NCBI GenBank assembly: GCA_034429745.1 | Contig: DAOUFY010000123.1 | Location: 895 to 64,894, forward strand | Direction of reading: 5' to 3' | Length of the DNA stretch: 64,000 nt | Source: Anaerolineales bacterium | Lineage (GTDB): Bacteria > Chloroflexota > Anaerolineae > Anaerolineales > DRKV01 | Shown here: one piece after another, positions 1-64,000 of the stretch | Layout of the letters: every line of letters starts with the position of its first letter | Numbering within the stretch: the stretch's first letter is position 1 | Notes under the pieces: generated by a model | Databases searched by the model: none | Seen by the model: only the letters and a program-made list of their open reading frames with translations | Told to the model about the DNA's origin: nothing | Position numbers and translations under genes: made by a program

Positions 1-714
1 AGTGCTGACAGAAAGCCCTAAAGCTTGCGCCTCCTCTACCGTTATCGGGTAATCATGCGTAAACACTCCGCTTGCTAGGGTGGTGGCAATCTTTTCTGCT
101 TTTTCCTCATCCATCTTGTCACGCAGCAATTCAATCACTGTATTTTTCACCTGTTTGATGGCTTTCTTGGCAACATCCGCTAAGATGAGTGTTTCATCAT
201 CAATCTTTTCAATTGGTTTTTGCTCCAATACCTGCAGAATAGAAGCGGCCGGCTGCTGCCCTAATTGCGGATCTACCGGACCCAACACAGCATTACTGTC
301 CATCACAATCTCATCTGCTGCCAAAGCGATCAGCGTGCCGCCGGACATGGCATAGTGCGGCACAAAAACCGTTACCTTTGCCGGGTGCTTTTTCAGCGCA
401 TGAGCAATCTGTTCCGCCGCTAGCACCAAACCGCCCGGTGAATGAACGATCAAATCAATCGGCACATGTTCATCCGTCATCTTAATCGCCCTCAGAATAG
501 CTTCCGAATCATCAATATCAATATACCTGACAAGGGGAAAACCAAGCAAACTCATTGTCTCCTGACGATGTATGAGTGCAATCACCCGGCTGTTCCTTTC
601 CCGTTCAAGGCGGCTGAGCAGTTTAAAACGCTCCATCTCTAAAATCTTTTGACGCAAAATAGGCTGCAGTGAAGAGATGATGAAAAATATCCACAGCAGA
701 GAGAAAAAGTCCAT
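1..714 (-). CDS. ClpP-fold membrane serine protease (SDH/SppA-like family); the C-terminal end runs off the left window edge
   Basis: Absent from the ORF track because it has no in-window stop. My reverse translation from the ATG (comp. 712-714) reads MDFFSLLWIFFIISSLQPILRQKILEMERFKLLSRLERERNSRVIALIHRQETMSLLGFPLVRYIDIDDSEAILRAIKMTDEHVPIDLIVHSPGGLVLAAEQIAHALKKHPAKVTVFVPHYAMSGGTLIALAADEIVM... and stays open to nt 1. It has an N-terminal TM helix plus HSPGG and MSGGT motifs. Confidence 0.7.
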   Translation of the reverse strand, partial: MDFFSLLWIFFIISSLQPILRQKILEMERFKLLSRLERERNSRVIALIHRQETMSLLGFPLVRYIDIDDSEAILRAIKMTDEHVPIDLIVHSPGGLVLAAEQIAHALKKHPAKVTVFVPHYAMSGGTLIALAADEIVMDSNAVLGPVDPQLGQQPAASILQVLEQKPIEKIDDETLILADVAKKAIKQVKNTVIELLRDKMDEEKAEKIATTLASGVFTHDYPITVEEAQALGLSVST

Positions 715-744
715 CAAAACCTCCTTTTTACTTAGCGTTCAAGT

Positions 745-1440
745 TTACCAAGGATAATACTCATCAACATACGTTCGGCGTACATAATGCCTTTTAGCAA
801 ACAAAGGAGCTACTATCATTCCAGCTAAAAATCCGCCGATATGAGCCCACCAAGCCACTCCGCCAAATGCTTGCACCCCGCTCACCACTGTAAACAAACC
901 ATTGAGCAGTTGTGAGAAAAACCACATCCCTAGGTAAATCATTGCCGGGATTTCAATAAACCATGGCAAAAAGAACAAAGGCACTAAGGTAATCACTCGT
1001 GCGGTAGGGAAAAAGAGCACATACGCTGCCAGCACTCCGCTAATTGCTCCGCTTGCTCCAATCGTAGGCATGCTGGAATTTGGGTTGAATCCAATATGCA
1101 CAAAAGCAGCCACAAGACCGCACAGCAGATAAAACAGCAAATACCGGAAACTGCCCATCCTATCTTCCACGTTATCGCCAAAAATATACAGTGCCAGCAT
1201 ATTGCTGATCAAATGTGCCCAGCCGCCATGCAAAAACATCGAAGTAAAAATAGTAATGAAGTTATAAAGGTTATGTTGATGAATAAAGCGGGCAGGTACA
1301 ACCCCAAAGACATTCACCAATAATTCGCTCCCTCTTCCCAAAGAGAGCATAAACATAAAAGCCAGCACATTAAGCGTGATTAACATCCAGTTAACCACCG
1401 ACAGCGAGCGTGCATGAACCGTATCTCGGATGGGTATCAT
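745..1440 (-). CDS. Rhomboid-family intramembrane serine protease
   Basis: 231-aa polytopic membrane ORF. It carries the catalytic GASGAISGV (GxSG) motif, a downstream AHIGGFLAG histidine and a WAHLISNMLALYIFG helix. An AAGGAG Shine-Dalgarno (SD) lies 5 nt before the ATG. Confidence 0.85.
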   Translation of the reverse strand: MIPIRDTVHARSLSVVNWMLITLNVLAFMFMLSLGRGSELLVNVFGVVPARFIHQHNLYNFITIFTSMFLHGGWAHLISNMLALYIFGDNVEDRMGSFRYLLFYLLCGLVAAFVHIGFNPNSSMPTIGASGAISGVLAAYVLFFPTARVITLVPLFFLPWFIEIPAMIYLGMWFFSQLLNGLFTVVSGVQAFGGVAWWAHIGGFLAGMIVAPLFAKRHYVRRTYVDEYYPW

Positions 1441-1597
1441 CTTTGCTCCTTATATCCAATCCACTTCAACAAAACTAAAAAACTGCTGTACCAAAAACAC
1501 AAGTTTCTCCGTTCATATTTCAGGTAAAAACGCTGAAAATTCAGCATTCAAGGTTGCTCAATTATAACATCAAAAAAATCTTGCCCTGCCTAAAATA

Positions 1598-1606
1598 TGG
1601 TACAAT
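1598..1606 (+). promoter_or_regulatory. Extended -10 promoter element TGgTACAAT upstream of glmU
   Basis: TGgTACAAT was read directly. It belongs to the same motif class found upstream of four other operons in this window. Confidence 0.45.
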
Positions 1607-1656
1607 TAGCGCACTGCATCATATTATTCTATTCCTTGAAAAAGGAGCACCTTAGC

Positions 1657-3006
1657 ATGGATGTTCAATCAATCATTTTGGCAGCCGGCCAAGGAGTGCG
1701 GATGCACTCTAAACTGCCAAAAATTCTGCACCCCTTGCTGGGCAAACCGTTAATCTTTTATGCCATTGAAGCGGCTGAAAAAGTTACCCAAAGTCCTCCC
1801 TTGCTTGTCATTGGCCATGGAGCGGAGGCAGTTCGCCAAACCGTTGGTGAGCGCGTACGCTATGTCCTGCAGGAACGGCAGCTAGGCACTGCTCATGCTG
1901 TCCAGCAAGCTATGCCCCTGCTGAAAGATGGACCGGCATTGATCTTGGTAACATACGGGGACATGCCGCTGCTCACTGCCGAGACTCTGCAACGCCTCAT
2001 TCAAACCCAGCAGCAGCACCGCGGTCCCATCACAATGCTTACTGTACACCTCGAGGATGCCCATGGCTTTGGGCGCGTCATCCGCTCATCAAATGGGGAT
2101 GTTCAAGCCATCGTTGAAGAAGCTCAAGCCACACCTCAGCAGCTGAAGATCAATGAGTTAAATGTAGGCGTTTATTGTTTTTCACGCGATTGGCTGCTTT
2201 CAGCGTTGCCTCAGGTGCCTTTGTCTCCCAAAGGGGAATACTACCTTACAGACTTGATCGGGTTAGCCGTCGCTCAAGGATTAAGCGTTGCTGCCCTCGC
2301 CCTTACCGATTCGCATGAAGCTATTGGAGTAAATAATCGCCTTCACCTAGCTGAAGCAGCTGCAATTTTGCGGCAGCGCATCAACCGCCATTGGATGCTG
2401 AACGGCGTTACTTTAGAAGACCCAGCTACCATTACAATCGAACCCGAAGTGCAAATCGGACAAGATACCATTATCGCTGCCAATACCCATTTACGCGGCA
2501 AAACAACTATCGGTGAGGATTGCCTTATAGGACCTAATACCATCATAGAAGATTCCCAAATCGGCAACCGCTGCCAAGTATTCGCTTCGGTACTCGAGCA
2601 TGCAAAGCTGGAAGATGATGTTGATGTAGGTCCATTTTCCCACCTGCGCAAAGGAGCTCACTGTGCCCAAGGGGTACATATTGGCAATTTCGGTGAAATC
2701 AAACAATCCTACTTAGGACCTCACACCAAAATGGGGCATTTCTCTTATATCGGCGATGCAACGATTGGGGCAAATGTTAACATTGGCTGCGGTACAATCA
2801 CCTGCAATTATGATGGCACAAAGAAGAACCACACAGAAATCGGGGATAATGTCTTCATCGGCAGTGATACGATGCTGGTTGCGCCAGTAAAGATGGGCAA
2901 AGGAGCGCGTACGGGCGCCGGCGCGGTAGTTACCCGCGACATCCCGGAAAACGCTCTAGCCATTGGAGTACCAGCCCGCGTCAAAAGCACAAAAATCAGT
3001 GAATGA
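1657..3006 (+). CDS. glmU: Bifunctional UDP-N-acetylglucosamine pyrophosphorylase / glucosamine-1-phosphate N-acetyltransferase
   Basis: N-terminal nucleotidyltransferase loop LAAGQGVRM, then C-terminal hexapeptide (left-handed beta-helix) repeats. I moved the start to ATG 1657 (AAAAGGAG upstream) because the ORF-track start at 1597 overlaps the -10 box. Confidence 0.9.
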   Translation: MDVQSIILAAGQGVRMHSKLPKILHPLLGKPLIFYAIEAAEKVTQSPPLLVIGHGAEAVRQTVGERVRYVLQERQLGTAHAVQQAMPLLKDGPALILVTYGDMPLLTAETLQRLIQTQQQHRGPITMLTVHLEDAHGFGRVIRSSNGDVQAIVEEAQATPQQLKINELNVGVYCFSRDWLLSALPQVPLSPKGEYYLTDLIGLAVAQGLSVAALALTDSHEAIGVNNRLHLAEAAAILRQRINRHWMLNGVTLEDPATITIEPEVQIGQDTIIAANTHLRGKTTIGEDCLIGPNTIIEDSQIGNRCQVFASVLEHAKLEDDVDVGPFSHLRKGAHCAQGVHIGNFGEIKQSYLGPHTKMGHFSYIGDATIGANVNIGCGTITCNYDGTKKNHTEIGDNVFIGSDTMLVAPVKMGKGARTGAGAVVTRDIPENALAIGVPARVKSTKISE

Positions 3007-4318
3007 TATTACTTTCCTTTTTCTCCTGATTTTATTTATTTTTATTATCGTAGATATTTTTCTCTACGGAGCAATTTCTGCGCTTTCTGGAGTAAGCCGC
3101 GCGCGGCTTATATCTCTCCAAGAAGAGCAGCCGCAGGCTGTCCAGAAGATCTTCTCCTTGATTGATGCGCCGCTGCGTTGGTTTTCTGCGATTACCAGCT
3201 TGCAATGGGCGCGCAGAATCATCCTGCTTCTTATGTTCCTCTCAATCTACATCATGCTGTTCTGGTTGCTGCCCGAATCCGGTGAACTGCCATTGCTGCA
3301 GGTTTTCAGCAGCCGATCTTTTCTGCTGTGGCTCGCAGCCATGTTGCTTTTAAGTATCCTTCTGGCTTGGGCAGAGATGATCACAACCCAAATCATTCAG
3401 CAAAACCCTGAACGTTGGGCATTGCGGTGGATTGATTATATTCACTACTTAGAACGCGGTTTCTCTCCCTTTCTGGTGCCGGCGCTGCTGCTTTCACCCG
3501 CAAAGCAATCCTTCACGCAATTCCGCCACCTTGTAACCGAAGATGAACTTAAATCTATGGTTGATGCCAGCGAACAAGGCGGTGTCCTGGAGCAAGAAGA
3601 AAGAAAAATGATCTATTCTATCTTTGAACTGGGAGATACTGTTGTAAGGGAGATTATGGTACCGCGCATTGACATCGTTGCTTTGCCAAGCCAAGCTTCC
3701 ATATCTGATGCTTTGCAAACCCTAAACGAAAGCGGCTTTTCTCGCGTGCCGGTTTATGAAGAAACCATTGATAATATCCTAGGCATTCTCTATGCGAAAG
3801 ACCTGCTCAAGCTTATCAGTCTCCCTCAGCAAACCCATCAGGAACTCAGCTCCATTTTGCGCAAAGCTTATTTTGTCCCCGAAGCAAAAAAAGTGGATGA
3901 ATTGCTAGAAGAAATGCAAACCAATCACGTCCACCTGGCAATCGCAGTAGATGAATACGGCGGGGTAGCTGGGCTTGTAACGCTAGAAGATATTATCGAA
4001 GAAATCATTGGCGACATTCGCGATGAATTTGACGAAGGTGAAGAAATTTATTATCAGCAGATAGGAGAAGACGACTACCTCTGTTCCGGCAAAATGGATA
4101 TTGACGACGTGAACGATTTGTTCGGCAGCAATCTGCCGACCGATGAAGCTGACACCTTAGCCGGCTTAATCTATCAATTATTAGGTCGCATTCCCACCGA
4201 AAAAGAAACCATCACTGTTGACGATCTGCTGCTCACTCCCGTTCAAGTACATAAACGACGCATTCGCCAAGTGCGGGTGCAAAGAATTCCTCAAGGAGAC
4301 AAAAATGATCAATCCTGA
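2963..4318 (+). CDS. Hemolysin/CorC family protein (DUF21 membrane domain, CBS pair, CorC_HlyC C-terminal domain)
   Basis: Architecture: N-terminal TM helices, a CBS-pair region (VREIMVPRIDIV ... SRVPVYEETIDNILGILYAKDLL) and a C-terminal transporter-associated domain. The start is uncertain. The ORF-track start is a TTG at 2963, and an in-frame GTG at 2999 would give a GTGAATGA overlap with the glmU stop. Confidence 0.8.
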   Translation: MEYQPASKAQKSVNDITFLFLLILFIFIIVDIFLYGAISALSGVSRARLISLQEEQPQAVQKIFSLIDAPLRWFSAITSLQWARRIILLLMFLSIYIMLFWLLPESGELPLLQVFSSRSFLLWLAAMLLLSILLAWAEMITTQIIQQNPERWALRWIDYIHYLERGFSPFLVPALLLSPAKQSFTQFRHLVTEDELKSMVDASEQGGVLEQEERKMIYSIFELGDTVVREIMVPRIDIVALPSQASISDALQTLNESGFSRVPVYEETIDNILGILYAKDLLKLISLPQQTHQELSSILRKAYFVPEAKKVDELLEEMQTNHVHLAIAVDEYGGVAGLVTLEDIIEEIIGDIRDEFDEGEEIYYQQIGEDDYLCSGKMDIDDVNDLFGSNLPTDEADTLAGLIYQLLGRIPTEKETITVDDLLLTPVQVHKRRIRQVRVQRIPQGDKNDQS

Positions 4319-4709
4319 ACAGCGATCTGCAATTATTCAAGCTGCCTTAGCAGCTCGAACAAAAGCCTACGCACCCTACTCAAATTATGCCGTAGGAGCT
4401 GCTTTGCTTACCCGCAGCGGTAAAATCTTCAGCGGCGTCAACGTAGAAAACAGTTCATACCCCCTTACCCTTTGTGCCGAACGTACCGCAGTGGTCAAAG
4501 CTGTCTCAGAAGGTGAGAGAGAATTCTTAGCCATTGCTGTAGCCACTGAAGACGGCGGTTCACCCTGCGGAGCTTGCCGTCAGGTGCTGGCAGAGTTCGG
4601 GCTAGACCTCCTCGTGCTGATGATTAATGCTCAAGGTAATGTCATCCACGAAGTAAACCTTAGAGAATTACTGCCTTATGCTTTCTACCTACGGCATGAA
4701 AACCCGTAG
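4305..4709 (+). CDS. cdd: Cytidine deaminase
   Basis: Zinc-site motifs CAERTA and PCGACRQ. I set the start at ATG 4305 (AAGGAGAC SD) rather than the ORF-track start at 4218, which lies inside the upstream gene. Confidence 0.9.
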   Translation: MINPEQRSAIIQAALAARTKAYAPYSNYAVGAALLTRSGKIFSGVNVENSSYPLTLCAERTAVVKAVSEGEREFLAIAVATEDGGSPCGACRQVLAEFGLDLLVLMINAQGNVIHEVNLRELLPYAFYLRHENP

Positions 4710-4777
4710 TTTTTTAGCATTAACCTGCTTTACTCATAAATAAAGATACGCACTCATCAAAAAAGGAGTAATTTTTT

Positions 4778-5959
4778 ATGGATATTTTCGAGAAATGCTA
4801 TCAATTTACAGAAGCAAAAGAAGCAATTGAAAAAGGCATTTATCCCTATTTTTTGGCTCTTTCAGAAAACGAAGGCAGCGAGTCAGTATTCCGCGGCAAA
4901 CGGGTCATTATGTGCGGTTCAAACAATTACCTTGGGCTGACAACTCACCCCAAAGTCAAAGAGGCTGCCTGCCAAGCGTTAAAACGCTTTGGCACAAGCT
5001 GCACCGGCTCGCGTTTCCTCAACGGTACGCTGGAACTACATGAGCAATTAGAACACGAACTAGCAGAATGGGTCAGAAAGCCGGCTGCACTCATATTTTC
5101 TACAGGTATGCAGACCAATCTTGGCACCATCAGTGCCCTCGTAGGACGTGGCGATTACGTCATCCTAGACAAGCAGGATCATGCCAGCATTGTAGATGGT
5201 GCGCGTTTATCCTTCGGCAAAATTGTACGCTTCAATCACAACGACCTTCAGCACTTTGAAAAAGCGCTTGCCTCCATTCCACCTGAAGCCGGCAAACTTG
5301 TTGTTGTAGATGGACTGTACAGCATGGAAGGTGACCTCGCTCCCCTCCCCGACATGATCCCCATAATGCAAAAGTATCAAGCTCGCATCATGGTGGATGA
5401 TGCCCACGGCATGGGTGTTTTTGGTGGTGGACGCGGTGTAGCAGAACACTTTGGTGTAACCGATAAAATTGACCTGATCATGTCCACCTTCAGCAAGTCT
5501 TTCGCTTCACTTGGTGGTTTCATTGCTGGTGATGCAGATGTAGTGCATTACATCAAACACTTTGCCCGCGCCTTAATCTTCTCTGCCAGCATCCCCCCCG
5601 CCAACACAGCGGCTGCGCTAGCTGCCCTGCAGGTCATGCGAGAAGAACCTGAACGAATCGAAAGAGTTAACCGCAACGCAGAAAAAATGCGCAAAGGCTT
5701 CCGCGAACTTGGTTTCAATATTGGCAGGTCTGTTTCCCCCATCATACCCATCATCATTGGCGACGATCAGCTTACTTTCCTCACCTGGAAGCTCCTGCTT
5801 GATAACGGTGTTTTTGTCAACCCTGTCATATCACCTGCAGTACCTGTCGGCATGCAGCTGCTGCGCACCAGCTACATGGCTACCCACACTGATGAGCAGT
5901 TGGATAAAGTGCTCGAAGTGTTTGAAAAAGTAGGCAAACAAGTCGGGTTAATAAATTAA
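4778..5959 (+). CDS. PLP-dependent alpha-oxoamine synthase, serine-palmitoyltransferase/KBL-like
   Basis: Motifs NNYLGL, GSRFLNGT, FSTGMQTNLG, DHASIVDG and VRFNHND, with the PLP lysine in STFSKSFASLGGF. AAGGAG SD upstream. Confidence 0.8.
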   Translation: MDIFEKCYQFTEAKEAIEKGIYPYFLALSENEGSESVFRGKRVIMCGSNNYLGLTTHPKVKEAACQALKRFGTSCTGSRFLNGTLELHEQLEHELAEWVRKPAALIFSTGMQTNLGTISALVGRGDYVILDKQDHASIVDGARLSFGKIVRFNHNDLQHFEKALASIPPEAGKLVVVDGLYSMEGDLAPLPDMIPIMQKYQARIMVDDAHGMGVFGGGRGVAEHFGVTDKIDLIMSTFSKSFASLGGFIAGDADVVHYIKHFARALIFSASIPPANTAAALAALQVMREEPERIERVNRNAEKMRKGFRELGFNIGRSVSPIIPIIIGDDQLTFLTWKLLLDNGVFVNPVISPAVPVGMQLLRTSYMATHTDEQLDKVLEVFEKVGKQVGLIN

Positions 5960-6004
5960 ACTTTGAAGGAAAATGAAGAAAAACTGTCTTCGGTACAGTA
6001 ATCT

Positions 6005-6307
6005 TTCCCCTCTCCCCTTGTGGGAGAGGGGTTTGGGGTGAGGGTTTAATAAGCACGATCATCCCTCCCCTCTTGTGAGAGAAGATCCTCGGGACACAGT
6101 CCTAATATCCCACTCCTTTCCCCTTGCAGATGAGCATTCTGCAGTGAGTTTCACCCCCCTCTCCCCTCGTGGGAGAGAGGCCGGGTAGTTGTCTTTTGGG
6201 TATTCACAGCGCCGTATTCCCTCTCCCCTCGTGGGAGAAAAGCCCACGGAATGCAGGCTTAATATCCCCCCTCTCCCCTTTGTGGGAGAGGGGCCGGGGG
6301 TGAGGGC
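6005..6307. repeat. Cluster of five REP-like palindromic hairpin units (consensus CCCCTCTCCCC-N4-GGGAGAGGGG followed by a G-rich tail)
   Basis: Units at about 6007-6045, 6063-6084 (degenerate), 6154-6186, 6218-6245 and 6266-6307. The arms are exact reverse complements in units 1 and 5. Spacing is irregular and the cluster is intergenic. Confidence 0.85.
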
Positions 6308-6349
6308 TCCAAAGTACCCCCCCATGTCTCCCTGCTTGCTTTCGTCCAT

Positions 6350-6360
6350 TGTGGTATAAT
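6350..6360 (+). promoter_or_regulatory. Extended -10 promoter (TGTGGTATAAT) for the ABC transporter operon
   Basis: TTGTGGTATAATTACAA lies 30 nt upstream of ATG 6390. It is nearly identical to the ugd promoter motif at 25394-25410. Confidence 0.55.
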
Positions 6361-6389
6361 TACAAATCTAGCCACAAGGAGACAATACC

Positions 6390-7106
6390 ATGATCGAATT
6401 GCAGGATGTGCATAAGCATTACCGTAGTGAAGCAGGTCCTGTGATCGCACTCAACGGCATCAACCTCATTATTCAAACCGCTGAATATGTTGCTGTTTTG
6501 GGCAAATCCGGGGCCGGTAAGACCACCTTAGTGAACATGATCACTGCTCTTGATCGTCCAACGCAAGGCAAAATCTACATTGATGGCATAGCTGTCCACC
6601 AACTTAACGAAGCTCAAGCTGCTGCTTGGCGCGGCAAAAACATCGGCATTATCTTTGAATCATTTCATTTAATCCCTAGCTTAACCGTTTTGCAAAATGT
6701 AACTATGCCAATGGATTTTGCCCATTACGGCAGTCTGCAGCAGCGCAAAAGAAGAGCCTTAGCGTTATTGGAGCAGGTTGGCATAGCCGAGCATGCCAAT
6801 AAATACCCCAACGCGGTTTCCGGAGGGCAACAGCAGCGGATTGCTATTGCTCGTGCTTTAGCCAACGATCCTCCCATTCTCATTGCCGACGAACCCACTG
6901 GGCGGCTTGATTCAGTTACGGCGAAGGCAATTTATGAAATATTCTCCAACCTCTCGGCTGAGGGAAAAACCATAATCGTGATGACCCACGATCCCGACTT
7001 AGCCCAACGCGCTCAGCGCATCATTACCATTCACGATGGAATGATTATGAGCGATACCAATGCCACACAAGGAGTTCACCATGCTGCTGCCGTCGCCTTG
7101 GTATAA
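6390..7106 (+). CDS. ABC transporter ATP-binding protein (MacB/LolD-like)
   Basis: Walker A GKSGAGKTT, signature VSGGQQQRIAIARAL and Walker B ILIADEPTG. Confidence 0.9.
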   Translation: MIELQDVHKHYRSEAGPVIALNGINLIIQTAEYVAVLGKSGAGKTTLVNMITALDRPTQGKIYIDGIAVHQLNEAQAAAWRGKNIGIIFESFHLIPSLTVLQNVTMPMDFAHYGSLQQRKRRALALLEQVGIAEHANKYPNAVSGGQQQRIAIARALANDPPILIADEPTGRLDSVTAKAIYEIFSNLSAEGKTIIVMTHDPDLAQRAQRIITIHDGMIMSDTNATQGVHHAAAVALV

Positions 7107-9489
7107 AGTCCTACATGATATATGGAGCAATAAGACCCGCTCGATTCTTATTGTTCTATCCATAACCGTAGGGTTATTTGCTGTTGGTACAACCATCAAT
7201 TCCCGCAGCATCCTTTCGGTAGAGCTAGCTAAAAATTTCGCTCGTGTCAATCCATCCAGCGGTGTTGTGCGCACACTCGAATCATTCGACGAAGACTTTG
7301 TCCACTCTGTACGCCGCATGGATGAAGTTGCTGACGCAGACGCACGTCGTATTTTTACCGTGCGTGTCTATGTGCCTCAGCAAGAGCAATGGCGCGACCT
7401 TACCGTGTTTGCCCTCAAAGATTATAAAGATATCCGCGTCAACAAAATTTTTCCTATCAGTGGTGCATATCCTCCTGCCAAACGGGAAATTCTCATTGAG
7501 CGTTCTAGTGTTGGTTTCCTGAACGTAAAAGAAGGTGATCTCCTGATTATGGAAACCGCAGACCGTAAACACTGCACCATGCGTATTGCTGGTATTGTTC
7601 ACGATCTAGTTCAACTTCCTTCCCAAATTGATGGTACTCCTTATGGCTATGTCTCTTTTGACGGCTTGGATTGTTTCGGAGAACCACAAGGGTTTAACGA
7701 GCTGGCTGTTGTAGCAAAAAATGCTAAAGATAAAGCTCGCGCCCAACAAATTATCAATATGGTTAAGGACAAAGCCGAGCGCAGCGGTTACACCATTCCA
7801 CTCAGCTTGGTAGCCGAGCCGGGTCAGGTTCCTTTGGATGATGTCCTTCAAACCATTATCCTCGTGCTCAGTGGACTGGGCTTATTCTCTCTCTTGCTCA
7901 GTGCCTTCCTAATTATCAACACCTTCACCTCCATGATTGCCCAACAAATCCGTCAAATTGGCATTATGAAAGCGGTTGGGGCAAGTCGTGCCCAAATCAT
8001 GGGGTTGTATCTCGCGCTAGTCCTTTGTTTTGCTGCAGTCGCAACTCTCATCTCTATCCCTTTAGGCATTATTGGCGCAGAAAAATTGAGCAAATTCATG
8101 GCATCTTATTTTAATTTCGACCTCACCCAAGTAGATCTTCCAACTAAAGCCATCTCAATCCAGCTTGTCGTCGGCTTGCTTGTACCGTTCCTCTCAGCTT
8201 TATATCCGCTATTGACAAATTTAAGCATTTCAGCTGCAGAAGCAATGAATGCCGTACCCATGAGCAGGACTCTTGCAAAGACTAGCCGCTTTGAACTGAT
8301 TGTAGAAGGCGGCAGCTTGTTGTTCAATCGGTTTTTTCTATCTTGTCCACTGATTATTGCCTTCCGCAACACCTTTCGATCAAAAGGAAGATTGCTGCTT
8401 ACAATTGCCACGCTTTCGTTTGCTGGCGCAATATTCACTAATGTATTCAGCATCAATGCCTCCATGATGCGCACCGTTGATGATATGTTGCGCCTTTACG
8501 GTTTTGATCTTTGGATCACCTTCAACAAACCATACCGTTCAGAAGTTCTTATTCAAGAGGCATTGCAAATACCCAACGCAGAAAAAGCTGATGTGTGGCT
8601 GCAGTTTGCCAGCCGGCGCGTGCGCCCCAATGGCACCGAAAGCGGCTTGATCTACATCTTTGCACCAAAGCCAAGATCAGAAATCATCTTACCCCCGACC
8701 ATTACCCAAGGCAGATGGCTTACGTCGGAAGATCGCCATGCCATTGTAATTAATACAAACCTAGTTAAAGAGGAACCCGATCTGCGCCTTGGGAGCGATA
8801 TTACATTAAAAGTCAATGGCAAGGATGAAAGATTTATCATCGTCGGCATCTGTCTGGGTCAAGGTGCACCAATTGCCTATGCCCCGTACGATTACATCGC
8901 TGAAATCAGCGGCAACACCGGCCGAGCAAGCACCTTATTGATCCGCAGCACCCAACACGATCCTGCAAGCATTGCTCATTTTTCCAACCTTGCTGAACAA
9001 AGGCTTCGCAAACTAGGCTTCCGGCTGACAAGCATCATTACCACTTCAAATGAAAGGGAAGAAGCCAAAGCATTCTTTGATATCCTCACCGTATTATTTC
9101 TCTTAATGGCATTGTTGCTTGCCATTGTGGGGGGAATCAGTTTAATGGGAACGATGAGCATCAACGTTATCGAACGCACCCGCGAAATTGGTGTTATGCG
9201 CGCTGTTGGAGCATCAGATCGTAGCGTTGGCTTAATCTTTATCTTAGAAGGATTATTTATTGGCTGTTTAAGCTGGCTGTTAGGTTCATTGGCGTCCTTA
9301 GGCTTAGGCAAATTAACCAGCGACGTGGTAGGAAACTCGCTGTTGGGTGTGCCTCTCTCATACGAGTTTTCCCTGCTCGGCGTAGGAATTTGGTTGATCT
9401 TAGTGGTGATCATCAGCATTGCTTCAAGCTTCATCCCCGCCCGTAATGCCAGCCAACTTACTGTCCGTGAAGTTTTAGCTTATGAATAG
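7081..9489 (+). CDS. ABC transporter permease, duplicated FtsX/MacB-type
   Basis: About 800 aa with two blocks of four TM helices, each preceded by a large extracytoplasmic domain. Start set at ATG 7081 (AAGGAG 6 nt upstream), overlapping the ATPase gene. Confidence 0.8.
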   Translation: MLLPSPWYKVLHDIWSNKTRSILIVLSITVGLFAVGTTINSRSILSVELAKNFARVNPSSGVVRTLESFDEDFVHSVRRMDEVADADARRIFTVRVYVPQQEQWRDLTVFALKDYKDIRVNKIFPISGAYPPAKREILIERSSVGFLNVKEGDLLIMETADRKHCTMRIAGIVHDLVQLPSQIDGTPYGYVSFDGLDCFGEPQGFNELAVVAKNAKDKARAQQIINMVKDKAERSGYTIPLSLVAEPGQVPLDDVLQTIILVLSGLGLFSLLLSAFLIINTFTSMIAQQIRQIGIMKAVGASRAQIMGLYLALVLCFAAVATLISIPLGIIGAEKLSKFMASYFNFDLTQVDLPTKAISIQLVVGLLVPFLSALYPLLTNLSISAAEAMNAVPMSRTLAKTSRFELIVEGGSLLFNRFFLSCPLIIAFRNTFRSKGRLLLTIATLSFAGAIFTNVFSINASMMRTVDDMLRLYGFDLWITFNKPYRSEVLIQEALQIPNAEKADVWLQFASRRVRPNGTESGLIYIFAPKPRSEIILPPTITQGRWLTSEDRHAIVINTNLVKEEPDLRLGSDITLKVNGKDERFIIVGICLGQGAPIAYAPYDYIAEISGNTGRASTLLIRSTQHDPASIAHFSNLAEQRLRKLGFRLTSIITTSNEREEAKAFFDILTVLFLLMALLLAIVGGISLMGTMSINVIERTREIGVMRAVGASDRSVGLIFILEGLFIGCLSWLLGSLASLGLGKLTSDVVGNSLLGVPLSYEFSLLGVGIWLILVVIISIASSFIPARNASQLTVREVLAYE

Positions 9490-9509
9490 TAATTCTTGTC
9501 TGATAATGT

Positions 9510-10340
9510 ATGAGAGAGAAAGATAACCATTATCCCCTAATCTTCATCAAGCTCGGTGGCTCTCTTATTACAGAAAAATCCAAGCCTTTAACTGCACGGC
9601 AGGATGTTATAGAAAGAGCAGCAAAAGAAATCTCTCGGGTTTGGATTCAAAATCCTTCCCTGCGCCTCTTAATCGGACATGGTTCCGGCTCTTTTGGGCA
9701 TAGCGAAGCGAAAAAGCACAACACCCAAGACGGGGTTCAGGATTCTGCGGGTTGGATGGGTTTTGCCCAAGTCTGGTATGCTGCTAATCTTCTCAATCGC
9801 ATGGTAATAGACGCTCTACAGCAGCAGGGGCTACCCGCCATTTCACTTTCACCCCTTTCGATGATCATCAGCCGCAGTAAAGAGATCACTGCTTGGAACA
9901 TTCAGCCTTTGCGCGCGGCACTCGAGGCAAGACTGCTGCCGGTCATTCAAGGGGATGTTATTTTTGATGAAAGGCTCGGTGGCTGCATACTTTCCACAGA
10001 AGATTTATTCGTTCATCTTGTCCCTCATTTCCGCCCGCAGCAAGTTTTGCTCGCCGGCATTGAGCCGGGAGTCTGGGCAGACTACCCCGCTTGTACTCGC
10101 CTGCTGGATGTGATTGCACCCAACACCGATCTCTTCGAAAACCATGCCAACTCCTCCTTGCAAGGCTCTAGCGCACCTGATGTAACCGGTGGAATGGCTG
10201 CTAAAGTTAAACAAAGTCTAGCTATGATTAAAAGCAGCAGCTCTACTGTCGTCTATATTTTTTCAGGAGAACAAGAAAAAGCCATCGAAAATGCCCTTCA
10301 AGGCAAACCTCAAGGTACAAAAATTACTGCATTTCTGTAA
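9510..10340 (+). CDS. Isopentenyl phosphate kinase (amino-acid-kinase fold)
   Basis: IKLGGSLIT and GHGSGSFGH motifs, and a 276-aa size typical of IPK. Confidence 0.7.
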   Translation: MREKDNHYPLIFIKLGGSLITEKSKPLTARQDVIERAAKEISRVWIQNPSLRLLIGHGSGSFGHSEAKKHNTQDGVQDSAGWMGFAQVWYAANLLNRMVIDALQQQGLPAISLSPLSMIISRSKEITAWNIQPLRAALEARLLPVIQGDVIFDERLGGCILSTEDLFVHLVPHFRPQQVLLAGIEPGVWADYPACTRLLDVIAPNTDLFENHANSSLQGSSAPDVTGGMAAKVKQSLAMIKSSSSTVVYIFSGEQEKAIENALQGKPQGTKITAFL

Positions 10341-10385
10341 TTTTGTTAGACAAAGTACAACATTCAGATTAAAATATAACCTAGA

Positions 10386-10934
10386 ATGATAAAACACTCA
10401 CGTCGCGAAGTACTAACTTGGGATGATGTTAATAAACTCATTGACCACCTCATTCCCCAAATAGAGGTTGGGATAGATTGCATGCTGCTTATTACGCGCG
10501 GAGGTATCATCCCAGGTGGACTTTTAGCTCATGCGATGGATATCTACCAAATTTTTACCGCAGCAGTGGATTTCCCAGACATTGGCGACAGCAAAGTTAA
10601 ACGGCGCGGCTCCAAAGAAGAAATTGATGTAGGGTTGTGTGCTCTGCCGGTTTTTATTCAATTTCCAGAGGAAGAACTCCTCAAAGAGAAACGCGTCCTC
10701 ATCGTTGATGATGTGTGGGGCTCCGGACGTACAATGAACGCCGTGCGCAGCCGCGTTCTATCCAGCAAAGGAGATCCATACACTTGCGTGCTCCACTTTA
10801 ACCCCCACCGCAACCGCTTCAAACAACGTCCTGACTTTTATGCCGCCATCACCGATGCCTACATCGTTTATCCCTGGGAAATTGATCGCGGCTGGCACCA
10901 AGTGCTGCGCATGCCTTTTCCTCCAGCTCCATGA
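10386..10934 (+). CDS. Phosphoribosyltransferase (purine PRT-like)
   Basis: PRPP-binding loop VLIVDDVWGSGRTM. Confidence 0.7.
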   Translation: MIKHSRREVLTWDDVNKLIDHLIPQIEVGIDCMLLITRGGIIPGGLLAHAMDIYQIFTAAVDFPDIGDSKVKRRGSKEEIDVGLCALPVFIQFPEEELLKEKRVLIVDDVWGSGRTMNAVRSRVLSSKGDPYTCVLHFNPHRNRFKQRPDFYAAITDAYIVYPWEIDRGWHQVLRMPFPPAP

Positions 10935-11965
10935 ACTTGGATCTCCCTCCAGCCTTGTTTTGGCACAACGCCCGGCTTTGCGATGCACAAGCTATCCTCT
11001 CACTTATTCATAATGGTGCTCAAGCGCTTCACACCATTTCTACCATGCAACTCAAGGATGTTCAAGCCATCCTTCAAAGCCCGCGTTTTTCCGCAGAAGA
11101 AAGCTGCCTGATATTTATTAAAGAACAGCCTGATCCTATTTTGCTTGGCTTCTGTTGGTTGCTAAGCACCCCCCATCGCCCAAATCAAGCCGAAGTGTGG
11201 ATTCAAATCCACCCCAATCTTGATCAATTTGGCCTCTCCCCTCAAGTACTGGAAGACCCTCTCTTTGCGTGGCTCTTCTCTATCAGTCGCCAGCATTTTT
11301 CTTCTGCTCTATGCAACTACTCCTCTGATCCTACGCAAGGGTGTTGGTTGCTTGGAAGCAGCTGGCAGGATGATCAAACCCGCTGTTCCTCATTTTTGAA
11401 GGCTGGATTTTACCCTCTGCGATTCTCGCTTCACATGCGCCAAGAACTAAGTGATGTCCAGCGTTATTCTCTGCCTGCTTTGCCATCTCCATGCACCCTG
11501 CAGCCTTTCGATTCTAGCCATAGTCAGCATGTTTACCAAGTCTATCAAGAGAGCTTTCAAGATGATTGGCTTTTACAAGTTTCTTCCTTCCCTGCATGGC
11601 AGGAGTTATGGATCAACAAACCCAACTTCCTGCCCAAACTATCATTCATCGCTTTCGCTGAAAACGAACTGATCGGTTTTTTACTGACTGAAGAACACTC
11701 CACCGAAAATATACGCACCGCCCACATAAATATTCTGGGAATAAAACCTTCTTGGCGCAATCGAGGCATTGCCAAATACTTATTGCATTATGCGCTGCAT
11801 GCCTTTCACGCAAACGGCTTCGCTTATGCTACGCTGGACGCAGACCCAGATAGTCCCTATAATGTCGTAGAGTTTTATCAAAAGGCGAATTTTACCCCCA
11901 TAAGAATGAAAGTATATTTTGGTAAGCTTATAGAGAATCAACCAGCATACAACAATGTCAAATAA
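10931..11965 (+). CDS. GNAT-family N-acetyltransferase (two-domain)
   Basis: The C-terminal half has an acetyl-CoA loop, GIKPSWRNRGIAKYLL. The ATGA start overlaps the upstream stop. Confidence 0.6.
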   Translation: MNLDLPPALFWHNARLCDAQAILSLIHNGAQALHTISTMQLKDVQAILQSPRFSAEESCLIFIKEQPDPILLGFCWLLSTPHRPNQAEVWIQIHPNLDQFGLSPQVLEDPLFAWLFSISRQHFSSALCNYSSDPTQGCWLLGSSWQDDQTRCSSFLKAGFYPLRFSLHMRQELSDVQRYSLPALPSPCTLQPFDSSHSQHVYQVYQESFQDDWLLQVSSFPAWQELWINKPNFLPKLSFIAFAENELIGFLLTEEHSTENIRTAHINILGIKPSWRNRGIAKYLLHYALHAFHANGFAYATLDADPDSPYNVVEFYQKANFTPIRMKVYFGKLIENQPAYNNVK

Positions 11966-12954
11966 CTCACCGGCACATCGGCTGCTGCGCCGTAACGGCC
12001 ATCATCCGCAGTAAAAGTTGCAGCAGATGTAACCGCTCCAGCCTTAAAACGTAAGTTATGCATACCTGCGCTAACCCAAAGCGGCATTGTCAAACTTCCT
12101 GATTCTTGGGTAGCACTGGGTATTGTCGTGCAGCAGCGAACGTCTGTCGTATTATCCAACCCTATGCCAACGTGGGCAGTAGCACCAGAAGCAGAGGTAA
12201 CTCGATACATCAGTGAACTATAAATACATGCTCCGCTTGGGGCACCAATCATAAATTCAATCATGGGGTTCACTGTCGCCATGGTCGTACCGCTGCTGAT
12301 AGAATAAGTTGTCGCAGCATTATTATTGCTGTAATTTGGGCAAGAAAACCCGTGTCGCAGCACTTGATTATAATGGTTATACAGATAACGTTGGGTCAAT
12401 GTATCAAAACCCCAAATCCCCGCATACCCTGACCGATAGCCTCCATAAAATGATCCAAGATATCGGTACGTGCTGTCATCTGATTTCACCAATATGCCGT
12501 CTTGATAACCTAAGGGTACGCTGCGCGTTGTATCATTAACCCATTGGACTATAGCTAAAGCTACGGCTCCATTTTGCTCATATGCAAAAACATCATAAGG
12601 ATATCCATAAGGATAGGTTACTGCTCGCAAACTGAAACTGACATTTGAGAAAGTAAAAACATCCCACGTGCTCCCATCATATAAAGAGATCAAGTTGCCG
12701 CAATACGGGACAAAGAACAGGTCCGTAGCATAGCTTATCTCAGATTCTGGAACAGGGTTGGCTGCATTAAAGGACAACCTGCCTTGACATAACGAAGGCA
12801 TTACTGGAATTGAGGGGTTAATCAGTACATTTTTACTTACCGCTCCAATGTAGAGTTTTTCTGTATCAAGGGCGAAACCCATTTCCCCTGGCAGTAAGGT
12901 AGGTAAATCAGCTTGATTGCCGCGTCTAACCTGTATTCGAGTTCTTGTGGACAT
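11938..12954 (-). CDS. Phage tail fibre / receptor-binding protein
   Basis: The N-terminus IQVRRGNQADLPTLLPGEMGFALDTEKLYIG matches the Mtd_N/hyaluronidase-type tail-fibre N-terminal motif. It is the last gene of the module. Confidence 0.6.
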   Translation of the reverse strand: MSTRTRIQVRRGNQADLPTLLPGEMGFALDTEKLYIGAVSKNVLINPSIPVMPSLCQGRLSFNAANPVPESEISYATDLFFVPYCGNLISLYDGSTWDVFTFSNVSFSLRAVTYPYGYPYDVFAYEQNGAVALAIVQWVNDTTRSVPLGYQDGILVKSDDSTYRYLGSFYGGYRSGYAGIWGFDTLTQRYLYNHYNQVLRHGFSCPNYSNNNAATTYSISSGTTMATVNPMIEFMIGAPSGACIYSSLMYRVTSASGATAHVGIGLDNTTDVRCCTTIPSATQESGSLTMPLWVSAGMHNLRFKAGAVTSAATFTADDGRYGAAADVPVSYLTLLYAG

Positions 12955-12965
12955 TCCTCTCCTTT

Positions 12966-14264
12966 CTAGCCGGGTGGCGGTGATAAGGTGCCGCCATCCA
13001 GCGGTTCAGCTAAAAATTCATCTAAAAATCCAGCTCCGTCAAGATGCATATCAAACACCTCATCCATAAAGCAAGCCCCATCCAGGGTGGGATTTGTATA
13101 ATTATCCATATAGACTGCATCGGTCATTGAGGAGAAAAGCCATGGATTCAAGCTTTCCCCTTCTAATATACTTGAAGCTAACGAGATAGCTATCTGAACA
13201 CTCCCTACTTTCTGCGGCAGCACCGACAATGCCACTGCGTGAATCTTGGAAGTGAAAATTTCATCGGTAAATGGGTTATGAACTGAAACAATATCTCCAA
13301 GAAAGTAATGCTTGCCGTAATAGGCTGTTGGCGTTTGCACAACATCAAAGGTTAGTTTTGGGGTCGCAGAATGCTGCCTGAAAAAATTTTCAGCTAAGGT
13401 TGACAAGCCTTCATATGTAGCGGCTGCCGATCCATAAGTAAATGCTTCAATATCTCGCTTAACGCTGTAATCAGCTGAATAGCCTACAGCAACTTGACGA
13501 AGTATAGCTTCACCTCTGCCGGCTGCAATGACTGCCGTTACCTCTTGACTGCTTTTCAATTCATAGTATGGGTTCGCCATATTGCCTCTGGCTAATGCAA
13601 ACAAAACAATATTGCTCCGATCAGTCCCCATTCCGCCGTCATACCACCGAAATTCAAATCTTCCCCCACCGATATATGCCAACTCAAAGTTTCCGTTTCC
13701 AACAATAGCCAAACGCTGAAGCGCAGTCAACAAGTTGTGCAGCGGACAAGAAAAATCTATGCTCGCTCCTGAATCCGCACTCACTTGAACCTGAATGGGA
13801 AATAACGTATGCTGACCATCGCGCAGACGATGTGGTTCTAATCCCGCTGCTGTTGTCGCATTCCAAATTACCAGCTGTTTGGCTATCACTCCTGTTTGAA
13901 CTTGTAAAAACTGCGATCGATTCTGTACCCCACTTAAATAAGCCACAATGCGGGTCGAAAGCAGGAAATTAGGATGAAAAGCTTCTGCTTCAATCTGTGG
14001 CGCTTGATTTGCTGTAATAGAATATTTAATATCCAAGATGATGCCAAGATTTTCCTGATACCAACCAACCTGCTGACGCGGTTCGCACCGATAAAGTTGG
14101 ACAATATGATATACTTTGATATACTGGCAGGCAGGGTGAGAAGCAAGCACTGAAAAACGAATCGTACCTACCCCATTAATAATCTTTTCTGAAGTCAGTG
14201 AAAGAAAATCCGAAAATCGGGCTACAACCTCTCCACTTTGATTCATTATCACAAGATAAAGCAT
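12966..14264 (-). CDS. Phage tail-associated (Tal / Gp37-like) structural protein
   Basis: The N-terminal pattern MLYLVIMNQSGEVVARFSDFLSL...INGVGTIRFSV resembles tail-tip/endopeptidase-tail N-termini. Its position next to the fibre gene supports the call. Confidence 0.4.
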   Translation of the reverse strand: MLYLVIMNQSGEVVARFSDFLSLTSEKIINGVGTIRFSVLASHPACQYIKVYHIVQLYRCEPRQQVGWYQENLGIILDIKYSITANQAPQIEAEAFHPNFLLSTRIVAYLSGVQNRSQFLQVQTGVIAKQLVIWNATTAAGLEPHRLRDGQHTLFPIQVQVSADSGASIDFSCPLHNLLTALQRLAIVGNGNFELAYIGGGRFEFRWYDGGMGTDRSNIVLFALARGNMANPYYELKSSQEVTAVIAAGRGEAILRQVAVGYSADYSVKRDIEAFTYGSAAATYEGLSTLAENFFRQHSATPKLTFDVVQTPTAYYGKHYFLGDIVSVHNPFTDEIFTSKIHAVALSVLPQKVGSVQIAISLASSILEGESLNPWLFSSMTDAVYMDNYTNPTLDGACFMDEVFDMHLDGAGFLDEFLAEPLDGGTLSPPPG

Positions 14265-14283
14265 AGAATCTACATCATCCTAT

Positions 14284-14937
14284 TTAGTAAATGGGAGGAA
14301 TGCTGTTTTTGTTTTGCCACATCACAATCGCTTGGCTTCGATCAAATTGGTTTGTGATCTCTGCAAGCATATGCCGAAACGCAGCAAGCCGAGTCTGAGC
14401 TAACCGTTCGCATAAGTTCTTATCCAATATATCCCCTCGATTGGAAGCCGTGTACAGCAGCAAATTGCCCAACGTTCCCTGCAAAAGCAAATTAAGATGA
14501 GCTTGCAGGACTGTTGTTGTAGCCGCTTCATCCAAGCCTGCAATGGTATGCTGCTTTTCAAGCAGCAAGCGCAGCTCCTTGCCAGCTTGCGGAGGTGTTC
14601 CTGTGTTGGTTTGCAATGTAAGCACAAGCCTTTCTGCCACAACATCAATATTCCAGCGAACGATTTGGTTAGGTACTTGTTCAGCATAACATTTGGTGCT
14701 ATCCCAAGGATAATACACCTTGCGTACCCCCTCTGCAGCCATTGACTGCGGAAGCTCAATCTCGTTGCCCGAATTTACCAACTCAAAAACATACTCCTCA
14801 AGTCGAGGTAAAGATGCGCTGTATTCCTGCAAAGTAAAACGAAGGGCGAGTGCAATGCTCTCATCACTGTAAAGCATCTGCATTGAATCATTGAAATAAC
14901 TGAGGACTTGATTTTTGAAAAACAGAAAATCTGCCAT
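14284..14937 (-). CDS. Hypothetical protein of the phage structural module
   Basis: 217-aa ORF, co-directional and tightly packed with its neighbours. I recognise no motif. Confidence 0.4.
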   Translation of the reverse strand: MADFLFFKNQVLSYFNDSMQMLYSDESIALALRFTLQEYSASLPRLEEYVFELVNSGNEIELPQSMAAEGVRKVYYPWDSTKCYAEQVPNQIVRWNIDVVAERLVLTLQTNTGTPPQAGKELRLLLEKQHTIAGLDEAATTTVLQAHLNLLLQGTLGNLLLYTASNRGDILDKNLCERLAQTRLAAFRHMLAEITNQFDRSQAIVMWQNKNSIPPIY

Positions 14938-14943
14938 AATTTG

Positions 14944-15819
14944 TTATAGTGCTATTCGGGTTGGAGTAAAAGCGATCGCAACCCGAGTCGTTTCCCCGCA
15001 GTTTGCCCCTTCCACCTTAATACTATTGATTCCCCCAAGTGCTTCTGGTGCCGGTAAGAAAGCAAAACTTTCCAAATCCGAATCCGCTGAGAGGGCTGGA
15101 AGTAAGGACTCCGAACCTTTCATAATGGTTTTATAACCCGGCCGCAAATCTATGAATACCGTTTGGTTTTGTGCTATAGTTGTATTGAGATCGAGTTTCA
15201 TACCGCCACTTAAATTCGTAATAATTGGGTGAGTAATAGGACCGCGCAACGAAAACGGATAAGGATAGGCGAGCCATGTGCCGTTATATACAATATCCTT
15301 CGTTGAAGGAATATCATTTTGATAGAAAGTGGTTATCGTTTGGGTTGTATATTGAGTCCATACTGGGTTTGGTGCAACCAATGTAAAGTGTGCAGTCTGT
15401 AAAAATGGTGAAGGAGAATTGATGTCTTTACTTTTAGGTTTTGCACTAAAACTCAATGAAGTACAGAATACCTGCATTCGCCATGCGGTGCCTTCTGGCA
15501 GCCGGCACTCAAGGATGGAGGGAATAAGCGTATGATAAGGGCGCAGAACTTGTATTAAACTGCTGCGCCGCTGATAATACTCTGCTGAAGTTTGCGCCCT
15601 CATCGTCAATTGCACCTTGAGCTGACGCGGCGACAGATGAAACCCAAAATCACTTGCCCCATGCTGCAGTGGCGTAATTTCAAGATGTCGTTCAATCGGC
15701 GGCAGCGCCAACCCTTCTATCTGCTCATAAATAAAATTTTCTATTCCCAAGGATATCGAGAGAGCCAATGACGGATCATAAAGAGTAAAATTATGGAGTT
15801 CCTCTATCAAGTTGGACAT
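14944..15819 (-). CDS. Phage distal-tail (Dit)-like protein
   Basis: The C-terminal pattern IVYNGTWLAYPYPFSLRGPITHPIITNLSGGMKLDLNTTIAQNQTVFIDLRPG...SFAFLPAP...NSIKVEG is typical of phage tail family / distal tail proteins. Confidence 0.45.
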   Translation of the reverse strand: MSNLIEELHNFTLYDPSLALSISLGIENFIYEQIEGLALPPIERHLEITPLQHGASDFGFHLSPRQLKVQLTMRAQTSAEYYQRRSSLIQVLRPYHTLIPSILECRLPEGTAWRMQVFCTSLSFSAKPKSKDINSPSPFLQTAHFTLVAPNPVWTQYTTQTITTFYQNDIPSTKDIVYNGTWLAYPYPFSLRGPITHPIITNLSGGMKLDLNTTIAQNQTVFIDLRPGYKTIMKGSESLLPALSADSDLESFAFLPAPEALGGINSIKVEGANCGETTRVAIAFTPTRIAL

Positions 15820-16546
15820 AAGCTACTCCTTGAAAAACCGCAGCAATATAGAGAACTTCGCCAAAGCAAAGCCATATATCTTCCCATCCGCCTGATTGTA
15901 CGATAATCATCTTTTCATATCCCAATATCGCCGATTCATATAAGACACCAACCACCGGCGCTAGAACCGAAGGTGCCGAGCGGATGTTAAGCAGAGTAAC
16001 CTTTACTCTTGCTGTTCCTTTTTCATCTAATGTACGGCTGCTGAGCGTTGGGCTTTGTCCCTCTCCCGTAGGAGAGGGACAGACCAGAGAAGAAAAGGAG
16101 GTTTGGGAGAAGGATGAAGGTAGGGCAGATTCTTGCAGGTAAGGCAGTGGGTCAATGTACCCTTTATAAGCATCATTTTTGGCATAAGTGAGCTTACGCA
16201 AACCAAAATGTAAATGCGGACCTGTAGAAAACCCACTGTTTCCCATAAAACCAATTAAGTCGCCTGCTTTTAGCGTAGTTTTGTCTTTAGCAATCAGCCG
16301 CTGCAAATGACAATAATATGACGTAAGGCTCTCTTTGTGGGTGATCGTACAATACAAGCCATAACCCTGCGGATCAAAGGGGTGAATCTGCAGCAGTCCT
16401 GCATCCGCAGCATATATCGGATCGCCCAATGCTCCCGCAAAATCAATTCCGTTATGACCTGGAAAACCAAATTGTGCATACATTGTTGGGTTTTCACCAA
16501 ATTGTTGGGTAATTACCCTTGAAGAGGTAGGAAACTGCATTGCCAA
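15791..16546 (-). CDS. M23 (LytM) peptidoglycan endopeptidase with an SH3-like C-terminal domain
   Basis: M23 motifs GHNGIDFAG and GNSGFSTGPHLHFG. The linker contains an in-frame REP-type hairpin (see findings). Confidence 0.8.
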   Translation of the reverse strand: MAMQFPTSSRVITQQFGENPTMYAQFGFPGHNGIDFAGALGDPIYAADAGLLQIHPFDPQGYGLYCTITHKESLTSYYCHLQRLIAKDKTTLKAGDLIGFMGNSGFSTGPHLHFGLRKLTYAKNDAYKGYIDPLPYLQESALPSSFSQTSFSSLVCPSPTGEGQSPTLSSRTLDEKGTARVKVTLLNIRSAPSVLAPVVGVLYESAILGYEKMIIVQSGGWEDIWLCFGEVLYIAAVFQGVAYVQLDRGTP

Positions 16547-16553
16547 GCCTTAT

Positions 16554-18626
16554 TTATGGTACATTGTGTTTATACAAACCGCGATAATCCATTGCCCCTA
16601 CGGCAAAGAAAAAGCGTACCTTTATTGGCATCGTATCATTTGTGAACATTAACCCAGAGACTGGGTTAGCTACTGAAAAAATTTCTGGTGCGCGTCCATA
16701 ACGATAGCCAATACCAATAGTGGGATACAGCAGTGGATCGGCGACTGCAGCCCAATTCTTAGGATTCGTCCACAAATCAACCACAATTACCCGTGAGCGC
16801 GCCGAGCGCATACGCTCCGTCAAGGTATCGCCTTCAGCCCAAACGTTATCCAGATAATTAGCAGAACCAGACTGAGCTGCACCCAAAATCTGCAATGCTG
16901 TATTTTCCAGCTCATTAGGCACAAGCAAATATTTTGGCGCAGTAAGCATTCCCAATGCCGCTGCCGAAGCACCCGAAGCTGCAAACTCCGTTTGATCGCG
17001 CATTGCCTGCCGCGTGGCTGCCCAAGCGTTGGAAGAAAGCGGACTAGAACCTAAATTCCCATGATGAACGCTGTCAAACAAGGTATAGCCATCCGAGAGG
17101 ATTGGACCTACCGCCGAGCCACTTGTGGCATCTGTAAAAATTTCCGCAACAGCTTTGGATAACGTTAAGTAAGCCCCTTGAGCCAAGGCAGCCGGAGCAG
17201 TACGCAGTTTGCGGGTATCATCTTTATCAATAGCTTCAATGGTAATGCCCAAATAACCACCTTTCTTTATAAAAGAGGCTGTCTCTCGCTTATCATCCCA
17301 AGCTAATTCAGGGTAAGCATTGCCTTCATCAATGGTAGGCAATGCTCCTATGCCCGCTAAAGTGATCCATTTGATATCTTGCAATGTTTGGTAGTCTTCC
17401 TCGCGGACAATTGGCTCAAACCATTTGGGGAATTTCGCAAATTCATTGACCACTCGCTTGTTCAACGCATCCGCTACCAAACTCGACATAGTCGAAGAAT
17501 TTACATTAGCAAACATCACTCGTTCAGGATGGAACACACCACTTAATTCATAATCTCCCGAGATAAGATTATAAAATTCTCGAATGCCATTCAGCGGTTT
17601 TATGCCATTCGGTGGACGAACACCATCAAGCAAAGCCTCAAACGCTAAGGTTAATTGATCAAAACCAGTCATTCCACCTTGAATTTGGGAAGACCTCGGG
17701 GCAACATTGCCTATGTGAATTACCTGTTCCTGAACTAAAGAGGCTAAATATTCTTTTTCAGCTTTAATGGCTTGAGCAACCTCTGCCGGCGAGGAGTAAA
17801 GCTGACATTGCTGCAGCAGCTTATCTTTCGCCACCTGAGGTAAATCCGATGCCAAAATCAAAGACTGATTCGCAATAAAACTATACGAGCGAAGAGCTTG
17901 CTGCATGTGAGCTAATCGTTGCTCCATTTCCGCTGCAGAAGAAGCAGTCAAAGAAGCTTCAATATCCTGCCCTAATTTGGCTTCATCCTCACCAACCATA
18001 TCTCTTGATGATTCTATTGTCATATCATTCTCCATATCATTTGTAGCAAACTGAAAATTACTAGGGAGCTTTTTCTTTTCGTTCCCTATCATTCTGTCCG
18101 AGCTCAGCAGTTGTAAAAATCTTCCATCTGCCGCCGGCTGAAAAACAATATCAATTGATTCAATATGCTTAATTGCCGTTATAACTGTAGCTTCCGACGA
18201 TACTTCTAGCGAGGGGTAAAAGACAAGCGACAAACCAATATCCGGCGGCTTTGGGTCAGCAAGGATTTGCAGAAGCAAATCAGCTATCGCCATCCCGTCT
18301 TCTGTATCATAAAGTTGAATAGTGCCATAAACAGCTTGATCCTGCTCGTCCCAGGTTGAATGGATTGTCTTGCCAACCAAGTTGCGAAGCGAGGGTGGCT
18401 CACAAGGTTCGGCGTGGTCAATAAAAACAGCTTTATCATTGAAGGCGCCTTCCTCAACCGCTAACCGTAATGTCTCCGCTGCTATGCATATTGGTGCCGG
18501 CGAATTGTCAGCATAACGAATAAACCCAGCCCGAACAAAGCGGCACTTAAAAGCTATAGGTTCAAACTTCTTGTCTTCAAGAGCATGCAGCAATTTGCCA
18601 GCTGAAGATAAACGAAGAACTTTCAT
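16554..18626 (-). CDS. Putative prohead protease/scaffold fused to a major capsid protein
   Basis: 690 aa: an N-terminal ~170-aa globular part, an acidic/coiled-coil middle (EMEQRLAHMQQAL...) and a ~330-aa C-terminal capsid-like part. It lies directly downstream of the portal gene. Confidence 0.5.
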   Translation of the reverse strand: MKVLRLSSAGKLLHALEDKKFEPIAFKCRFVRAGFIRYADNSPAPICIAAETLRLAVEEGAFNDKAVFIDHAEPCEPPSLRNLVGKTIHSTWDEQDQAVYGTIQLYDTEDGMAIADLLLQILADPKPPDIGLSLVFYPSLEVSSEATVITAIKHIESIDIVFQPAADGRFLQLLSSDRMIGNEKKKLPSNFQFATNDMENDMTIESSRDMVGEDEAKLGQDIEASLTASSAAEMEQRLAHMQQALRSYSFIANQSLILASDLPQVAKDKLLQQCQLYSSPAEVAQAIKAEKEYLASLVQEQVIHIGNVAPRSSQIQGGMTGFDQLTLAFEALLDGVRPPNGIKPLNGIREFYNLISGDYELSGVFHPERVMFANVNSSTMSSLVADALNKRVVNEFAKFPKWFEPIVREEDYQTLQDIKWITLAGIGALPTIDEGNAYPELAWDDKRETASFIKKGGYLGITIEAIDKDDTRKLRTAPAALAQGAYLTLSKAVAEIFTDATSGSAVGPILSDGYTLFDSVHHGNLGSSPLSSNAWAATRQAMRDQTEFAASGASAAALGMLTAPKYLLVPNELENTALQILGAAQSGSANYLDNVWAEGDTLTERMRSARSRVIVVDLWTNPKNWAAVADPLLYPTIGIGYRYGRAPEIFSVANPVSGLMFTNDTMPIKVRFFFAVGAMDYRGLYKHNVP

Positions 18627-18653
18627 CTGCCTTCTTCCCTAAAATTTACCTAT

Positions 18654-18995
18654 TCATTCCGCAGCAGTAAAAGACTTCCCTATGAAAGGTGCAGATCTAA
18701 AAATCTTATGCGAAAGTTTTGAAACCCCCAACTGAGTTGTATAAGCAAAGACAATCAACAGCAATTCCGCGAGCTTCTCGGCTTGAATATCCAATGCTGC
18801 AATATCGGTTTGTGGTGAAAACAAATTCAATCCAATCAGCCCTGCCAAAGCTAAAAAATTGAGCAGTAAAGAATAAATCTGAGCCTCTCCATCTTTGACA
18901 ATAGACAACGTTTTAAGAATATTGATCAAGGCAGCAATGAGTGCCGACACCCCAGAAAGGGCGGCAAATTGAGTGAAAATGTCAGTTATTTCCAT
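18654..18995 (-). CDS. Small three-TM membrane protein, holin-like
   Basis: MEITDIFTQFAALSGVSALIAALINIL... with about three hydrophobic helices. Start set at internal ATG 18995, because the ORF-track start overlaps the portal gene. Confidence 0.35.
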   Translation of the reverse strand: MEITDIFTQFAALSGVSALIAALINILKTLSIVKDGEAQIYSLLLNFLALAGLIGLNLFSPQTDIAALDIQAEKLAELLLIVFAYTTQLGVSKLSHKIFRSAPFIGKSFTAAE

Positions 18996-19011
18996 CAGTT
19001 GTTTTTTCTCC

Positions 19012-20331
19012 TTATTTAGAATTATTATTGGGGTAAATTTCTTGTAGAATTTTCTCAAGCAGCTCTTCACTTAAGGGATTCCCGCCGGCATTCAGGATCA
19101 ACGAAGTAAACAATTTAGTCAATGTTGGGCTTGAGTTCGGAAGCTGCGATCCAAGCACTTGGTAAGTTTGGGCTAACATATGGGCAGCCTTTGCCAGTGA
19201 TTCATTATCCGTACGCGAAATATCCGGAAGCAGTGCAGTAAACAGCTTGTTGTAGTTCCGTTCTGTTAATTGCGGCACCTTTCCCAATTGATAAGCGCGT
19301 TGATAGGCTTGATAAGTAATATCCTGCAGGATATAAAGGAAATATTGCTGACGGCGCAGCAGGTGCCGTTCCGTTGGAGCTTGCATCGCTGTTGCGGTAG
19401 CGAGGTTTGCGTCTGCAGCTTCCCCGCGCCAATGAGGAGGAAAGCCGGCACCGGCATCAATCATTCCGCGCACCGCTTTTAAGTCTGCTTGTGCATCATT
19501 TGCATTGAGATTAGGCGTTACTGCTTGCCACTGCTCGGCATCATCCTTGATGATGATCGCCCCTGCTTCAGGAGGATGGGCATATTGCTGCTGTTTTTCG
19601 CGAATCTTATTCGTTGGCACAGTAACCAACCATAAAAAGGAACGCACAGCCCAATGCAAGCGCACTCGATCTTCCAACATGCGCGAGTAGCGCATGAGCC
19701 ACGGCAGCATTGAAGTTAAATCCGATTCCCCCAGCAATGCTCCCAACGGACGATTGATCGCATAATGCAGCATTACCGCTCCTTCTTGAGGTGATTCCGG
19801 GTGTTGCGGTGAGAGCCAGCGAGTTGCCTCTCCTAGCAAGTTCACTTCTTCATAAGCTAATTCTGTCTCATAATCGTTCGCTGCCGACTCAATCCGCCGA
19901 ATGCGGTCTTTTGTTACAAAACGAATGTAGGACATGCCATCCTGAGGATTGCGAAAGAGAAGCACAAACAAATCCCCCGCTCGTGTCAATTCATCACACA
20001 TTGCCTCTAAACGCAAATGTAGTTGATTCTTGGGATGATGCCAGAACTCATTGATAAAACGGCGCATAGAGCGGTAAGGTGATGAGAGTGAAATCCCATC
20101 TCCTGCAACGTAATCCGATGTGATCGCAACAATCCGCCAGGCAAGCGGATTTTTCCGCCATGCGGTTAGCGCATCATTATAAAGTTCCGCGACTTTTGCT
20201 GAATCGTAATCATGCGGGCTGACGGTCGTCGAAATCCAAACTTGCGGATATGCATCATCCACTTGAGGAGGTTTGACTGCCGTCGCGCGTTGAGGATAAA
20301 TTATTTTCTTGATTGTGTTAAGGATAGACAT
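19012..20331 (-). CDS. Phage portal protein
   Basis: 439 aa and first gene of the module. It contains NPLAWRIVAITSDYVAGDGISL, which resembles conserved portal N-terminal regions. The position upstream of the capsid gene supports the call. Confidence 0.55.
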   Translation of the reverse strand: MSILNTIKKIIYPQRATAVKPPQVDDAYPQVWISTTVSPHDYDSAKVAELYNDALTAWRKNPLAWRIVAITSDYVAGDGISLSSPYRSMRRFINEFWHHPKNQLHLRLEAMCDELTRAGDLFVLLFRNPQDGMSYIRFVTKDRIRRIESAANDYETELAYEEVNLLGEATRWLSPQHPESPQEGAVMLHYAINRPLGALLGESDLTSMLPWLMRYSRMLEDRVRLHWAVRSFLWLVTVPTNKIREKQQQYAHPPEAGAIIIKDDAEQWQAVTPNLNANDAQADLKAVRGMIDAGAGFPPHWRGEAADANLATATAMQAPTERHLLRRQQYFLYILQDITYQAYQRAYQLGKVPQLTERNYNKLFTALLPDISRTDNESLAKAAHMLAQTYQVLGSQLPNSSPTLTKLFTSLILNAGGNPLSEELLEKILQEIYPNNNSK

Positions 20332-20369
20332 AAAAGTTTTGCAAATTTTCCTGATCTTGGATTAATCTA

Positions 20370-20399
20370 ATTATAGTACATTTGTTCTATAAATGTCAA
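20370..20399 (-). promoter_or_regulatory. Consensus sigma70 promoter (TTGACA-18 nt-TATAAT) driving the portal-to-fibre operon
   Basis: Reverse complement of 20370-20399 is TTGACAtttatagaacaaatgtacTATAAT. The -10 box ends about 38 nt upstream of the portal ATG. Confidence 0.6.
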
Positions 20400-20400
20400 A

Positions 20401-20429
20401 TTTACACCCTTAAGGATTGATGGTATAAT
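20401..20429 (+). promoter_or_regulatory. Promoter TTTACA-17 nt-TATAAT with an extended -10 TG, driving the Zn-ribbon/CA-tail/rSAM operon
   Basis: TTTACAcccttaaggattgaTGgTATAAT was read directly. It sits back-to-back with the phage-module promoter. Confidence 0.6.
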
Positions 20430-20491
20430 GAAAACATCAGAGGTGTTTGGCAGAACATTCGGTTGCTTTGTTATCAATAGAGGAGGGTGTT

Positions 20492-20857
20492 ATGTCTGCT
20501 ATTCGAATCATTGCTTATATCGCCGCGGCAATCTTGATATTTTTCGGCGTTCTTTTCATTTGGGCAACCTTTAGCCCTCAAGGTAACTTGGGCTGGCTGC
20601 TGATTGGTGTAATTTCCGTGCTAATAGGCTTCGGGTTGATTTGGTTCGCTCAGCGCCGCAAGGCAGCCGAGGAGCAAGAAAAGAATATTACCTATAAAGT
20701 TGATCTTTCTGGTGATATTAAGCTAGAAAGCCTCAAATGCAAAGCTTGCGGTGGTCCACTAACACCTGACAACGTTAAAATGGTGGCCGGTGCTCCCGTA
20801 GTAACCTGCCCCTACTGCGGTGTATCTTATCAACTTACCGAAGAGCCTAAATGGTAA
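20492..20857 (+). CDS. Small membrane protein with a C-terminal zinc ribbon
   Basis: Two TM helices, then CKACGG...CPYCG (CxxC...CxxC). Start at ATG 20492 behind AGAGGAGGG. The ORF-track start at 20447 is a TTG. Confidence 0.6.
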   Translation: MSAIRIIAYIAAAILIFFGVLFIWATFSPQGNLGWLLIGVISVLIGFGLIWFAQRRKAAEEQEKNITYKVDLSGDIKLESLKCKACGGPLTPDNVKMVAGAPVVTCPYCGVSYQLTEEPKW

Positions 20858-20868
20858 GGAGGCTCTTC

Positions 20869-22551
20869 ATGAATAAAAGATTATTCACAATTATTTTTAT
20901 CACCTTACTGCTGCTGTCTTTCCCTGCTGCAGCTCTGGCACAACATTATTCTTTTTCCATAGACGAGATGATCGTCCATACCTACTGGCACGAGGACGGC
21001 ACGTTATCCTTAGACTACACCATTACTTTCACTAATCATCCTAATGGTGATCCAATTGACGTTGTTGACATTGGATTGCCTAACAAAAACTATGATCTCA
21101 GTACTGCCCGTGCCGAAATTAATGGTGTGCCTTTATCGCGTATTGAAGATTCTCCCTACGTAACCGGCATAGCTGTTGAGCTTGGTAACCAAGCAATTCA
21201 ACCTGGAAAAAGTGGCACACTTCATTTCTCCATCTCTGGAATTCGCGATGTATTATACGTAGATGATCAAGACCCCCAATATGCCTCAGCGGTCTTTAAA
21301 ACAACTTGGTTTGACAGTAGTTTTGTCTCCGGAACAGCAAAAATAACTGTTACATATCACCTCCCCCCCTCAATTCAGCCTGAAGAACCGCGCTGGCATA
21401 GTGCCCCATCAGGTTTTTCGGCTGAACCCACAGCCAACATTGACAATCTAGGCAGAATTACCTATACTTGGGAAAACCCAGCTGCTAACCCTTCAGAAGG
21501 TTATCTCTTTGGGGCATCATTCCCTGCTCGCAATATACCGCCTACCGCCATTCAAAAAACTGCAATCCCAAATGAGACGTTCGACCAACTAGTTAACTGC
21601 CTGTGCAATCCCTTTGGATTTTGTATCATCGTAATCTTCTTCGTCGCACTATCCATTGTTCCTCAAGTCATCATCGCCCGTCGCCGCTCAATGAAATACC
21701 TGCCCCCTTCAATCTCCATTGAAGGGCATGGCATCAAACGCGGCTTAACTGCAGTTGAAGCCGCAGTACTGATGGAACAGCCAATGGAAAAAATCCTTAC
21801 CATGATTTTATTCTCTGTCCTTAAAAAGAACGCTGCTGAAATCACCTCGCGTGAACCGCTTGAGATTAAGGTAGCCGATCCCCTTCCCGAAGACCTCTAC
21901 CCCTATGAAAAAGAATTTCTAAAAATTTATAGTGAAATAAAAGATAAAAGGCAACAGCAAATAGCCCTGCGGGATTTAATGGTCAATCTTGTTAAAAGTT
22001 TAGCCGAAAAAATGAAAGGCTTCAGCCGCAAAGAGACGGTGGATTATTACAAATCCATTTTAGAAAAAGCGTGGCAGCAAGTTCAAAGTGCTCAAACCCC
22101 TGAAGTGAAAAGCGAATTGTATAACCAGAATTTAGATTGGACAATATTAGATCCTAACTTTGAACGACGAACGAGTGAGGTATTTCGCACGGAGCCCATT
22201 TTTGTTCCGAACTGGTGGTGGCGTTATGATCCCACCTTTGCTCGTGCTAGCACAATGCACCGAGCCAGCCCAACCAGTACTGCTGCCCCCTCCGTCCCGC
22301 AAGGCAGCATCTCGCTGCCTACCTTGCCCGGCTCCACTTTCGCTGCCAATGTAGTTGGCGGAATGCAAAACATTGCCGGCAATTTAGTTGGGAACATCAC
22401 CAGCTTTACCAGTTCCATCACCAATGCCACCAACCCTCAGCCTAAAACCAGTTCTTCATCTTGGAAGAAAAGCAGTGGTGGCGGTTGTGCTTGCGCTTGT
22501 GCCTGTGCGTGCGCCGGATGTGCTTGTGCCTGTGCCGGCGGTGGTCGCTGA
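20869..22551 (+). CDS. Secreted/membrane protein with DUF2207-like architecture and a C-terminal (Cys-Ala)n tail
   Basis: Signal peptide MNKRLFTIIFITLLLLSFPAAALA, an N-terminal beta-rich ectodomain (YSFSIDEMIVHTYWHEDGTLSLDYTITF), a TM helix, and a tail reading SSGGGCACACACACAGCACACAGGGR. Start at 20869 behind TAAGGAGG. Confidence 0.65.
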   Translation: MNKRLFTIIFITLLLLSFPAAALAQHYSFSIDEMIVHTYWHEDGTLSLDYTITFTNHPNGDPIDVVDIGLPNKNYDLSTARAEINGVPLSRIEDSPYVTGIAVELGNQAIQPGKSGTLHFSISGIRDVLYVDDQDPQYASAVFKTTWFDSSFVSGTAKITVTYHLPPSIQPEEPRWHSAPSGFSAEPTANIDNLGRITYTWENPAANPSEGYLFGASFPARNIPPTAIQKTAIPNETFDQLVNCLCNPFGFCIIVIFFVALSIVPQVIIARRRSMKYLPPSISIEGHGIKRGLTAVEAAVLMEQPMEKILTMILFSVLKKNAAEITSREPLEIKVADPLPEDLYPYEKEFLKIYSEIKDKRQQQIALRDLMVNLVKSLAEKMKGFSRKETVDYYKSILEKAWQQVQSAQTPEVKSELYNQNLDWTILDPNFERRTSEVFRTEPIFVPNWWWRYDPTFARASTMHRASPTSTAAPSVPQGSISLPTLPGSTFAANVVGGMQNIAGNLVGNITSFTSSITNATNPQPKTSSSSWKKSSGGGCACACACACAGCACACAGGGR

Positions 22552-22584
22552 TCAAGAGCAGAGCGATCTGCATAATGCCATTCT

Positions 22585-23931
22585 ATGATAAACCAATGGT
22601 TCTCCAAGATCCTTAAACCTCCACCGCCAGCATCTCCACCCAAAAGCACCTTACCAAAACCAGGGCTTTATGCCTATGCGCGTAACGATTCCTGCGAAAA
22701 AATGACTCTTCACTTACGAGTTGAGGAAGATGGCAGAGGTACATTGGTGCTCAATGCCAATCGCATCTTTCACCTCAACCCAACCGCTGCCAGCATGACA
22801 TTTTTTATTCTCGAAGATACTCCACCAAACGAAGCTTTAAATAAAATTCTTAAAACATACCACGGCAATCGCAAACAAATAGAACAGGATTTTATAAACT
22901 TTCGCGAAACAATCCAAGCTCTCATTGAACACCAAGCAGCTTGCCCCATCTGCGATCTTAACATTAATGTCAACCCTCCATTCAGCACAGAACCTTCGGC
23001 TCCCTATCGCATGGATTTAGCACTCACATATAGCTGCAATAATCACTGCGTTCACTGCTACAACGAGACTGACCGTCATTTACAAAGCTTATCGCTCGAT
23101 CAATGGAAAAAAGTGATTGACCGCCTCTGGGAATTGCGTATTCCTCACCTCGTTTTTACCGGCGGTGAACCAACACTATCACCATATCTTCCTCAGTTGA
23201 TCGCTTATGCTCATGCTAAAGGATTCATTTGTGGCTTAAACACAAATGGACGGCGGCTAAGTCAACCAACTTATCTAGATTCTCTCATTGCTGCTGGGTT
23301 AGATCATGTCCAAATCACCCTAGAATCACACGATCCATCAATACATGACAATATTGTTCAAAGCTGCGGCGCTTGGCAAGAAACTACTGCCGGCCTTCGC
23401 CTTGCCCTGCAATCCCCCCTTTATGTGATGACCAACACAACTCTCCTTCGTCATAATACCCCCTACCTGCAAGAGACATTGCAATTTTTAGCCGAGCTTG
23501 GAGTGCCAACCATCGGGTTAAATGCACTTATTTTCGCCGGGCGAGGCAAAGAAATTCAAAACCCCTTGGCTGAAACCGAACTCGAAACTTTACTGACCAT
23601 TGCTAAGGAAATCACCCAAGATCATCAGCAGCGTTTGATCTGGTACACCCCCACACAGTACTGCCATTTTGACCCTGTAGAACAGGATTTAGGTATCAAA
23701 GGTTGTACAGCTGCACTTTACAATATGTGCATTGAACCGAATGGCAACGTTTTGCCATGTCAGTCATACTTTCAACCGGTCGGAAATATTCTAGTAAATC
23801 AATGGGAAGAAATATGGCAGCATGATCTCTGCCAATGGCTGCGTCAACGCCGCTTTGCTCCTCAGAAATGCCGCGGTTGCCCCTTGCTCAAAGAATGCGG
23901 TGCCGGTTGCCCCCTTGCTTTAGATCGCTAA
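22585..23931 (+). CDS. Radical SAM / SPASM-domain maturase with an N-terminal PqqD-like (RRE-like) extension
   Basis: Radical-SAM motif CNNHCVHC (Cx3Cx2C). The C-terminal CRGCPLLKECGAGC matches the SPASM pattern Cx2Cx5Cx3C exactly, preceded by CIEPNGNVLPC. About 130 aa precede the core. Confidence 0.85.
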   Translation: MINQWFSKILKPPPPASPPKSTLPKPGLYAYARNDSCEKMTLHLRVEEDGRGTLVLNANRIFHLNPTAASMTFFILEDTPPNEALNKILKTYHGNRKQIEQDFINFRETIQALIEHQAACPICDLNINVNPPFSTEPSAPYRMDLALTYSCNNHCVHCYNETDRHLQSLSLDQWKKVIDRLWELRIPHLVFTGGEPTLSPYLPQLIAYAHAKGFICGLNTNGRRLSQPTYLDSLIAAGLDHVQITLESHDPSIHDNIVQSCGAWQETTAGLRLALQSPLYVMTNTTLLRHNTPYLQETLQFLAELGVPTIGLNALIFAGRGKEIQNPLAETELETLLTIAKEITQDHQQRLIWYTPTQYCHFDPVEQDLGIKGCTAALYNMCIEPNGNVLPCQSYFQPVGNILVNQWEEIWQHDLCQWLRQRRFAPQKCRGCPLLKECGAGCPLALDR

Positions 23932-23963
23932 GTAAACCCTGCCCTAATCAGTTCTACAGATAA

Positions 23964-24791
23964 TTATCTCCGCAACCTCACCGCATAAATTGCCATGCCT
24001 ACTCCTAGCAAAAGAAAGAATGCACCCAATACACCAAGAATGGGGATCGTCCCTCCCTCATCACCGACAGGGGTATTCGTTTGTGGTTCAACAAACGGCG
24101 GGGCTGTGGCTGCAGCTTGTGTTTGAGCTCCAAAATCAATATAGGTTTCGTCCCCCGCTTTCAGTTCTATTCGATAGTAGGTTTGCGTTGTCGGGTTATA
24201 ACCAGCAGGTATCGCTACCGAAATATTATATTCTCCTGGTTCCAGTTCATCATAACAAATGGGATCCACTCCCCCTTTTGTCTCTCCCGAGATGGATATC
24301 TTGCCATCAACGCTTGCAATGCTTAGCGCCCCCCCTGCAATGGCAACTTCCTCCTCTTGGCGGATTGCGTCACCATTTACATCATCAAATAGAAGCAGAC
24401 ACAATTTAGCCGTCCCTTTCTCCGGCACCGGTGTGGGAGTGGCTGTCGGCGGAACAGCTGTGGGCAACGGTGTTGGCGATTCTGCTCCAGGACCTCCCAT
24501 CCCTAGAAATATTCGCTGCCCTTCATGAATAGCTTCATTTTGCCGTAAAGCATTCATCTCGCGCAATCGTTCAACCGGAATTCCGCTAATCGCAGCAATA
24601 CTCCATAGCGTATCTTCCTTTTGTACAATATAAATTATCCTTCCATCGGCTCCCGGTGTCGGAGTTTTAAAAGGAGTAGGTTGAAAAAGCGGTGCTGCAT
24701 CAGCCGTTGGTAACGAACCAAACAACACCGCGGCTATTATTAATAGGCATAAAAGCCACGTCCAAATAACATGATTATGCGAGATGTTCAT
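23964..24791 (-). CDS. LysM-domain membrane-anchored protein
   Basis: N-terminal TM/signal, LysM motif YIVQKEDTLWSIAAISGIPVERLREMN, a Pro/Thr-rich linker and a C-terminal TM helix. Confidence 0.7.
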   Translation of the reverse strand: MNISHNHVIWTWLLCLLIIAAVLFGSLPTADAAPLFQPTPFKTPTPGADGRIIYIVQKEDTLWSIAAISGIPVERLREMNALRQNEAIHEGQRIFLGMGGPGAESPTPLPTAVPPTATPTPVPEKGTAKLCLLLFDDVNGDAIRQEEEVAIAGGALSIASVDGKISISGETKGGVDPICYDELEPGEYNISVAIPAGYNPTTQTYYRIELKAGDETYIDFGAQTQAAATAPPFVEPQTNTPVGDEGGTIPILGVLGAFFLLLGVGMAIYAVRLRR

Positions 24792-24811
24792 AACTGATTT
24801 CAGGGCAAGAC

Positions 24812-25219
24812 TTAGTGTTGATGATTTACCAGCATATCGAATGTGGTATTTTTCAATCGTTGCACTATCTCTCCCTGAGTTTTACACCAAATTTCATGCA
24901 ATGGACAATTGCTTCCAAAATAGCATGTCTTTGGATCGGCAACACACTCATTTAGCCAAATCGGTCCATCAATGGCTTCTACTACTGAAAGTACAGTAAT
25001 CTCGCTTGGTGGTATGGCTAATGATACCCCACCTCGTGCACCGCGCGAGGTTTCCAACATGCCCGCGACTGCCAATTGAGAGATAATTTTAGCTAAAAAT
25101 GAGATAGGAATCTTCTGCTCAACGGCAATCTTATTGGTGGAGGCACGCTGATTCGTACCTAAGCGTGCAAGATACAGCACCGTTCGGAGTGCATAATCTG
25201 CTTGTCTTGTAATCTGCAT
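24812..25219 (-). CDS. Rrf2-family transcriptional regulator (probable Fe-S type)
   Basis: N-terminal wHTH MQITRQADYALRTVLYLA. Three Cys spaced C-x6-C-x5-C (CVADPKTCYFGSNC). Confidence 0.85.
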   Translation of the reverse strand: MQITRQADYALRTVLYLARLGTNQRASTNKIAVEQKIPISFLAKIISQLAVAGMLETSRGARGGVSLAIPPSEITVLSVVEAIDGPIWLNECVADPKTCYFGSNCPLHEIWCKTQGEIVQRLKNTTFDMLVNHQH

Positions 25220-25274
25220 ATTTTTTCCCTACCTTAACTAAATATATTGGATATATTAAACCGTTCAAGGTATT

Positions 25275-25287
25275 AATCATACCACAA
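25275..25287 (-). promoter_or_regulatory. Extended -10 promoter (TTGTGGTATGATT on the minus strand) for the rrf2-lysM genes
   Basis: Exact reverse complement of the 13-mer at 25394-25406. It lies about 50 nt upstream of the rrf2 ATG. Confidence 0.5.
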
Positions 25288-25393
25288 ATTTCTCTTTTTT
25301 GTGGTTATTTTACCAAATTCAACGAATTGAAATTTTCATATTTCTGGACAATCACTCATATAATTAATCCAACTTTTTCTCATTTGGCTCTCC

Positions 25394-25406
25394 TTGTGGT
25401 ATGATT
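25394..25406 (+). promoter_or_regulatory. Extended -10 promoter (TTGTGGTATGATT) for ugd
   Basis: TGgTATGAT lies 32 nt upstream of ATG 25438, with a GAGGAGG SD downstream. Confidence 0.55.
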
Positions 25407-25437
25407 ACAAGGAGAAAATTCCAACTGAGGAGGTTAT

Positions 25438-26754
25438 ATGGAACAAATTTGTGTCGTCGGTGTTGGCTACGTTGGCTTAGTTACTGCTGCCTGTTTCGCC
25501 GATCTCGGCAATCGCGTTGTCGCCTTAGATGTTGACGAGAAAAAGATCCAAGGTTTGAACAATGGCATTATGCCAATTTATGAGCCGGGATTAGAAGAAC
25601 TAGTAGAACGCAATCTGCGTGCTGGTCGCCTGAGCTTTACAACGTCCTACCAAGAAGGCCTGAAGGAAGCTGAATTTGCTTTCATCGCAGTTGGCACTCC
25701 TCCAGGAGTTGAAGGTGAAGCAGACCTTACTTTCGTGGCTGCAGCAGCTCAATCTATCGCCAAAAATATGCACGCTCCGCTCATCATCATCAATAAATCA
25801 ACTGTCCCCGTTGGTACAGGAGACTGGGTAGCCGAAATTGTTAAAACCCATCAACCTAAGCCAATAGATTTTGCCGTTGTCTCGTGTCCAGAATTTTTAC
25901 GCGAAGGATCTGCCATCTTAGACTTTATGAATCCGCATCGCATTGTTCTGGGCAGTCTCAACAAAGAAGCCGCAGAAAAAGTTGCCCGTCTGCACCTCCC
26001 TTTGCGTGCCCCCATTATCGTAACAGATCTGCGTACTGCTGAAATGATCAAATATGCCTCCAACGCTTTCCTTGCCACTAAAATTTCTTTCATTAATGAA
26101 ATCGCAAACATCTGCGAAGCCTTGGGCGCGGATGTAAAAGAGGTCGCAGTTGGAATGGGATACGATACCCGCATTGGCAAACAATTCCTTGATGCTGGTT
26201 TAGGTTATGGCGGCTCTTGCTTTCCAAAAGATGTTTTGGCTCTAGCTCATATGGCAGAAGAAAAAGGACATCACCCTCAGCTTCTGCATGCTGTAATGAA
26301 AATCAACCAAGACCGCCGAAAGATGGCTGTAGATCGCGTACGTGAGATGCTCGGTTCTCTACAGGATAAAGTCATCGGTTTGCTCGGTCTGGCTTTTAAA
26401 CCCAATACAGACGACATGCGCGATGCTCCTGCACTTGATATTGCTAAAGCCCTCATCAAAGAAGGTGCACGCGTAAAAGCTTATGATCCAGTCGCTATGG
26501 AAGTCGCTGCTTCTCTACTCCCCGAGGTGCAGCTTTGCCCTGATTCTTATGCAGTGGCTGAATCCGCAGACCTCCTCATGATTATTACCGATTGGAATGA
26601 ATTCAAATTCCTCGACCTCGAACGCATTAAAACGTTCATGCGTTCCCCCAATATCTTCGATGGCAGAAACATCTACGATCCCGAAAAAGTACGCAGTCTC
26701 GGGTTTAACTACTATGCCATCGGCAGAGGATATAATGGAACAAATTCCCTCTAA
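25438..26754 (+). CDS. ugd: UDP-glucose 6-dehydrogenase
   Basis: Rossmann motif VGVGYVGL and catalytic GGSCFPKD. Confidence 0.9.
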
Positions 26755-27682
26755 TCCCCCTTCTCTCCCTCCCCTTTGCAATTACGAAAACTCAGATTAT
26801 CAAACCACTTTTTGGGAGCAAGGGGGAAGGGAATATGAAGACCAAGCTGAAGCTGTTTCCTTAAAGCATCTATTGCCCCCCAAAGGGCAGTGGCTGCTAG
26901 AAATTGGAGCTGGTGCAGGCCGCAATACCCCGCGCTATCATGCTTTTCAGCATATTGTACTGCTGGATTATTCCCTCACTCAACTCCAACAAGCCCGAGA
27001 GCGGCTCTCCGTTGCCAATTCCTCATCTCTGTCTTCTGATGGTTTTGCGAGGTTTATCTACGTTGCTGCAAACGCTTACCGTCTTCCCTTTGCTCCGCAC
27101 AGTTTTGACTGCGTAACAACAATCCGCGTTATTCATCATCTAGCCAATGTTCCGCTAGCCATCCAAGAAATCCACCGAGTGATGCTGCCCAACGGCGTGC
27201 TTGTGATGGAATTTGCCAATAAGCACAACCTCAAAGCTATCTTGAGATATTGGTTAGGAAAGCAAACATGGAGTCCCTTCTCACTAGAGCCAATTGAATT
27301 TGTAAAATTGAATTTTGACTTTCACCCTAAATGGATGGAGCAAGTGCTTATCCAAAACGGTTTTACCATCCAAGAGAAGCGCAATGTATCTTCATTGCGC
27401 TTAGGCATATTAAAAAGAATACTCCCTTTGAGCAGTTTAGTCCATCTCGATACGCTGCTTCAACCAAGCGGCAAGTGGTTTCAGCTTGCGCCAAGCATAT
27501 TTTTCCGCGCCTCCGCTGTTCACCACCCTGAAACCCTAAGTCAACCCCCTTCTTCTTTGGTATTTGCCTGTCCGCAATGCCAAGCCTACCCGCTTGCTTC
27601 CACTCCCACAGCCTATATTTGCCCCTCATGCAGACGAGAATGGAGCATCCATAATGGCATTATTGATTTTAGAATCGGTTAA
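26735..27682 (+). CDS. Class I SAM-dependent methyltransferase with a C-terminal Trm112-like zinc ribbon
   Basis: SAM motif [11 protein letters not shown] and C-terminal CPQC...CPSC. Start set at ATG 26735, because the ORF-track start lies inside ugd. Confidence 0.7.
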
Positions 27683-27700
27683 TCCTATAAAAAACACGAT

Positions 27701-28444
27701 TTATAGTTTTTCCATAACCCAAAAATGAGAAAGTCCAAACACGCGCAAAGGCGTATTTTCCAACCCTTGCAAAACCATGCGTAAAGCGCGTCCAATCCAG
27801 CCTAAACGTTGAATAATATTATCATAAGCCCCAAACACATACGTCCGTTGCACGACCTTCAGCGGCAATTCATCAAATAATTGGCTTAAATCCTTTTGTG
27901 TATAAACTCTTACATGCGGCGCAAGACGATTGCGCCAGCGAATGGGAAGATAATTAACTAAGGGGATGTTTCCAAACACATACTTCCCCCGCCAAAAAAT
28001 GCCATGTGTCTCAAAAGGATAGCCGCGATTGGGACAAAAAAGCACTAATCGCCCACCGGGCTTAAGCACTCTTGCCATCTCACGTATAGCCTTCCGATCA
28101 TCTTCCACATGTTCAATCACTTCATGACTTAATAACGCATCAAATACTCCCTCCCCAAAAGGCAGGTTTTCACCCGCCCCACAAAGGATATGAGCATTCT
28201 TTTTCCTTGCTTCAAGTGCACGTTCAACATCGCGTTCCAGACCTACTACAACACCTCCTAGATTGCTAAGCTGCGTTACATAAGCCCCTACTCCGCAGCC
28301 ATCTTCAAGCACCTTCCCCTTTACCCTATCCCCCATGGCTAAACGGATCATGCTAAACCGTCTTTCCTGCCCGGCCCGCCACACATAGGATGGCTCTCCT
28401 AATTGTGCGGCTTTATCTAAGGCGTTGCGGTGCTCTTTTTGCAT
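27701..28444 (-). CDS. Class I SAM-dependent methyltransferase
   Basis: SAM motif VLEDGCGVGAY and acidic loop VVGLERD. Confidence 0.75.
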   Translation of the reverse strand: MQKEHRNALDKAAQLGEPSYVWRAGQERRFSMIRLAMGDRVKGKVLEDGCGVGAYVTQLSNLGGVVVGLERDVERALEARKKNAHILCGAGENLPFGEGVFDALLSHEVIEHVEDDRKAIREMARVLKPGGRLVLFCPNRGYPFETHGIFWRGKYVFGNIPLVNYLPIRWRNRLAPHVRVYTQKDLSQLFDELPLKVVQRTYVFGAYDNIIQRLGWIGRALRMVLQGLENTPLRVFGLSHFWVMEKL

Positions 28445-28719
28445 AGTTCTATCCCTAAAAATTTACAAAATATTAATAAAAAAGATGTTTTATTCAATAA
28501 ACCTTATACTTCGTATGTTGTACTTGAGCTATAAAATATTAACAAAAAAGATATACTCATTCTTCATAAAAATGGTGTAAAATAGAATCAAGTAGCAATG
28601 AATATTTTGCACCTTAACAAGTAGAAATTTCCTTATATTGTACCAAAAACTTGGCATTCATCTAACATTTTTTATTTTTTTCTTTTTTCAAGGAGGCGAA
28701 GCTTGCTTCGATATTCGAT

Positions 28720-29832
28720 ATGAGTGGAGAACTTATTTCACGTATTATTGGACTTATTATTTTAGCCATTGGAGGTATTATTGAAGGATTCGCTCTGCCG
28801 GATCAGCTTCAAGCTTCTGGGTTGAGCGAATTGTTTTCTTTGCATTTCACTGAATCTACCCATTATATTCTTGCAGCAGTTTTAGGAGTGCTTAGCGGTG
28901 CCCTGGGTTTTTGGCTTACGCCCCATCTTGTTTTAAACCCGCTAAAACTGCTGATCAATCGGCTCATCCAAATTCCAACCCAAAAACTTGTGGCAGGTCT
29001 TTTAGGACTGCTTAGCGGTCTCATTTTAGCTTCTTTGCTCACTTTTCCATTTTCAAGACTGCCCGTGCCTCTAAGTCAAATACTGCCCACCGTTTTTGCC
29101 ATTCTTTTCAGCTACTTAGGGGCGCTTGTTTTTATGACGCGTTCGCAAGATATTCTTGCCTTTCTGCGCAATCCATTTTCCTCCCGCAGCAGCAACGTCC
29201 TATCTGAAGACAATGCTCGGGTCCAGGCAGAAGGCAGACCAATCCTTATGGATACCAGCGTCATTATTGATGGGCGCATAGCCGATGTTGCCCAAACCGG
29301 CTTCATTACCGGTACTTTGGTCATCCCGCGGTTTGTATTGAACGAACTGCAATACATTGCCGATTCCGCCGACAGCATGCGCCGCCAACGCGGCCGCCGC
29401 GGCATGGAAATTATCTCATTGCTTCAAAAAAACACCAAAGTACCTGTACGCATCTCAGATATTGACGTCGAGGGAATTCGTGATGTTGATGAAAAATTGG
29501 TTGTGCTTGCCCGTCAGCTGCAATGTCCTATCCTTACCAACGACTATAACCTCAACCGCATAGCTGAGTTACAAGGTGTACCTATTCTTAACATCAACGA
29601 ATTAGCAAATGCTGTTAAAGCCATCCTCTTGCCCGGCGAATTGCTTTCCATCAAAGTAATTCAGGAAGGCAAAGAAGCTAACCAAGGGGTTGGCTATCTG
29701 GAAGATGGTACAATGGTTGTTGTTGAAGAAGGCAAGCACTTAATCGCAAGAAAACAGGAAACCACCGTTGTAGTTACCAAAGTGCTCCAAACTGCAGCTG
29801 GAAGAATGATTTTTGCTCGTCAGCAAGACTAG
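28720..29832 (+). CDS. PIN/TRAM-domain membrane protein (YacL-like)
   Basis: Four N-terminal TM helices, a PIN domain ([13 protein letters not shown] ... [11 protein letters not shown]) and a C-terminal TRAM-like region. It is followed by cysS and rlmB, as in the Bacillus yacL region. Confidence 0.75.
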
Positions 29833-29864
29833 AGTTTTTAATATATAAATATGGAGAAATTAAA

Positions 29865-31283
29865 ATGACGATTCAAATCTATAATACCTTGACTCGCCAA
29901 AAAGAACCTTTTGAACCGTTAAAACCTGGACAAGTTTCTATGTATGTATGCGGTCCTACTGTCTATAGCAAAGCTCACGTTGGACACGCGATGTCAGCCA
30001 TTGTGTTTGACATCATCCGCCGATATTTGGAATATCGCGGTTACCGCGTTCACCACGTTATGAATTACACCGATGTGGATGATAAAATCATTCAACGCGC
30101 CAACCAAGAAGGCAAAGACCCTTTTCAACTTGCAGAAACTTATGCCCAAGAATTCGATCAGCATTTGCGCGATTTAAATGTCCTCCCACCTATGGTCAAA
30201 CCACGCGCAACTCAGACAATTACTCAAATTATCCAAATGGTTCAAGCTCTCATTGAAAAGGGGTATGCCTATCCTGTCAATGGTGATGTTTATTTCCGCG
30301 TTCAAAAGTTCAAGGAGTATGGCAAGCTCTCTCACCGCCGTCTTGAAGAAATGCAGGCCGGCGCCCGGATTGAGGTGGACGAACGCAAAGAACATCCGAT
30401 GGATTTTGCTCTCTGGAAAGCAGCCAAAGAAGGCGAACCCGCTTGGAACAGCCCTTGGGGAAAAGGTCGTCCCGGTTGGCACATTGAATGCTCAGCAATG
30501 AATTTAGCCCACCTCGGTGATCAAATTGATATACATGGGGGCGGCAATGATCTGATATTCCCTCACCATGAAAATGAAATTGCCCAAAGTGAAAGCTTCA
30601 CCGGCAAACCTTTTGCCAAATATTGGGTTCACAACGGCATGCTTCAGCTTTCCGGTGAAAAGATGTCAAAATCATTAGGCAACCTCGTTACTATTGAGGA
30701 CTTTCTGAAGCAACATGATGCAGATGTGTTGCGTTTAATGATTCTGAACTCCAGTTACCGTTCACCGCTTACCTTCAACAACGAAGTCATCTCCCAAACA
30801 AAACGCGCCCTAGAACGTTTGCGCCTTGCTTTGAAACCCGCCCAGCCGCAAGACGACCAAACAAGTGAAGAAGAAAAAAATGCAGCCATTAAAGCCCTCA
30901 ACGAACAAATGGAAAAAACAAAAAGCGGGTTTATTGAATGCATGGACGATGACTTCAACACGGCCGGCGCCTTAGGCAACCTTTTTGACCTCGTCAAAGC
31001 CATTAACCAAGCTCGCGACGCCGGCGTTGGTGATGAAGAACTTTCCAAAGCGCAAGCATTGCTCCTAGAATTAAGTGGAGTGCTTGGCTTGCGATTGGAT
31101 TCTCCTTCAACCTCAGCCTCCCAACAGAATATAACCCCCTTTGTGGACCTGCTGATCGAAATCCGCAAAGAATTACGAGCCCAAAAACTATGGGCATTAT
31201 CCGATCTCATTCGCGATCGCTTAAGGGAGTTAGGCGTCATCCTTGAGGATCAAAAAGATGGCACAATTTGGCGGCTTGAATAA
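29865..31283 (+). CDS. cysS: Cysteine--tRNA ligase
   Basis: HIGH-type motif HVGHA, KMSKS motif, and WHIECS. Confidence 0.95.
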
Positions 31284-31289
31284 TCATCT

Positions 31290-32066
31290 ATGCCGGATAC
31301 AGAAGTAATTCTTGGTCAGCAACCCGTTGTAGAAGTACTGCGCGCCGCTCGACGGCGCGCTTTTCGCCTATATTTGCTTCAATCTAAAGAACAACAGCTT
31401 GAAAAAACTTCTTCAAAAACAAACAAATTAAAAGAAATCCTGCAATTATGCTATCAGCGCAATATCCCTATCCAAAAAGTAGATCGCATAAAACTGGACA
31501 GCTTAGGGAGCAATCATCAAGGCATCGCTCTTTTTGTTGAACCATATCCGTATGCTGATTTTGCTGAACTTCTTGAAATGCTTAACTCTCCAGATGAGCA
31601 GGCAAAACCTATGTTCCTTATCTTAGATATGATTCAAGACCCCCAAAATTTGGGCACACTGCTCCGCACAGCAGAAGCGGTTGGCGCGAAAGGTGTATTG
31701 CTTCCTTTACGACGTAGTGCCTTGATAACACCGGCTGTTGTTCATGCTTCCAGTGGTGCCACTGAACACTTGCATATTTGTCAAGTCAACCTTGCCCAAG
31801 CCATTGAGCGCCTGAAAAACCTTGGTGTTTGGGTAATCGGCTTGGATAGCAGTGGGGATGACCTCCATTTTCACCAACTGCCTTACAAAGAATCACTAGC
31901 TTTTGTCGTTGGTAACGAAGGAGAAGGTATGCGTCCATTGGTTCGCGCTTCTTGTGATATGCTCTTACGCCTTCCCATGTGCGGTAATATTGAATCACTT
32001 AATGCAGCAGTAGCCGGTTCAATCGTTCTCTATCTCGCTTGGTTAAGCCGTTTAAAGATGGTATAA
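31290..32066 (+). CDS. rlmB: SpoU/TrmH-family 23S rRNA 2'-O-methyltransferase (RlmB-like)
   Basis: Motifs DPQNLGTLLRTAEA, VVGNEGEGMR and IESLNAAVAGSIVLY. Confidence 0.8.
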   Translation: MPDTEVILGQQPVVEVLRAARRRAFRLYLLQSKEQQLEKTSSKTNKLKEILQLCYQRNIPIQKVDRIKLDSLGSNHQGIALFVEPYPYADFAELLEMLNSPDEQAKPMFLILDMIQDPQNLGTLLRTAEAVGAKGVLLPLRRSALITPAVVHASSGATEHLHICQVNLAQAIERLKNLGVWVIGLDSSGDDLHFHQLPYKESLAFVVGNEGEGMRPLVRASCDMLLRLPMCGNIESLNAAVAGSIVLYLAWLSRLKMV

Positions 32067-32088
32067 TCTATCTCATACGAGGAAAAGT

Positions 32089-32730
32089 ATGTTTAACATT
32101 CCCCCTGCAATGCTCATCGCAAACATTTTTGTATTAATCATCGCCTTTACCATTCACGAATTTGCCCATGCTTGGACAGCTAACTTCTTCGGCGATGATA
32201 CCCCACGTCTTAATGGTCGCCTAACCCTTAACCCCCTCGCTCATCTTGACGTAATGGGTTCGCTAATGCTGCTCATCGCTGGTTTTGGCTGGGCTAAGCC
32301 CGTTCCCATAGACCCTTATATCTTGCGACGCCGCTCCCCTTCCGCCCTCATGTGGGTTTCTTTCTCAGGTCCTCTCTCCAATCTATCTCTAGCTATTATT
32401 GGAGCAGTCCTCTTTCACACCGGCCTTTTTACCCCTAGTTTTCCTCACGGCTTGCTGCCAACCCCCTCACAAATACTCACGCAATTCGTCTTCATCAATA
32501 TTGTGTTGGCACTGTTCAATCTCCTTCCTATCCCTCCATTAGATGGGGATGAAATCGCAGCGCACTTTTTCCCATATTCTTGGACTCAATGGATGGACCG
32601 CTATATTCGTCCTTATGGTCCAGTCATCCTTTTAGTTCTCATCTTCGTTTTGCCCATGATTGGTATCAACATCCTTCAGTGGCTCATCTTCATCCCATCT
32701 CAGAACCTATTCCGCTTATTAGTTCTTTAA
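32089..32730 (+). CDS. Site-2 protease family (M50) zinc metalloprotease
   Basis: HEFAHAW (HExxH) within a TM helix, a polytopic fold, and a downstream LPIPPLDG motif. Confidence 0.8.
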   Translation: MFNIPPAMLIANIFVLIIAFTIHEFAHAWTANFFGDDTPRLNGRLTLNPLAHLDVMGSLMLLIAGFGWAKPVPIDPYILRRRSPSALMWVSFSGPLSNLSLAIIGAVLFHTGLFTPSFPHGLLPTPSQILTQFVFINIVLALFNLLPIPPLDGDEIAAHFFPYSWTQWMDRYIRPYGPVILLVLIFVLPMIGINILQWLIFIPSQNLFRLLVL

Positions 32731-32733
32731 ACG

Positions 32734-33726
32734 ATGAAACTTCCCATGAAAATCACAATCATTGGTCTAGGAGAACAGGGCATTTCCATCGGCTCTGCCT
32801 TATCCTCAGCTAAAGAGCGATTCTTGCGAATTGGCTATGATGCTGATATTAATCGCCAACACGCAGCCCAACGTGCTCAAGCAATTGATAAATCTGTACT
32901 TAATATCCATCAAGCAGTCCAAGATGCTGATATTATCGCACTTTGCGAATCGTGGGATAAACTCCAACCCACCCTTCAGACGATTGCCTCTAGTGTAAAG
33001 CAAAACAGCGTAATAATTGACACATCTCCGATGAAATGCCGCGTGGCAGAATGGGTGCGGGCTTATTTTCCACCAACTGTTTCATACATCGGTATTTACC
33101 CTGTTGAGCACTTAACCAATGCCTCCCTTTCTCCCAATACAGAAACTTTGTCATTCAACAATCTGCCTATTTATCTTGCCGCTCCAGGTGGAACTTCATC
33201 AGCTGCGCTTGACCTCGTTACACAACTCATCCAAGCTATGGCCGCCCACCCCATTTATATTGATTTATTAGAACTAGACGGCATTTTAGCGAAAACCCAG
33301 CTTCTTCCCCCTCTACTTGCTCAAGCACTGATTCAAACCACCATCAATCAAGGAGGATGGCAAGATGCCCGCAAGCTTTCCTCCCTTCCTTTTGCTTTCA
33401 TTACTAGTGCAATGAATACCCAAACTCCCGAAGCTCTTGTAGCTGCATGGAGTTCCAATCAGGAGAATACACTGCGCGTTCTAGATGACTTGATAGCTGC
33501 CTTGACTTCATTGCGCCAAACACTCGCTGAATTGTCTGAGAATAATCCCTCGCAGATTCAGCACCTCATCTCTGCCAGCAGCCAAGCCCAACAAGCTCAT
33601 CAGCAATGGTGGTCAGAACGATTAAACGAAAACTGGCAAGAAGGTGTCCCTTTGCCAGTCTTAGAAAAGCGCAGCTTTCTCAGCCGTTTCTCAGCTGCTT
33701 TATTTCAAACTAAACGTAAGAATTAA
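32734..33726 (+). CDS. NAD(P)-binding Rossmann protein, prephenate/arogenate dehydrogenase-like
   Basis: N-terminal ITIIGLGEQGISIG dinucleotide motif. I did not recognise the catalytic residues of TyrA. Confidence 0.3.
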   Translation: MKLPMKITIIGLGEQGISIGSALSSAKERFLRIGYDADINRQHAAQRAQAIDKSVLNIHQAVQDADIIALCESWDKLQPTLQTIASSVKQNSVIIDTSPMKCRVAEWVRAYFPPTVSYIGIYPVEHLTNASLSPNTETLSFNNLPIYLAAPGGTSSAALDLVTQLIQAMAAHPIYIDLLELDGILAKTQLLPPLLAQALIQTTINQGGWQDARKLSSLPFAFITSAMNTQTPEALVAAWSSNQENTLRVLDDLIAALTSLRQTLAELSENNPSQIQHLISASSQAQQAHQQWWSERLNENWQEGVPLPVLEKRSFLSRFSAALFQTKRKN

Positions 33727-34062
33727 AATTCCCAAAGCCCCAGCCACCCACCAATACCCAGCATAAGGCTGAGGCACAAACGTTGATGTTCTTACAGCTA
33801 CCGCAAGGCAGGAAAGCACAATCCCAACACCAAAAATCCACCAATTTTTTATCTGATACGTAATTTGGGGCGTCTCTTCCTTTTGCAGTGGCTTTGCACC
33901 ATATTTTTGGGCTTTCTTCTTCTTTGCTAACTGCTGAGGAGATAACTTCTCTTCTTCCGCTTTGCGTATCGTTTTCTTCTTGCGGCCTCGCAATTGAATA
34001 AACCGAAAATAGAAAATGACTACTGCAATGCCAACAATAATTATTCCAGGTTCAATATGCAC
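33700..34062 (-). CDS. Small membrane protein with a lysine-rich loop
   Basis: 120-aa ORF with three hydrophobic helices. No recognisable motif. Confidence 0.4.
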   Translation of the reverse strand: MHIEPGIIIVGIAVVIFYFRFIQLRGRKKKTIRKAEEEKLSPQQLAKKKKAQKYGAKPLQKEETPQITYQIKNWWIFGVGIVLSCLAVAVRTSTFVPQPYAGYWWVAGALGILILTFSLK

Positions 34063-34065
34063 AAT

Positions 34066-34560
34066 CTAACCCTCGCTTTCGTACCCTAAGACCTCAAGCA
34101 CCTTTTTATAAAAAACATCAAGATCTATCGGTAATCCTTCTTCGCCGGGGAAATACCTGCCCCGCGGCGTCCATTCCCCAAAAATCGTCTCTTTCCTTCC
34201 GTCTTCTTTTATTATCTGAGATAAAGAGAACACCTTGCAAAATTTTTTCCATATGAATAGTGTAGGCTTTTGCGGCGGATACAGCAAAGCAACAAAATAA
34301 GCTTCACCGTGCTTCTGAGGAGGCGGTGGTATTATCAAGGCCGTTCTTGCCCCATTAGCGTGCTCGCGTATTTCAAAGCTCATGCCATCGGCAATTCTGC
34401 GCTCTTCGGGCTCCAACCTTTCTCCTACATGATCCCACCAAAATTGCAAAAAGTCAAGCTTATCTTGCTCTAAATAATAAAAAAAACGTTCTGTGTCACT
34501 TCGAAAAGCGCTTGGCAATGCCTTATAACTGAAAATATATTGTTGAGATTGCTTACCCAT
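34066..34560 (-). CDS. Hypothetical protein
   Basis: 164-aa ORF, co-directional and abutting its neighbours. No recognisable motif. Confidence 0.4.
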   Translation of the reverse strand: MGKQSQQYIFSYKALPSAFRSDTERFFYYLEQDKLDFLQFWWDHVGERLEPEERRIADGMSFEIREHANGARTALIIPPPPQKHGEAYFVALLYPPQKPTLFIWKKFCKVFSLSQIIKEDGRKETIFGEWTPRGRYFPGEEGLPIDLDVFYKKVLEVLGYESEG

Positions 34561-35449
34561 ACTGCATCTCCTTAATTACCCGTTTCACAAAACTTCGAAA
34601 AGAAGTTGCCGGCCTTCCTAATAACCAACCCAATACATTGCTGTTTCCACAAAAGCCAAATTGCTCATAATATACAAACATTTTTTTTAGCGTTTCAAGC
34701 GCATATTCTCCCAACCCATTTATACGTGCTTGCTTCTCCCACTCTGCTAAGTCTAACTTTTCGGCTTTTACTTCCCTGCCTAATTCCTCACTCAGCACTT
34801 GTGCAACTTCTATTTGAGTCAAACACTCCGCTCCTGCCAGTTCATAAATCGCATCGCTATGCCTGTCTTCCATCATTACTTTGCTTGCGGCTTCGGCTAC
34901 ATCCAATAAATCTACCATACCCAAACGGGTTGTTGGGGCATATGGCACTCGATAAATACCGTTTTGTGTAATTACTTGCCAATAAGCAAGAATATTTTGC
35001 ATATAAGCAGCCGGCTGTAGTATTGTATAAGACAAACCACTCTCGAATATCTTCTCCTCAACCCGCATCTTTTGCCAATGATGGGGCATGGCTTCAACTT
35101 GCGGGTGCAGTACCGAATGATAGACTAATCGCCAAACATCATTGGCTTTTGCCGCATTCAGAAGCTTCTTTGCTATCGAGACTTCATCAGCACACATGTT
35201 TGGCGGAATATGATAAATAGTTTTCACTCCTTTGCACGCGCGTCTCAGATCTTCTTCTTGGTTTAAATCCCCTAAAACAACTTCATTTACCCCTAAGTCT
35301 TTTAAGTGCTCACCTGCCTGTGCATTGCGCACAAAAGCTCTTACACAAGCTTGTTTTTCCAATAACGCCTTAATAACGGCTCTTCCAGTTTTTCCGCTCG
35401 CTCCTGTAACCAGAATCATATCTTGCTCTGCCTTACAATCATTATTCAT
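34553..35449 (-). CDS. NmrA-like atypical SDR, NAD(P)-binding
   Basis: ILVTGASGKTGRAV glycine motif. The start may instead be the internal ATG at 35419 (MILVTGASG). Confidence 0.7.
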   Translation of the reverse strand: MNNDCKAEQDMILVTGASGKTGRAVIKALLEKQACVRAFVRNAQAGEHLKDLGVNEVVLGDLNQEEDLRRACKGVKTIYHIPPNMCADEVSIAKKLLNAAKANDVWRLVYHSVLHPQVEAMPHHWQKMRVEEKIFESGLSYTILQPAAYMQNILAYWQVITQNGIYRVPYAPTTRLGMVDLLDVAEAASKVMMEDRHSDAIYELAGAECLTQIEVAQVLSEELGREVKAEKLDLAEWEKQARINGLGEYALETLKKMFVYYEQFGFCGNSNVLGWLLGRPATSFRSFVKRVIKEMQYG

Positions 35450-35460
35450 TCAAACAGGCA

Positions 35461-35483
35461 TCCGAAGCCTTTCCAGCTTCGGA
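35461..35483 (-). terminator. Hairpin downstream of the permease gene (possible terminator or attenuator)
   Basis: TCCGAAGC-ctttcca-GCTTCGGA, an 8-bp perfect stem that extends to 11 bp with one G-U pair. On the minus strand it is followed by CUGUUUG. Confidence 0.45.
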
Positions 35484-35521
35484 CGCCTTTATCAATAATA
35501 TAATGAATATCTAAACCCAGA

Positions 35522-36937
35522 TTACTGGTTGAGGACATCCGCCCGCACTTCAGGGGCTTTGAAAACCAAAGTGATTAAGTTCATAATGATGCCTACAACC
35601 GCACCAGTCGCAATGGCCGGCCAACCATTGGGGAACACACCCTGCAGCAATGGAATGGGCAGGAATCCATTGGGGAACCCAATGTTGCCGCCGATGCCTA
35701 TAATGAGAATAGTCGCACCAATGGCTAAGTGCTTGGGATCATAAAGGTTGACCTTCTCTGCCATCATGAGCGCGATACCTTGCATACCAATCACACCAAA
35801 CAGGTAGATGGCTAGACCACCTGATACTGCGGTGGGAATGGAAGCAATAGCTTCAGCTAAAGGTCCTATGAAGCCTAAAATGATGGCAATAACACCGGCC
35901 GTGATGAGAGCGGGCCCAGAGTAGTTGCGGGTGATCACCATGAGCGAGTTGTTCTCACCATAGTTTGTACCTGCGGTTGAGCCAAACAGACCGTTGATGA
36001 AGTCATCCAAGCCATCAAGCATTAGGTTCAAGCCAATATACTGAGCTAAATTATAGCGCGGCTTGCCCAATAAATCAGCTAAGTGATCCACATAAAGGCT
36101 GATCTGATAGAGGTGTGCGGTCGATTCTGGAATGGTAGCAATTGCCATAATACCTACACCCACAATGACAGTTGCCGTCAAGGGATCGCCAAACGAGGGG
36201 AAGTTAATTTGCGGTGCTCGCAGAAAAGCCTCCTTGCCAAACGCAGCAAAATTAACTAATCCTAAAGGAATAGCCACAATGTAACCAATAATAGCGGCTA
36301 AAAGAATAGGCAGCATGCCGATGAAGCCTTTGCCCTGCAAATACACAGAGAGAATGAACGCTGCCAAGAGGGTAACTACCGCAGCAGTCCACCACTTTAA
36401 TTGCATTGCCGGCTCTGTAACCCCACAGCAAGTTCCTGCAGACATTCCCAAAGCTGCTGCGCCTAAACCAATACCAATCGTGCAGGCAACGGGACCAGTT
36501 ACAATCGGGGGCAGTACATAATCTAACGCTTCTTTACCTCCAGAGATACGAATGATTAAGCCTACAATGATGTTGATGATGCCGGTTGCGATAAAACCTG
36601 CCACAACGACTGAAATTACCTCTGGTGGCGCCACTGGAGCATCCGCAGGAACCCCTTTAGCTGCCATAATACCCGCAACCGCCGTGATATAGCTGAAGCT
36701 TGAGCCATAGTATAATGGAATATATTTGCCAATGCTCAGTTTCGCTCCAATCAGTGTTACTACTGTGCCTAAACCTGTAATGGTCAATACCGTGCTTACA
36801 GGGAACTTCATAAGAATAGCGCATAACACTGTAGCCGGGAACATGGTCAAGACGTGCTGCAAACCAAGCAGAACCATCTGCCCAAATGGGGGAGTATCAT
36901 TTGGTAGATAACCCATGACTTTTGTTTCTGTAGCCAT
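35522..36937 (-). CDS. NCS2-family nucleobase (uracil/xanthine-type) permease
   Basis: 471-aa polytopic protein whose glycine-rich TM pattern is typical of NCS2 permeases. It is the last gene of the catabolic operon. Confidence 0.75.
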   Translation of the reverse strand: MATETKVMGYLPNDTPPFGQMVLLGLQHVLTMFPATVLCAILMKFPVSTVLTITGLGTVVTLIGAKLSIGKYIPLYYGSSFSYITAVAGIMAAKGVPADAPVAPPEVISVVVAGFIATGIINIIVGLIIRISGGKEALDYVLPPIVTGPVACTIGIGLGAAALGMSAGTCCGVTEPAMQLKWWTAAVVTLLAAFILSVYLQGKGFIGMLPILLAAIIGYIVAIPLGLVNFAAFGKEAFLRAPQINFPSFGDPLTATVIVGVGIMAIATIPESTAHLYQISLYVDHLADLLGKPRYNLAQYIGLNLMLDGLDDFINGLFGSTAGTNYGENNSLMVITRNYSGPALITAGVIAIILGFIGPLAEAIASIPTAVSGGLAIYLFGVIGMQGIALMMAEKVNLYDPKHLAIGATILIIGIGGNIGFPNGFLPIPLLQGVFPNGWPAIATGAVVGIIMNLITLVFKAPEVRADVLNQ

Positions 36938-37221
36938 ACTAATCCTTCCTTTTCTAAAAAACTTTTAATTTCAGAACACCACTTAATAATAATTTTGATA
37001 CTTGAATAACCTCTCAACCGCGTCGGCATCAGTTTGGGTAATAAACCCTCCTTTCTGCCCCGCTCCTAGGCGGCATGACAATTATTGCAGCTCACCTAGA
37101 AAATACACAGCATTTGCTTTCCTCTTATTTGATACATCACCTCCTTTCACATATTACCCTCTGATCTCTTTCCAGATTCAGATAGTAAAACCAGCTTGAT
37201 TATGTCCACCACAACGCCTAT

Positions 37222-37362
37222 TTACTGCTTAAACAAATAGGCAATAATACCAAGGATCAACAGAGCGGGAACAATATACATAATGACCCGCGCTTCTTGG
37301 GTTTGAAGCAGATTGATATTTTGGCTGCCCTTGGATGCTTTTTCCATTTCCTTATTTGCCAT
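37222..37362 (-). CDS. 46-aa single-TM mini-protein, paralogous to the C-terminal anchor of the adjacent CoxG-like protein
   Basis: Below the ORF-track cutoff. My translation is MANKEMEKASKGSQNINLLQTQEARVIMYIVPALLILGIIAYLFKQ, to be compared with the CoxG tail ...NVLQSQEARVIMYVVPAIIILGILAYLLSNLPK. A GAGGAG SD lies upstream. Confidence 0.45.
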   Translation of the reverse strand: MANKEMEKASKGSQNINLLQTQEARVIMYIVPALLILGIIAYLFKQ

Positions 37363-37489
37363 AACCAACAAAACTCCTCTAAAATTATTAAATTATTTTA
37401 TTTATACAGGTAAAGAAAGACGTCTCCAGTTATACTTTTACTTTCAGCCCTGTATTAAACCAAATTCACTTACCTCTTTTGCCCATATC

Positions 37490-38122
37490 CTATTTTGGCA
37501 AATTCGATAACAAGTAGGCTAAAATACCCAGTATAATAATAGCCGGCACCACATACATGATCACGCGCGCTTCCTGAGATTGCAAAACGTTTTTACCCAC
37601 ATCCTTTGCCACTGCTGCAGCAAATTCAGCTTCTGAAGGGGGTTTATATTCCGCCGCCCGCCCTTCTGCTTTAGCGGCTATTCGCTCTTGCAGGGCTTTA
37701 TCCAACGATTCAAAAGCCTGTCGGATCATGCTCTTTGCCACACTATCTATCATCCGCTGTCCTACACTGGCTAGTGTACCTCCAAGCTGCAGCTCACCTT
37801 CATACTTCATTAAAGTTGTGCCATCAGCTTGCGCAATAAACTTCACATTACCCGAACCTTTTACAAATCCCGGCGCTCCCTTTCCATCTACCGTCAATGT
37901 GCAGCTCTCAGGAGGTACTTCATTGGAAATCAACAATTTCCCATCAAATACACCCGAAACAGGTCCAACCCGTACAAACATTTTGCCTTCATATTCATTT
38001 TTGCCTATTAATGTAAGGCTTTGCGTACCAGGTAAAGCACTTGCTAAGACGTTGGGATCATAAAACATCTCCCAAACCTCTGCTTGCGGACCATTAAACA
38101 CATGTTCACCTTCTAATTTCAT
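37490..38122 (-). CDS. CoxG-like SRPBCC protein with a C-terminal TM anchor
   Basis: N-terminal MKLEGEHVFNGPQAEVWEMFYDPNVLASALPG... follows the CoxG family pattern. The C-terminus is hydrophobic. Confidence 0.75.
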   Translation of the reverse strand: MKLEGEHVFNGPQAEVWEMFYDPNVLASALPGTQSLTLIGKNEYEGKMFVRVGPVSGVFDGKLLISNEVPPESCTLTVDGKGAPGFVKGSGNVKFIAQADGTTLMKYEGELQLGGTLASVGQRMIDSVAKSMIRQAFESLDKALQERIAAKAEGRAAEYKPPSEAEFAAAVAKDVGKNVLQSQEARVIMYVVPAIIILGILAYLLSNLPK

Positions 38123-38161
38123 AATAAAAACCTACCTAATTCTTTTATGTTTATGCATTAA

Positions 38162-40504
38162 TTATTGTTTTTGTTGTACAAGCTGCCATAAACGGCACGG
38201 ATCCAGTGGCGATTCTAATATCTCCACTCCTTCATCCTTCAGCGCATTTTCAACAGCGGAGGCGAATGCCGCCGGCGTTGGAATTGCACCGGCTTCGCCA
38301 ATTCCCTTCGCACCTAATTGGTTCAAGGGAGATGGAGTGGACAAGTGGGCTAATTCCATCTTGGGTGGCATATCCGTTGATACCGGCAGCAAATAATCCA
38401 TCAGTGAAGCATTAAGCAGCTGACCGTTCTCGTCATACACCATCCGTTCATAAAATGAATTGCCAATCCCCATAGATACGCCCCCCATAATCTGACCATC
38501 CAGGATCAGCGGATTGATCACTGTACCGCAATCATGGGCAATAACAAAGCGTTTAATCTGCACTAAGAAAGTCTCCGGATCAACTTCAACAATCATAGCT
38601 ACAGCGCCTTGCCCTGTTGCACCATGCGGCGGTCCATAAAATGCAGTTGCTTCTAAGCCGGGTTCCATATTGGGATCAATCGTGCCGCGCGTTGGGTTCG
38701 CCCGCATTGCCAATTCTCCCAAAGTAACGAATTTGCTAGGTACATCGGCTATACGCACTACACCATCGGCTAATTCCAACTCTTCTACTGGCGCACCCAA
38801 GACGCTGCTGGCTATTTGCAGCGCTTTATTCCGTACTTTGGTTGCGGCGGAATATATTGCATTGCCTGCCACTGTTGCTCCGCGGCTGGCAAAAGTCCCC
38901 GCTCCCCAATGGAAATGTCCTGTATCACCTGTAATAACGCGTACATCCCTTACGCTTACACCTAGCTGTTCCGCTACAAGTTGCGCAAAGGAAGTAAAAT
39001 GCCCTTGTCCTTGGGTACTGATGCCAGTTACTACAGTAACTTTGCCACCGCCATCTACATTAACCCGCGCTCCTTCATACGGACCAACGGCAGTCCCTTC
39101 TACAAAGCATACTACCCCTATGCCTACCTTTTTGCCTTCTGCTCTCAAACGCGGTTGTTCCTCTTTGATAAATTTTTCGTAGCCAATAATCTCTACCGCT
39201 TTCTTAAGCGTTGCAGGATAGTTGCCACTATCTAACACGTTCTCAACAAAATCTTGCCCAATTATCCCTGTCTTATAAGGGAATTGATTAGGCTGAATCA
39301 TGTTCTTTAAGCGCAGCTCAACCGGGTCTATGTTCAATTCTCTTGCGGCAATATCTATCATCCTTTCCATAACATAGACGCCATACATCCTGCCCGCACC
39401 GCGTACCGGGGTTACGACCATTTTATTTGTAAAGACCATAATGACCCGCGTGTAGAAATTAGGAATGTCATACGAGCCGGTGGTGTGGGTTTGCGTGTTT
39501 AGCGGTACCGTCATTCCGTACGGGTCATAAGCTCCCGTATTATGATAAAATACGTCCTTCAAGCCCAAAATGCGCCCATCTTTCGTCAGGGCAATTTCTA
39601 CATCATGAATTTGGTCACGCTCCGACGTCGTCGCTAAGAAATTTTCTCGTCGATCCTCTACCCATTTAATAGGACGTTTGAGCTTCATGGAGATCCACGG
39701 TAAAAGCACATCATCTGCCTGAGATGTCATAATCTTAGGCCCAAAACCGCCTCCCACAAAGGGGGTAATCAACCGTACTTGCGAGGCAGCCAAGCCTAAA
39801 TTAGCGGCGATAGTATTGCGCAGAGGGATAGGTGCTTGACAATTGCTCCAGCAAGTCATGGTTTGTGTCTTTTCATCCCAATCCACGATAAAGCCGCGGT
39901 TTTCCATAGCACCCGATGCGCCTCGGTCAATATAAAAGCGCCGCTTTATCACGACATCTGCTTTAGCTGCAGCCTCTGCATAATTTCCATGTTCTTGCTG
40001 CACATCAGCAGCAAGGTTTGTGCCTAAATCATCATGCACCAACGGCGAATTAGGCTCTAAAGCCTTTTCAAGATCCGTTACCGCCGGTAATGGCTCTAAA
40101 TCTACAATTATGTCTGCCAAGGCGTCCTCAGCAATATAGCGGCTTTCTGCAATAACCACCGCTAAAGGTTCGCCGGAAAAGCGCACCTTATCCTTAGCAA
40201 TCGGTGGCAATGGTCTAGCATTGAACTTCGCTCCCGCTATGGCTAAAGGTGGCGGCACTTGCAGAGGACCTACATGCCAGTAGTCTCCAAAATCCTCTGC
40301 TGTATATACAGCTACAACCCCAGGACGCTGTTTAGCTGCCGAAGTATCAATGGATTTAATTCGCGCATGCGCATAATCACTGCGCAAAAAAGCCGCATGC
40401 AGCATGCCCGGCAGATGAATATCATCTAGAAACAAAGCACTGCCGCTTAATAATTGCGCATCTTCGTTTCGGGTTATTCGTTGTCCAATTATTTTGTACG
40501 ACAT
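38162..40504 (-). CDS. Molybdopterin-binding large subunit of a xanthine dehydrogenase-family hydroxylase
   Basis: 780 aa with PVRGAGR and C-terminal KGIGEAGAIP (catalytic Glu region). It lacks the VAYRCSFR loop of true CO dehydrogenases. Confidence 0.85.
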   Translation of the reverse strand: MSYKIIGQRITRNEDAQLLSGSALFLDDIHLPGMLHAAFLRSDYAHARIKSIDTSAAKQRPGVVAVYTAEDFGDYWHVGPLQVPPPLAIAGAKFNARPLPPIAKDKVRFSGEPLAVVIAESRYIAEDALADIIVDLEPLPAVTDLEKALEPNSPLVHDDLGTNLAADVQQEHGNYAEAAAKADVVIKRRFYIDRGASGAMENRGFIVDWDEKTQTMTCWSNCQAPIPLRNTIAANLGLAASQVRLITPFVGGGFGPKIMTSQADDVLLPWISMKLKRPIKWVEDRRENFLATTSERDQIHDVEIALTKDGRILGLKDVFYHNTGAYDPYGMTVPLNTQTHTTGSYDIPNFYTRVIMVFTNKMVVTPVRGAGRMYGVYVMERMIDIAARELNIDPVELRLKNMIQPNQFPYKTGIIGQDFVENVLDSGNYPATLKKAVEIIGYEKFIKEEQPRLRAEGKKVGIGVVCFVEGTAVGPYEGARVNVDGGGKVTVVTGISTQGQGHFTSFAQLVAEQLGVSVRDVRVITGDTGHFHWGAGTFASRGATVAGNAIYSAATKVRNKALQIASSVLGAPVEELELADGVVRIADVPSKFVTLGELAMRANPTRGTIDPNMEPGLEATAFYGPPHGATGQGAVAMIVEVDPETFLVQIKRFVIAHDCGTVINPLILDGQIMGGVSMGIGNSFYERMVYDENGQLLNASLMDYLLPVSTDMPPKMELAHLSTPSPLNQLGAKGIGEAGAIPTPAAFASAVENALKDEGVEILESPLDPCRLWQLVQQKQ

Positions 40505-40518
40505 AGGATTACCTCACA

Positions 40519-41007
40519 CTATGCTTTCTTAGCCGCAGCTAATTTCTGAGCAGCCAATTCCACTGAATCAATGATGAACTCATAGCCGGTGCAGCGGCAA
40601 ATATTGCCGCTAATTGCTTCTCTAATCTCTTCCCGCGAGGGATGAGGATTTTCTTCAAGGAAAGCAGTTACCGTCATGAGAAAACCGGGTGTGCAAAAAC
40701 CACATTGCAAACCATGCTTTTCACGAAAAGCTTCCTGAATTGTGTGCAGATGATCCTTGTCGCCTAAGCTTTCGACAGTACGCACTTCATGATTATTTGC
40801 CTGTACTGCAAACATTAAACAAGAACGCACTGGCTTTCCATCAAAAAGAACAGTACAAGCTCCGCACACGCCGTGTTCACATCCAACGTGCGTTCCTGTC
40901 AATCCAAGCTCATGACGGATGAAATCGCTTAATAACATCCGCGCCTCTACATTGCGTTCATAAATCGTGCCATTTACATTGACTTTAACAGGGTAAAGCT
41001 TACTCAT
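40519..41007 (-). CDS. [2Fe-2S]-binding small subunit of the Mo-hydroxylase
   Basis: Cys motifs CEHGVCGACTV and CGFCTPG ... CRCTGY. Start at ATG 41007 behind AAGGAGG. Confidence 0.9.
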   Translation of the reverse strand: MSKLYPVKVNVNGTIYERNVEARMLLSDFIRHELGLTGTHVGCEHGVCGACTVLFDGKPVRSCLMFAVQANNHEVRTVESLGDKDHLHTIQEAFREKHGLQCGFCTPGFLMTVTAFLEENPHPSREEIREAISGNICRCTGYEFIIDSVELAAQKLAAAKKA

Positions 41008-41008
41008 C

Positions 41009-41887
41009 TTAACCTCCTTGAGCAGCACGCGCAAAGGCTACTTTCAGCGTATGTTGGACCAGCACTTTGGCTAAATGCCGCCGATATTCAGCTGTCGCGT
41101 GAATATCTGATCCCGGATCGATCTCTTTGGCAGCTTGTTCCGCTGCAGCTCGTATCCCTTCTTCTGATGGCTTTTGCCCAATTAAAAGCTGTGCTGCTTG
41201 TGGCACTGCTAGGGGTGTTTCTCCTACAGCAGAAAGCACCATCCTTGCAGCTTTGCAAGCACCCTTTTCATCCAACGTTACTACCGTAGAACATCCGACT
41301 AACGACGTTGCACCTTTCTGGCGGGCTACATGCTGATAGCACGTGCCTGTACGCGGCGGTAAAGGCGGTATAGCTATCTCCACCAGCATTTCGCCCGGGT
41401 CCACTGCCGGCGTGAAAGGTCCCATAAAAAAGTCTTCTGCAGCTACCCAGCGTTCTGCGCTCTTGCTTTTCACCAACAACTTAGCTTGCAGAGCCAAAAC
41501 TAAACCCGGAGCTTGCCCAGCCGGGTCTGCATGAGCAACTGCCCCTCCAAACGTACCCCGATTCCGTATCTGTGGATGGGCTACGTGGGGCATTGCCTCA
41601 TGAATCAAAGGTGCCTTCTTCTCAATTAAAGGGTCATGCTCAACAGTGCTTGAGCGTGTCATCGTCCCTATCAACAACCCGCCATCTGCAGCAGGTTTAA
41701 TATAAAATAATTCGCTGATATTGTTTAAGTCAACTAGCGCAGCTGGTTGCGCCATCCGGAAATTCATTGCCGCCACTAGGCTTTGACCTCCGGCCAGCAC
41801 TTTACCGTCATATCCAAGTTGCGCCAGCGTATCCAAAGCCTCTTCAAGTGAAGTCGGTGCATAATAATCAAATGGAGCTGGCTTCAT
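41009..41887 (-). CDS. FAD-binding medium subunit of the Mo-hydroxylase
   Basis: AGGQSL motif and the CoxM/XdhB-like pattern FDYYAPTSLEEAL. Start at ATG 41887 behind AAGGAGG. Confidence 0.85.
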   Translation of the reverse strand: MKPAPFDYYAPTSLEEALDTLAQLGYDGKVLAGGQSLVAAMNFRMAQPAALVDLNNISELFYIKPAADGGLLIGTMTRSSTVEHDPLIEKKAPLIHEAMPHVAHPQIRNRGTFGGAVAHADPAGQAPGLVLALQAKLLVKSKSAERWVAAEDFFMGPFTPAVDPGEMLVEIAIPPLPPRTGTCYQHVARQKGATSLVGCSTVVTLDEKGACKAARMVLSAVGETPLAVPQAAQLLIGQKPSEEGIRAAAEQAAKEIDPGSDIHATAEYRRHLAKVLVQHTLKVAFARAAQGG

Positions 41888-41895
41888 AGTTCGAT

Positions 41896-41947
41896 GCCTC
41901 CTTAACTTCCTCAAGGAGGCTTAGCAAGACCATCTCTAAGCCTCCTT
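41896..41947 (-). promoter_or_regulatory. Intercistronic RNA element: SD-like / anti-SD / SD triplet able to form two alternative hairpins
   Basis: On the mRNA, AAGGAGGCUUAG (comp. 41936-41947) pairs perfectly (12 bp) with CUAAGCCUCCUU (comp. 41913-41924). The same CCUCCUU can instead pair (8 bp) with the true SD AAGGAGGC (comp. 41896-41903). Confidence 0.5.
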
Positions 41948-41962
41948 TGATAACACTCGTTC

Positions 41963-43636
41963 TTATTTTCCTTCTTTGAAAGCTACGAACCTTCCCCACA
42001 TAGATTCTGCTTCCATAGCCTTCTGCAGGTAGCAGCCAATATAATAACGCCCACTCTTGGCATGAGCTATATCACCCGCTAAATTCTCAGCATGAACAAT
42101 GCGTTTGGGGAATAGATTCAAGTGCATATCCTGATAATATTCATCCAATGGATACATCTCATCCCAATCCTTGCCAAAATCTCGTTTTAGTTTTTCATTG
42201 GCTTCAGCAAAGGTCTTAGGATGCCAAATACGCATAATAGTATTCATAGGATGATCCGCACTCACGGCATCTACACCAATCCACTTGATTTGCATATCTG
42301 CAGCCCATTTTGAGAAATCTGGTGAAGGACCTGGATGTTTAACCATGTATCTAAACTCATCCGATTCTGGACTGCACCAGCCATATTTGTTCCAACCCGT
42401 TTTAATGACGAGAATATCTCCTTTGCGAATATCAACGACATCATGTATCATCTTTGGAGTATAAACACTCGAATCGCTTACAAGATGCGAAATATCTGCA
42501 ATAACACCTGGTCCTACCCATTCATTCAATGGCACCTGTCCAATTGTACGCCCGGCCGGGTAGAAGTGTTTTTCACCATCCATATGAGTGGCAAGGTGAA
42601 TGCTGGCATTGCAGATAGAGCCATTGCGCCCCATTCCAAAGTATTGACCACCCACTCGTTTAGTGTATGTTACACTCAAAGGAACATAGTTCAGCCATTG
42701 TGGAGTTTGCACGCTGAAGGGAACCGTCATATCCAGCATTTCAGCAGCTTCCATCTCCTTCATGAACTCCGCTTCACTCATCCACTCCGGCGCTTGATAA
42801 GCTACTACCCTTGCCCAAGCGGTCTCTACTTCCATAAAAGGAATCGGCATAATAGCAATCCAAGCTCGTTGATTCTTCAGCTTGTCTATTTCGCCTACTA
42901 TCGACTCTACAAAGACCAAGTGAGCCTTGGGCATTGTGATATGCGTCATCTCGTAGTACTCATCCTGCGGGAACATTTCGTCCCAACTCTTGCCGTATTC
43001 CTTCTTTAGCTTTTCCTCAGCGCGCTTAAAATGATTCTCATGCATACGGCGGATAGGCGTATTCATGGGGTGCTCTGCACAACCGCAGTCAACACCAATA
43101 ACCTTCAGCTTCATATCCAAAGCCCACTTATAAAAATCCGGCGATGGACCAGGATGGCGTACTAAGAAACCAAACTCTTTCGATTCCACTCCCCCTTGGG
43201 CATGCTCATTGAATACATCCGGCTGATCAAATGAATAGCGGTGATAGCCAGTATTGATAATGAGAATATCGCCTTTTTCAACTTTGGCTTTTTTCATAAT
43301 CATTTCCGGCGTGTACAAACTGTAATCCGAAACCATATCTGAAATATCTACAATCCCGCCGGGACCGCATAAATCCTTAAGAGGAATATCGCTGATAGCG
43401 CGCCCACCTGAATGAAAGGCGCGTTCACCAACTAAGTGCGTTCCAACCGTATTGCTCCAGTTAAGAATCTGCCCATTCGCGCCTTGTCCACCGCCATAAG
43501 CGCCTGTTACCCTTTTGAAGAAATGGATCTCCAGTGCTTTTTCCCCAGGCCAAGGCGGAGTGAAAATACTGCAGTCCTGGGTCAGATCGTACATTTTGGC
43601 TTCAGCCATCATTTTAATAAACTTCTCGCGATCCAT
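41963..43636 (-). CDS. Tandem cyclase-family (kynurenine-formamidase-like) hydrolase
   Basis: Two homologous halves (VRHPGPSPDFYKWALDMKLKVIGVDCGCAEHPMNT and VKHPGPSPDFSKWAADMQIKWIGVDAVSADHPMNT). The metal motif HLATHMDGEKH is present only in the second half. Start at ATG 43636 behind GGAGG. Confidence 0.65.
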   Translation of the reverse strand: MDREKFIKMMAEAKMYDLTQDCSIFTPPWPGEKALEIHFFKRVTGAYGGGQGANGQILNWSNTVGTHLVGERAFHSGGRAISDIPLKDLCGPGGIVDISDMVSDYSLYTPEMIMKKAKVEKGDILIINTGYHRYSFDQPDVFNEHAQGGVESKEFGFLVRHPGPSPDFYKWALDMKLKVIGVDCGCAEHPMNTPIRRMHENHFKRAEEKLKKEYGKSWDEMFPQDEYYEMTHITMPKAHLVFVESIVGEIDKLKNQRAWIAIMPIPFMEVETAWARVVAYQAPEWMSEAEFMKEMEAAEMLDMTVPFSVQTPQWLNYVPLSVTYTKRVGGQYFGMGRNGSICNASIHLATHMDGEKHFYPAGRTIGQVPLNEWVGPGVIADISHLVSDSSVYTPKMIHDVVDIRKGDILVIKTGWNKYGWCSPESDEFRYMVKHPGPSPDFSKWAADMQIKWIGVDAVSADHPMNTIMRIWHPKTFAEANEKLKRDFGKDWDEMYPLDEYYQDMHLNLFPKRIVHAENLAGDIAHAKSGRYYIGCYLQKAMEAESMWGRFVAFKEGK

Positions 43637-43671
43637 AATAATTAAACCTCCAAATCGCAACTGCTAAAAAA

Positions 43672-44916
43672 TTATATGTTATATTTCTCGGCAAACGCAA
43701 CCAGTGCATCTTCGAAGATGTTGGCTGGCGGGCTGACTACACCGGCTCCAACTTGACCCACTCCGGGGTCTTTATGAGCTACACCAGTGTTAACCCGTGG
43801 CAGCAAGTTCTTTTCAATAACCTTGCGAATATCAATTCCAGTCGGTGTGCCGCGAAAATCCAAGAATGGAATAGTGAAGAACTTATGCTCAGCATAAGTA
43901 ATTTCATACATGTCTAAAGTGGTATTAATCGCATCCTTTGGTGTCCCGCTGATAAAGGTTACAATCGCTGGCGCGGTTGCCATTGCGAAACCACCGATTC
44001 CTGCTGTTTCCGTGATGGTGCTGTCCCCAATATCCGGGTTTGCATCCTTTTCAGTAAAACCGGGGAAGTACAATGCTTTTACCTTGCCCGCCGGACCAGT
44101 AAACCATTGATCTCCCAAACCGCTAACTCGAATGCCAAAATCAGTACCGTTGCGTGCCATGACTGTTACAATCGTACTGCCTTCAATATTATGTCCTGCA
44201 TCGCACATTGTCTTGCAGGAAGCCATGACCGGGTTTAATACGCTCAAAGCGTTATCACCCAAGAACTTTATCACCTCACCGGCTGTTTTAGTATCTTTTG
44301 CAGTTCTCGCGATACCCGGCGCCAGGGCAACGGTGAACTGGATCGAGGCTGCGTCCAAACGGTTATGGCCATCATCCCCCATGTGCAATGCCTTCCCAAG
44401 CAAAGCGCGCATATCTACACCACCCACATCTTCGATGGCGGACTTTACGGTCGGACCAAGAACACTTTCCATCCAACGCACTTTCTCAATTACATCATCA
44501 CTATAAGCACCCATGCGCATTACTTTGCCGCGCCCCTCATTGAGGTTGGAATATGCGCGATTGCCATGTGTCTTATTCTCAATAATATAAACCAGCATAG
44601 AAGGAGAAATCACACCTGCCATAGGTCCTACCGCAGCATGATGATGGCAAGGAGCAAATTCCACTTTACCCTTCTTAATGAGGGCTTCAGCTTCATCCCA
44701 ATTCTTTGCCATTCCTTCAAAAATCATCGCCCCCACGATATTCCCTTTCATTGGTCCGGCCATCCGTTCCCAAGTAATGGGGGGACCAGCATGCAAGAAC
44801 AAGTTCTCCTTCATTCCCGGTATCACTTCAATGGCTTTGCCCATCCCAATAAGTACTGGATGAGCATCCATCATCCGTGTTACAGTCTCGGTATTAGCCT
44901 TTTCAATATCAACCAT
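43672..44916 (-). CDS. DUF1116 protein (YlbE-like)
   Basis: Motifs LHAGPPITWERMAGPMKG, CHHHAAVGPMAG, NLNEGRGKVMRMGAY, FGIRVSGLGDQWFT and GDSTITETAGIGG match my recollection of E. coli YlbE. It directly follows fdrA. Start at ATG 44916 behind GGAGG. Confidence 0.8.
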   Translation of the reverse strand: MVDIEKANTETVTRMMDAHPVLIGMGKAIEVIPGMKENLFLHAGPPITWERMAGPMKGNIVGAMIFEGMAKNWDEAEALIKKGKVEFAPCHHHAAVGPMAGVISPSMLVYIIENKTHGNRAYSNLNEGRGKVMRMGAYSDDVIEKVRWMESVLGPTVKSAIEDVGGVDMRALLGKALHMGDDGHNRLDAASIQFTVALAPGIARTAKDTKTAGEVIKFLGDNALSVLNPVMASCKTMCDAGHNIEGSTIVTVMARNGTDFGIRVSGLGDQWFTGPAGKVKALYFPGFTEKDANPDIGDSTITETAGIGGFAMATAPAIVTFISGTPKDAINTTLDMYEITYAEHKFFTIPFLDFRGTPTGIDIRKVIEKNLLPRVNTGVAHKDPGVGQVGAGVVSPPANIFEDALVAFAEKYNI

Positions 44917-44934
44917 AATAACCTCCAACAAAGA

Positions 44935-46671
44935 TCACTTTTGCTGCTTCATGCGCTGCAGAATCGAAGCCAATTTCTCATTGCCGCCCGCCGGAGGTCT
45001 CCAATCCACATGCATGACCTCAACCTTTTGGGCAATCAAGTTTTGAGCGAATGACTCTAAACCAACGTTAATGGCAACGACCGGTTTTTTAATCACATCC
45101 AAATCTACCGGCTTGAAGGAAAAAGCCTCTTGAGTCTCTTCTTGGTTAAGCGCTTGCACTAATGCTCCCGCATAGCGCACAACCACCTCATTATCTACAT
45201 CAACCCAAGCTCCCGCCTTTTTCAACTGCGCTATTTGGTTGTTGATGTTTTGTGGATCCTCATCTGTACCTGTAACCACTACCGCTACTTCAAGGTAACG
45301 TCCAGCTTTTTCAGCCAGCGCTTTAGCCTCAGCAATCGCTGGCGCCAGTTCGCTGGCAGGATCAGGATGTGAACCATACCCAATGACAACATCCAGCATA
45401 ATTACTGCGACAGAGGGATCAGCCGCCTCTTCCATCAGCCGTCGAATGCGCAGTTCATTATCCATCATGGGGTGCAAACGACCAACGGTGAACTCATCTT
45501 CTCCCAAATCCACAATACAATGCTCCTGGCTGACCAATGAATTGGGCAGCTTGTCCTCCTTGTTTATTGGGGCGTTGGCTAATACCCGCGGCAAATAATC
45601 CTTTAGAATGTGCTGTGCTTCATAGGCTAAAGTTCCGCCAGAAAACAGACCGCGGAAATACTTTTGCCCTGCAGCGAATTTACTGACAGGGAGCTCCACT
45701 TTGCGCTGCTGTTTGCCGCCGGCGCCCGATTTCACTAAATCCACTGCTATCCGCGCCGCATCATCTAAACCGCTAGCAAAGATCAAGTTATCCATCTCTC
45801 TGCTGCGAGAAACATACCCCACAAAACTGATCACTACCGGCTTGCCAGCTGCCTTTGCCTTTTCCAATACTTGCTGAGCTACTTTAGGTGCAGGCGGTTT
45901 TGAAACCAAAACTATCACTTTCGTATCCGCATCGCGGCTCAAGGCATCCAGACCCATCAAAAACGTTTTCGCCCCCACTTTTTCTGATAAATCGCGTCCG
46001 CCGGTGCCGATACCAAAAGTCATACCGCTGCCTAATTGATGAATGCGCGACGACACCTGTTGCAGCCCAGTCCCTGCCGCTGCCACTACGCCGATTGGAC
46101 CCAACCTCACTTTATTGGCAAATCCTAACCCTATACCGCGCACTACAGCTGTACCGCAATCAGGACCCATTACCAGCAAGCCTTTCTGGGCTGCCATCTC
46201 TTTAAGAGATATTTCTTCTTCTACCGGCACATTATCGCTGAAAAGAAACACATGCTTTCCAAGCGACAGCGCATCGCGGCTAACGCCCGCTGCATACCGT
46301 CCTGCAACTGAGACCAACACCCACTGAGATTCGGGAAGCGCTTTCGCGGCTGATTCAACACTTTGTGGCCGATACTCTTGTTCAATGGTTGAGCGGCGCT
46401 GTGTAAGCAGCTCATCCAGACGAGCCAACGCTTGGTCTGCAGCGGTCTCCGTATCGGCACGTACCACTACAACCAAATCATCCGCTTTTGCACTTTCCAC
46501 TTCAGGGGATAATAAATCAATTCGGGCAAGGAGTTCCTTATTCGTATCCGTGCCCATCACAACACCCGCGTCTTGCACGCCAGGCAAATCAGAAAAGGTG
46601 CGCTGAAGCTGCATAAGAAACGCAGAATCATAATACGCACCTCTGCGGATAACCGCCTTTATTGATGACAT
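44935..46671 (-). CDS. fdrA: FdrA-family protein (succinyl-CoA-synthetase-alpha-like)
   Basis: 578 aa with a CoA-ligase-like core (GPDCGTA, IGVVAAAGTGLQ). It pairs with the DUF1116 gene as in E. coli fdrA-ylbE. Confidence 0.75.
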   Translation of the reverse strand: MSSIKAVIRRGAYYDSAFLMQLQRTFSDLPGVQDAGVVMGTDTNKELLARIDLLSPEVESAKADDLVVVVRADTETAADQALARLDELLTQRRSTIEQEYRPQSVESAAKALPESQWVLVSVAGRYAAGVSRDALSLGKHVFLFSDNVPVEEEISLKEMAAQKGLLVMGPDCGTAVVRGIGLGFANKVRLGPIGVVAAAGTGLQQVSSRIHQLGSGMTFGIGTGGRDLSEKVGAKTFLMGLDALSRDADTKVIVLVSKPPAPKVAQQVLEKAKAAGKPVVISFVGYVSRSREMDNLIFASGLDDAARIAVDLVKSGAGGKQQRKVELPVSKFAAGQKYFRGLFSGGTLAYEAQHILKDYLPRVLANAPINKEDKLPNSLVSQEHCIVDLGEDEFTVGRLHPMMDNELRIRRLMEEAADPSVAVIMLDVVIGYGSHPDPASELAPAIAEAKALAEKAGRYLEVAVVVTGTDEDPQNINNQIAQLKKAGAWVDVDNEVVVRYAGALVQALNQEETQEAFSFKPVDLDVIKKPVVAINVGLESFAQNLIAQKVEVMHVDWRPPAGGNEKLASILQRMKQQK

Positions 46672-47004
46672 TGAAACCTCCTGCTATAAAAACAATCAAA
46701 AGGGGTTTGTAACAAAAATAACCTATACTCGCCCCTTTTTATAAGGGCATTATAACACAACTTTTTAAAATTGGGAAGCGTTTTCAAGAAATAGTCTTCT
46801 TCAATTTCATAATACCCGTAAAAAGGATTCGTTATCTATGTTCCTAGATTTCCTTCGGCTATTACCTTATTCACAAGCATTCCATACACCCCCACTGGCT
46901 AAATTAATTATCGAGATCTCCTTCTGTCTGAACAGGCAAGAAAACTGCACATAATTTGCCGGCAAGACCATAATCAAAGCTGTGAAGGTATTTTATGCTT
47001 CGTT

Positions 47005-49113
47005 TTATTGCACTCCCCACAGCTGTATAGCCCCACCATCAGACCCTGAAGCAAGAACCTCACCATCTGGTGAAAAAGCTACGCTCATCATCATGCCGGC
47101 GTCTCCCTCCAATGTACGTAGCAGCTCCCCATCTGCTGCCCGCCACAACCTCACACTCCCATCAGCCGACCCTGAGGCAAGAACAGTCCCGTCAGGCGAG
47201 AACGATATGCTCGAAATCCAATTCGTATGTCCTTCCAACGCGCGCAGCAACTCACCGTCCGCTGCTCGCCACAGCCGTACGGTACGATCCCCAGCCCCTG
47301 AAGCAAGCAATTTATCGTCTGGTGAGAAGGCTACGCTATATACCCCGTACGTATGTCCCTCCAATATGCGCAGCAACTCACCGTCCGCTGCTTGCCACAG
47401 CCGTACAGTGTTATCCCCGGAACCTGAGGCAATGACCGAACCATCCGCTGAGTAAGATACGCTTAATATTCCATCCGTGTGCCCCTCCAACGTGTGCAGC
47501 AGCATACCATCCTTTACCCCCCACAAGCGCACAGTGTTATCTCCAGACCCCGAGGCAAGGATCGAGCTGTCAGGTGAGAAGGTTACACTCGTTACATAGG
47601 ATGTGTGTCCCCATAGGGTACGCAGCAGCTCCCCGTCCGCTGCTCGCCACAGACGCACAGTGCGGTCCCCAGACCCTGTGGCAATGGTCAACCCATCCGC
47701 CGAATAAGCTATACTATTCACCCTATCCGTATGCCCCCACAACCTTCGCAGCAACTTACCGTCTGCTGCCCGCCATAGCCGCACAGTACCATTATCTGAC
47801 CCTGAGGCAAGAACTGACCCATCCGCTGAGTAGGCTATGCTCATCACCTTATCCTTTTGTCGCTCCAGTGTGCGCAGCAGTTGTACTTGAGCAGCATTTG
47901 CAGCAGAAATTCGTCTTTCCTGCACCGTCGCAGTTGCGCTAAATCGTTCAGTGGCAATAATCTCGTCCTTCTGCTCTATATCCTTCCTTTGCTGCCAACT
48001 TATCTCTTGTGTAAGCCCTTGTGCTACTCTCATTTGCGGTTCCATATCTTTCCTTTGCTGCCAAATGACACCCCAAGCAGCTATTATAAGAACAATAACC
48101 GCCGTTACCCATATCCACCTTTGAGTTAGTTGAAGGTTGGGGTGTTCCGCGGGAATCTTATTTGATAAAACTACCCTCTCCTCTGCTTTCATTCCATTAT
48201 TAGCTTTAGCTTTCTTAATCACCGTGTCCTCTAGCTCACTTGCCCTCTTCTCTCCGCTTGACTGCGACACGTTTATCGCTGCTCCGATCAACTTTTTCAT
48301 CGCACCAACCATCTCGTCCATCCCAGCATAGCGATCCCGCCAATCTTTTGCCAGCGCCTTGATTATCAAGTCCTCCGCTTCATCCGGGAGATCAGTCATT
48401 ATTTGCGATGGCTTTAGCAGTGGTTCTGTGGCTTGCTTGATGGCTATCGCCATCGGCGTGGTGGCTGTGTACGGCTTTCTCCCAGTTACCATCTCATAGA
48501 GAATCACCCCCAACGCATACTGGTCTGATTGTGGTAATGCCTCTCCTCTCCATTGCTCCGGCGCCATGTATTCCGGCGTGCCTACCCCAGCTCCACTCCT
48601 AGTCAATGCGGTCTCTTCCCCTTCCAGTATTTTCGCAACCCCAAAATCGGCAAGCATCAGCTCACCTGAGCGCGTGATCAATATATTCGAGGGTTTTACA
48701 TCGCGGTGTACTATTCCTTCTCCATGAGCATATTCCAATGCACAGGCTATGGGTAACAGTAGCTGTAGAGCTTCTATATACGACAGCTGACAACGCTCCT
48801 GCAGTAAAGATTTGAGTGTCCCTTTAGGCAGATACTCCATCACTAGATACGGCGAACCCTCATATTCTCCATAATCATATACCTTCACAATATTCGGGTG
48901 TGAAAGCCGCGCTAGCGATTTAGCCTCCCTCTCAAAACGCCTGAGAATACGCTTCAGAACAGCCGGCGCAAATTGCTCGGTGCGTATGACTTTGATAGCC
49001 ACATGGCGCTCAAGACGCGTATCGTAAGCTTTATAAACTATAGCCATCCCCCCTTCCCCTATTTGCTCAAGAATATGGTACCGCTCAAGATATTGTCCAA
49101 CGAGATTGGTCAT
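47005..49113 (-). CDS. Ser/Thr protein kinase with a TM helix and a seven-blade WD40 domain
   Basis: Kinase motifs GEGGMAIVYKA, HRDVKPSNIL, DFG and APE. One TM helix and 7 x 42-aa WD repeats (GHT...VRLW). Start at ATG 49113, since the AAGGAGG SD lies inside the longer ORF-track version. Confidence 0.9.
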   Translation of the reverse strand: MTNLVGQYLERYHILEQIGEGGMAIVYKAYDTRLERHVAIKVIRTEQFAPAVLKRILRRFEREAKSLARLSHPNIVKVYDYGEYEGSPYLVMEYLPKGTLKSLLQERCQLSYIEALQLLLPIACALEYAHGEGIVHRDVKPSNILITRSGELMLADFGVAKILEGEETALTRSGAGVGTPEYMAPEQWRGEALPQSDQYALGVILYEMVTGRKPYTATTPMAIAIKQATEPLLKPSQIMTDLPDEAEDLIIKALAKDWRDRYAGMDEMVGAMKKLIGAAINVSQSSGEKRASELEDTVIKKAKANNGMKAEERVVLSNKIPAEHPNLQLTQRWIWVTAVIVLIIAAWGVIWQQRKDMEPQMRVAQGLTQEISWQQRKDIEQKDEIIATERFSATATVQERRISAANAAQVQLLRTLERQKDKVMSIAYSADGSVLASGSDNGTVRLWRAADGKLLRRLWGHTDRVNSIAYSADGLTIATGSGDRTVRLWRAADGELLRTLWGHTSYVTSVTFSPDSSILASGSGDNTVRLWGVKDGMLLHTLEGHTDGILSVSYSADGSVIASGSGDNTVRLWQAADGELLRILEGHTYGVYSVAFSPDDKLLASGAGDRTVRLWRAADGELLRALEGHTNWISSISFSPDGTVLASGSADGSVRLWRAADGELLRTLEGDAGMMMSVAFSPDGEVLASGSDGGAIQLWGVQ
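47008..47889. repeat. Seven tandem 126-bp WD40-blade coding repeats with high nucleotide similarity
   Basis: Recurring ...GTVRLWRAADGELLRTLEGHT... at both protein and DNA level. The repeats generate long spurious antisense ORFs. Confidence 0.85.
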
Positions 49114-49630
49114 TGAGACCTCCTTTGCCAAGATTAATAAATCTTCCTAACAAACTACAATAGTTCAAATGATCATAATTTACCTCTATCTTCTGTTCCT
49201 TGTGCACTCTTGGTAAACAAATCGCTTTCCAGCGTAAATTAGCATCCTTTCTTCCTTAACTTAATTTATCATCAATAGTGAACATGATCATTTTAGGGGG
49301 CTATCAAACAAACTATATTTTTCCTAGGCTTCATTTATTAAAAAAGCAAAATTTATAGACACCAACTCTACCATTTTCATTATAGCACCGGAATTTCGCA
49401 TTGAGACATAAATCTCAATCTCTATGCTGTATCTTGCGTAACTTTTTTTAGAGAAGCGGGTTTTCTTTGTTAGGAAAAAGATTCTCACCTGCGAGTTGCA
49501 TTAGACAAAACGCTTCCCTTTAACCCAATCGGTTTTCAATTTAGTACCGTTATTGGCGAGCCTTAGCTTGCATAAGCAAAGGTGAGATTTTTTCTATCTA
49601 ACTTCACGAAAAAAGGAGATCGTATTCAAG

Positions 49631-52600
49631 ATGAGTACTACTCAACCTATTGCGATTGTTGGTTTAGGTGCCATTTTGCCTGATGCGCTAAATGTTCAGG
49701 ATTTTTGGCAAAACCTGCTTTCCGCTCGCTATAGCATTAGCGAGGTTACTAAAGACCGCTGGGACGAAGCTCTGTATTACGACTCTGACCCAAGCGTTCC
49801 TGATAAAACTTATTCAAAAATTGGCGGGTTTGTGCGCGGTTTTCGTTTTGAGCCCCTAAAGATGAAGCTGCCTATTCCACCTAATGTCGCCGCTGTCATG
49901 GATGAAGCCCAGCAATGGGCTATCGTTGCCAGCTATCAAGCCTTGCAGGATTATGGTTACCCTCAACGCTCACTTGATCCAGAAAGGGTGGCGGTTATCT
50001 TTGGCAACTCTATGGCTGGCGAATATCATTATCGAACCAATATGCGCATCTTTTTACCAGAGTACGAACAAGCGCTGGCTTCCTCTGAAGCTTTTCGCCA
50101 ATTAACCCCCGAAATTCAAGCGGCAATTTTGGAAGGGTTTAAATCCCAAATCCGCTCACGTATCCCCAACATCACCGAAGATACCATGCCCGGCGAGCTT
50201 TCAAATATCATCGCCGGCAGGGTCGCTAACTTATTCAACTTCAGTGGGCCCAATTTTGTTACTGATGCAGCTTGTGCCTCATCCTTCGCCGCACTTCAAG
50301 CAGCTATCGAAGGCTTGCAATCATACCAATTTGATGCTGTGCTTAGCGGCGGCATTGACCGCAATATGGGCGTTGAATCTTATGTAAAGTTCTGCAAAAT
50401 CGGCGCTCTTAGCCCGGATGGATCCCGCCCGTATGCCGATGGAGCTAATGGCTTCGTGATGGGTGAAGGTGCAGTGGTTTTCTTGCTTAAACGCCTAGCC
50501 GATGCCGAAAAAGATCAAGATCGCATCTATGCCGTTATCCGCGGAATAGGCGGCAGCAGTGATGGGAAAGGCAAAGGTATTACTGCTCCCAACCCATTAG
50601 GTCAGCAGCGAGCTATTGAACGTGCTTGGAAAAACGCTGCTCTATCTCCGAGTACTGCAACTCTCATCGAAGGTCATGGCACATCAACTCGAGTAGGTGA
50701 TGTGGTTGAAGTGAACACATTGAATACGGTGTTCTCACCCTTCAATCTGCCAACCGCCTCGATAGCTTTAGGTTCAGTAAAATCAAACATAGGCCATCTT
50801 AAAAGCGCAGCTGGAGCAGCTGGCTTGTTAAAAACCGTGCTTTCCCTTTATCATAAAAAACTCCTCCCCAACGCTAACTTCCATCGTCCAAATCCTAATT
50901 TAGACTTTGACCGTCTTCCTTTCTATGTGCTGACCACAGTAAAAGATTGGGATCAACCTAAAGCAGATATCCGCCGTGCCGGCATAAGTTCATTTGGGTT
51001 TGGTGGTACAAACTTCCATCTTGTCGTGGAAGAATATCTGCCCGGCTATGCCTTAAAGGGTTCCTCTTCTTACAGCGGCGTTGCATTGTCTGTTGCTCCT
51101 ATTCAATCAGCTTCCCCTGCCCACGTTAATGCGCAAACGATCCCTCAATCAATACCTGCAACACAAGTACAGTCAGCTTCTCCCTCACCAGCACCTCAGC
51201 CTGCTAATGCTGATATTCAAGCCACTGTCCTCAAACTCGTCGCTGAAAAAACCGGCTACCCTGAGGATATGCTCGACCTAGACCTCGACCTCGAAGCTGA
51301 CCTCGGTATTGATACCGTCAAGCAAGCTGAACTCTTCGCCACCATCCGCCAGCATTTCGGCATCCCCCGCCGCGAAGACCTGCGCCTCGCTGACTACAAT
51401 ACCCTCGCTAAAGTCATCCAATTCATGCAAGAAGCTCTCTCAGGCAGTTCACCTGCCCAAGCACCTCAACCAACAACAGCACCGCAGACAGCTCAGTCGG
51501 CTTCTCCCTCACCAGCACCTCAGCCTGCCAATGCTGATATTCAAGCCACTGTCCTCAAACTCGTCGCTGAAAAAACCGGCTACCCTGAGGATATGCTCGA
51601 CTTAGACCTCGACCTTGAAGCTGACCTCGGCATTGACACCGTCAAGCAAGCTGAACTCTTCGCTACCATCCGCCAGCACTTTGGCATCCCTCGCCGCGAA
51701 GACCTGCGCCTCGCTGACTACAACACCCTCGCCAAAGTCATCCAATTCATGCAAGAAGCCCTCTCAGGCAGTTCACCTGCCCAAGCACCTCAACCTTCAC
51801 CAGCACCGCAGGCAGCTCAGCAAGCTTCTCCCTCCCCAGCACCTCAGCCTGCTAATGCTGATATTCAAGCCACTGTCCTCAAGCTCGTCGCTGAAAAAAC
51901 CGGCTATCCTGAGGATATGCTCGACCTAGACCTCGACCTCGAAGCTGACCTCGGTATTGATACCGTCAAGCAAGCTGAACTCTTCGCCACCATCCGCCAG
52001 CATTTCGGCATCCCCCGCCGCGAAGATCTGCGCCTCGCTGATTACAACACCCTCGCCAAAGTCATCCAATTTATGCAAGAAGCCCTCTCAGGCAGTTCAC
52101 CTGCCCAAGCACCTCAACCAACAGCAGCTGCAGCCATATCCGTTGAAAAGGCTACCTTGCCTCCTTCTGCACCTCAGGCGTCAGCCCAGCCCAGACAGCG
52201 TGGATTGCGCGGAATTCTCTTCCTCAGTGCAACCGATCCCCAATCTCTACAGCAGCAGTGCGAACAAGCAATTAATGCAACCCGCAATGGGATTTTGCCA
52301 AATCAAGCTCCACTTTCCACTCATGAACTTTCTCAACCCGAACGATTAGCTATAGACTATGGCAGCGCTGAAGAACTTATAAAACGCGCTGAAAAAGCTC
52401 TTTCGGCTTTTGAAAACCCATCGCTTTGGCAAAATTTAACCGGGCAAGGCATTTATCGCTTCAGCGGTTCTAATAAAGACCACAAAGTAGCTTTCCTTTT
52501 CCCCGGTCAAGGTTCTCAATATGCCAATATGCTGCGCGACTTATTTGATGTTTCTTCTTCGGTAAGAGATACTTACGCCGAAGCAGATGCCGTTATGACA

Positions 52601-55600
52601 CCCCTTCTTGGCAAACCGCTTACCGACTACATTTTTTGTGAAAATACCGAAGAAGCTATTAAAGCCGCTGAAGCCGAATTGAAAAACACCATCATTACCC
52701 AGCCGGCTGTACTTACCGCAAATGTCGCTTTGATGCGTCTGCTGGGAGAATACAATATTCATCCCGATCTTGTGATTGGACACAGTCTTGGTGAATATGC
52801 TGCCTTAGTCGCAGCAGGAGTGCTCAGCTTTGCAGAAGCGCTTGAAGTTGTCAGTGCGCGCGGCCGTGAGATGAGCAAAGTTACTGTTGCGGATAACGGC
52901 ACCATGGCAGCTATTTCTGCCCCTCTAGAAGTAGTCGAATCAACACTCAAGCAAATTGACGGCTATATCGTTATCGCTAATATTAATAGTCCTTCCCAGT
53001 CCGTGATTGCCGGGGAAACCGCTGCAGTTGCTTCAGCAATCGAAGCTTTTCAAGCTGCCGGCTACCAAGCAGTCAAACTATCAGTATCTCACGCTTTTCA
53101 CAGTAAAATTGTTGCACCAGCCAGCGAACCGTTGCGCAAAGTCATTCAGCGCATGCACATTCACCCCCCCAAGCTGCCTATTGCAGCTAACGTTACTGGT
53201 GATCTATACCCCAACACAGTTGAGGAAATAACAGACTTGCTCTGTCAGCAGATTGCATCACCAGTTCAATTCATTCGCGGCATCAATACGCTATACAATC
53301 ATGGAGCTCGCATATTTGTGGAAGTTGGTCCCAAACGCGTCCTCAGTACTTTGGCTTTAGAAATCCTTAAAGACAAAAACGATGTGTATATTTTTTCCAC
53401 TAACCACCCACGCAAGGGCGGAATTGCCAGCTTCAATGAAGGGTTATGTGGCTTATATGCTTGCGGTTTGCCTCGTCAAACAGCAGGAACAACAATCCAA
53501 TCAACGCAGATGCCCTCCATCCCCAAGAATACTTCAATCAAATACACTAGCTTTCCTAAATGGAATGGCCGTCTTCCGTTAAGCGGTTCCGTGGTCATCA
53601 GTGGTGCAGGACTAGGTTTACCCGGTAAAGCTCACCACGTTTTCGAAGATGACAATATTCAACGGCTGCTCAATGGTGAAATGCGCATTGATCCACTTCC
53701 TGAAGAGATTCGGCGTGAGATGGTCTCTCTGCGTATTACTCGTTTAGAAAAAAGCGAAAGTGGTGCGGTGATGGTACCTATAGAATCAACCAATCAAGTA
53801 ATAAAGCTAGCCGGTCAACGCGGTGCTTTTGATTTGCATCAGGAGTTTGGCATACCTCAGGAGAGAGTAGATGCCCTCGATATAACCACTCAGCTCGCTA
53901 TCGCTGCCGGAATTGAGGCGCTGCGCGACGCAGGCATTCCACTAATAATGAATTTCCGTAAAACCAGCAAAGGCACTTATTTGCCTGACCGTTGGATGCT
54001 CCCTCCGGCTTTAGCTGACGAAACCGGCGTAATCTTTGCTTCCGCCTTCCCCGGCTTAGGTGGTATGGCAGAAGAGCTTGAACGCTACTACACCGCCCAG
54101 CAAATTCAGGCCCAAATCTCAGAAATAAGCAGCTTGCTTGATCTTATACCTAATGATAATCAAGCTTTGCGTGAAAATCTGCTCAATCGCTTAGCGGAAT
54201 TGGAAGAGCAATCGAAAGCTCATCCCTATCAATTTAACCGTAACTTCATCTTTCGTGTGCTGACGATGGGACATTCCCAATTTGCTGAATACATTGGGGC
54301 GCGCGGTCCAAACACTGCGGTCAACGCTGCTTGTGCTACAACAACTCATGCCTTGGCTATAGCAGAAGATTGGATCCGCGCCGGACGCTGCCGCCGCGTT
54401 ATTGTCATCGCCGGCGACGATCCAACAAGCGGCAGTATTGCTCCTTGGATCAGCGGCGGGATGTTCGCCAGCGGCGCAGCAACCACGGAAGGTAATTTGC
54501 GCCTTGCTGCCCTACCCTTTGATCGGCGTCGTAACGGAATGCTTATGGGAATGGGCGCAGCTGCCCTTGTCGTAGAAGCTCAAGAAGCCCTTGTTGAACG
54601 CGGTATGACACCCATCTGCGAAATTCTTGCCTCCGTCATAGCTAACAGTGCCTTCCATGGAACACGCTTAAACATAGACCATGTAAGTCAGGTAATGGAC
54701 CGAGTACTGAGCGAAGCAGAAACTCGCTACGGCATTAAGCGTTCTGAGATTGCCCCTCATACAGTATTCATCTCACATGAAACTTACACCCCGGCTCGCG
54801 GCGGCAGTGCTTCAGCTGAGATCCGTGCCCTGCGCTACACCTTTGGAGACCAAGCGGATAAAGTGATGATCGCCAATACCAAAGGTTACACTGGTCATGC
54901 TATGGGCGTCGGCATCGAGGACGTGCTTGCCACAAAAGCTCTGGAATACCAAATCGTTCCTCCGATTGCTCATATCAATGATGGCTTTGAACCCGATCCG
55001 GAATTGGGCAACCTCAACCTCTCGCGTGGCGGCAAAGCTGATGTTCACTACGCCTTACGGCTTGGAGCAGGTTTCGGTTCTCAGATCGCCATGTCCTTGA
55101 TGCGGAAAGTTGGCACCGCCGGGCAGCGTATTGACCATCCTCGCTACCAGAAGTGGCTATCCAACATCTCTGGTTACCCCAACCCGACATTAGAGGTTGT
55201 TCAACATACTTTGCGGATCAAAAATGAAGGCGTCCCTCCTCAACCTCCTGCAGATTCTGAATGGCAATATGGTCAGGTTCCAAAGGCTTGGGCATTAGAC
55301 GTACCGCCAACAGCAGATGCTTTCTTAGCTCACAGTGAGTCTATCCCTAGTGCTGATCAGTCCGAGATAACCCAACAACCAACACCGCAGAGTCCGGCAG
55401 CAACTAGTCCAATTGAACATGCTGACCCAACAACCTTAGCTGAAGTAGCTCAACACGTTCAACGCGCCCTAGTAAACGGCTCAGACCCCCTCAGCCTGTC
55501 AGCATATAAAGAACTATTTGAGCCGGCAAGCAAACTCCCCCAAGTAAGTGAAGAAAAGAGGATTTCACTGCTTGCACCAATTTTCAAAGCTGCTAGTCAA

Positions 55601-58204
55601 GCACAGCAACCTCCTGCAGAGCAATCTCCGCAGATCGAGATTAGCCATGAAAGTGAAAAGATTGAGGAGGCAAAACCAGAAATCAAGCGCCGCATTCCTT
55701 TGCCTAGTCTGCGCCCTCGCTTAGACCTATGCCTCCCAACCAACATTGCTCTCAATGCCGAAAGCCGTATCGTGTTTGTTGGCAGCAAGCATAAAGCCGC
55801 TGAAGCCTTGCTGCGCAAATTGCGCAACCGCAAAGTTAAGCTGCTTTCCATCCAGACTGATGATCCTCAGGAAATCCAAACTCAAATTCAAGCCTTCTCT
55901 CAAGAAGGTGAACTGCAAGGTGTGTTTTTCCTAGCTGCTTTAGATACAGAACCACCCCTTGGGGAAATGGATTATCTTGCCTGGCAAACTGAACTTGACC
56001 ATCGTCTCTATACTCTCGAAGCCATATTGCGTGCTATCCCTTACCAACCTAATGCAGCGCATCAACCCTTCCTTGTTTGCGCTACGGCTATGGGTGGTGC
56101 TTTTGGATATGATGTCGAAGGTGCCCGCTCGCCCTTAGGCGGAGCCGTGGTTGGTTTAGCTAAAGCCATTGCTCGTGAACGCCAAGGCTGGTTCGTTAAG
56201 GTAATAGACTTTTCGCCCAACGAAAGTTCTAACTTCATCGCTGAAAAGCTTATTGCCGAAACTCTTCAAGATAATGCTGTGATCGAAGTAGGGTGGAAAA
56301 ACAACATGCGCTTCGGCATTACTCTTCACGAACAGCCCCTGCCAAGCTCAGAATCAACTGTTTCCTTGAGTCTGGCAGATCAGACCCCCGTTGTTTTAGT
56401 AAGCGGCGGCAGTGGAGGTATCACCGTCCCAATTCTGCTAGATTTAGCAAAAACAGTCCAAGCTCATTTCTTCCTACTGAGCCGCACACCCCTCCAAGAA
56501 GATGACCCAGATCTTATTCTCTTCAAACAAATCGGCAGAAATGCCTTGAAACAAACTTTGCTCCAGCGAGCAAAAGAAAGCGGTGTTAAAGTAAAGCCGG
56601 CCGAAATTGAAAGGCAAATTGATGTACTCGAACGCAAAGCTGCTGCCCAAGCTGCTGTGGAAGCACTCACTCAAGCCGGCTCCCAAGTAACCCACTTGGT
56701 TTGTGATGTAAGCCAGAGTGAATCAGTAGAACAAACTGTACAGCAAGTATTGTCTCAAGCCGCTCGAGTTGATGTACTCATTCATGCAGCTGGTGTTGAA
56801 CGCAGCCGCAGTTTAGAGACCAAACCAACCGAAGAATTTCATCAAATTGTTGCCATCAAAGCCGGCGGTTTCTTCAACCTTTACTCAGCTTTGCTGAAGC
56901 ACCAAGCACTGCCTAAAGTGATGATCGCCTTCGGATCGGTAGCTGGCCGCTTTGGCAACAGCGGACAAACAGATTACAGTGCCGCCAATGATCTGCTGAG
57001 CAAGCTCTGTTCAGCTATCAGAAAGACTCATAACATTCAGGCAGTCTGCATTGATTGGGGCGCTTGGGCAGAGGTTGGCATGGCAAGCCGCGGTGTTATC
57101 CCTGAATTGATGCGCCGCGCCGGCATCGAGATGATGTCTCCTAACGCTGCTGCTCCCTTGTTGCGCCAAGAGCTGCTGAGCGGCTGCCCGCATAGCGAAG
57201 TCGTTTATAGCGGCAGCTTAGGCATTCTTGAACAACAAGCCGATGAAGCATATGGCTTGGATCTTGAAAAAGCAAATACTGCCCTCACTGAAGGCAAGCC
57301 TATTTATGAGATGATCACCCGTCTGAACAGCTTCACTCCTCAAGATGGCATCTACTTAGAAGCCGAGCTTGATCCTCAAGAATATCCCATGTTGCGCGAT
57401 CATGCCATTCGAGGTATTCCCGTTTTACCGGGCGTCATCGGTATTGAAGGCTTTCGCATTGCAGCCCGCCACATTGCCTCAACGCTTGCTTCTCAGAAAG
57501 GCAGTTTCCTAGCACAGCACCTTGAAGATATTCAATTCCTTGTCCCATTCAAGTTTTATCACAATGCACCGCGTCGCATTCTTTGGAAAGCAAAAGCTCT
57601 ACTGGAAGAAAAGGGGTTGATTGCTTATGCTACATTAGAGTCAACTCGCGTCCGCCCCAATGGTGAAGTTGACCATCGCTTGCATTTCAAAGGCAAGGTT
57701 TTCCTCACTCCCACCAAAGAAGCTCTGCAGCCTGTCAAAACTCAACCGCCGCATTGGAATGGAGCTTATACGGTAAGTTCAGATGATATTTACCGCATAT
57801 ATTTCCATGGTCCAGCTTTCCAAGTACTAGAAGCCGTACAACGCAACAATGGGCATATCATCGGTAAAATGCATCAGCAAGTGCTTGATTACACTAAAAA
57901 CCCCATCCCCTACTTAATCGAGCTCTGCCTGCAAACGGCCGGTGTTTGGGAAATTGGGCTTAGAGGCATCTTAGCTTTGCCGAACGCTATTGATCAACTC
58001 ACTATCTACACCAATAAGCTAAATGGAAAAGCCATTTTTGCCCAAGTATTTCCCCAAATAAATGGCGATTCTTATACCTTTGACGCCCAAGCCATTGATG
58101 CAGAAGGTAATTTACTCGTTGAGATGAAAGGGTACCGCACCATCGCCACCGAGATGTCGGTTGACTCTGATCTCATCCTTCCCTTAAGGAAGTTAATGGA
58201 ATAA
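49631..58204 (+). CDS. PUFA-synthase-like (pfaA-type) iterative type I PKS/FAS: KS - 3xACP - AT - KS - KR - DH
   Basis: KS1: DAACASS, HGTSTRVGD, NIGHLKSAAG. Three ACP-like domains follow. AT: GHSLGEY and HAFHS. KS2: NAACATTTH, SHETYT, GYTGHAMG. KR: SGGSGGIT and YSAAND. C-terminal DH: HAIRGIPVLPG (HxxxGxxxxP). Confidence 0.9.
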   Translation: MSTTQPIAIVGLGAILPDALNVQDFWQNLLSARYSISEVTKDRWDEALYYDSDPSVPDKTYSKIGGFVRGFRFEPLKMKLPIPPNVAAVMDEAQQWAIVASYQALQDYGYPQRSLDPERVAVIFGNSMAGEYHYRTNMRIFLPEYEQALASSEAFRQLTPEIQAAILEGFKSQIRSRIPNITEDTMPGELSNIIAGRVANLFNFSGPNFVTDAACASSFAALQAAIEGLQSYQFDAVLSGGIDRNMGVESYVKFCKIGALSPDGSRPYADGANGFVMGEGAVVFLLKRLADAEKDQDRIYAVIRGIGGSSDGKGKGITAPNPLGQQRAIERAWKNAALSPSTATLIEGHGTSTRVGDVVEVNTLNTVFSPFNLPTASIALGSVKSNIGHLKSAAGAAGLLKTVLSLYHKKLLPNANFHRPNPNLDFDRLPFYVLTTVKDWDQPKADIRRAGISSFGFGGTNFHLVVEEYLPGYALKGSSSYSGVALSVAPIQSASPAHVNAQTIPQSIPATQVQSASPSPAPQPANADIQATVLKLVAEKTGYPEDMLDLDLDLEADLGIDTVKQAELFATIRQHFGIPRREDLRLADYNTLAKVIQFMQEALSGSSPAQAPQPTTAPQTAQSASPSPAPQPANADIQATVLKLVAEKTGYPEDMLDLDLDLEADLGIDTVKQAELFATIRQHFGIPRREDLRLADYNTLAKVIQFMQEALSGSSPAQAPQPSPAPQAAQQASPSPAPQPANADIQATVLKLVAEKTGYPEDMLDLDLDLEADLGIDTVKQAELFATIRQHFGIPRREDLRLADYNTLAKVIQFMQEALSGSSPAQAPQPTAAAAISVEKATLPPSAPQASAQPRQRGLRGILFLSATDPQSLQQQCEQAINATRNGILPNQAPLSTHELSQPERLAIDYGSAEELIKRAEKALSAFENPSLWQNLTGQGIYRFSGSNKDHKVAFLFPGQGSQYANMLRDLFDVSSSVRDTYAEADAVMTPLLGKPLTDYIFCENTEEAIKAAEAELKNTIITQPAVLTANVALMRLLGEYNIHPDLVIGHSLGEYAALVAAGVLSFAEALEVVSARGREMSKVTVADNGTMAAISAPLEVVESTLKQIDGYIVIANINSPSQSVIAGETAAVASAIEAFQAAGYQAVKLSVSHAFHSKIVAPASEPLRKVIQRMHIHPPKLPIAANVTGDLYPNTVEEITDLLCQQIASPVQFIRGINTLYNHGARIFVEVGPKRVLSTLALEILKDKNDVYIFSTNHPRKGGIASFNEGLCGLYACGLPRQTAGTTIQSTQMPSIPKNTSIKYTSFPKWNGRLPLSGSVVISGAGLGLPGKAHHVFEDDNIQRLLNGEMRIDPLPEEIRREMVSLRITRLEKSESGAVMVPIESTNQVIKLAGQRGAFDLHQEFGIPQERVDALDITTQLAIAAGIEALRDAGIPLIMNFRKTSKGTYLPDRWMLPPALADETGVIFASAFPGLGGMAEELERYYTAQQIQAQISEISSLLDLIPNDNQALRENLLNRLAELEEQSKAHPYQFNRNFIFRVLTMGHSQFAEYIGARGPNTAVNAACATTTHALAIAEDWIRAGRCRRVIVIAGDDPTSGSIAPWISGGMFASGAATTEGNLRLAALPFDRRRNGMLMGMGAAALVVEAQEALVERGMTPICEILASVIANSAFHGTRLNIDHVSQVMDRVLSEAETRYGIKRSEIAPHTVFISHETYTPARGGSASAEIRALRYTFGDQADKVMIANTKGYTGHAMGVGIEDVLATKALEYQIVPPIAHINDGFEPDPELGNLNLSRGGKADVHYALRLGAGFGSQIAMSLMRKVGTAGQRIDHPRYQKWLSNISGYPNPTLEVVQHTLRIKNEGVPPQPPADSEWQYGQVPKAWALDVPPTADAFLAHSESIPSADQSEITQQPTPQSPAATSPIEHADPTTLAEVAQHVQRALVNGSDPLSLSAYKELFEPASKLPQVSEEKRISLLAPIFKAASQAQQPPAEQSPQIEISHESEKIEEAKPEIKRRIPLPSLRPRLDLCLPTNIALNAESRIVFVGSKHKAAEALLRKLRNRKVKLLSIQTDDPQEIQTQIQAFSQEGELQGVFFLAALDTEPPLGEMDYLAWQTELDHRLYTLEAILRAIPYQPNAAHQPFLVCATAMGGAFGYDVEGARSPLGGAVVGLAKAIARERQGWFVKVIDFSPNESSNFIAEKLIAETLQDNAVIEVGWKNNMRFGITLHEQPLPSSESTVSLSLADQTPVVLVSGGSGGITVPILLDLAKTVQAHFFLLSRTPLQEDDPDLILFKQIGRNALKQTLLQRAKESGVKVKPAEIERQIDVLERKAAAQAAVEALTQAGSQVTHLVCDVSQSESVEQTVQQVLSQAARVDVLIHAAGVERSRSLETKPTEEFHQIVAIKAGGFFNLYSALLKHQALPKVMIAFGSVAGRFGNSGQTDYSAANDLLSKLCSAIRKTHNIQAVCIDWGAWAEVGMASRGVIPELMRRAGIEMMSPNAAAPLLRQELLSGCPHSEVVYSGSLGILEQQADEAYGLDLEKANTALTEGKPIYEMITRLNSFTPQDGIYLEAELDPQEYPMLRDHAIRGIPVLPGVIGIEGFRIAARHIASTLASQKGSFLAQHLEDIQFLVPFKFYHNAPRRILWKAKALLEEKGLIAYATLESTRVRPNGEVDHRLHFKGKVFLTPTKEALQPVKTQPPHWNGAYTVSSDDIYRIYFHGPAFQVLEAVQRNNGHIIGKMHQQVLDYTKNPIPYLIELCLQTAGVWEIGLRGILALPNAIDQLTIYTNKLNGKAIFAQVFPQINGDSYTFDAQAIDAEGNLLVEMKGYRTIATEMSVDSDLILPLRKLME
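51176..52147 (+). repeat. Three tandem 324-bp near-identical repeats, each encoding one ACP domain plus a Pro/Ala/Gln linker
   Basis: The GCTTCTCCCTC... motif recurs at 51176, 51500 and 51824, an exact 324-nt period. Confidence 0.9.
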
Positions 58205-58256
58205 AACTCAAAGGCTTTTCCCATCCTTCCCATAAAGAAGGTTATCATATAAAATC

Positions 58257-58285
58257 GTAAGGGCGGATATCAAATCCGCCCTTAC
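58257..58285 (+). terminator. Rho-independent-type hairpin after the megasynthase gene
   Basis: GTAAGGGCGGAT-atcaa-ATCCGCCCTTAC, a 12-bp perfect stem followed by a pyrimidine-rich CTCTTCTCC rather than a clean U-run. Confidence 0.55.
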
Positions 58286-58325
58286 CTCTTCTCCGTATCA
58301 TTCAACCTTTGCCTCGATCTCTCTT

Positions 58326-59090
58326 ATGGATACCTTTATTTTTGAACAAGAATCTATTTATGGCATATTCCTCAATGCCCCTTCAGAACAAGACAAAGAA
58401 ACATGGCTAGCGTATGAAAATTATCTTTCGGAACAAGAAAAGCTATTTCTAGCAGGGCTGCGTTTCCCCAAGCGGCAGCGTGATTGGCTGTTAGGTCGCT
58501 TCACGGCTAAAAAACTGCTGCTTGAATTCCCGCACCTTGCGTCAAGCTGCCCCATTCACCAACTGACAATTGCTAATGACCCTCAAGGAGCCCCTTGCAT
58601 CCTTCTACCAGACCAAACCGTAATGAATGGTTGTTTATCCATCAGCCACAGCAGTGGTGCGGCTTTCTGTGCTTGGACTCCCCTTACAACTCAACACATT
58701 GGAGCAGATATTGAACTCATTGCCCCTCACCCTCAATACTTTATTGAAGATTATTTTACACCATTTGAAATCGCCCAATGTGCACAAGCCCCTGAACCAT
58801 TGCGCGCAGATCTTGTAACCGCAATTTGGAGCGCAAAAGAAGCTGTCCTCAAAGCTCTGCGGCAAGGCTTGAAATGGGACACACGTCAAGTTGAAATCAA
58901 TCTCTCTGCAATAAATCTCGAGCAAACGCAGTTCGGCATTTGGTACCCGGCAGAGGTTGCACAGCCAAAAAGCAAAGAAAAAACTTGGCAGCTTTGGATT
59001 CAACGCTCCCAAGTCTATATACTCACGTTAGCTTGCTTAAAAGAAACCGCCGTTATTGAACCAGAGGGGAATACGGCCGGTAGGCATTAA
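58326..59090 (+). CDS. Sfp-type 4'-phosphopantetheinyl transferase
   Basis: Motifs GADIELI and WSAKEAVLKAL (WxxKEAxxK). Confidence 0.8.
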   Translation: MDTFIFEQESIYGIFLNAPSEQDKETWLAYENYLSEQEKLFLAGLRFPKRQRDWLLGRFTAKKLLLEFPHLASSCPIHQLTIANDPQGAPCILLPDQTVMNGCLSISHSSGAAFCAWTPLTTQHIGADIELIAPHPQYFIEDYFTPFEIAQCAQAPEPLRADLVTAIWSAKEAVLKALRQGLKWDTRQVEINLSAINLEQTQFGIWYPAEVAQPKSKEKTWQLWIQRSQVYILTLACLKETAVIEPEGNTAGRH

Positions 59091-60690
59091 ACCAAGCCGC
59101 CGGCACAGGGATACCATAATCCATTAAGGTATGCAGCCTCCGTAGATAAGCAGCACCGCTCAGCAAATGCAAGGCTACATCCGCCACATGTCGTTGCGCA
59201 GGTTCTGCCAAATAGCTGCCTCGCACCCACTCATTGAAAGCTCCTAGACTCGGACCGCACCATATTTGGTAATCAACCTCACGTCCTTTCTCGCCAAGCA
59301 CTGCCCAATGGGAAGATAAGCCAAGATACCAGCGAAACACCAACGCCATTTTTTGCTTCGGGTCTCGTTTTGCCCGCTCTATTTGGCTTGCATCTCGTTG
59401 ACTGAAGAAGCGCTGAGTCTCCTCCCATATTTCCTCAAGACTGCGTTTAAAAATTTGCTTTTCTATCTTCTCTCGCTCTTCGGCTGGAATTTCTTCCAAA
59501 GAGCCATAGCGCACATAGAGCTCATATAGTTTTAGAGCTCGCATGGCAAACATTGTTCCTCTTTTCAGCACCTGCACCTTCACACCCATTTCAAACATAT
59601 CCGCTGCAGGCGCCATAGCAACATCGGTCATTTCCATTTGACTGAGCAGCTTTTTCACATGCTCACTTGTACCGCTCTCTACACAGGATTGATTCACCGA
59701 GCCGCTTACGAGATATGCAGCTCCTAATTGCAATGCAGCATAAGCAGCGGCAGGAGTGCCAATTCCTCCCCCACCACCAACGCGAACCGCTTGTGCATAC
59801 TTCTTTTCCGCTTGTATTTCATCTCGCAAAGCGATGATAGCAGGCAAAGCCAGCACTAAAGGACGGTTATCCGTATGTCCGCCGGAATCGGCTTCTACGG
59901 TAATGTCATCTGCCATGGGAACAGCTTCAGCTAGTGCAGCCTGTTGGGCGGTAATCTTTCCGGCAGCTAGCAGCTGCTGCACCATATCTGCCGCCGGCGG
60001 AAGCAGAAAATGCTTCGCTACCTCCTTGCGGGATACCTTCGCTATGATTCGGTTTCTTGGCTGCGGCTTACCTTGCTCATCTACCACCAAACCACAGACT
60101 CTATACTGCACTAAAGGTAGGGTTAACCCTAAATAAGCAGAAGCTTCTATAGCCCGAATTTCATGCTTTAAATACAGCTCGACTGTATTTTGCTCCATTG
60201 CCGGCTCATTTGGGCTATTGATCAAATTAAACAAATATGGGCCATTGGGAAGTGCCGCTTTTATGGTTTGGATTGCCTTTTCAATCCTTGAAAGCGACAG
60301 TCCAGCAGCTCCAAATGAACCCATTAAGCCAGCCTTTCCTAATGCGATAACCATCTCCTCTGAGCTGATGGCATTTGCCATTGCTCCTCCATAGTAAGCA
60401 TATCGACAGCCGTAAGTTCTGCAAAAGGTTTCATCTCCTAGCTGCTGGAGCGACAATGGTGGTAAATATGCCGCTAGCTGCCTTTCTCCTTCTTCTATCG
60501 CAAGGTTATCAGCTTTGCTAATGCTGCCTTCAATCGTGTAACCTAAGCGGTCGTGGTCATCAAGCACATAAACAGGCTGATCCAATTCCAACAAGACACG
60601 AGAGACTTGTTCTCCCTGAAAAGCGACTTTGCTCAAATCGCCTTTCCATTTCAATAAACGTAAAGGGTGGTTATAATTTGTTCCGTTCAT
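59053..60690 (-). CDS. PfaD-family trans-acting enoyl reductase (nitronate-monooxygenase fold)
   Basis: Motifs YGGAMANAISSEEMVIALGKAGLMGSFGAAG and SGGHTDNRP. Start placed at ATG 60690 (545 aa), because the 587-aa ORF-track version covers the divergent promoter. ATG 60714 is also possible. Confidence 0.8.
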   Translation of the reverse strand: MNGTNYNHPLRLLKWKGDLSKVAFQGEQVSRVLLELDQPVYVLDDHDRLGYTIEGSISKADNLAIEEGERQLAAYLPPLSLQQLGDETFCRTYGCRYAYYGGAMANAISSEEMVIALGKAGLMGSFGAAGLSLSRIEKAIQTIKAALPNGPYLFNLINSPNEPAMEQNTVELYLKHEIRAIEASAYLGLTLPLVQYRVCGLVVDEQGKPQPRNRIIAKVSRKEVAKHFLLPPAADMVQQLLAAGKITAQQAALAEAVPMADDITVEADSGGHTDNRPLVLALPAIIALRDEIQAEKKYAQAVRVGGGGGIGTPAAAYAALQLGAAYLVSGSVNQSCVESGTSEHVKKLLSQMEMTDVAMAPAADMFEMGVKVQVLKRGTMFAMRALKLYELYVRYGSLEEIPAEEREKIEKQIFKRSLEEIWEETQRFFSQRDASQIERAKRDPKQKMALVFRWYLGLSSHWAVLGEKGREVDYQIWCGPSLGAFNEWVRGSYLAEPAQRHVADVALHLLSGAAYLRRLHTLMDYGIPVPAAWFNAYRPYSPLVQ

Positions 60691-60753
60691 CACTTCTTTA
60701 AACCCTCTTGTCATAAAAACGTTGCACATTAAAAAATAAATTCTGCCAAGCAA

Positions 60754-60782
60754 TTGCTCACTTGCCAAAAATAGATTATAAT
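60754..60782 (+). promoter_or_regulatory. Promoter TTGCTC-17 nt-TATAAT for the Zn-ribbon/nuclease genes
   Basis: Read directly. The -10 box sits within the palindrome ATTATAAT, so the same box could also serve the divergent pfaD-like gene. Confidence 0.5.
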
Positions 60783-60821
60783 CGGCTTCACTATTGGAAT
60801 AAATAAAAAAGGACAACCATC

Positions 60822-62003
60822 ATGAAAAAATGTCTGAACTGTGGTAAGGAAAATCCAGACACTTCAAAGTTTTGTGGTTATTGTGGCACACCGCTGCCGG
60901 CCCAAGCAGAATCCGTTAGTCCTCCTCCCTCCGGCCCTGCAGCAGGTGTTCCGCGTCGAGAAACAGGAATACCGCCGGCTTATCCCCCCTCATATCCCAC
61001 ACCACCGCAAGGTGTTGAAGGAGTAAGACAGCCACGCGAAGCGTATCCTCCATCACCTCAAGCAATCCCACCGCAACCTGCACCTGCTCAGCCTCCGTAC
61101 CCGGCGGCGCAAAGCGGCTACCCCCAGCCACCGGCCACAGCGGGCGGCTACCCGCCCCCACCCATGCAACACCGCGAGGAGTATGTCTATCCTGAAAGAC
61201 CACTTCCTCCTGGTGCTCCTCCCCCCATAAGACCAGGGGGCCAAGCTGTCCGGCCTCCCTATCCTCCGCCCTCGCGCCCACCCAGAACCGCCGGTGCACC
61301 TGCAGCCAATAAATCATCGCAGCAACGCATCATCATTATTGCCGTTATTCTAGTTGTGCTCATCGGCATGATATTATGTGCCGTCATTGGCTGGACTCAA
61401 AAAGATAACATTGCCGGGTTAATCAACCCCGAAATTCGCGAAACCCAAATGGCAAAAGATATCGAAATAGGGCTTACCCAAACCGCGGCTGTCAGCATTG
61501 ATATTCCTGCCACAGTTCAAGCTCAAATCGTCCTTACCCAAGCCGCAGCAAGCGGAGAAAGCCAGCCTGCTCCAGCTGAAGCCCAAGGTACTCCCCAAGC
61601 TGCAGCTCCAGCTGACGAAACCACCTACGTTAACACTGTTAAACAACAAGTACCCCAGTATGCTCAAGCGATGAGCAAAATTCAAGAACTGCTCACCGCA
61701 GCCAGCAGTGACCCCAACAAACTTAAAGACGATCAATGGAAAAATGACTTCGCTGCTGCTACAGGTATGGTTACTCAAACCAGCAACGCCTTGCGCCAAT
61801 TATCTGCTCCGCCAAAATATCAAGAAGCCCATCAAACGCTGTTGGATGCCGCTCAAAAACTAGACAGTGCTGTTCAACAGCTCACTGAATACATCACCTC
61901 TTTCGAGCAAGCCAAGCTTGAACAGGCTACAAAGGACCGCGACGAAGGCAGCAGCTTATTAAAAACTTTCATGGAAAAGGTGGATCAGCTTAGCGCCCAA
62001 TAG
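60822..62003 (+). CDS. Zinc-ribbon protein with a proline-rich region, one TM helix and an extracytoplasmic helical domain
   Basis: N-terminal CLNCG...CGYCG, about 150 aa of PPxP-rich sequence, and the TM helix IIIIAVILVVLIGMILCAVIGW. Confidence 0.65.
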   Translation: MKKCLNCGKENPDTSKFCGYCGTPLPAQAESVSPPPSGPAAGVPRRETGIPPAYPPSYPTPPQGVEGVRQPREAYPPSPQAIPPQPAPAQPPYPAAQSGYPQPPATAGGYPPPPMQHREEYVYPERPLPPGAPPPIRPGGQAVRPPYPPPSRPPRTAGAPAANKSSQQRIIIIAVILVVLIGMILCAVIGWTQKDNIAGLINPEIRETQMAKDIEIGLTQTAAVSIDIPATVQAQIVLTQAAASGESQPAPAEAQGTPQAAAPADETTYVNTVKQQVPQYAQAMSKIQELLTAASSDPNKLKDDQWKNDFAAATGMVTQTSNALRQLSAPPKYQEAHQTLLDAAQKLDSAVQQLTEYITSFEQAKLEQATKDRDEGSSLLKTFMEKVDQLSAQ

Positions 62004-62049
62004 GTATAAACTGACTCTCAAGCTTGCAATAATTTTGGGAAGGTGAAAG

Positions 62050-62832
62050 ATGAGAACTCTCATCCTCTTGTTATTGTGTGTTGGAAGTTGGTTTTATCCT
62101 CTTGATCGTGGGCTTGCTTTAGAATCTCCAGCAGCTGTACCGACAAACCCGCCGAATGCTATTACATGCTTACCGCGCTCATCAAGCGTTATAAAAGCGC
62201 GTGTCTCAAAAGTTATTGACGGCGACACGATTGAGATTACCTATAAGGGCAAAAACTATCGTGTTCGCTACATTGGCATAGATACACCAGAATCAGTTCA
62301 CCCCAACCGTCCCGTTGAACCTTTCGGTAAAGAAGCCGCTGCAAAAAATAAAGAATTGGTCAGTGGAAAAGAGGTTTATCTAATCCGAGATGTCTCTCAA
62401 ACGGATAAATACGGGCGTCTTTTGCGATATGTTATTGCAGATGGCATTTTTGTGAATTACGAGCTTGTCAAACAAGGTTATGCCTATGCCGTAACTTATC
62501 CTCCAGATGTCGCCTGTGCTGAAGCCTTCCTTGCTGCTCAACGCGCCGCTCAAGCAGCCGGCAGAGGGTTATGGGGTTCAGATGCCTCTTCGAGCAATCC
62601 AAATGACAGCCCTTCTGGCAGTGTGCCAGTCAATCCAACTCCACCTGCCCCTGCTCAGCCTCAAAGAAGCGGCAATGCTCCCTGTAACTGCACCGGGTCG
62701 GATTTGGACTGCCGCGATTTCTCCTCCCACGCCAGTGCACAAGCTTGTTTCGATTATTGCTTCCCAAATTATGGAGACATCTTTAAACTAGATGGGAATG
62801 GTGATCGTAACGCTTGTGAAAAATTAAAATAG
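62050..62832 (+). CDS. Secreted thermonuclease (SNase)-family nuclease with a C-terminal Excalibur Ca-binding domain
   Basis: Signal peptide, SNase motifs VIDGDTIEI, RYIGIDTPE and DKYGRLLRYV, and an Excalibur-like CNCTGSDLDCRDF...DGNGDRNACE. Confidence 0.8.
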   Translation: MRTLILLLLCVGSWFYPLDRGLALESPAAVPTNPPNAITCLPRSSSVIKARVSKVIDGDTIEITYKGKNYRVRYIGIDTPESVHPNRPVEPFGKEAAAKNKELVSGKEVYLIRDVSQTDKYGRLLRYVIADGIFVNYELVKQGYAYAVTYPPDVACAEAFLAAQRAAQAAGRGLWGSDASSSNPNDSPSGSVPVNPTPPAPAQPQRSGNAPCNCTGSDLDCRDFSSHASAQACFDYCFPNYGDIFKLDGNGDRNACEKLK

Positions 62833-62857
62833 CTCTCAACGGCAGCTATTTTGACGA

Positions 62858-64000
62858 CTATTTAGAACTTAACACTGCACGGGCAGCGTCTTGTTTTCGC
62901 TCAAGCAATGTCAAAGTGAACAGAGTCAGCACAAGAACTGCACTCCCTCCTGCCAAACTCCACTGATAAATCCACTCTGGATGTATAGAATATAGCCAGC
63001 CAGCTAACAGCGGAGCTAGCATCATAGCCAAGCCATCTAAACTCTCTACTGCTCCATAGCCAATGCCAAGTCGGTGATCAGGCAGAAATTCCTTAGCCTG
63101 AGATGCCGCAAGCGAACGCGCTGTCCGAAAGCTACCCATGCAAAAATACCCTAGCCCTAACCATAGATAACCTTCTCCTTGCCATAAGCACAAGGAGAAT
63201 ACCAGCATAACCACTTGCGCCGCCAGATAGCCCCACCGCAATGGCAAATGTCCCAATACAAGATTGAAAAATACCACCCCCATTCCCGCAAAGGAGAGGA
63301 ATTGCCCAATCTCACTTAGCTTCATCCCACGCTGATTCTGTAAAAAGTTTGGTGAAAGCGGTTGGGGTAAAAACATAATAAAAAATACAATAAACACAAT
63401 CACTAAATAAAGGGTGAACTGTGGGGAAAACACTTCCCTCATTGACCCTCTCAGAGTTTCTGTTCTCGCTGTATGATTTACCTGCTGTGGTTGGATGAAA
63501 AAGATCACAAGGGTCGAAAGCACAAATAACCCGCAGGCAAAAAATAATACACTCCTTAGCCCCCAGTGTTCTGCAACCATTCCCCCCAGCCATGGACCAA
63601 GTATTCCACCCAAACTGAAAAATGCCGAAATGAGTGTGAATGTTCGCCCCACCGATAGCTTACCCCTCACAGCAGTGATATAGCTATTTAATGGGCTAGA
63701 AACAAAAAAAGTGAAACCGTAAATGACAGCCCCCAGTGAAAAGAAATGTATCTCGGTTGCCACCGCCATCATCAATCCCGAAACCAATCCAAGAATCCAT
63801 GAAGCGCGAATTAAAGGCAGCGGTCCAATCCGATCAGATAAATAACCAGCCGGTATATGAGAAAGCGCCATCGCTGCGCCAACAATACCTAATATACTCC
63901 CAATCGCAATTGGGTCTGCCCCAAGCGCTTGAAGATACAAGGGTCGAAAATCGTAAAACATGCTTTCGCCGACTCCCCAAATAAAAAGCGAAAGCGCAAT
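62858..64000 (-). CDS. MFS transporter; the N-terminus runs off the right window edge
   Basis: Polytopic membrane protein. The frame stays open upstream of the ORF-track Met (IALSLFIWGVGES-MFYDF...) to nt 64000. Confidence 0.75.
   Translation of the reverse strand: MALSLFIWGVGESMFYDFRPLYLQALGADPIAIGSILGIVGAAMALSHIPAGYLSDRIGPLPLIRASWILGLVSGLMMAVATEIHFFSLGAVIYGFTFFVSSPLNSYITAVRGKLSVGRTFTLISAFFSLGGILGPWLGGMVAEHWGLRSVLFFACGLFVLSTLVIFFIQPQQVNHTARTETLRGSMREVFSPQFTLYLVIVFIVFFIMFLPQPLSPNFLQNQRGMKLSEIGQFLSFAGMGVVFFNLVLGHLPLRWGYLAAQVVMLVFSLCLWQGEGYLWLGLGYFCMGSFRTARSLAASQAKEFLPDHRLGIGYGAVESLDGLAMMLAPLLAGWLYSIHPEWIYQWSLAGGSAVLVLTLFTLTLLERKQDAARAVLSSK

Follow-up and report, generated by a model that had tools for sequence, protein, structure and literature searches.

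A terminase-less phage head, short-tail and lysis module under purifying selection in an Anaerolineales chromosome: a probable domesticated particle-making remnant

A run of phage structural genes without a terminase raises the question whether it is a recently truncated prophage or an element kept by its host for making particles. Such a run is present in the window, which is the whole 64-kb stretch of DNA of an Anaerolineales bacterium that was analysed. An ORF listing of the window showed eight intact phage ORFs, all on the minus strand, at 11938-20331; the eight co-directional genes with intact frames that a sequence-only reading had described were found again at the same coordinates. Its gene assignments (portal, holin-like, fusion, M23, Dit, Tal/Gp37-like and fibre) were reproduced by profile searches. 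In the order 5' to 3' the genes are as follows.

19012-20331, minus strand: portal (439 aa; phrog_10963, E = 1.5e-27)
18654-18995, minus strand: small membrane protein, holin-like (113 aa from ATG 18995; three hydrophobic segments)
16554-18626, minus strand: fusion of prohead protease, scaffold-like linker and HK97-type major capsid (690 aa)
15791-16546, minus strand: M23 peptidoglycan endopeptidase (PF01551, E = 5e-24); its C-terminal domain is conserved
14944-15819, minus strand: distal tail protein, Dit (PF05709, E = 8e-6)
14284-14937, minus strand: SU10-type head-to-tail adaptor (217 aa; identity via the family, without a direct Pfam match)
12966-14264, minus strand: Gp37/Tal-like tail hub protein (PF14594, E = 1.4e-13)
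11938-12954, minus strand: fibre / receptor-binding protein with an Mtd_N N-terminus (PF18454, E = 1e-8)

The portal shares 59-67% identity with those of relatives. For the small membrane protein, gene callers choose the ATG at 18995 and not the GTG at 19070; Pfam and PHROG profile searches gave no family match, and the protein is 96% identical to that of L197, a locus in a related genome. Its homologue in locus L009 follows the M23 gene at the end of the operon, which is the position of a lysis cassette. Within the fusion, residues 66-301 correspond to the protease profile phrog_15531 and residues 377-686 to the capsid family PF25209 (E = 3e-30). H71 and S133 do not vary among 25 homologues, and the confident N-terminal part of the predicted model resembles the T4 gp21 prohead protease (5jbl, E = 5e-4). 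The M23 peptidase may be either an endolysin or a virion-associated lysin. In the window, L008 and L195 its gene takes the place of a tape-measure gene immediately upstream of Dit, whereas in L009 it adjoins the holin-like gene instead.

The predicted Dit structure (AF2, pLDDT 72.6) resembles the baseplate protein of mycobacteriophage Douge (8zdo_m, E = 1e-10), and also SPP1 Dit (2x8k, E = 2e-9) and the monocin tip (9j1k_K). The gene that had been listed as unknown has indeed no direct Pfam match in the window copy, but its family, with more than 100 members, identifies it as the adaptor: of 23 members that were aligned, 17 hit PF24175 SU10_adaptor (best E = 1e-18). The tail hub protein shows 39-41% identity to its counterparts in L006, L008 and L009, and of the fibre the N-terminus alone, which belongs to the Pfam family Mtd_N (major tropism determinant), is conserved with L006 and L009. 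The reported convergent overlap of 28 nt (11938-11965) between the fibre 3' end and a host GNAT gene was confirmed from the ORF coordinates.

The absence of a terminase, also reported earlier, held in three kinds of search over the 64 kb. None was detected in the 64 kb by tblastn with the terL of relatives or with a family terL HMM, nor did Pfam scans show one in the ORFs that flank the module or in ten other large ORFs of the window; the L197 junction has none either. Profile searches of the module and flanking ORFs in the 64-kb window yielded no integrase, replication or repressor genes, and there is no tRNA anywhere in the window, as had been stated. Tail-tube and tape-measure genes are likewise missing, as claimed, but not through truncation: they are also missing from terminase-bearing contigs of the sister clade, so that their absence marks a short-tailed lineage.

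Upstream of the portal gene, the following elements were located.

20370-20399, minus strand: sigma70-type promoter TTGACA-18-TATAAT (12/12 match), 39 nt upstream of the portal ATG
20375-20388, minus strand: putative operator AGAACAAATGTACT, lying in the promoter spacer; its GAAC-N4-GTNC pattern occurs nowhere else in the window
20401-20429, plus strand: opposing promoter TTTACA-17-TATAAT (11/12), back-to-back with the portal promoter

The consensus sigma70 promoter and the back-to-back arrangement had been recognised correctly, but not its supposed host origin, since relatives share the promoter as the phage family's own. The portal genes of L006/L007, L009 and L197, like that of the window, are preceded by the pattern TTGACA-N4-[TC]AGAAC-N4-GT[AG]C-TATAAT, and the distance to the portal is 39-152 nt in the window, L006/L007 and L009. 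Terminase-bearing relatives have related box-promoters 0.8-1.25 kb ahead of terL, and in L002 TerS is situated between box-promoter and terL. Judged by its sequence, the portal promoter is that of the phage family and not of the host, and its direct fusion to the portal gene would result from the loss of terS and terL from between them.

With GAAC-N4-GTAC, the window box has one mismatch to the Gram-positive-type LexA (Cheo) consensus GAAC-N4-GTTC, which may not be the consensus of this host; in the terminase-less loci the right half-site reads GTAC or GTGC instead of GTTC. A Dehalococcoides LexA is reported to use the GAAC-N4-GTTC motif. The same sequence is known as a LexA motif (PMC3323433). 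Perfect AGAAC-N4-GTTCT boxes are present in many relatives, with 27 occurrences where 1.3-2.2 would be expected in the 2.27 Mb of family loci (12- to 20-fold enriched). The promoters of the window and L197 differ by five substitutions, all at non-motif spacer positions, leaving operator and hexamers invariant. Neither lexA nor recA was found in the window and family loci, and the putative operator could be bound by a phage-type repressor of a co-resident relative instead of LexA.

A hairpin inside the M23 gene had been attributed to the host as a REP element.

16056-16081, strand unspecified: hairpin in the M23 linker with an 11-bp perfect stem

The hairpin is real, but it occurs once in the window: no further copies were found in the 64 kb, even with three mismatches allowed, and it is therefore not a host REP family. 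In L197 it is kept via a compensatory T>C / A>G pair. The folding energies are -25.7 and -28.8 kcal/mol (z = -4.8 and -5.0) in the window and L197, respectively.

The parent phage family is widespread in Anaerolineae, and one MAG contains four copies (L059, L061-63). The sources searched for terL were 180 loci and the window; 105 of these 181 had a terL, which mostly lay directly upstream of the portal. In NJ trees, the window grouped with L006 and L009 with a bootstrap of 0.755 for portal and capsid together, 0.885 for the portal alone and 0.32 for the capsid alone; the grouping of L006 with L009 reached 1.0. Monophyly of the three terminase-less lineages thus has moderate support in these sequences, and the sister of this clade is a terL-bearing clade. 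Against cultured phages the capsid reached at most 27% identity (Microcystis phage Mae-JY22, Stx2/933W-type and Bordetella-host phages), the tail hub protein had no match among 50,697 phage records, and the module had no nucleotide-level match to phage records.

L197 was the sole close orthologous locus found. It has an identical gene order and an identical portal-to-host junction, and is also terminase-less; it ends inside the adaptor gene, and six genes were compared, with the Tal-like and fibre genes beyond its end. The dN/dS of the module was 0.092 (95% CI 0.076-0.110) at a dS of 0.576 over 1950 codons, and that of the flanking host genes was 0.087 (95% CI 0.071-0.104) at a dS of 0.592 over 1537 codons. 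Individual genes ranged from 0.047 to 0.161 with zero stop codons: portal 0.081, small membrane protein 0.047, protease-capsid fusion 0.083, M23 0.161, Dit 0.074 and adaptor 0.131. A terL-bearing phage pair, with a dN/dS of 0.12-0.14, is no more tightly constrained. In the more distant relatives L198 and L199 the module is absent at the same junction. The equal dS of module and flanks, together with the low dN/dS, indicates that module and chromosome have diverged together, with purifying selection acting on the module. It is fixed at one chromosomal junction and constrained as strongly as the neighbouring host genes.

This comparison of synteny and dN/dS, which the sequence-only reading had proposed, gave a shared junction, clear constraint and a dN/dS far from 1. 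The module is vertically inherited, its frames are intact and the six compared genes are all under purifying selection, which supports the domesticated particle-forming element that this reading had suggested. Its other suggestion, a recently truncated prophage, here in neutral decay with frames intact by recency, would explain why terminase, integrase, repressor and replication genes are missing. We regard this as having almost no chance of being correct: the same truncated module sits at the L197 junction at a dS of 0.58, equal to that of the flanks, with a dN/dS of about 0.09 and no stops in 1950 codons, which refutes neutral decay, and the sister lineage L006/L009 kept the promoter-portal layout through divergence to 67-75% amino-acid identity. 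It is also very improbable that only part of the module is useful, for example the capsid in forming a compartment, or M23 and holin in autolysis or as a bacteriolysin cassette, with the rest hitch-hiking. M23 enzymes with a cell-wall-binding domain do act as bacteriolysins, e.g. lysostaphin, and HK97-fold shells serve as encapsulins, but hitch-hikers should decay at a dS of about 0.6, and none of the six compared genes (dN/dS 0.05-0.16) is relaxed.

We consider it probable (roughly 60%) that the locus is a domesticated remnant of a short-tailed temperate Anaerolineae phage and makes particles without a terminase. It would have kept the head genes (portal and protease-scaffold-capsid fusion), the short-tail genes (SU10-type adaptor, Dit, Tal-like hub and fibre), the lysis genes (holin-like and M23) and the phage family's own box-promoter, and would have lost terS and terL, which in relatives lie between promoter and portal, as well as every gene for replication, regulation and integration. 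The box would be occupied by a repressor acting in trans, most likely the host LexA; DNA damage would relieve repression in some cells, podovirus-like particles would be assembled and the cells would lyse, to the benefit of kin, as for tailocins and gene transfer agents (GTAs). SOS control, particle release and particle function are what we infer. As its short tail should assemble on the portal vertex, a podovirus-derived particle could not shed its head genes in the way of R- and F-type tailocins, while the terminase would be dispensable. Such particles would act by adsorption, cell-wall attack or delivery, and not by self-encoded DNA packaging.

The main alternative is that a terminase is supplied in trans, from another chromosomal locus or a co-resident family phage, and fills the particles with DNA, in a GTA-like or helper-dependent manner; gene transfer, or completion by a helper, would then follow. 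Podovirus heads, in the well-studied cases, receive their tail once the DNA has been packaged; empty tailed particles may therefore assemble poorly, which favours such a supply. The strong constraint on head and portal (dN/dS 0.08) and the very common terL-bearing relatives in Anaerolineae, up to the MAG with four copies, point the same way, and the idea is of the same kind as the second alternative of the sequence-only reading. We nevertheless hold it to be rather unlikely, as the terminase is absent from both the 64 kb and the L197 junction, known GTAs hold theirs within the cluster, and an unlinked or foreign terminase is hard to square, though compatible, with steady purifying selection. 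Alternatively, SOS-made capsid, portal and tail proteins might sequester or mis-assemble with those of related phages during their induction or infection, like a non-mobile PICI, and the module would be kept for this effect. Promoter and operator are common to the phage family, which would lead to co-activation with related prophages, and the family is abundant in the same hosts. Such interference is improbable in our view: a role for one or two proteins would not obviously call for the equally strong selection seen on the fibre-proximal tail, adaptor and lysis genes, and no known defence-system architecture was recognised.

Returning to the domesticated, terminase-less particle-maker, we propose tentatively that a head-bearing, podovirus-derived nanomachine under an SOS-type operator represents a previously undescribed class, serving either for DNA-free killing or delivery or as a shell with a borrowed terminase. 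To our knowledge, domesticated phage particles are of two kinds, tails without heads (tailocins) or head-tail-terminase sets (GTAs), and we know of no GTA or tailocin in Chloroflexota. A head, short tail and lysis set kept under selection with packaging discarded would widen the known outcomes of phage domestication, and would suggest the rule that podovirus-derived devices cannot lose the head, the short tail being assembled on the portal. If so, the promoter-to-portal layout in at least three Anaerolineae lineages would be a recurrent or ancient solution and not a one-off. The parent family is a large, uncharacterised group of small phages of Anaerolineae with a LexA-type operator in the promoter of the main operon, and host-controlled induction may therefore be widespread in Chloroflexota, a poorly studied but environmentally abundant phylum. 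Promoter, operator and the eight genes offer a handle on the response of Chloroflexi to DNA damage.

Among known systems, GTAs resemble the locus as chromosomal, vertically inherited head-tail clusters under purifying selection without replication or integration genes. GTAs are controlled by host regulators and released by lysis of a subpopulation; those of the RcGTA type are siphovirus-like, with terS and terL in the cluster and a tail tube and tape measure. The present locus differs in having neither terminase nor tail tube, and in its host, a member of the Chloroflexota; the literature searched gave no description of a GTA in Chloroflexi, only incidental co-mentions. Tailocins (R/F-type pyocins, monocin), which are induced by DNA damage and released altruistically, share domesticated phage structural genes with a lysis cassette, and the predicted Dit fold matches the monocin tip. 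The holin-like protein and the M23 peptidase are candidates for such a cassette here, and the LexA-type box in the promoter may provide stress-inducible control. However, tailocins are head-less, whereas portal and capsid are kept here and are as constrained as the tail genes (dN/dS 0.08).

As in the LexA-controlled tectivirus GIL01, an operator of the Gram-positive-type LexA consensus overlaps a phage promoter; here the box is a putative operator with one mismatch, and the element lacks a phage regulator of its own. Capsid-forming satellites (cf-PICIs) are mobile, with integrase, replication and terS genes and borrowed tails. Like them, the locus is a small chromosomal element with its own capsid and portal and part of the life cycle missing, but it has tails and co-diverged with its flanks, and no mobility, integrase, replication or packaging-redirection genes were found in the module and its flanking ORFs. 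Protease/scaffold-capsid fusions of the same Pfam family occur in Microcystis phage Mae-JY22 and in Stx2/933W-type and Bordetella-host phages; those of Bordetella hosts were counted in the match tally only. Domesticated defective prophages, described by Bobay et al. in 2014, are reportedly vertically inherited with a dN/dS well below 1. The concept is also referenced in PMC6379469. The locus shows their defining features: propagation functions missing from the 64 kb, an orthologous position, and purifying selection with intact frames, the Tal-like and fibre genes lying outside L197. It stands apart from them as a complete virion and lysis set that lacks exactly the packaging module, with its native promoter and operator kept and an architecture that recurs in at least three lineages.

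The eight genes claimed for the module were recovered as eight ORFs on the minus strand, and family scans reproduced their assignments.

The module and its flanks in the window
11938-20331, minus strand: eight co-directional phage genes, portal first and fibre last
Portal, minus strand: phrog_10963 (E = 1.5e-27)
690-aa fusion, minus strand: N-terminal part, head-maturation protease PHROGs; C-terminal half, PF25209 Phage_capsid_4 (E = 3e-30)
M23 peptidase, minus strand: family scan
Sipho_tail/Dit protein, minus strand: family scan
Sipho_Gp37 (Tal-like) protein, minus strand: family scan
Fibre with Mtd_N N-terminus, minus strand: family scan
Flank, one side: ABC permease, isopentenyl phosphate kinase, phosphoribosyltransferase and GNAT (ordinary host genes)
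Flank, other side: small membrane/zinc-ribbon protein, 566-aa membrane protein and radical SAM/SPASM enzyme (ordinary host genes)

One gene that the sequence-only reading had listed as unknown stands as a gene and has gained a function. It encodes a 217-aa protein from a family of >100 members; PF24175 SU10_adaptor was matched by 17 of the 23 aligned members (best E = 1e-18), indicating a head-to-tail adaptor. The Dit model (pLDDT 72.6) matched a baseplate protein of mycobacteriophage Douge (8zdo_m, E = 1e-10, TM 0.63), as well as SPP1 Dit and a monocin tip protein. In the model of the capsid fusion the confident N-terminal domain matched the T4 prohead protease gp21, the model being poor beyond this domain (pLDDT 52), and H71 and S133 were invariant in 25 homologues. 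A nucleotide search of the module against GenBank phages gave no match; the capsid of the closest cultured phages was at most 27% identical, with Stx2/933W-type and Bordetella-host phages in the organism tally. Against PDB sequences, the adaptor, Tal and capsid family profiles gave nothing useful and the Dit profile only a weak match to Bxb1 gp23. With the Dit profile, a viral scan gave no matches and a metagenome scan gave mostly contigs too short to span the portal junction. The assignments point to a podovirus-like particle, in which the short tail would be a siphovirus-type tip complex on the adaptor. The M23 gene lies directly upstream of Dit in the window (14944-16546) and in two terminase-bearing relatives, L008 (11580-13300) and L195 (3786-5570). 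This is the place of the tape-measure gene in siphophages, and the M23 domain matches M23-bearing tape-measure PHROGs; in a tail without a tube, the peptidase may act as a minimal tape measure or in ejection.

The reported lack of a terminase held in three tests. Both tblastn with the terminases of relatives and a family terL HMM were negative over the 64-kb window, as were Pfam scans of the module-flanking ORFs and of ten other large ORFs spread over the window. The divergent 566-aa neighbour was considered as an inverted terminase; its signal peptide, transmembrane segment and Cys/Ala-rich tail rule this out. This conserved membrane protein has >4600 homologues, and those with a named source are from Anaerolineales/Chloroflexota MAGs. 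The window contains no tRNA at all, in agreement with the earlier statement that there is no att-like tRNA, and the described 28-nt overlap of the fibre gene 3' end with the GNAT gene is present. No Rfam family was matched in 9000-26000. The genes at 20447-23931 form a conserved Anaerolineae trio (small membrane/zinc-ribbon protein, 566-aa membrane protein, radical SAM/SPASM enzyme), with the same order in three other fetched loci (L197, L198 and L199). The 566-aa protein ends in GGGCACACACACAGCACACAGGGR and has no family assignment, and the radical SAM/SPASM enzyme has a weak PqqD-like N-terminal match (E = 0.006). Elsewhere in the window, a 2857-aa ORF and, next after it, a gene for a PfaD-like enoyl reductase/acyltransferase (49631-60816) form a PUFA- or polyketide-type synthase cluster.

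Hundreds of homologues of the capsid fusion were found at approximately 50% identity, many on contigs of 0.2-1 Mb; the few with a source name come from Anaerolineales/Chloroflexota MAGs. We gathered 73 loci from genomes and 80 from IMG/VR, along with several exact-protein contexts. Of 181 sources (180 loci and the window), 105 yielded a terL gene, usually directly upstream of the portal gene, and the terL-negative sources were mostly contigs cut near the portal. The tail set of adaptor, M23, Dit, Gp37-like protein and fibre is confined to a small subclade, consisting of the window, the loci L006/L007 and L009, and the terminase-bearing L008, L194 and L195. No tail-tube or tape-measure gene was found in the terminase-bearing sister-clade contigs, including L008, which carries terL and many small early genes. 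The absence of these genes is thus typical of the lineage and no sign of truncation. Four separate terL-portal-capsid copies of the family (L059, L061, L062 and L063) are present in one Anaerolineae MAG (R24_80, DAOUFX01), and in a related element on a 1.06-Mb contig (L001/L044, 13791-16223) two IS110-family transposase genes interrupt the tail region. Three members (L021, L069 and L078) belong to MAGs with the labels Zixibacteria, Deltaproteobacteria and Paludibaculum, so that either Anaerolineae contigs were mis-binned or the family has a wider range of hosts.

In a neighbour-joining tree of portal and capsid the window groups with L006 and L009, and the sister group is the terL-bearing L008, L194 and L101.

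Bootstrap support (portal + capsid; portal alone; capsid alone)
Window + L006 + L009: 0.755; 0.885; 0.32
L006 + L009: 1.0; 1.0; 1.0
L008 + L194 + L101: 1.0; 1.0; 1.0

L006 and L009 have a homologous promoter-to-portal leader, their proteins differ by 25-60% and all frames are intact. Host-like genes precede the promoter in L006/L007, and host genes follow right after the last module gene in L009. Furthermore, an unrelated 7-kb mini-element without terL in MAG TGS_CHL14 (L070, 758-7951) starts with a box-promoter, followed by genes for a 311-aa protein, a capsid fusion split over two frames, adaptor, portal and two small proteins, and then host genes. Since the terminase-less form also occurs in L006, L009 and L070, it is not a one-off accident of the window genome. 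Other candidates for this form were rejected: L043 and L052 have divergent terminases, and L168-L170, in which a 437-449-aa ORF precedes the portal and one gene has the size of a tape-measure gene, represent a different phage kind. L048, L051 and L068 are seemingly without terminase, in assemblies rich in frameshifts.

The promoter in front of the portal gene explains how the module is connected to this family. The sigma70 promoter TTGACA-18-TATAAT at 20399-20370 matches at 12/12 positions and stands, as described before, back-to-back with a divergent promoter, which matches at 11/12. The host origin proposed for it did not hold up, as phage relatives have the same architecture. Its spacer contains a palindromic box (GAAC-N4-GTAC, 20375-20388, minus strand), and TTGACA-N4-[TC]AGAAC-N4-GT[AG]C-TATAAT is found directly upstream of the portal gene in the window (39 nt), L006/L007 (133 nt) and L009 (152 nt). 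Relatives that bear a terminase have promoters of this build 0.8-1.25 kb ahead of terL, many with a perfect AGAAC-N4-GTTCT, and in one of them (L002) a small terminase subunit gene (phrog_1889, E = 1e-6) is located between box and terL. The parental order was therefore box-promoter, terS, terL, portal. Judged by this order, the packaging genes are missing from the window lineage and the native phage promoter abuts the portal gene.

The palindrome AGAAC-N4-GTTCT has 27 copies in the 2.27 Mb of fetched loci, where 1.3-2.2 would be expected, and most of them are in promoter-like contexts upstream of ORFs. A LexA of Dehalococcoides may use GAAC-N4-GTTC. In Bacillus subtilis, and in Gram-positive bacteria generally, this motif is the one bound by LexA (PMC3323433). 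Probes for LexA and RecA detected no lexA or recA gene in the fetched locus DNA. From the motif we infer LexA control of the module promoter, the alternative being a family-specific repressor that would act in trans. Small Anaerolineae phage elements bearing the palindrome (L001-L003, L010-L081 and L101-L180 generally) form a large, uncharacterised family, which may rely on host LexA rather than on a repressor of its own. Paired palindromes are sometimes approximately 120 bp apart near ORFs on both strands (e.g. L049 5815-5946 and L067 4538-4684). L006 (4178-4250) and L009 (55-125) share a leader hairpin (CCGGGGAAAG...CTTTCCCCGG) between box-promoter and portal, and terminase-bearing L101 (538-600) has a different GC hairpin and U-run straight after the promoter. 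These hairpins could be leader terminators under antitermination control; a leader of the L006/L009 type is missing in the window and in L197.

L197, a contig of a related genome, carries the closest relative of the 566-aa protein (87% identity by BLASTP, 88% in the codon alignment). Its genes run adaptor (cut by the contig end), Dit, M23, capsid fusion, small protein and portal, and on the divergent side 121-aa and 560-aa proteins, radical SAM enzyme, LysM and Rrf2. Gene order and portal-host junction at this orthologous locus are the same as in the window.

Nei-Gojobori estimates, window versus L197
Six module genes (1950 codons): per-gene dN/dS 0.047-0.161, per-gene dS 0.46-0.68; concatenated dN/dS 0.092 (95% CI 0.076-0.110), dS 0.576
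Five flanking host genes (1537 codons): per-gene dN/dS 0.017-0.109, per-gene dS 0.40-0.78; concatenated dN/dS 0.087 (95% CI 0.071-0.104), dS 0.592

The same junction and the matching dS (0.576 versus 0.592) indicate that the module has been inherited vertically in place since the window and L197 split, and that the terminase genes were gone before that split. Purifying selection has acted throughout on the operator and on all six genes that can be compared. Invariant parts of the intergenic region are the -35 hexamer, TAGAAC, G-T-C and the -10 hexamer, and the five differences in the 30-nt promoter are all in the spacer or at the third base of the right half-site. In a terL-bearing phage pair (L101/L194) dN/dS was 0.12-0.14 for portal, capsid and terL, so that the chromosomal copy is at least as constrained. 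The dN/dS of the window versus L006 or L009 was kept out of the evidence, dS being near saturation. A recently truncated prophage in neutral decay, one of the two possibilities offered by the sequence-only reading, is rejected by the junction in L197, the dN/dS of 0.092 and the absence of stop codons from the L197 module copies. The other possibility, domestication, agrees with every test made of a selectively maintained defective prophage, with purifying selection and co-divergence with the flanks established for six genes at one locus, L197.

A hairpin with a perfect 11-bp stem in the M23 linker (16056-16081) had been called a host-type REP; it is single-copy in the window and therefore not a REP. 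In L197 (approximately 1625-1655) it is kept by two compensatory substitutions, T>C and A>G, at the cost of changed amino acids. This change and the folding (-25.7 and -28.8 kcal/mol, z approximately -5) make it look like a selected RNA or DNA structure, which may serve RNA processing, stability or attenuation within the operon.

The host-operon junction is peculiar to the window/L197 lineage, given that two further loci lack the module there. In L198 (566-aa homologue 63% identical) neither portal nor box-promoter is present in the 338 nt that precede the small divergent gene, and L199 (55% identical; same MAG as L009) has unrelated genes at the equivalent position. An insertion site common to all was rejected, as the genes flanking L006/L007 and L009 differ from those of the window. 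An isopentenyl phosphate kinase gene (57% identical; window 9510-10340, L009 11561-12382) lies within 3 kb of the distal end of the module in both, but its orientation is opposite and the genes in between differ; linkage in two distantly related genomes, ancestral or by chance, is suggestive only.

The operon is a coherent set of head, short-tail and lysis genes, with no packaging, replication, integration or regulator gene in the module, and both its consensus promoter and its palindromic box are conserved. We propose that it is held off by a trans-acting repressor, most plausibly host LexA, and that DNA damage would induce it in some cells. The fusion protein would then process itself to give capsids on the portal; a short tail would be completed by the adaptor, Dit, the Tal-like hub and the fibres. 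The holin-like protein and M23 peptidase would lyse the cell and release the particles. Altruistic, lysis-dependent release is selectable only via kin benefit, as for tailocins, colicins and GTAs.

Assembly of a podovirus-type tail presumably takes place on the portal vertex, so a podovirus-derived device would have to keep its head genes and could lose its terminase. For this reason we favour particles that would act by adsorption, cell-wall attack or delivery, without self-encoded packaging. The main alternative is a GTA-like or helper-dependent element packaged by a terminase supplied in trans; it has in its favour that the tail of a podovirus is normally attached once the DNA has been packaged. 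The next candidate is interference with related phages. The weakest explanation is that just part of the module is used, because none of the six compared genes shows relaxed selection.

In the literature searched we found no description of such an element in Anaerolineae and no GTA described in Chloroflexi. The locus differs from a satellite in that it has no mobility genes and has co-diverged with its flanks, from a tailocin in having head genes, and from known GTAs in having no terminase in the cluster. In every respect tested it corresponds to a selectively maintained defective prophage. In its proposed working it is closest to a tailocin or GTA, with domesticated structural genes in a cluster, a lysis cassette and a control that may be of the stress type.

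Follow-up and report, generated by a model that had tools for sequence, protein, structure and literature searches.

The window analysed here, a 64,000-nucleotide stretch of a contig from an Anaerolineales bacterium, carries at 20492-23931 an operon of three closely spaced genes, g1, g2 and g3; all features described below lie on the plus strand unless stated. Upstream of g1 is a sigma-70-like promoter (TTTACA-17-(TG)TATAAT, 20401..20429) with 11 of 12 consensus matches and an extended -10 TG. It is present as described in an earlier reading of this DNA (hereafter the original prediction), the call resting solely on its match to the consensus. On the minus strand there is a perfect, divergently oriented promoter (20399..20370). 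The reading frame of g2 abuts or overlaps that of g1, and 34 nt separate the g2 stop codon from the start of g3 (22585-23931), the interval originally reported. Because this spacing leaves no space for one, a short precursor gene is excluded from the operon; no small ORF was found there, and the prediction had likewise failed to find one. The locus does not satisfy the definition of a RiPP, which calls for a short precursor made of leader and core and for proteolytic release, the sole candidate substrate being located inside the 560-residue g2 protein.

The g1 protein (20492..20857, 121 residues) has the predicted anatomy of two transmembrane helices and a CxxC...CxxC zinc ribbon: two hydrophobic helices are followed by KCKACGG...CPYCG, assigned to the cytoplasm from the sequence, and by the end YQLTEEPKW. 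Searches of Pfam and NCBIfam returned only weak zinc-ribbon matches for g1, none over cut-off. Among 80 loci picked by g3 homology (87 tails), g1 is located 5' of g2 in 77, the remaining three being interrupted by contig ends. In the alignment, both the zinc ribbon and the TEEPKW at the C-terminus hardly vary, the latter reading SEEPLW in an archaeal-type locus. g1 matched 2436 database clusters, and because the best 120 of these are 65-100% identical to the window protein, we consider it the most conserved of the three genes. Judging from this conservation, g1 might serve as a second substrate or as a partner.

The g2 gene (20869..22551) encodes a 560-residue membrane protein with a signal peptide and one transmembrane helix, as had been proposed. 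Its ORF opens at 20851; the likely ATG start at 20869 is backed by a GGAGG ribosome-binding site and by a database protein (P0001; 560 aa, 100% identical). Profile searches with the window protein and its homologues identified no Pfam or NCBIfam family. In the AF2 model (mean pLDDT 81), the signal peptide (MNKRLFTIIFITLLLLSFPAAALA, followed by Q; 20869..20940; helix 2-17), whose cleavage site is inferred from an AxA motif, precedes an extracytoplasmic beta-sandwich at residues 28-220 (20950..21528; pLDDT >90), for which Foldseek returned the N-terminal domain of M1 aminopeptidases (E ~1e-6) and ribophorin I/Ost1. A transmembrane helix (residues 248-276, 21610..21696) then leads through RRRS into an alpha/beta and helical domain at residues 290-455 (21736..22233; pLDDT ~90), where many positions are invariant among homologues, for example GHGIKRGLTAVEAA. 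Just 5' of the Gly/Ser linker and tail lies a conserved segment (residues 485-525, 22321..22443; AF2 helices 488-521) with invariant P487, G488, F491, A492, F513, T518, T521, P523 and P525. This segment is a candidate 'leader-like' recognition sequence; a role in RRE binding is inferred, and there are no binding data.

Because g2 has a signal peptide and a single transmembrane helix followed by RRRS, its C-terminal 290 residues, tail included, are predicted to be cytoplasmic; this is inferred from the AF2 model together with the positive-inside rule. The original suggestion of a probably surface-exposed protein thus did not hold for the tail.

A DUF2207-like architecture had also been ascribed to g2, but membership of DUF2207 (PF09972/PF20990) could not be upheld: the window protein gave no match at E <= 1, nor did 58 of 59 homologues, the other giving weak matches to DUF2207 (E = 0.0086) and DUF2207_C (E = 0.065). 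DUF2207 proteins combine a signal peptide, an extracytoplasmic beta-rich domain, transmembrane helix, a cytoplasmic region and a low-complexity Gly-rich C-terminus. This layout resembles that of g2, so far as its topology is predicted, whereas g2 has a single transmembrane helix after the signal peptide, and to our knowledge neither a Cys-repeat tail nor a radical SAM partner is a feature of DUF2207. A remote relationship is not excluded.

The Cys-repeat tail of g2

At 22551, g2 ends with SGGGCACACACACAGCACACAGGGR, which contains the eight cysteines, alternating with alanine, that had drawn attention to the locus and that homologues conserve. Sequence comparison delimits the tail, the proposed modified core, as CACACACACAGCACACAGGGR (22486..22548, 8 Cys); it follows a flexible Gly/Ser linker, has the pattern CxCxCxC-xx-CxCxC-x-GGGR and is disordered in the AF2 model (pLDDT <50). 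The last 17 residues, CACACAGCACACAGGGR, are unvarying in close relatives and invariant in the 87 tails, and the best 120 g2 homologues (41-100% identity) all share identical final 19 residues. In the same 87 tails every codon for Ala and for Gly occurs, Cys is encoded by both of its codons, and Arg by at least five. Since 17 residues are invariant with freely varying synonymous codons, selection on the tail acts at the protein level, and by this comparison its conservation is far beyond chance. At the DNA level the repeat is inexact, with 68% matches at period 6. In divergent tails, CxCxC(xC) blocks with two residues between them persist, the Cys positions being retained and x being A, V, D or H.

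Such a tail might be an intrinsic metal or Fe-S site of the metallothionein kind, its CxC thiolates arrayed along the same side of a strand or hairpin, with g3 acting otherwise in the same complex (on the g1 C-terminus, in loading or building a cluster on the tail, or on a small molecule). CxC with small spacers is a classic metal-thiolate motif, and CxCxCxC-xx-CxCxC looks much like one; in divergent tails the Cys positions alone are strictly kept; and g1 has both an invariant C-terminus and a zinc ribbon. Metal binding is an inference, however, and we judge this account unlikely: the 17 invariant residues include Ala, Gly and a terminal Arg, which metal sites rarely need.

An RRE-radical SAM-SPASM enzyme

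The third gene (22585..23931) encodes a 448-residue protein in which an RRE-like domain is followed by radical SAM and SPASM domains (PF04055, 6e-24; PF13186, 7e-10). Its start at 22585 is supported because PGLYxY, located upstream of Met40, is conserved in homologues. Scores over cut-off for both families (PF04055, 85.5 bits versus 29.5; PF13186, 39.4 bits versus 21.5) bear out the identification first made from the motif CNNHCVHC. This motif (C151-x3-C155-x2-C158, 23035..23058) is invariant in the alignment, and CxxxCxxC is found in 79/80 orthologues. The SPASM region (23704..23910), assigned to auxiliary Fe-S clusters, has invariant cysteines (C374, C392, C429-x2-C432-x5-C438-x3-C442); the PF13186 match covers residues 374-433, CRGCPLLKECGAGC is the SPASM motif, and CxxCx5Cx3C is present in 80/80 orthologues.

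The N-terminal extension (residues ~25-115, 22657..22929) had been likened to PqqD and RRE domains, which holds for the predicted fold and for the alignment to maturases but not for the sequence profile, where the window protein scores 17.3 bits against a PF05402 cut-off of 23.4. A precomputed PF05402 match exists for 19 of 120 g3 homologues. In the AF2 model (pTM 0.79) the domain adopts the winged-helix RRE fold, a three-stranded sheet and then three helices (strands 27-64; helices 66-76, 81-91 and 96-114); this is a prediction without experiment. The homologous domain of a g3 paralogue, g4, exceeds the PqqD cut-off (27.9 and 28.7 bits). The absence of an RRE fold, which would have counted against the proposal, is not what the prediction shows. 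A predicted RRE implies binding of a peptide or protein segment, a further point against the tail being simply a metal site.

The best structural matches to the g3 model, aligned over its full length, are SkfB, SuiB and CteB (398-455 columns), all of them RRE-containing peptide maturases. By sequence, the best solved structure is the thioether-forming SkfB (79 bits); PqqE is also among the closest solved structures. No NCBIfam equivalog passed its cut-off (best NirJ2, 124.5 versus 500), nor did the sactipeptide, ranthipeptide, SCIFF or ACGX maturase models (AlbA, 68.3 versus 850; StsB, 61.2 versus 625; ACGX, 56.9 versus 400; GDL-motif, 57.4 versus 592). The chemistry of g3 therefore cannot be read from family membership.

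It is conceivable that g3 modifies the tail without cross-linking it, through conversion of Cys to formylglycine or thioaldehyde in the manner of anSME, epimerisation, thio-oxazole formation or a C-C bond, after which a methyltransferase found in 63/80 cassettes (g5) could methylate the product. SPASM enzymes carry out all of these reactions, and the best NCBIfam scores of g3 are for NirJ2, PqqE, AhbD and MftC rather than thioether synthases. Those scores are all far under their cut-offs, however; a sactisynthase comes first among solved structures both by sequence and by fold, and characterised RRE-SPASM enzymes with Cys-rich substrates mostly yield thioethers. We thus consider modification without a cross-link improbable, and only tentatively assign thioether formation to g3, an inference without biochemical data.

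Linkage of the enzyme to the tail

In all 80 species genomes chosen by g3 homology, a CA-tailed ORF ends just upstream of g3 on the same strand. The reverse search, which relied solely on a DNA pattern, recovered 122 metagenomic tails. All of their ORFs of testable length were g2-like, and of the 113 tails whose contigs reached far enough downstream, 109 were followed by g3 or its paralogue g4. Loss of synteny had been set beforehand as a refuting test, and the proposal withstood it in both directions. Divergent lineages have the triad as well, with variant CxCxC tails. One of these (L207) has the altered order g3 - pseudo-rSAM - g2 with linkage kept, and two loci (L206, L208) lie in apparently archaeal contigs (g3 42-43%, g2 29% identical), whose near-identical proteins carry an Aigarchaeota label. 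That g3 adjoins the 3' end of g2 in nearly all loci, also after a change of gene order, argues against a tail that only binds metal; the loci with a tail and no adjacent radical SAM gene argue for it. Three have an intact-tail g2 and no such gene in the available sequence (L121, L187, L209), as do two more whose downstream sequence is short (L113, L162). In these cases the tail may not need the enzyme to function, or the gene for the enzyme may lie elsewhere.

Most Anaerolineae cassettes add two genes, g4 and g5, that are absent from the 64-kb window, where only the three-gene core is found; the core envisaged originally is real, but it is not the whole of the usual cassette. The g5 product is a class I methyltransferase, and g4 is a cluster-less pseudo-rSAM paralogue that has lost both the cluster and the SPASM cysteines and kept the RRE. 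Its second-best NCBIfam match (50 bits) is the haloarchaeal pseudo-SAM/SPASM family TIGR04347, likewise a radical SAM-fold paralogue minus the cluster cysteines. The score is far under the cut-off of 525, and g4 differs in lacking the SPASM cysteines and retaining the RRE.

An Rrf2 regulator is encoded near the operon in the window, and suf genes are nearby in ~20/80 loci. Both would suit a metal or Fe-S site on the tail, but most loci lack these neighbours.

The system is widespread in Anaerolineae, in the manner of a housekeeping trait. Among the genes of the cassette there is no conserved protease or exporter. Both observations count against a conventional RiPP, in which the tail or C-terminal region would be cleaved from g2 after modification and the 540-residue protein would be a giant leader. 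The modified core would indeed be placed at the extreme C-terminus, and protein-sized leaders occur in some RiPP classes (PMC12710340 cites one such paper). The whole of g2, ectodomain and transmembrane helix included, is nonetheless conserved at ~50% identity among homologues, and we regard this possibility as very remote.

A proposed modification and its relation to known systems

On balance we lean towards g1, g2 and g3 being one module in which g3 docks on g2 and cross-links its tail. In this scheme g2 would be a single-pass membrane protein whose cytoplasmic C-terminus consists of a Gly/Ser linker and then the Cys-x repeat tail. The cytoplasmic g3, with two auxiliary Fe-S clusters in its SPASM domain and a peptide-binding RRE, would dock through the latter on residues ~485-525 of g2, before the linker, and modify the tail by radical chemistry. 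The likeliest reaction would be an intramolecular thioether of the sactionine or ranthionine type, with the sulfur of a Cys bonded to a carbon in the backbone or side chain of a neighbouring residue, so that the floppy tail would become a rigid knot, either poor in thiols or able to organise metals. With neither a protease nor an exporter in the cassette, the product would remain joined to the membrane protein; where present, g4 and g5 may play a supporting part or introduce further changes.

That the tail is the substrate of g3, as originally proposed, we hold to be probable, the synteny lending support and the enzyme-substrate relation itself remaining inferred from co-occurrence and architecture. 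The predicted topology would place tail and enzyme in one compartment, and RRE, radical SAM and SPASM domains together form the architecture of peptide maturases, an analogy that supports this assignment. Set against it, genes that occur together need not be enzyme and substrate, biochemical data are lacking, CxC repeats also serve as metal-thiolate ligands, and the g1 C-terminus (TEEPKW/SEEPLW), by alignment conserved like the tail, may be a rival substrate.

An invariant tail beside a radical SAM gene points to a system not described before, whose target would be an entire membrane protein and not a small secreted peptide. We found no Pfam or NCBIfam model and no published description covering it, and the original prediction likewise knew of no described family with a CA repeat on such a scaffold. 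A more far-reaching possibility, which we regard as doubtful, is a housekeeping radical SAM modification common to Anaerolineae and some archaea, in which a conserved membrane protein would receive at its cytoplasmic end a tethered cofactor or a cross-linked knot of thiols or thioethers; a RiPP pathway would then have been captured for maturing an integral membrane protein, with the g1 C-terminus and the pseudo-rSAM as dedicated partners.

Among known systems, the sactipeptide and SCIFF maturases SkfB, AlbA and CteB share with g3 the RRE, radical SAM core and SPASM/twitch domains and a Cys-rich substrate encoded directly upstream, SkfB ranking first among solved structures in both sequence and fold. 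SCIFF is broadly conserved across Clostridia, and the g1-g3 system is similarly class-wide rather than sporadic. Here, however, the enzyme would act on the tail of a 560-residue integral membrane protein instead of on a 40-60-residue peptide, transporter and protease are lacking, a pseudo-rSAM partner is usual, and no NCBIfam maturase model is passed. Short repeats of Cys and small residues beside a radical SAM/SPASM gene also characterise the ACGX- and CXXX-repeat targets described by Haft (TIGR04340, TIGR04341, TIGR04114 and TIGR04115). The g2 repeat differs in having the unit C-x, in being joined to a large protein and in being invariant rather than copy-variable, and the 56.9 bits of g3 fall far below the rSAM_ACGX cut-off (400).

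Metallothionein CxC motifs likewise alternate Cys with small residues, whereas the g2 tail has only 19 residues, is invariant at non-Cys positions too, is membrane-tethered and has a dedicated radical SAM enzyme alongside. Also comparable are QhpD and anSME, SPASM enzymes acting on proteins that retain a protein function: QhpD forms Cys-Asp/Glu thioethers in QhpC, and anSME converts Cys or Ser to formylglycine in sulfatases. The latter is among the fold and sequence matches of g3, with low sequence similarity (~32 bits), and has no RRE. The targets of these enzymes are soluble or exported enzymes in which the modification builds a catalytic residue or a cross-linked subunit, whereas the putative target of g3 is a repeat tail on a membrane protein.

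The operon and the conservation of its tail

Direct reading of the window located the three genes where the original prediction had placed them, on the forward strand at 20492-20857 (g1), 20869-22551 (g2) and 22585-23931 (g3), preceded at 20401-20429 by a promoter-like site that matches the consensus at 11 of 12 positions (TTTACA-17-TATAAT with an extended -10 TG). The 121-aa product of the first gene has two hydrophobic helices; RRK and a zinc ribbon of the CxxC...CxxC type come after them. The frame of g2, the CA-tailed membrane protein (ending in alternating Cys-Ala), is open from 20851; its start was assigned to the ATG at 20869 because of a GGAGG site and a database protein of 560 aa (P0001) that is 100% identical to the 560-aa product, whose C-terminus is SGGGCACACACACAGCACACAGGGR. 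The radical SAM (rSAM) enzyme g3 (448 aa) begins 34 nt past g2 and contains CNNHCVHC and CRGCPLLKECGAGC. Its predicted start at 22585 is supported by a PGLYxY motif, upstream of Met40, that is conserved among homologues. No short precursor gene was found in the operon, which has no space for one; a 48-aa ORF (20428-20574) was dismissed as a precursor, since it overlaps g1 and has its start within the -10 box.

Back to back with the operon promoter lies a perfect-consensus promoter on the minus strand (TTGACA-18-TATAAT, 12/12, 20370-20399), which faces away from the operon towards phage-like genes. These form an eight-gene cluster (11938-20331, minus strand) directly upstream of and divergent from the operon, with products that include an Mtd_N tail-fibre-like protein, Sipho_Gp37, Sipho_tail, an M23 peptidase, a 690-aa Phage_capsid_4 protein and a portal-sized 439-aa protein. 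Housekeeping genes lie to the left of the cluster, terminase and integrase were not seen, and a prophage remnant and a GTA-like element are both possible readings of it. Elsewhere in the window, an unusually long ORF (2857 aa) occupies 49631-58204 on the forward strand.

The sequence CACACACAGCACACAGGGR ends all of the best 120 g2 homologues (41-100% overall identity), which fall into two size classes of ~555 and ~770 aa. When 87 tails were compared, taken from 80 loci picked solely by g3 homology, the 17 C-terminal residues were unchanged and the Gly/Ser/Arg linker directly before them was variable. Synonymous codons vary across these invariant tails: Cys is written with both of its codons, Ala and Gly with all four each, and Arg with at least five. 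The period-6 repeat of the DNA is imperfect (68% matches). A DNA microsatellite as the origin of the tail was ruled out and, as judged from these comparisons, the peptide itself is under extreme selection, because codons vary while 17 residues stay fixed and the repeat is imperfect. Conservation of this degree is rare for any sequence.

Association of the tail with a radical SAM enzyme

A scan with a g3 alignment, using one genome per species, yielded at least 600 matched stretches, of which at least 588 were confirmed as g3 relatives. The best 80 of these are all from Anaerolineae-type Chloroflexota, the isolate Thermanaerothrix solaris among them. All 80 have, immediately upstream of g3 and on its strand, the end of a CA-tailed ORF. 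In 77 of them g1 lies ahead of that ORF, the contig breaking off too early in the remaining three; two g2 paralogues in tandem occur at seven loci. The converse search, by a degenerate DNA pattern that specified nothing but the tail, identified 122 tails in metagenome contigs. Every tail-bearing ORF of testable length was g2-like, with the tail found on no other protein scaffold in this set, and downstream there was g3 or its paralogue (109), no room (9), or some room and no rSAM gene (4). The original prediction would have been refuted had the enzyme not been syntenic with CA-tailed proteins in other genomes, and it survived this test in both directions.

Larger g2-g3 gaps in other loci contained no conserved small gene, holding mobile-element insertions or a second g2 instead. 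By eye, ~180-aa RAYT/IS200-like transposases with REP-like repeats appear to sit between g2 and g3 in six metagenomic loci (L092, L099, L102, L145, L160 and L183), and in another (L008, 3700-4890) an IS-type transposase has apparently inserted there; the junction seems tolerant of insertions.

Pfam assigned g3 to Radical_SAM (85.5 bits) and SPASM (39.4 bits), both exceeding their cut-offs. The proposed PqqD/RRE domain at its N-terminus fell short of the Pfam PqqD cut-off (17.3 bits vs 23.4), but an AF2 model (pTM 0.79) predicts N-terminal strands and three helices ahead of the rSAM barrel and SPASM region, and SkfB, SuiB and CteB are its top Foldseek matches (398-455 columns). The absence of an RRE fold, which would have counted against the proposal, is thus not what this model indicates. 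Among solved structures, sequence profiles place g3 closest to SkfB (79 bits) and PqqE (71 bits).

The DUF2207-like architecture ascribed to g2 did not hold up: the window protein matched no Pfam or NCBIfam family, DUF2207 included, and only 1 of 59 homologues gave a weak DUF2207 match. In its AF2 model (mean pLDDT 81) a signal helix at the N-terminus leads into a beta-sandwich predicted with confidence (residues 28-220) and a TM helix (248-276) with RRRS behind it. The part taken to be cytoplasmic consists of an alpha/beta plus helical domain, likewise confident (290-455), then conserved helices (488-521) and a tail modelled as disordered; the ectodomain resembles the M1 aminopeptidase N-terminal domain and ribophorin I/Ost1. 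The position of RRRS points to a cytoplasmic tail, not the probably surface-exposed one that had been supposed, and we infer that it would share a compartment with the oxygen-sensitive rSAM enzyme.

Divergent members and the extended cassette

A profile search over 1.84 billion representatives recovered 1112 family members (E <= 1e-3), of which 448 also reached E <= 1e-30. Divergent tails include CACAGCACACACAGGGR, CACACACASCACACAGGGR and forms with -CVS- or -CDS-, as well as a single-block (CA)5GGGR and three-block tails such as CVCACVSCACVCACVSCACACAGGGAG. The rule is one of CxCxC(xC) blocks set exactly two residues apart; within them Cys does not vary, and x is Ala for the most part, with occasional Val, Asp or His. 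One rival reading that remains makes the tail a metal-thiolate site and gives g3 a different job. Tails are intact with no rSAM gene nearby at three loci (L121, L187 and L209). At two of these three, which belong to a divergent lineage, the gene next to the tail end of g2 encodes a ~210-aa protein that has CxxC motifs and a hydrophobic N-terminal segment (L121, 3530-4162; L187, 1991-2617), and this protein may play the role of g1. In a high-GC locus (L207) the gene order is g3, pseudo-rSAM, g2.

Two contigs of archaeal look carry triads with three-block tails (L208, 8571-11933; L206, 5669-9024), in which the g1-g2-g3 order is kept and g3 is 42-43% identical. The label Aigarchaeota archaeon is attached to proteins with at least 90% identity to the L208 g2, and Nre genes adjoin the L206 triad, on which grounds the triad seems to be present in archaea also; this suggests either transfer between domains or an ancient origin. 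Of the three proteins g1 is conserved best, its C-terminal TEEPKW is nearly invariant (SEEPLW in an archaeal-type locus), and g1 remains a candidate for a second substrate or partner. Identity of g1 with the carrier LysW was rejected (19 bits vs a cut-off of 75), the match being read as generic zinc-ribbon similarity.

In most Anaerolineae loci a further gene, g4, lies directly downstream of g3, encoding a protein of ~385 aa that is 30-35% identical to it. None of 71 g4 proteins has CxxxCxxC or the SPASM cysteines (median 2 Cys); the GGE region is retained, as is an N-terminal domain that exceeds the Pfam PqqD cut-off. By these sequence features g4 is an RRE-bearing pseudo-rSAM protein. It is followed in 63 of 80 loci by g5, a class I SAM methyltransferase (for example L018, with g4 at 4255-5421 and g5 at 5422-6195, immediately downstream of g3). 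The window contains no g4 homologue, and its only g5 match is a generic SAM-binding motif in one of two class I methyltransferase genes ~3 kb past the operon (26597-27682, forward; 27701-28444, minus strand). This match, to the latter gene, reaches 34% over 102 aa of the SAM-binding region only, and on sequence it is probably not the missing g5. In the window lineage g1-g2-g3 are followed by convergent LysM and Rrf2 genes, an arrangement shared by a relative with a 68%-identical g3; the window's Rrf2-family regulator (24812-25219, minus strand) is two genes downstream of g3. Near ~20 of the 80 loci our own reading, without a family search, noted a convergent suf cluster with SufU-, SufS-, SufD- and Rieske-type-like genes. 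It is possible that these suf and Rrf2 neighbours tie the system to Fe-S metabolism, or that they merely reflect inherited gene order.

Interpretation and relation to known systems

Taken as an inference without biochemical data, the most likely target of g3 is the g2 tail. Its RRE would dock on the conserved g2 segment before the linker, and the modified product would remain on the g2 protein. The likeliest chemistry, argued from the architecture and the nearest characterised relatives, would be thioether cross-linking, though no family model passed; modification of the tail by g3 through another chemistry remains possible. If the tail is the substrate, this would define a new class of protein post-translational modification, give a function to three large families now without annotation, and offer RiPP enzymologists a compact, invariant substrate of 17-19 residues together with a pseudo-enzyme partner. 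Genome miners would also be alerted that looking for precursors among short ORFs alone overlooks whole systems. The scale is considerable, with at least 588 confirmed species-genome stretches, thousands of protein clusters and a reach into archaeal-labelled MAGs.

Neither g1 nor g2 has a model in Pfam or NCBIfam, and no NCBIfam equivalog cut-off was passed by g2, g3, g4 or g5. Literature searches, including the literal tail motif, found no description of the system, and the RiPP bioinformatics papers examined did not mention Chloroflexi or Anaerolineae. A parallel with DVU_1556, DVU_1557 and TrsS was too weak to use (g5 vs the DVU_1556 methyltransferase, 60 bits against a cut-off of 155; g1 vs the DVU_1557 small redox protein, E = 0.05; g4 vs TrsS, 34 bits). 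We rate the system as a probable case of RRE-dependent rSAM/SPASM maturation whose target is an integral membrane protein, with a pseudo-enzyme partner assisting. RRE-dependent radical SAM maturases have nearly always been studied as producers of small secreted natural products; here the machinery appears to be firmly coupled to the C-terminal end of a large membrane protein.

Follow-up and report, generated by a model that had tools for sequence, protein, structure and literature searches.

We describe here a 12-gene cluster of an Anaerolineales bacterium, in which an AllF-AllG pair is joined to a cyclase-family hydrolase, a three-subunit molybdenum hydroxylase and a nucleobase permease. It is a conserved system of Anaerolineae and, as far as can be judged, an uncharacterised one: no description was found in the literature searched, and no protein of the cluster reaches the NCBIfam equivalog cut-off of any characterised enzyme. 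On balance, and with the reservations given below, we lean towards reading it as a phosphorolytic variant of oxidative pyrimidine degradation. Every step of this reading is an inference drawn from protein families and neighbouring genes; there are no biochemical or expression data. If the reading is true, the urea part of the ring is saved as energy-rich carbamoyl phosphate and not released as urea, and the route conserves energy without needing a urease.

Results

The cluster spans 46671..33700 on the minus strand of the window, i.e., of the whole 64-kb stretch of DNA analysed. Its features are as follows.

46749..46777, minus: promoter-like site TTCCCA-17-TGnTATAAT, ~78 bp 5' of the AllF-like start
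44935..46671, minus: AllF/FdrA-like protein, 578 aa; SucD-type (succinyl-CoA-synthetase-alpha-like) CoA-binding domain and CoA-ligase domain
43672..44931, minus: AllG/DUF1116-like partner (419 aa) to the AllF-like subunit; PF06545, 309.6 bits
41963..43660, minus: tandem cyclase-family metal hydrolase; PF04199 in two stretches
41009..41914 (likely start 41887), minus: medium subunit of the Mo hydroxylase, binding FAD; Pfam matches FAD_binding_5 (157.8 bits), CO_deh_flav_C (81.3 bits)
40519..41034 (likely start 41007), minus: 2x[2Fe-2S] small subunit of the Mo hydroxylase; Fer2_2, 111.8 bits, and Fer2
38162..40504, minus: molybdopterin large subunit, 780 aa, CoxL/Qor-like clade; three Mo-cofactor-domain Pfam matches
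37490..38122, minus: CoxG (SRPBCC) with a C-terminal TM helix; PF06240, 90.2 bits
37222..37362, minus: 46-aa ORF, separate copy of the membrane anchor of CoxG; repeat of the CoxG C-terminus
35522..36937, minus: NCS2 nucleobase permease, UraA-like; PF00860, 175.2 bits
34553..35449, minus: NmrA-like atypical SDR, 298 aa; PF05368, 124.6 bits
34066..34560, minus: 164-aa protein without assigned function; 8-nt overlap with the NmrA-like stop
33700..34062, minus: predicted small membrane protein, 120 aa; last gene of the co-directional run

The first-pass annotation listed nine co-directional genes, from AllF to the permease. All nine are confirmed as ORFs on the minus strand; the extent was incomplete, since three conserved downstream genes (NmrA-like, 164-aa and 120-aa) had been missed. 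From AllF to CoxG the gaps do not exceed ~75 bp, and AllF and AllG are separated by 3 nt. The gene order is kept in Anaerolinea thermophila and dozens of Anaerolineae genomes, and the succession AllF-AllG-cyclase-Mo trio-CoxG is common to the Anaerolineae loci. Counting only loci with sufficient flank, AllG directly precedes the cyclase in 74 of 76, AllF is found in 50 of 56, the Mo large subunit in 52 of 54 and CoxG in 46 of 51; the arrangement is well above chance expectation. Co-transcription can be entertained as a possibility inferred from sequence alone, and is supported only by the tight spacing, the conserved order and one promoter-like site 5' of AllF. This site is the top-scoring minus-strand one in the scan and is a consensus match only; overall the promoter scan was not enriched over shuffles (28 sites vs 21.3 +/- 3.8 expected).

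The AllF-like protein exceeds the cut-off of the NCBIfam FdrA model (NF004760; 545.9 vs 433), matches the Pfam families Ligase_CoA (110 bits) and CoA_binding, and aligns to E. coli AllF along its whole length at 39% identity. Residues 56-241 of SucD align to its residues 104-290, and the alignment stops before the SucD phosphohistidine loop. The AllG-like protein is 46% identical to E. coli AllG and matches PDB 3clq (E = 8e-135). In E. coli, AllF-AllG-AllH is the proven oxalurate/carbamoyl-phosphate transcarbamylase (Kim & Kim 2024, PMC11326118), with the reaction oxalurate + Pi <-> oxamate + carbamoyl phosphate; the allFGHK operon encodes this oxamate carbamoyltransferase (AllFGH) and the carbamate kinase AllK. 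All three transcarbamylase genes are required for oxamate to form at the wild-type level, and allFG without allH gave only ~7% of wild-type oxamate production (PMC11326118).

Our pair resembles the E. coli one in being clearly homologous, adjacent and in the same order, in the chemistry that we infer for it (an N-acylurea split by phosphate into carbamoyl phosphate and an amide), and in that related clusters carry AllH and carbamate kinase. It differs in its modest identity (39% and 46%), in the lack of AllH, AllK and allantoin genes in this window, in its junction with a Mo hydroxylase, a cyclase-family hydrolase and a nucleobase transporter, and in the linked downstream enzymes, which suggest a malonyl (C3) and not an oxalyl (C2) acyl group. 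Family and neighbourhood allow the tentative proposal that the AllF-like protein is the large subunit of an acylurea phosphorylase (carbamoyltransferase).

The absence of DUF2877 (AllH) and carbamate kinase, noted at the first pass, holds for the 64-kb window: the AllH proteins of E. coli and L061 gave no match in tblastn (E up to 1 and 0.01), comparison of the unknown cluster proteins with AllH by hhalign was negative, and AllK had no match. Nor are allantoin genes (allB/C/D/E) among the cluster neighbours, which are the hydroxylase, cyclase and permease. The further claim that the two partners are replaced by the hydroxylase and cyclase failed, because AllH, and sometimes carbamate kinase, sit beside the cyclase and Mo hydroxylase: AllH-AllF-AllG-cyclase-Mo hydroxylase co-occur in Ignavibacteria and many metagenome loci, and four loci add carbamate kinase. 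The missing genes may be a trait of the Anaerolineae version or merely of this window.

The likely true start of the tandem cyclase is 43636, giving 557 aa; the protein is 79-91% identical among Anaerolineae. Its two halves are 44% identical to each other. The C-terminal half has the full PF04199 metal-ligand set H, H, D, H, H, E (H355/H359/D361/H365/H513/E525, invariant in 75 sequences); the set is incomplete in the N-terminal half (T71/H75/V77/A81/H240/E252). Judging by ligand conservation, the C-terminal half is probably catalytic and the N-terminal half degenerate. Foldseek confirmed the fold, albeit on a mediocre model (pLDDT 64.8); the best matches were isatin hydrolase, kynurenine formamidase and hydrolases of the cyclase family. 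Identity with kynurenine (aryl)formamidase was rejected (TIGR03035, 51.4 vs cut-off 223). The protein shares with KynB and isatin hydrolase the PF04199 fold and, in the C-terminal half, the H-x3-H-x-D-x3-H ... H ... E metal site. It differs from them in the tandem fusion with an N-terminal copy lacking three of the six ligands, in ~60 additional residues per domain (including an HPMNT segment) and in the placement of its gene after AllG (74/76 Anaerolineae loci). From family and neighbourhood we propose a ring-opening amidohydrolase, a functional analogue of barbiturase.

Placement of the Mo large subunit gave no firm match to a characterised enzyme. It falls under every NCBIfam cut-off (the best model is CODH group 5, 831.5 vs 950), and among PDB structures it is about equidistant from CoxL (1n5w, 449 bits), quinoline oxidoreductase (QorL, 1t3q, 472) and Kdh (7dqx, 431), with 8uem at 514 bits. 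Its active-site loop PVRGAG aligns gap-free to AYRGVG of QorL, and the catalytic Glu is kept. Form I CoxL (aerobic CO dehydrogenase) was rejected, the Cu-binding cysteine of AYxCSFR / AYRCSFR being missing; CO dehydrogenase is also rejected by curated scores (831.5 vs 950, 560.9 vs 991), and xanthine dehydrogenase by XdhA (427.8 vs 780), PucD (312.7 vs 784) and XdhB (247.6 vs 850). The three-subunit build and catalytic Glu are shared with CoxLMS-CoxG, quinoline 2-oxidoreductase and 6-hydroxypseudooxynicotine dehydrogenase, and the CoxG accessory protein with CO dehydrogenase; unlike the latter, there is no AYxCSFR copper loop, and unlike other CoxL/Qor-clade enzymes, the protein is below all curated cut-offs and has a genomic context unique to the AllF-AllG-cyclase module. 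We propose a heterocycle (uracil C6) hydroxylase, as an inference without comparison with a verified uracil dehydrogenase sequence.

The hydrophobic C-terminus of CoxG is evident in translation, and this protein might link the hydroxylase to the membrane and quinone, which again is inferred. The 46-aa ORF, reported at the first pass as a mini-protein, holds as an ORF and duplicates part of the membrane anchor of CoxG: it is 75% identical to the CoxG C-terminus over 28 residues, and the DNA repeat covers 74 nt at 74% identity. An equivalent ORF of 37 aa lies at 9447-9560 in L003, the closest relative.

The best NCBIfam model for the permease is uracil permease. In alignment with UraA (5xls/3qe7), the uracil-coordinating residues E241, H245 and E290 and the SSF motif are kept, but the equivalog score is only 206 vs a cut-off of 477. 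Type B clusters have a Bmp/PnrA-type ABC system in place of the NCS2 permease.

Neighbourhood comparison showed that the AllF-AllG (FdrA-DUF1116) module recurs in Anaerolineae, Ignavibacteria and metagenome loci. The core of AllF-AllG-cyclase and Mo hydroxylase is found in Ignavibacteria (order AllH-AllF-AllG-cyclase-FAD-FeS-Mo) and many metagenome contigs, often with AllH/DUF2877. Among 50 metagenome loci of >= 9 kb, found via single-domain cyclase relatives, AllG occurs in 40 (directly upstream of the cyclase), AllF in 39, a Mo subunit in 34 and AllH in 26. Carbamate kinase is linked in four loci (L096, L098, L099, L104; 448.8 vs cut-off 358). Malonate decarboxylase genes adjoin AllF-AllG-cyclase in three lineages (L119, L164, L091, L101), with scores/equivalog cut-offs of 933/789 for mdcA, 105/84 for mdcC, 377/228 for mdcD and 285/237 for mdcE; L091 additionally carries a Na+-decarboxylase beta subunit. 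Amide-to-acid enzymes (CN-hydrolase, nearest formamidase/aliphatic amidase, and AS amidase) and dicarboxylate-type family III CoA-transferases recur, uridine phosphorylase is above the equivalog cut-off in L101 and L117, and cytosine-deaminase-like amidohydrolases are present in seven loci. The window itself has no AllH, carbamate kinase, amidase, CoA-transferase or malonate decarboxylase.

The links to malonate decarboxylase, uridine phosphorylase and carbamate kinase were observed in clusters with a single-domain cyclase (35-61% identical), not in the tandem-cyclase clusters of Anaerolineae. The two kinds of cyclase may differ in their job, because L162 and several Anaerolineae loci carry both.

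Discussion

The first-pass annotation proposed an uncharacterised N-heterocycle catabolic operon with uptake, Mo hydroxylation, ring opening and cleavage by FdrA/DUF1116; this core is supported. Its purine, pyrimidine or pyridine-type substrate is narrowed by comparative context to pyrimidines, and of its CoA- or phosphate-dependent cleavage the same context favours phosphate.

In the proposed route, the UraA-like permease would import uracil or a close analogue, e.g., thymine. The Mo hydroxylase would oxidise uracil at C6 to barbiturate, with CoxG tethering it to the membrane and quinone pool. The cyclase-family hydrolase would use its single intact C-terminal active site to open the new lactam, giving ureidomalonate (N-carbamoylmalonamate). 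The AllF/AllG-like enzyme would then convert ureidomalonate and phosphate to carbamoyl phosphate and malonamate. Ureidomalonate and oxalurate are both N-acylureas, the former being the CH2-homologue of the latter. Carbamoyl phosphate would yield ATP via carbamate kinase or enter arginine/pyrimidine synthesis; malonamate would be deamidated to malonate, which would be decarboxylated or activated to a CoA ester. The enzymes for the steps from malonamate onwards are encoded in related clusters and absent from this window.

The substrate side probably concerns pyrimidines, as suggested by alignment and neighbourhood (UraA residues of the permease, uridine phosphorylase, cytosine-deaminase-like genes). 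The neighbourhood (malonate decarboxylase, amidases and dicarboxylate CoA-transferases in related loci) makes malonate a likely product, and carbamoyl phosphate formation is likely by analogy with AllFGH biochemistry and from the carbamate kinase linkage. The Qor-like Mo loop, the catalytic Glu and the lack of the CODH copper-binding cysteine also count in favour.

The classical oxidative pathway runs from uracil through barbiturate and ureidomalonate to urea and malonate; in Rhodococcus erythropolis its enzymes are uracil/thymine dehydrogenase, barbiturase and ureidomalonase. The Rhodococcus pathway shares with our proposal the substrate, barbiturate, ureidomalonate and malonate, and begins with a Mo/FAD/Fe-S hydroxylase. 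Unlike it, ring opening would be due to a PF04199 metal hydrolase and not to a barbiturase of the cyanuric-acid-hydrolase fold, and the ureide would be phosphorolysed to carbamoyl phosphate and malonamate, not hydrolysed to urea and malonate. Neither barbiturase (cyanuric-acid-hydrolase family) nor ureidomalonase was detected among the cluster proteins by Pfam or NCBIfam; in our proposal, non-homologous enzymes would supply both functions.

Several observations speak against the pyrimidine model. The Bmp and PucR family names are purine-flavoured; the window is without AllH, carbamate kinase, amidase, CoA-transferase and malonate decarboxylase; E. coli AllFG alone gave ~7% oxamate; and two Mo subunit clades, only ~30% identical, occur attached to the AllF-AllG-cyclase module. 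The origin of three links in single-domain-cyclase clusters, and the possible difference in job between the two kinds of cyclase, weigh on the same side.

One alternative keeps to the only proven AllFGH substrate pair, oxalurate/oxamate, and takes the AllF/AllG-like enzyme to be a true oxamate carbamoyltransferase, oxamate passing to oxalate and oxalyl-CoA. The Mo enzyme and cyclase would make oxalurate from a five-membered ureide, e.g., hydantoin/imidazolone via parabanate; isatin hydrolase, a structural relative of the cyclase, does open a five-membered alpha-keto-lactam. Family III CoA-transferases include oxalate/formyl-CoA transferases (276 and 265 bits vs the related-cluster CoA-transferase), and the NmrA-like dehydrogenase might oxidise ureidoglycolate. 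We consider this C2 route unlikely. No allB/C/D/E and no oxalyl-CoA decarboxylase was seen in any of ~160 loci, the decarboxylase linked in three lineages is malonate decarboxylase, unable to use oxalate, and the top CoA-transferase matches are of succinate-glutarate and mesaconate types; identity to the E. coli proteins is only 46% for AllG-like and 39% for AllF-like, and the uridine phosphorylase and UraA-like permease links are left unexplained. A purine route, in which the Mo enzyme would give xanthine or a related oxopurine, the cyclase 4-ureidoimidazole-5-carboxylate, and the AllFG-like enzyme carbamoyl phosphate by phosphorolysis of the ureido group, is also unlikely. In its favour, purine catabolism typically has transporters of the NCS2 and Bmp/PnrA types and PucR-type regulators, L161 has an 8-oxoguanine-deaminase-like gene, and in the purine fermentation of clostridia a Mn-dependent enzyme opens xanthine by hydrolysis. 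However, the permease scores higher as uracil than as xanthine permease (206 vs 127 bits) and retains the residues that bind uracil, the Mo subunit falls far short of the XDH cut-offs, neither malonate decarboxylase nor uridine phosphorylase, as a linked gene, fits purine breakdown, and downstream genes for imidazole or formiminoglycine were not seen.

Least credible to us is a CoA-dependent reading, with AllF/AllG-like as an acyl-CoA synthetase or acyl-transfer enzyme acting on the ring-cleavage acid without carbamoyl phosphate, and the Mo enzyme perhaps using a CoA thioester, like the furoyl-CoA and 4-hydroxybenzoyl-CoA enzymes. The CoA_binding and Ligase_CoA domains of the AllF-like protein favour it, as do the CoA-transferase III, AMP-forming ligase and thiolase/DUF35 pair adjoining some clusters and the 510 bits of the Ignavibacteria-type Mo subunit vs 4-hydroxybenzoyl-CoA reductase. 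Against it, the sole biochemistry of the AllF/AllG family is CoA-independent transcarbamylation, a partner of the ATP-grasp or another nucleotide-binding kind is missing, the alignment with SucD ends short of the phosphohistidine loop, carbamate kinase linkage implies carbamoyl phosphate, and the ligase and thiolase genes are not kept from one Ignavibacteria locus to another.

The NmrA-like gene, whose product has E. coli YtfG (PDB 2zcu, 91 bits) as nearest structure, is present in 38 of 48 related loci, frequently directly 3' of the cyclase; this conserved gene has no role in the pyrimidine model. The 164-aa protein has no Pfam or NCBIfam match, its AF2 model (pLDDT 78) no significant fold match, and only six homologues were found; it stands at the same position in 16 of 48 related loci. 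The 120-aa protein has no significant family match, and its homologues occupy the same position in type A clusters. An unrelated plus-strand gene converges on the 120-aa gene.

Gene cluster

From 46671 down to 33700 the minus strand of the window carries an uninterrupted series of co-directional ORFs.

Genes of the cluster, in order of reading
46671..44935, minus strand: AllF (FdrA-like); NF004760 score 545.9, above the cut-off of 433
44931..43672, minus strand: AllG (DUF1116/YlbE-like); PF06545, 309.6 bits
43660..41963, minus strand: tandem cyclase; two PF04199 domains
41914..41009, minus strand: FAD subunit of an XDH-family hydroxylase (Pfam/NCBIfam)
41034..40519, minus strand: 2Fe-2S subunit (Pfam/NCBIfam)
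40504..38162, minus strand: molybdopterin (Mo) subunit (Pfam/NCBIfam)
38122..37490, minus strand: CoxG with a hydrophobic C-terminus (Pfam/NCBIfam)
37362..37222, minus strand: 46-aa ORF
36937..35522, minus strand: NCS2 permease (Pfam/NCBIfam)
35449..34553, minus strand: NmrA-like protein (Pfam/NCBIfam)
34560..34066, minus strand: u164, without family match in Pfam or NCBIfam
34062..33700, minus strand: u120, without family match in Pfam or NCBIfam

The nine genes listed in the first-pass annotation, from AllF to the permease, were all found as ORFs, and this claim held; the unit, which lies on the minus strand, extends over three further genes. Intergenic gaps from AllF to CoxG do not exceed about 75 nt; those ahead of the 46-aa ORF and of the permease are 127 and 284 nt, and the NmrA-like and u164 genes overlap by 8 nt. 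The promoter and terminator scan gave no enrichment relative to shuffled sequences, and the only site retained is the top promoter-like match of the minus strand, 78 nt upstream of AllF. Since an Rfam scan of 33000-50000 returned nothing relevant, we presume that the 284-bp and 127-bp gaps hold no riboswitch. The flanking genes are unrelated: on one side CysRS, a SpoU methylase, an M50 peptidase and a prephenate-dehydrogenase-like gene on the opposite strand, and on the other a WD40 Ser/Thr kinase and a PKS/PUFA-type megasynthase.

Conservation in Anaerolineae

Anaerolinea thermophila UNI-1 has the gene order of the window, including the NmrA-like and the two unknown genes. The counts below consider only related loci with enough flanking sequence, and identities are medians relative to the window.

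Presence of cluster genes in related loci
AllG-like, ahead of the cyclase: 74/76 loci; median identity 71%
AllF-like: 50/56 loci; 64%
Mo large subunit: 52/54 loci, 46 of the window's type; 65%
CoxG: 46/51 loci; 60%
NmrA-like: 38/48 loci; 52%
NCS2 permease: 25/48 loci; 71%

Two architectures were observed. Type A (the window, Anaerolinea, Bellilinea) reads u241-AllF-AllG-cyclase-FAD-FeS-Mo-CoxG-NCS2-NmrA-u164-u120; type B starts with family III CoA-transferase-AllF-CN-hydrolase-AllG-cyclase-NmrA-(DinB) and continues with FAD-FeS-Mo-CoxG and a Bmp/PnrA-type ABC transporter. The 64-kb window itself lacks u241, the CN-hydrolase, the CoA-transferase, DinB, Bmp, AllH (DUF2877/YlbF) and carbamate kinase. 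The u241 protein of the relatives has no match in Pfam, NCBIfam or PDB; its resemblance (E = 0.21) to a chain of 194 aa annotated as "Acyl-CoA synthetase" (4u5y/4nxy) falls short of significance, and this identity was rejected. No fold match was obtained for u164, and the structure closest to the NmrA-like protein is E. coli YtfG (91 bits).

Tandem cyclase

The cyclase is the slowest-evolving member of the cluster, with a median identity of 83.5% to the window; it is 79-91% identical over several hundred Anaerolineae genomes, against medians of 52-71% for the other genes. A large protein collection yielded 913 homologues, the best 120 of which are 83-91% identical and named Anaerolinea, Anaerolineae or Chloroflexi; a scan with one genome per species gave 309 relatives, the best 80 being 79-89% identical.

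The two halves of the protein share 44% identity. In the C-terminal half H355, H359, D361, H365, H513 and E525 are intact, invariant in 75 sequences, and aligned with the HxGTHxDxPxH motif seen in structures of the cyclase family; at these positions the N-terminal half reads T71, H75, V77, A81, H240 and E252. The degenerate half is equally conserved (mean identity to the window 83%, vs 85% for the C-terminal half). We infer that the protein is probably a pseudo-dimer in which one domain holds the only active site and the other is dead yet still under constraint. Its AF2 model is mediocre (pLDDT 64.8, low near both motif regions) and was used only to confirm the fold; Foldseek matched it exclusively to cyclase-family hydrolases, isatin hydrolase and kynurenine formamidases.

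The full-length tandem form, searched for among 1.84 billion cluster representatives, makes up essentially one 50% cluster, the exception being one unrelated tandem protein (26% identity). Either half is matched, with 37-54% identity, by shorter relatives of about 260-275 aa that consist of a single domain and have intact motifs.

The module beyond Anaerolineae

The closest single-domain cyclase family occurs in Ignavibacteria, in the order AllH-AllF-AllG-cyclase-FAD-FeS-Mo; the Mo subunit there is only about 31% identical to that of the window, and its top match is XdhA (528 vs the cut-off of 780). Three single-domain cyclases used as queries against metagenomes gave 80 loci, and genes were counted in the 50 of at least 9 kb.

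Genes found with single-domain cyclases in metagenome loci
AllG: 40/50
AllF: 39/50
Mo subunit: 34/50
AllH: 26/50
CN-hydrolase: 12/50
u241: 11/50
CoA-transferase: 10/50
NCS2: 6/50

Synteny counts in Anaerolineae and metagenome loci exclude a chance juxtaposition of the cluster genes. We conclude that AllF-AllG-cyclase is an ancient linked unit, in most cases accompanied by a Mo hydroxylase and in many by AllH. Carbamate kinase was found in four related loci (L096, L098, L099 and L104; in L096 with a score of 448.8 vs the cut-off of 358). The first-pass claim that AllH and carbamate kinase had been replaced by other enzymes therefore failed, as both occur with the module in related loci. A hidden AllH was sought by hhalign of the u241, u164, u120 and DinB families against AllH, with a negative result. 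Cyclase-linked AllGs group together in a neighbour-joining tree against the lone E. coli outgroup; their monophyly cannot be claimed with a single canonical sequence in the tree.

AllFGH catalyzes oxalurate + Pi <-> oxamate + carbamoyl phosphate (PMC11326118); E. coli allFG without AllH restored oxamate production to only about 7% of the wild type. The SucD-like region of AllF stops short of the phosphohistidine loop and the cluster has no ATP-grasp partner, which together fit acyl-phosphate chemistry without a nucleotide.

Molybdenum hydroxylase

Among solved structures, the Mo subunit is closest to CoxL of M. smegmatis (514 bits), followed by quinoline oxidoreductase (472), CoxL of O. carboxidovorans (449) and Kdh (431); no curated NCBIfam cut-off was reached. 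Its active-site loop, PVRGAG, aligns without gaps to AYRGVG of QorL, whereas the loop of CoxL, AYRCSFR, is longer and contains the copper-binding cysteine; the catalytic glutamate is kept. The sub-cut-off scores and the loop rule out the CO dehydrogenase and xanthine dehydrogenase identities. From sequence alone, the enzyme is probably an N-heterocycle-type hydroxylase of unassigned specificity. By inference from what is known of CoxG, its membrane anchor suggests that electrons are passed on to the quinone pool of the membrane.

Neighbouring genes

On the substrate side, the top match of the window's permease is uracil permease, and E241, H245 and E290 are kept in the alignment to UraA structures. 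Two related loci (L101 and L117) encode a uridine phosphorylase above the equivalog cut-off (294 and 297 vs 280); cytosine-deaminase-like amidohydrolases in seven loci are so named by best match only (277 vs the cut-off of 438).

On the product side, malonate decarboxylase genes adjoin the module in L119, L164, L091 and L101, which represent three lineages because MdcA of L119 and L164 are 90% identical. In the latter two the scores exceed the cut-offs (mdcA 933 vs 789, mdcC 105 vs 84, mdcD 377 vs 228, mdcE 285 vs 237); in L091 MdcA is recognized by Pfam (E = 5.8e-274) and the locus also encodes a Na+-translocating decarboxylase beta subunit; in L101 MdcA lies directly downstream of AllG. AS-family amidases occur in seven loci, and other recurrent neighbours are CN-hydrolases (nearest to formamidase/aliphatic amidase) and CoA-transferases (nearest to the succinate-glutarate and mesaconate types).

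Separately, L089/L090 (10046-11446, minus strand) and L091 (10027-11145, plus strand) have, in place of the biotin-independent Mdc set, either an mmdA-like carboxyltransferase or the beta subunit of a Na+-translocating decarboxylase. Such genes tentatively hint at energy-conserving (methyl)malonyl-CoA decarboxylation, which could also take a thymine-derived product.

Discussion

In the classical oxidative route of pyrimidine breakdown, the ring of barbiturate is opened to give ureidomalonate. This compound is the next homologue of oxalurate, both being N-acylureas. We propose that uracil or thymine would be taken up, or made in some lineages from uridine or cytosine; the Mo enzyme would hydroxylate C6 to give barbiturate, and the cyclase would open the ring to ureidomalonate. 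An AllFG(H)-type enzyme would phosphorolyse the latter to carbamoyl phosphate and malonamate; an amidase would convert malonamate to malonate for malonate decarboxylase or a CoA-transferase, and carbamate kinase would derive ATP from carbamoyl phosphate. All steps rest on inference and none has been demonstrated; we nevertheless lean towards this pyrimidine-to-malonate scheme, which accounts most economically for the links taken together.

It is tempting to go further and propose an undescribed, widespread anaerobic pathway for pyrimidine rings. Its parts, taken jointly, would be a Mo hydroxylase acting as uracil/thymine dehydrogenase, a long sequence-orphan for which, to our knowledge, no gene sequence is known; a cyclase-fold enzyme acting as a non-homologous barbiturase; an AllFG(H)-type ureidomalonate phosphorylase that keeps the ureido group as carbamoyl phosphate, with ATP formed via carbamate kinase; and, in Anaerolineae, fusion of the cyclase with a catalytically dead copy of itself that may replace the missing AllH subunit. 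As a whole, this bolder reading could equally well prove right or wrong.

The model has weak points. AllH is absent from the window and from most tandem-cyclase loci. The malonate and uridine links stem from clusters with single-domain cyclases, and the downstream genes are missing locally. The module is served by two unrelated Mo clades, and the NmrA-like protein has no explained place in the pathway. A C2 route through oxalurate, a purine route and a CoA-dependent role of the cluster all remain possible, and each fits the neighbouring genes less well than the pyrimidine scheme.

The literature searched on oxamate carbamoyltransferase/fdrA, DUF1116 and allF/allG/allH contained no account of the cluster or pathway, nor did that on barbiturase, uracil dehydrogenase, ureidomalonase, barbituric acid with uracil and molybdenum, and malonamate. 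All component families are known; their combination and the proposed chemistry are probably new. If true, the pyrimidine scheme would add a fourth bacterial route of pyrimidine degradation to the reductive, Rut and classical oxidative ones, and it alone would conserve energy when the ureide is cleaved. It would also give the newly discovered AllFGH transcarbamylase family a second substrate class, assign functions to very many "cyclase family" and "xanthine dehydrogenase family" annotations, and supply candidate genes for uracil dehydrogenase. At least 309 species-level Anaerolineae genomes have the module with a tandem cyclase, and Ignavibacteria have it with a single-domain one. Digesters, sediments and subsurface habitats are rich in both groups; the pathway, if true, thus bears on nucleic-acid turnover in anoxic ecosystems.

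Additional observations

In the type strain A. thermophila UNI-1 (L001, AP012029; 4877-6529) u241 is interrupted by a DDE transposase. Where relatives have u241 upstream of AllF, the window has the WD40 Ser/Thr kinase gene (47005-49131, minus strand), whose product is a kinase fused to a seven-bladed propeller with very repetitive 'VRLWRAADGELLRTLEGHT' units; long antisense ORFs over these repeats are likely artefacts of repeat composition. The gene lies between the catabolic cluster and a group encoding a 2857-aa KS-AT-ACPx3-KR-DH megasynthase (49631-58204, plus strand), a phosphopantetheinyl transferase (58326-59090, plus strand) and a PfaD-like enoyl reductase (59053-60816, minus strand), which probably represents a PUFA-synthase/PKS-like cluster directly beside the catabolic one.

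A contig assigned to a "Methanosarcinales archaeon" MAG (L028, JAIWHF010000044.1) carries an Anaerolineae-type cluster with an 85% identical cyclase and is presumably mis-binned.

A second, single-domain cyclase with an intact motif lies beside the tandem-cyclase cluster in L037, L043 and L078 (a divergent second set) and in L045, L046, L065 and L071; in some loci a u241 of its own accompanies it, together with a different Mo hydroxylase. In L162 (8007-10674) genes of both forms adjoin directly after AllF-AllG. As the forms occur side by side there and in several Anaerolineae genomes, their roles may differ, and they possibly act on different substrates or steps.

The 46-aa ORF (37222-37362, minus strand) is a free-standing copy of the C-terminal membrane anchor of CoxG, with 75% identity to the CoxG tail over 28 aa; the corresponding DNA repeat (37232-37305 / 37509-37582) is 74% identical over 74 nt. 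The nearest relative, L003, has its own 37-aa copy (9447-9560), almost identical to its CoxG tail. Each copy is closer to the CoxG tail of its own genome than to the copy in the other, which suggests gene conversion or repeated duplication.
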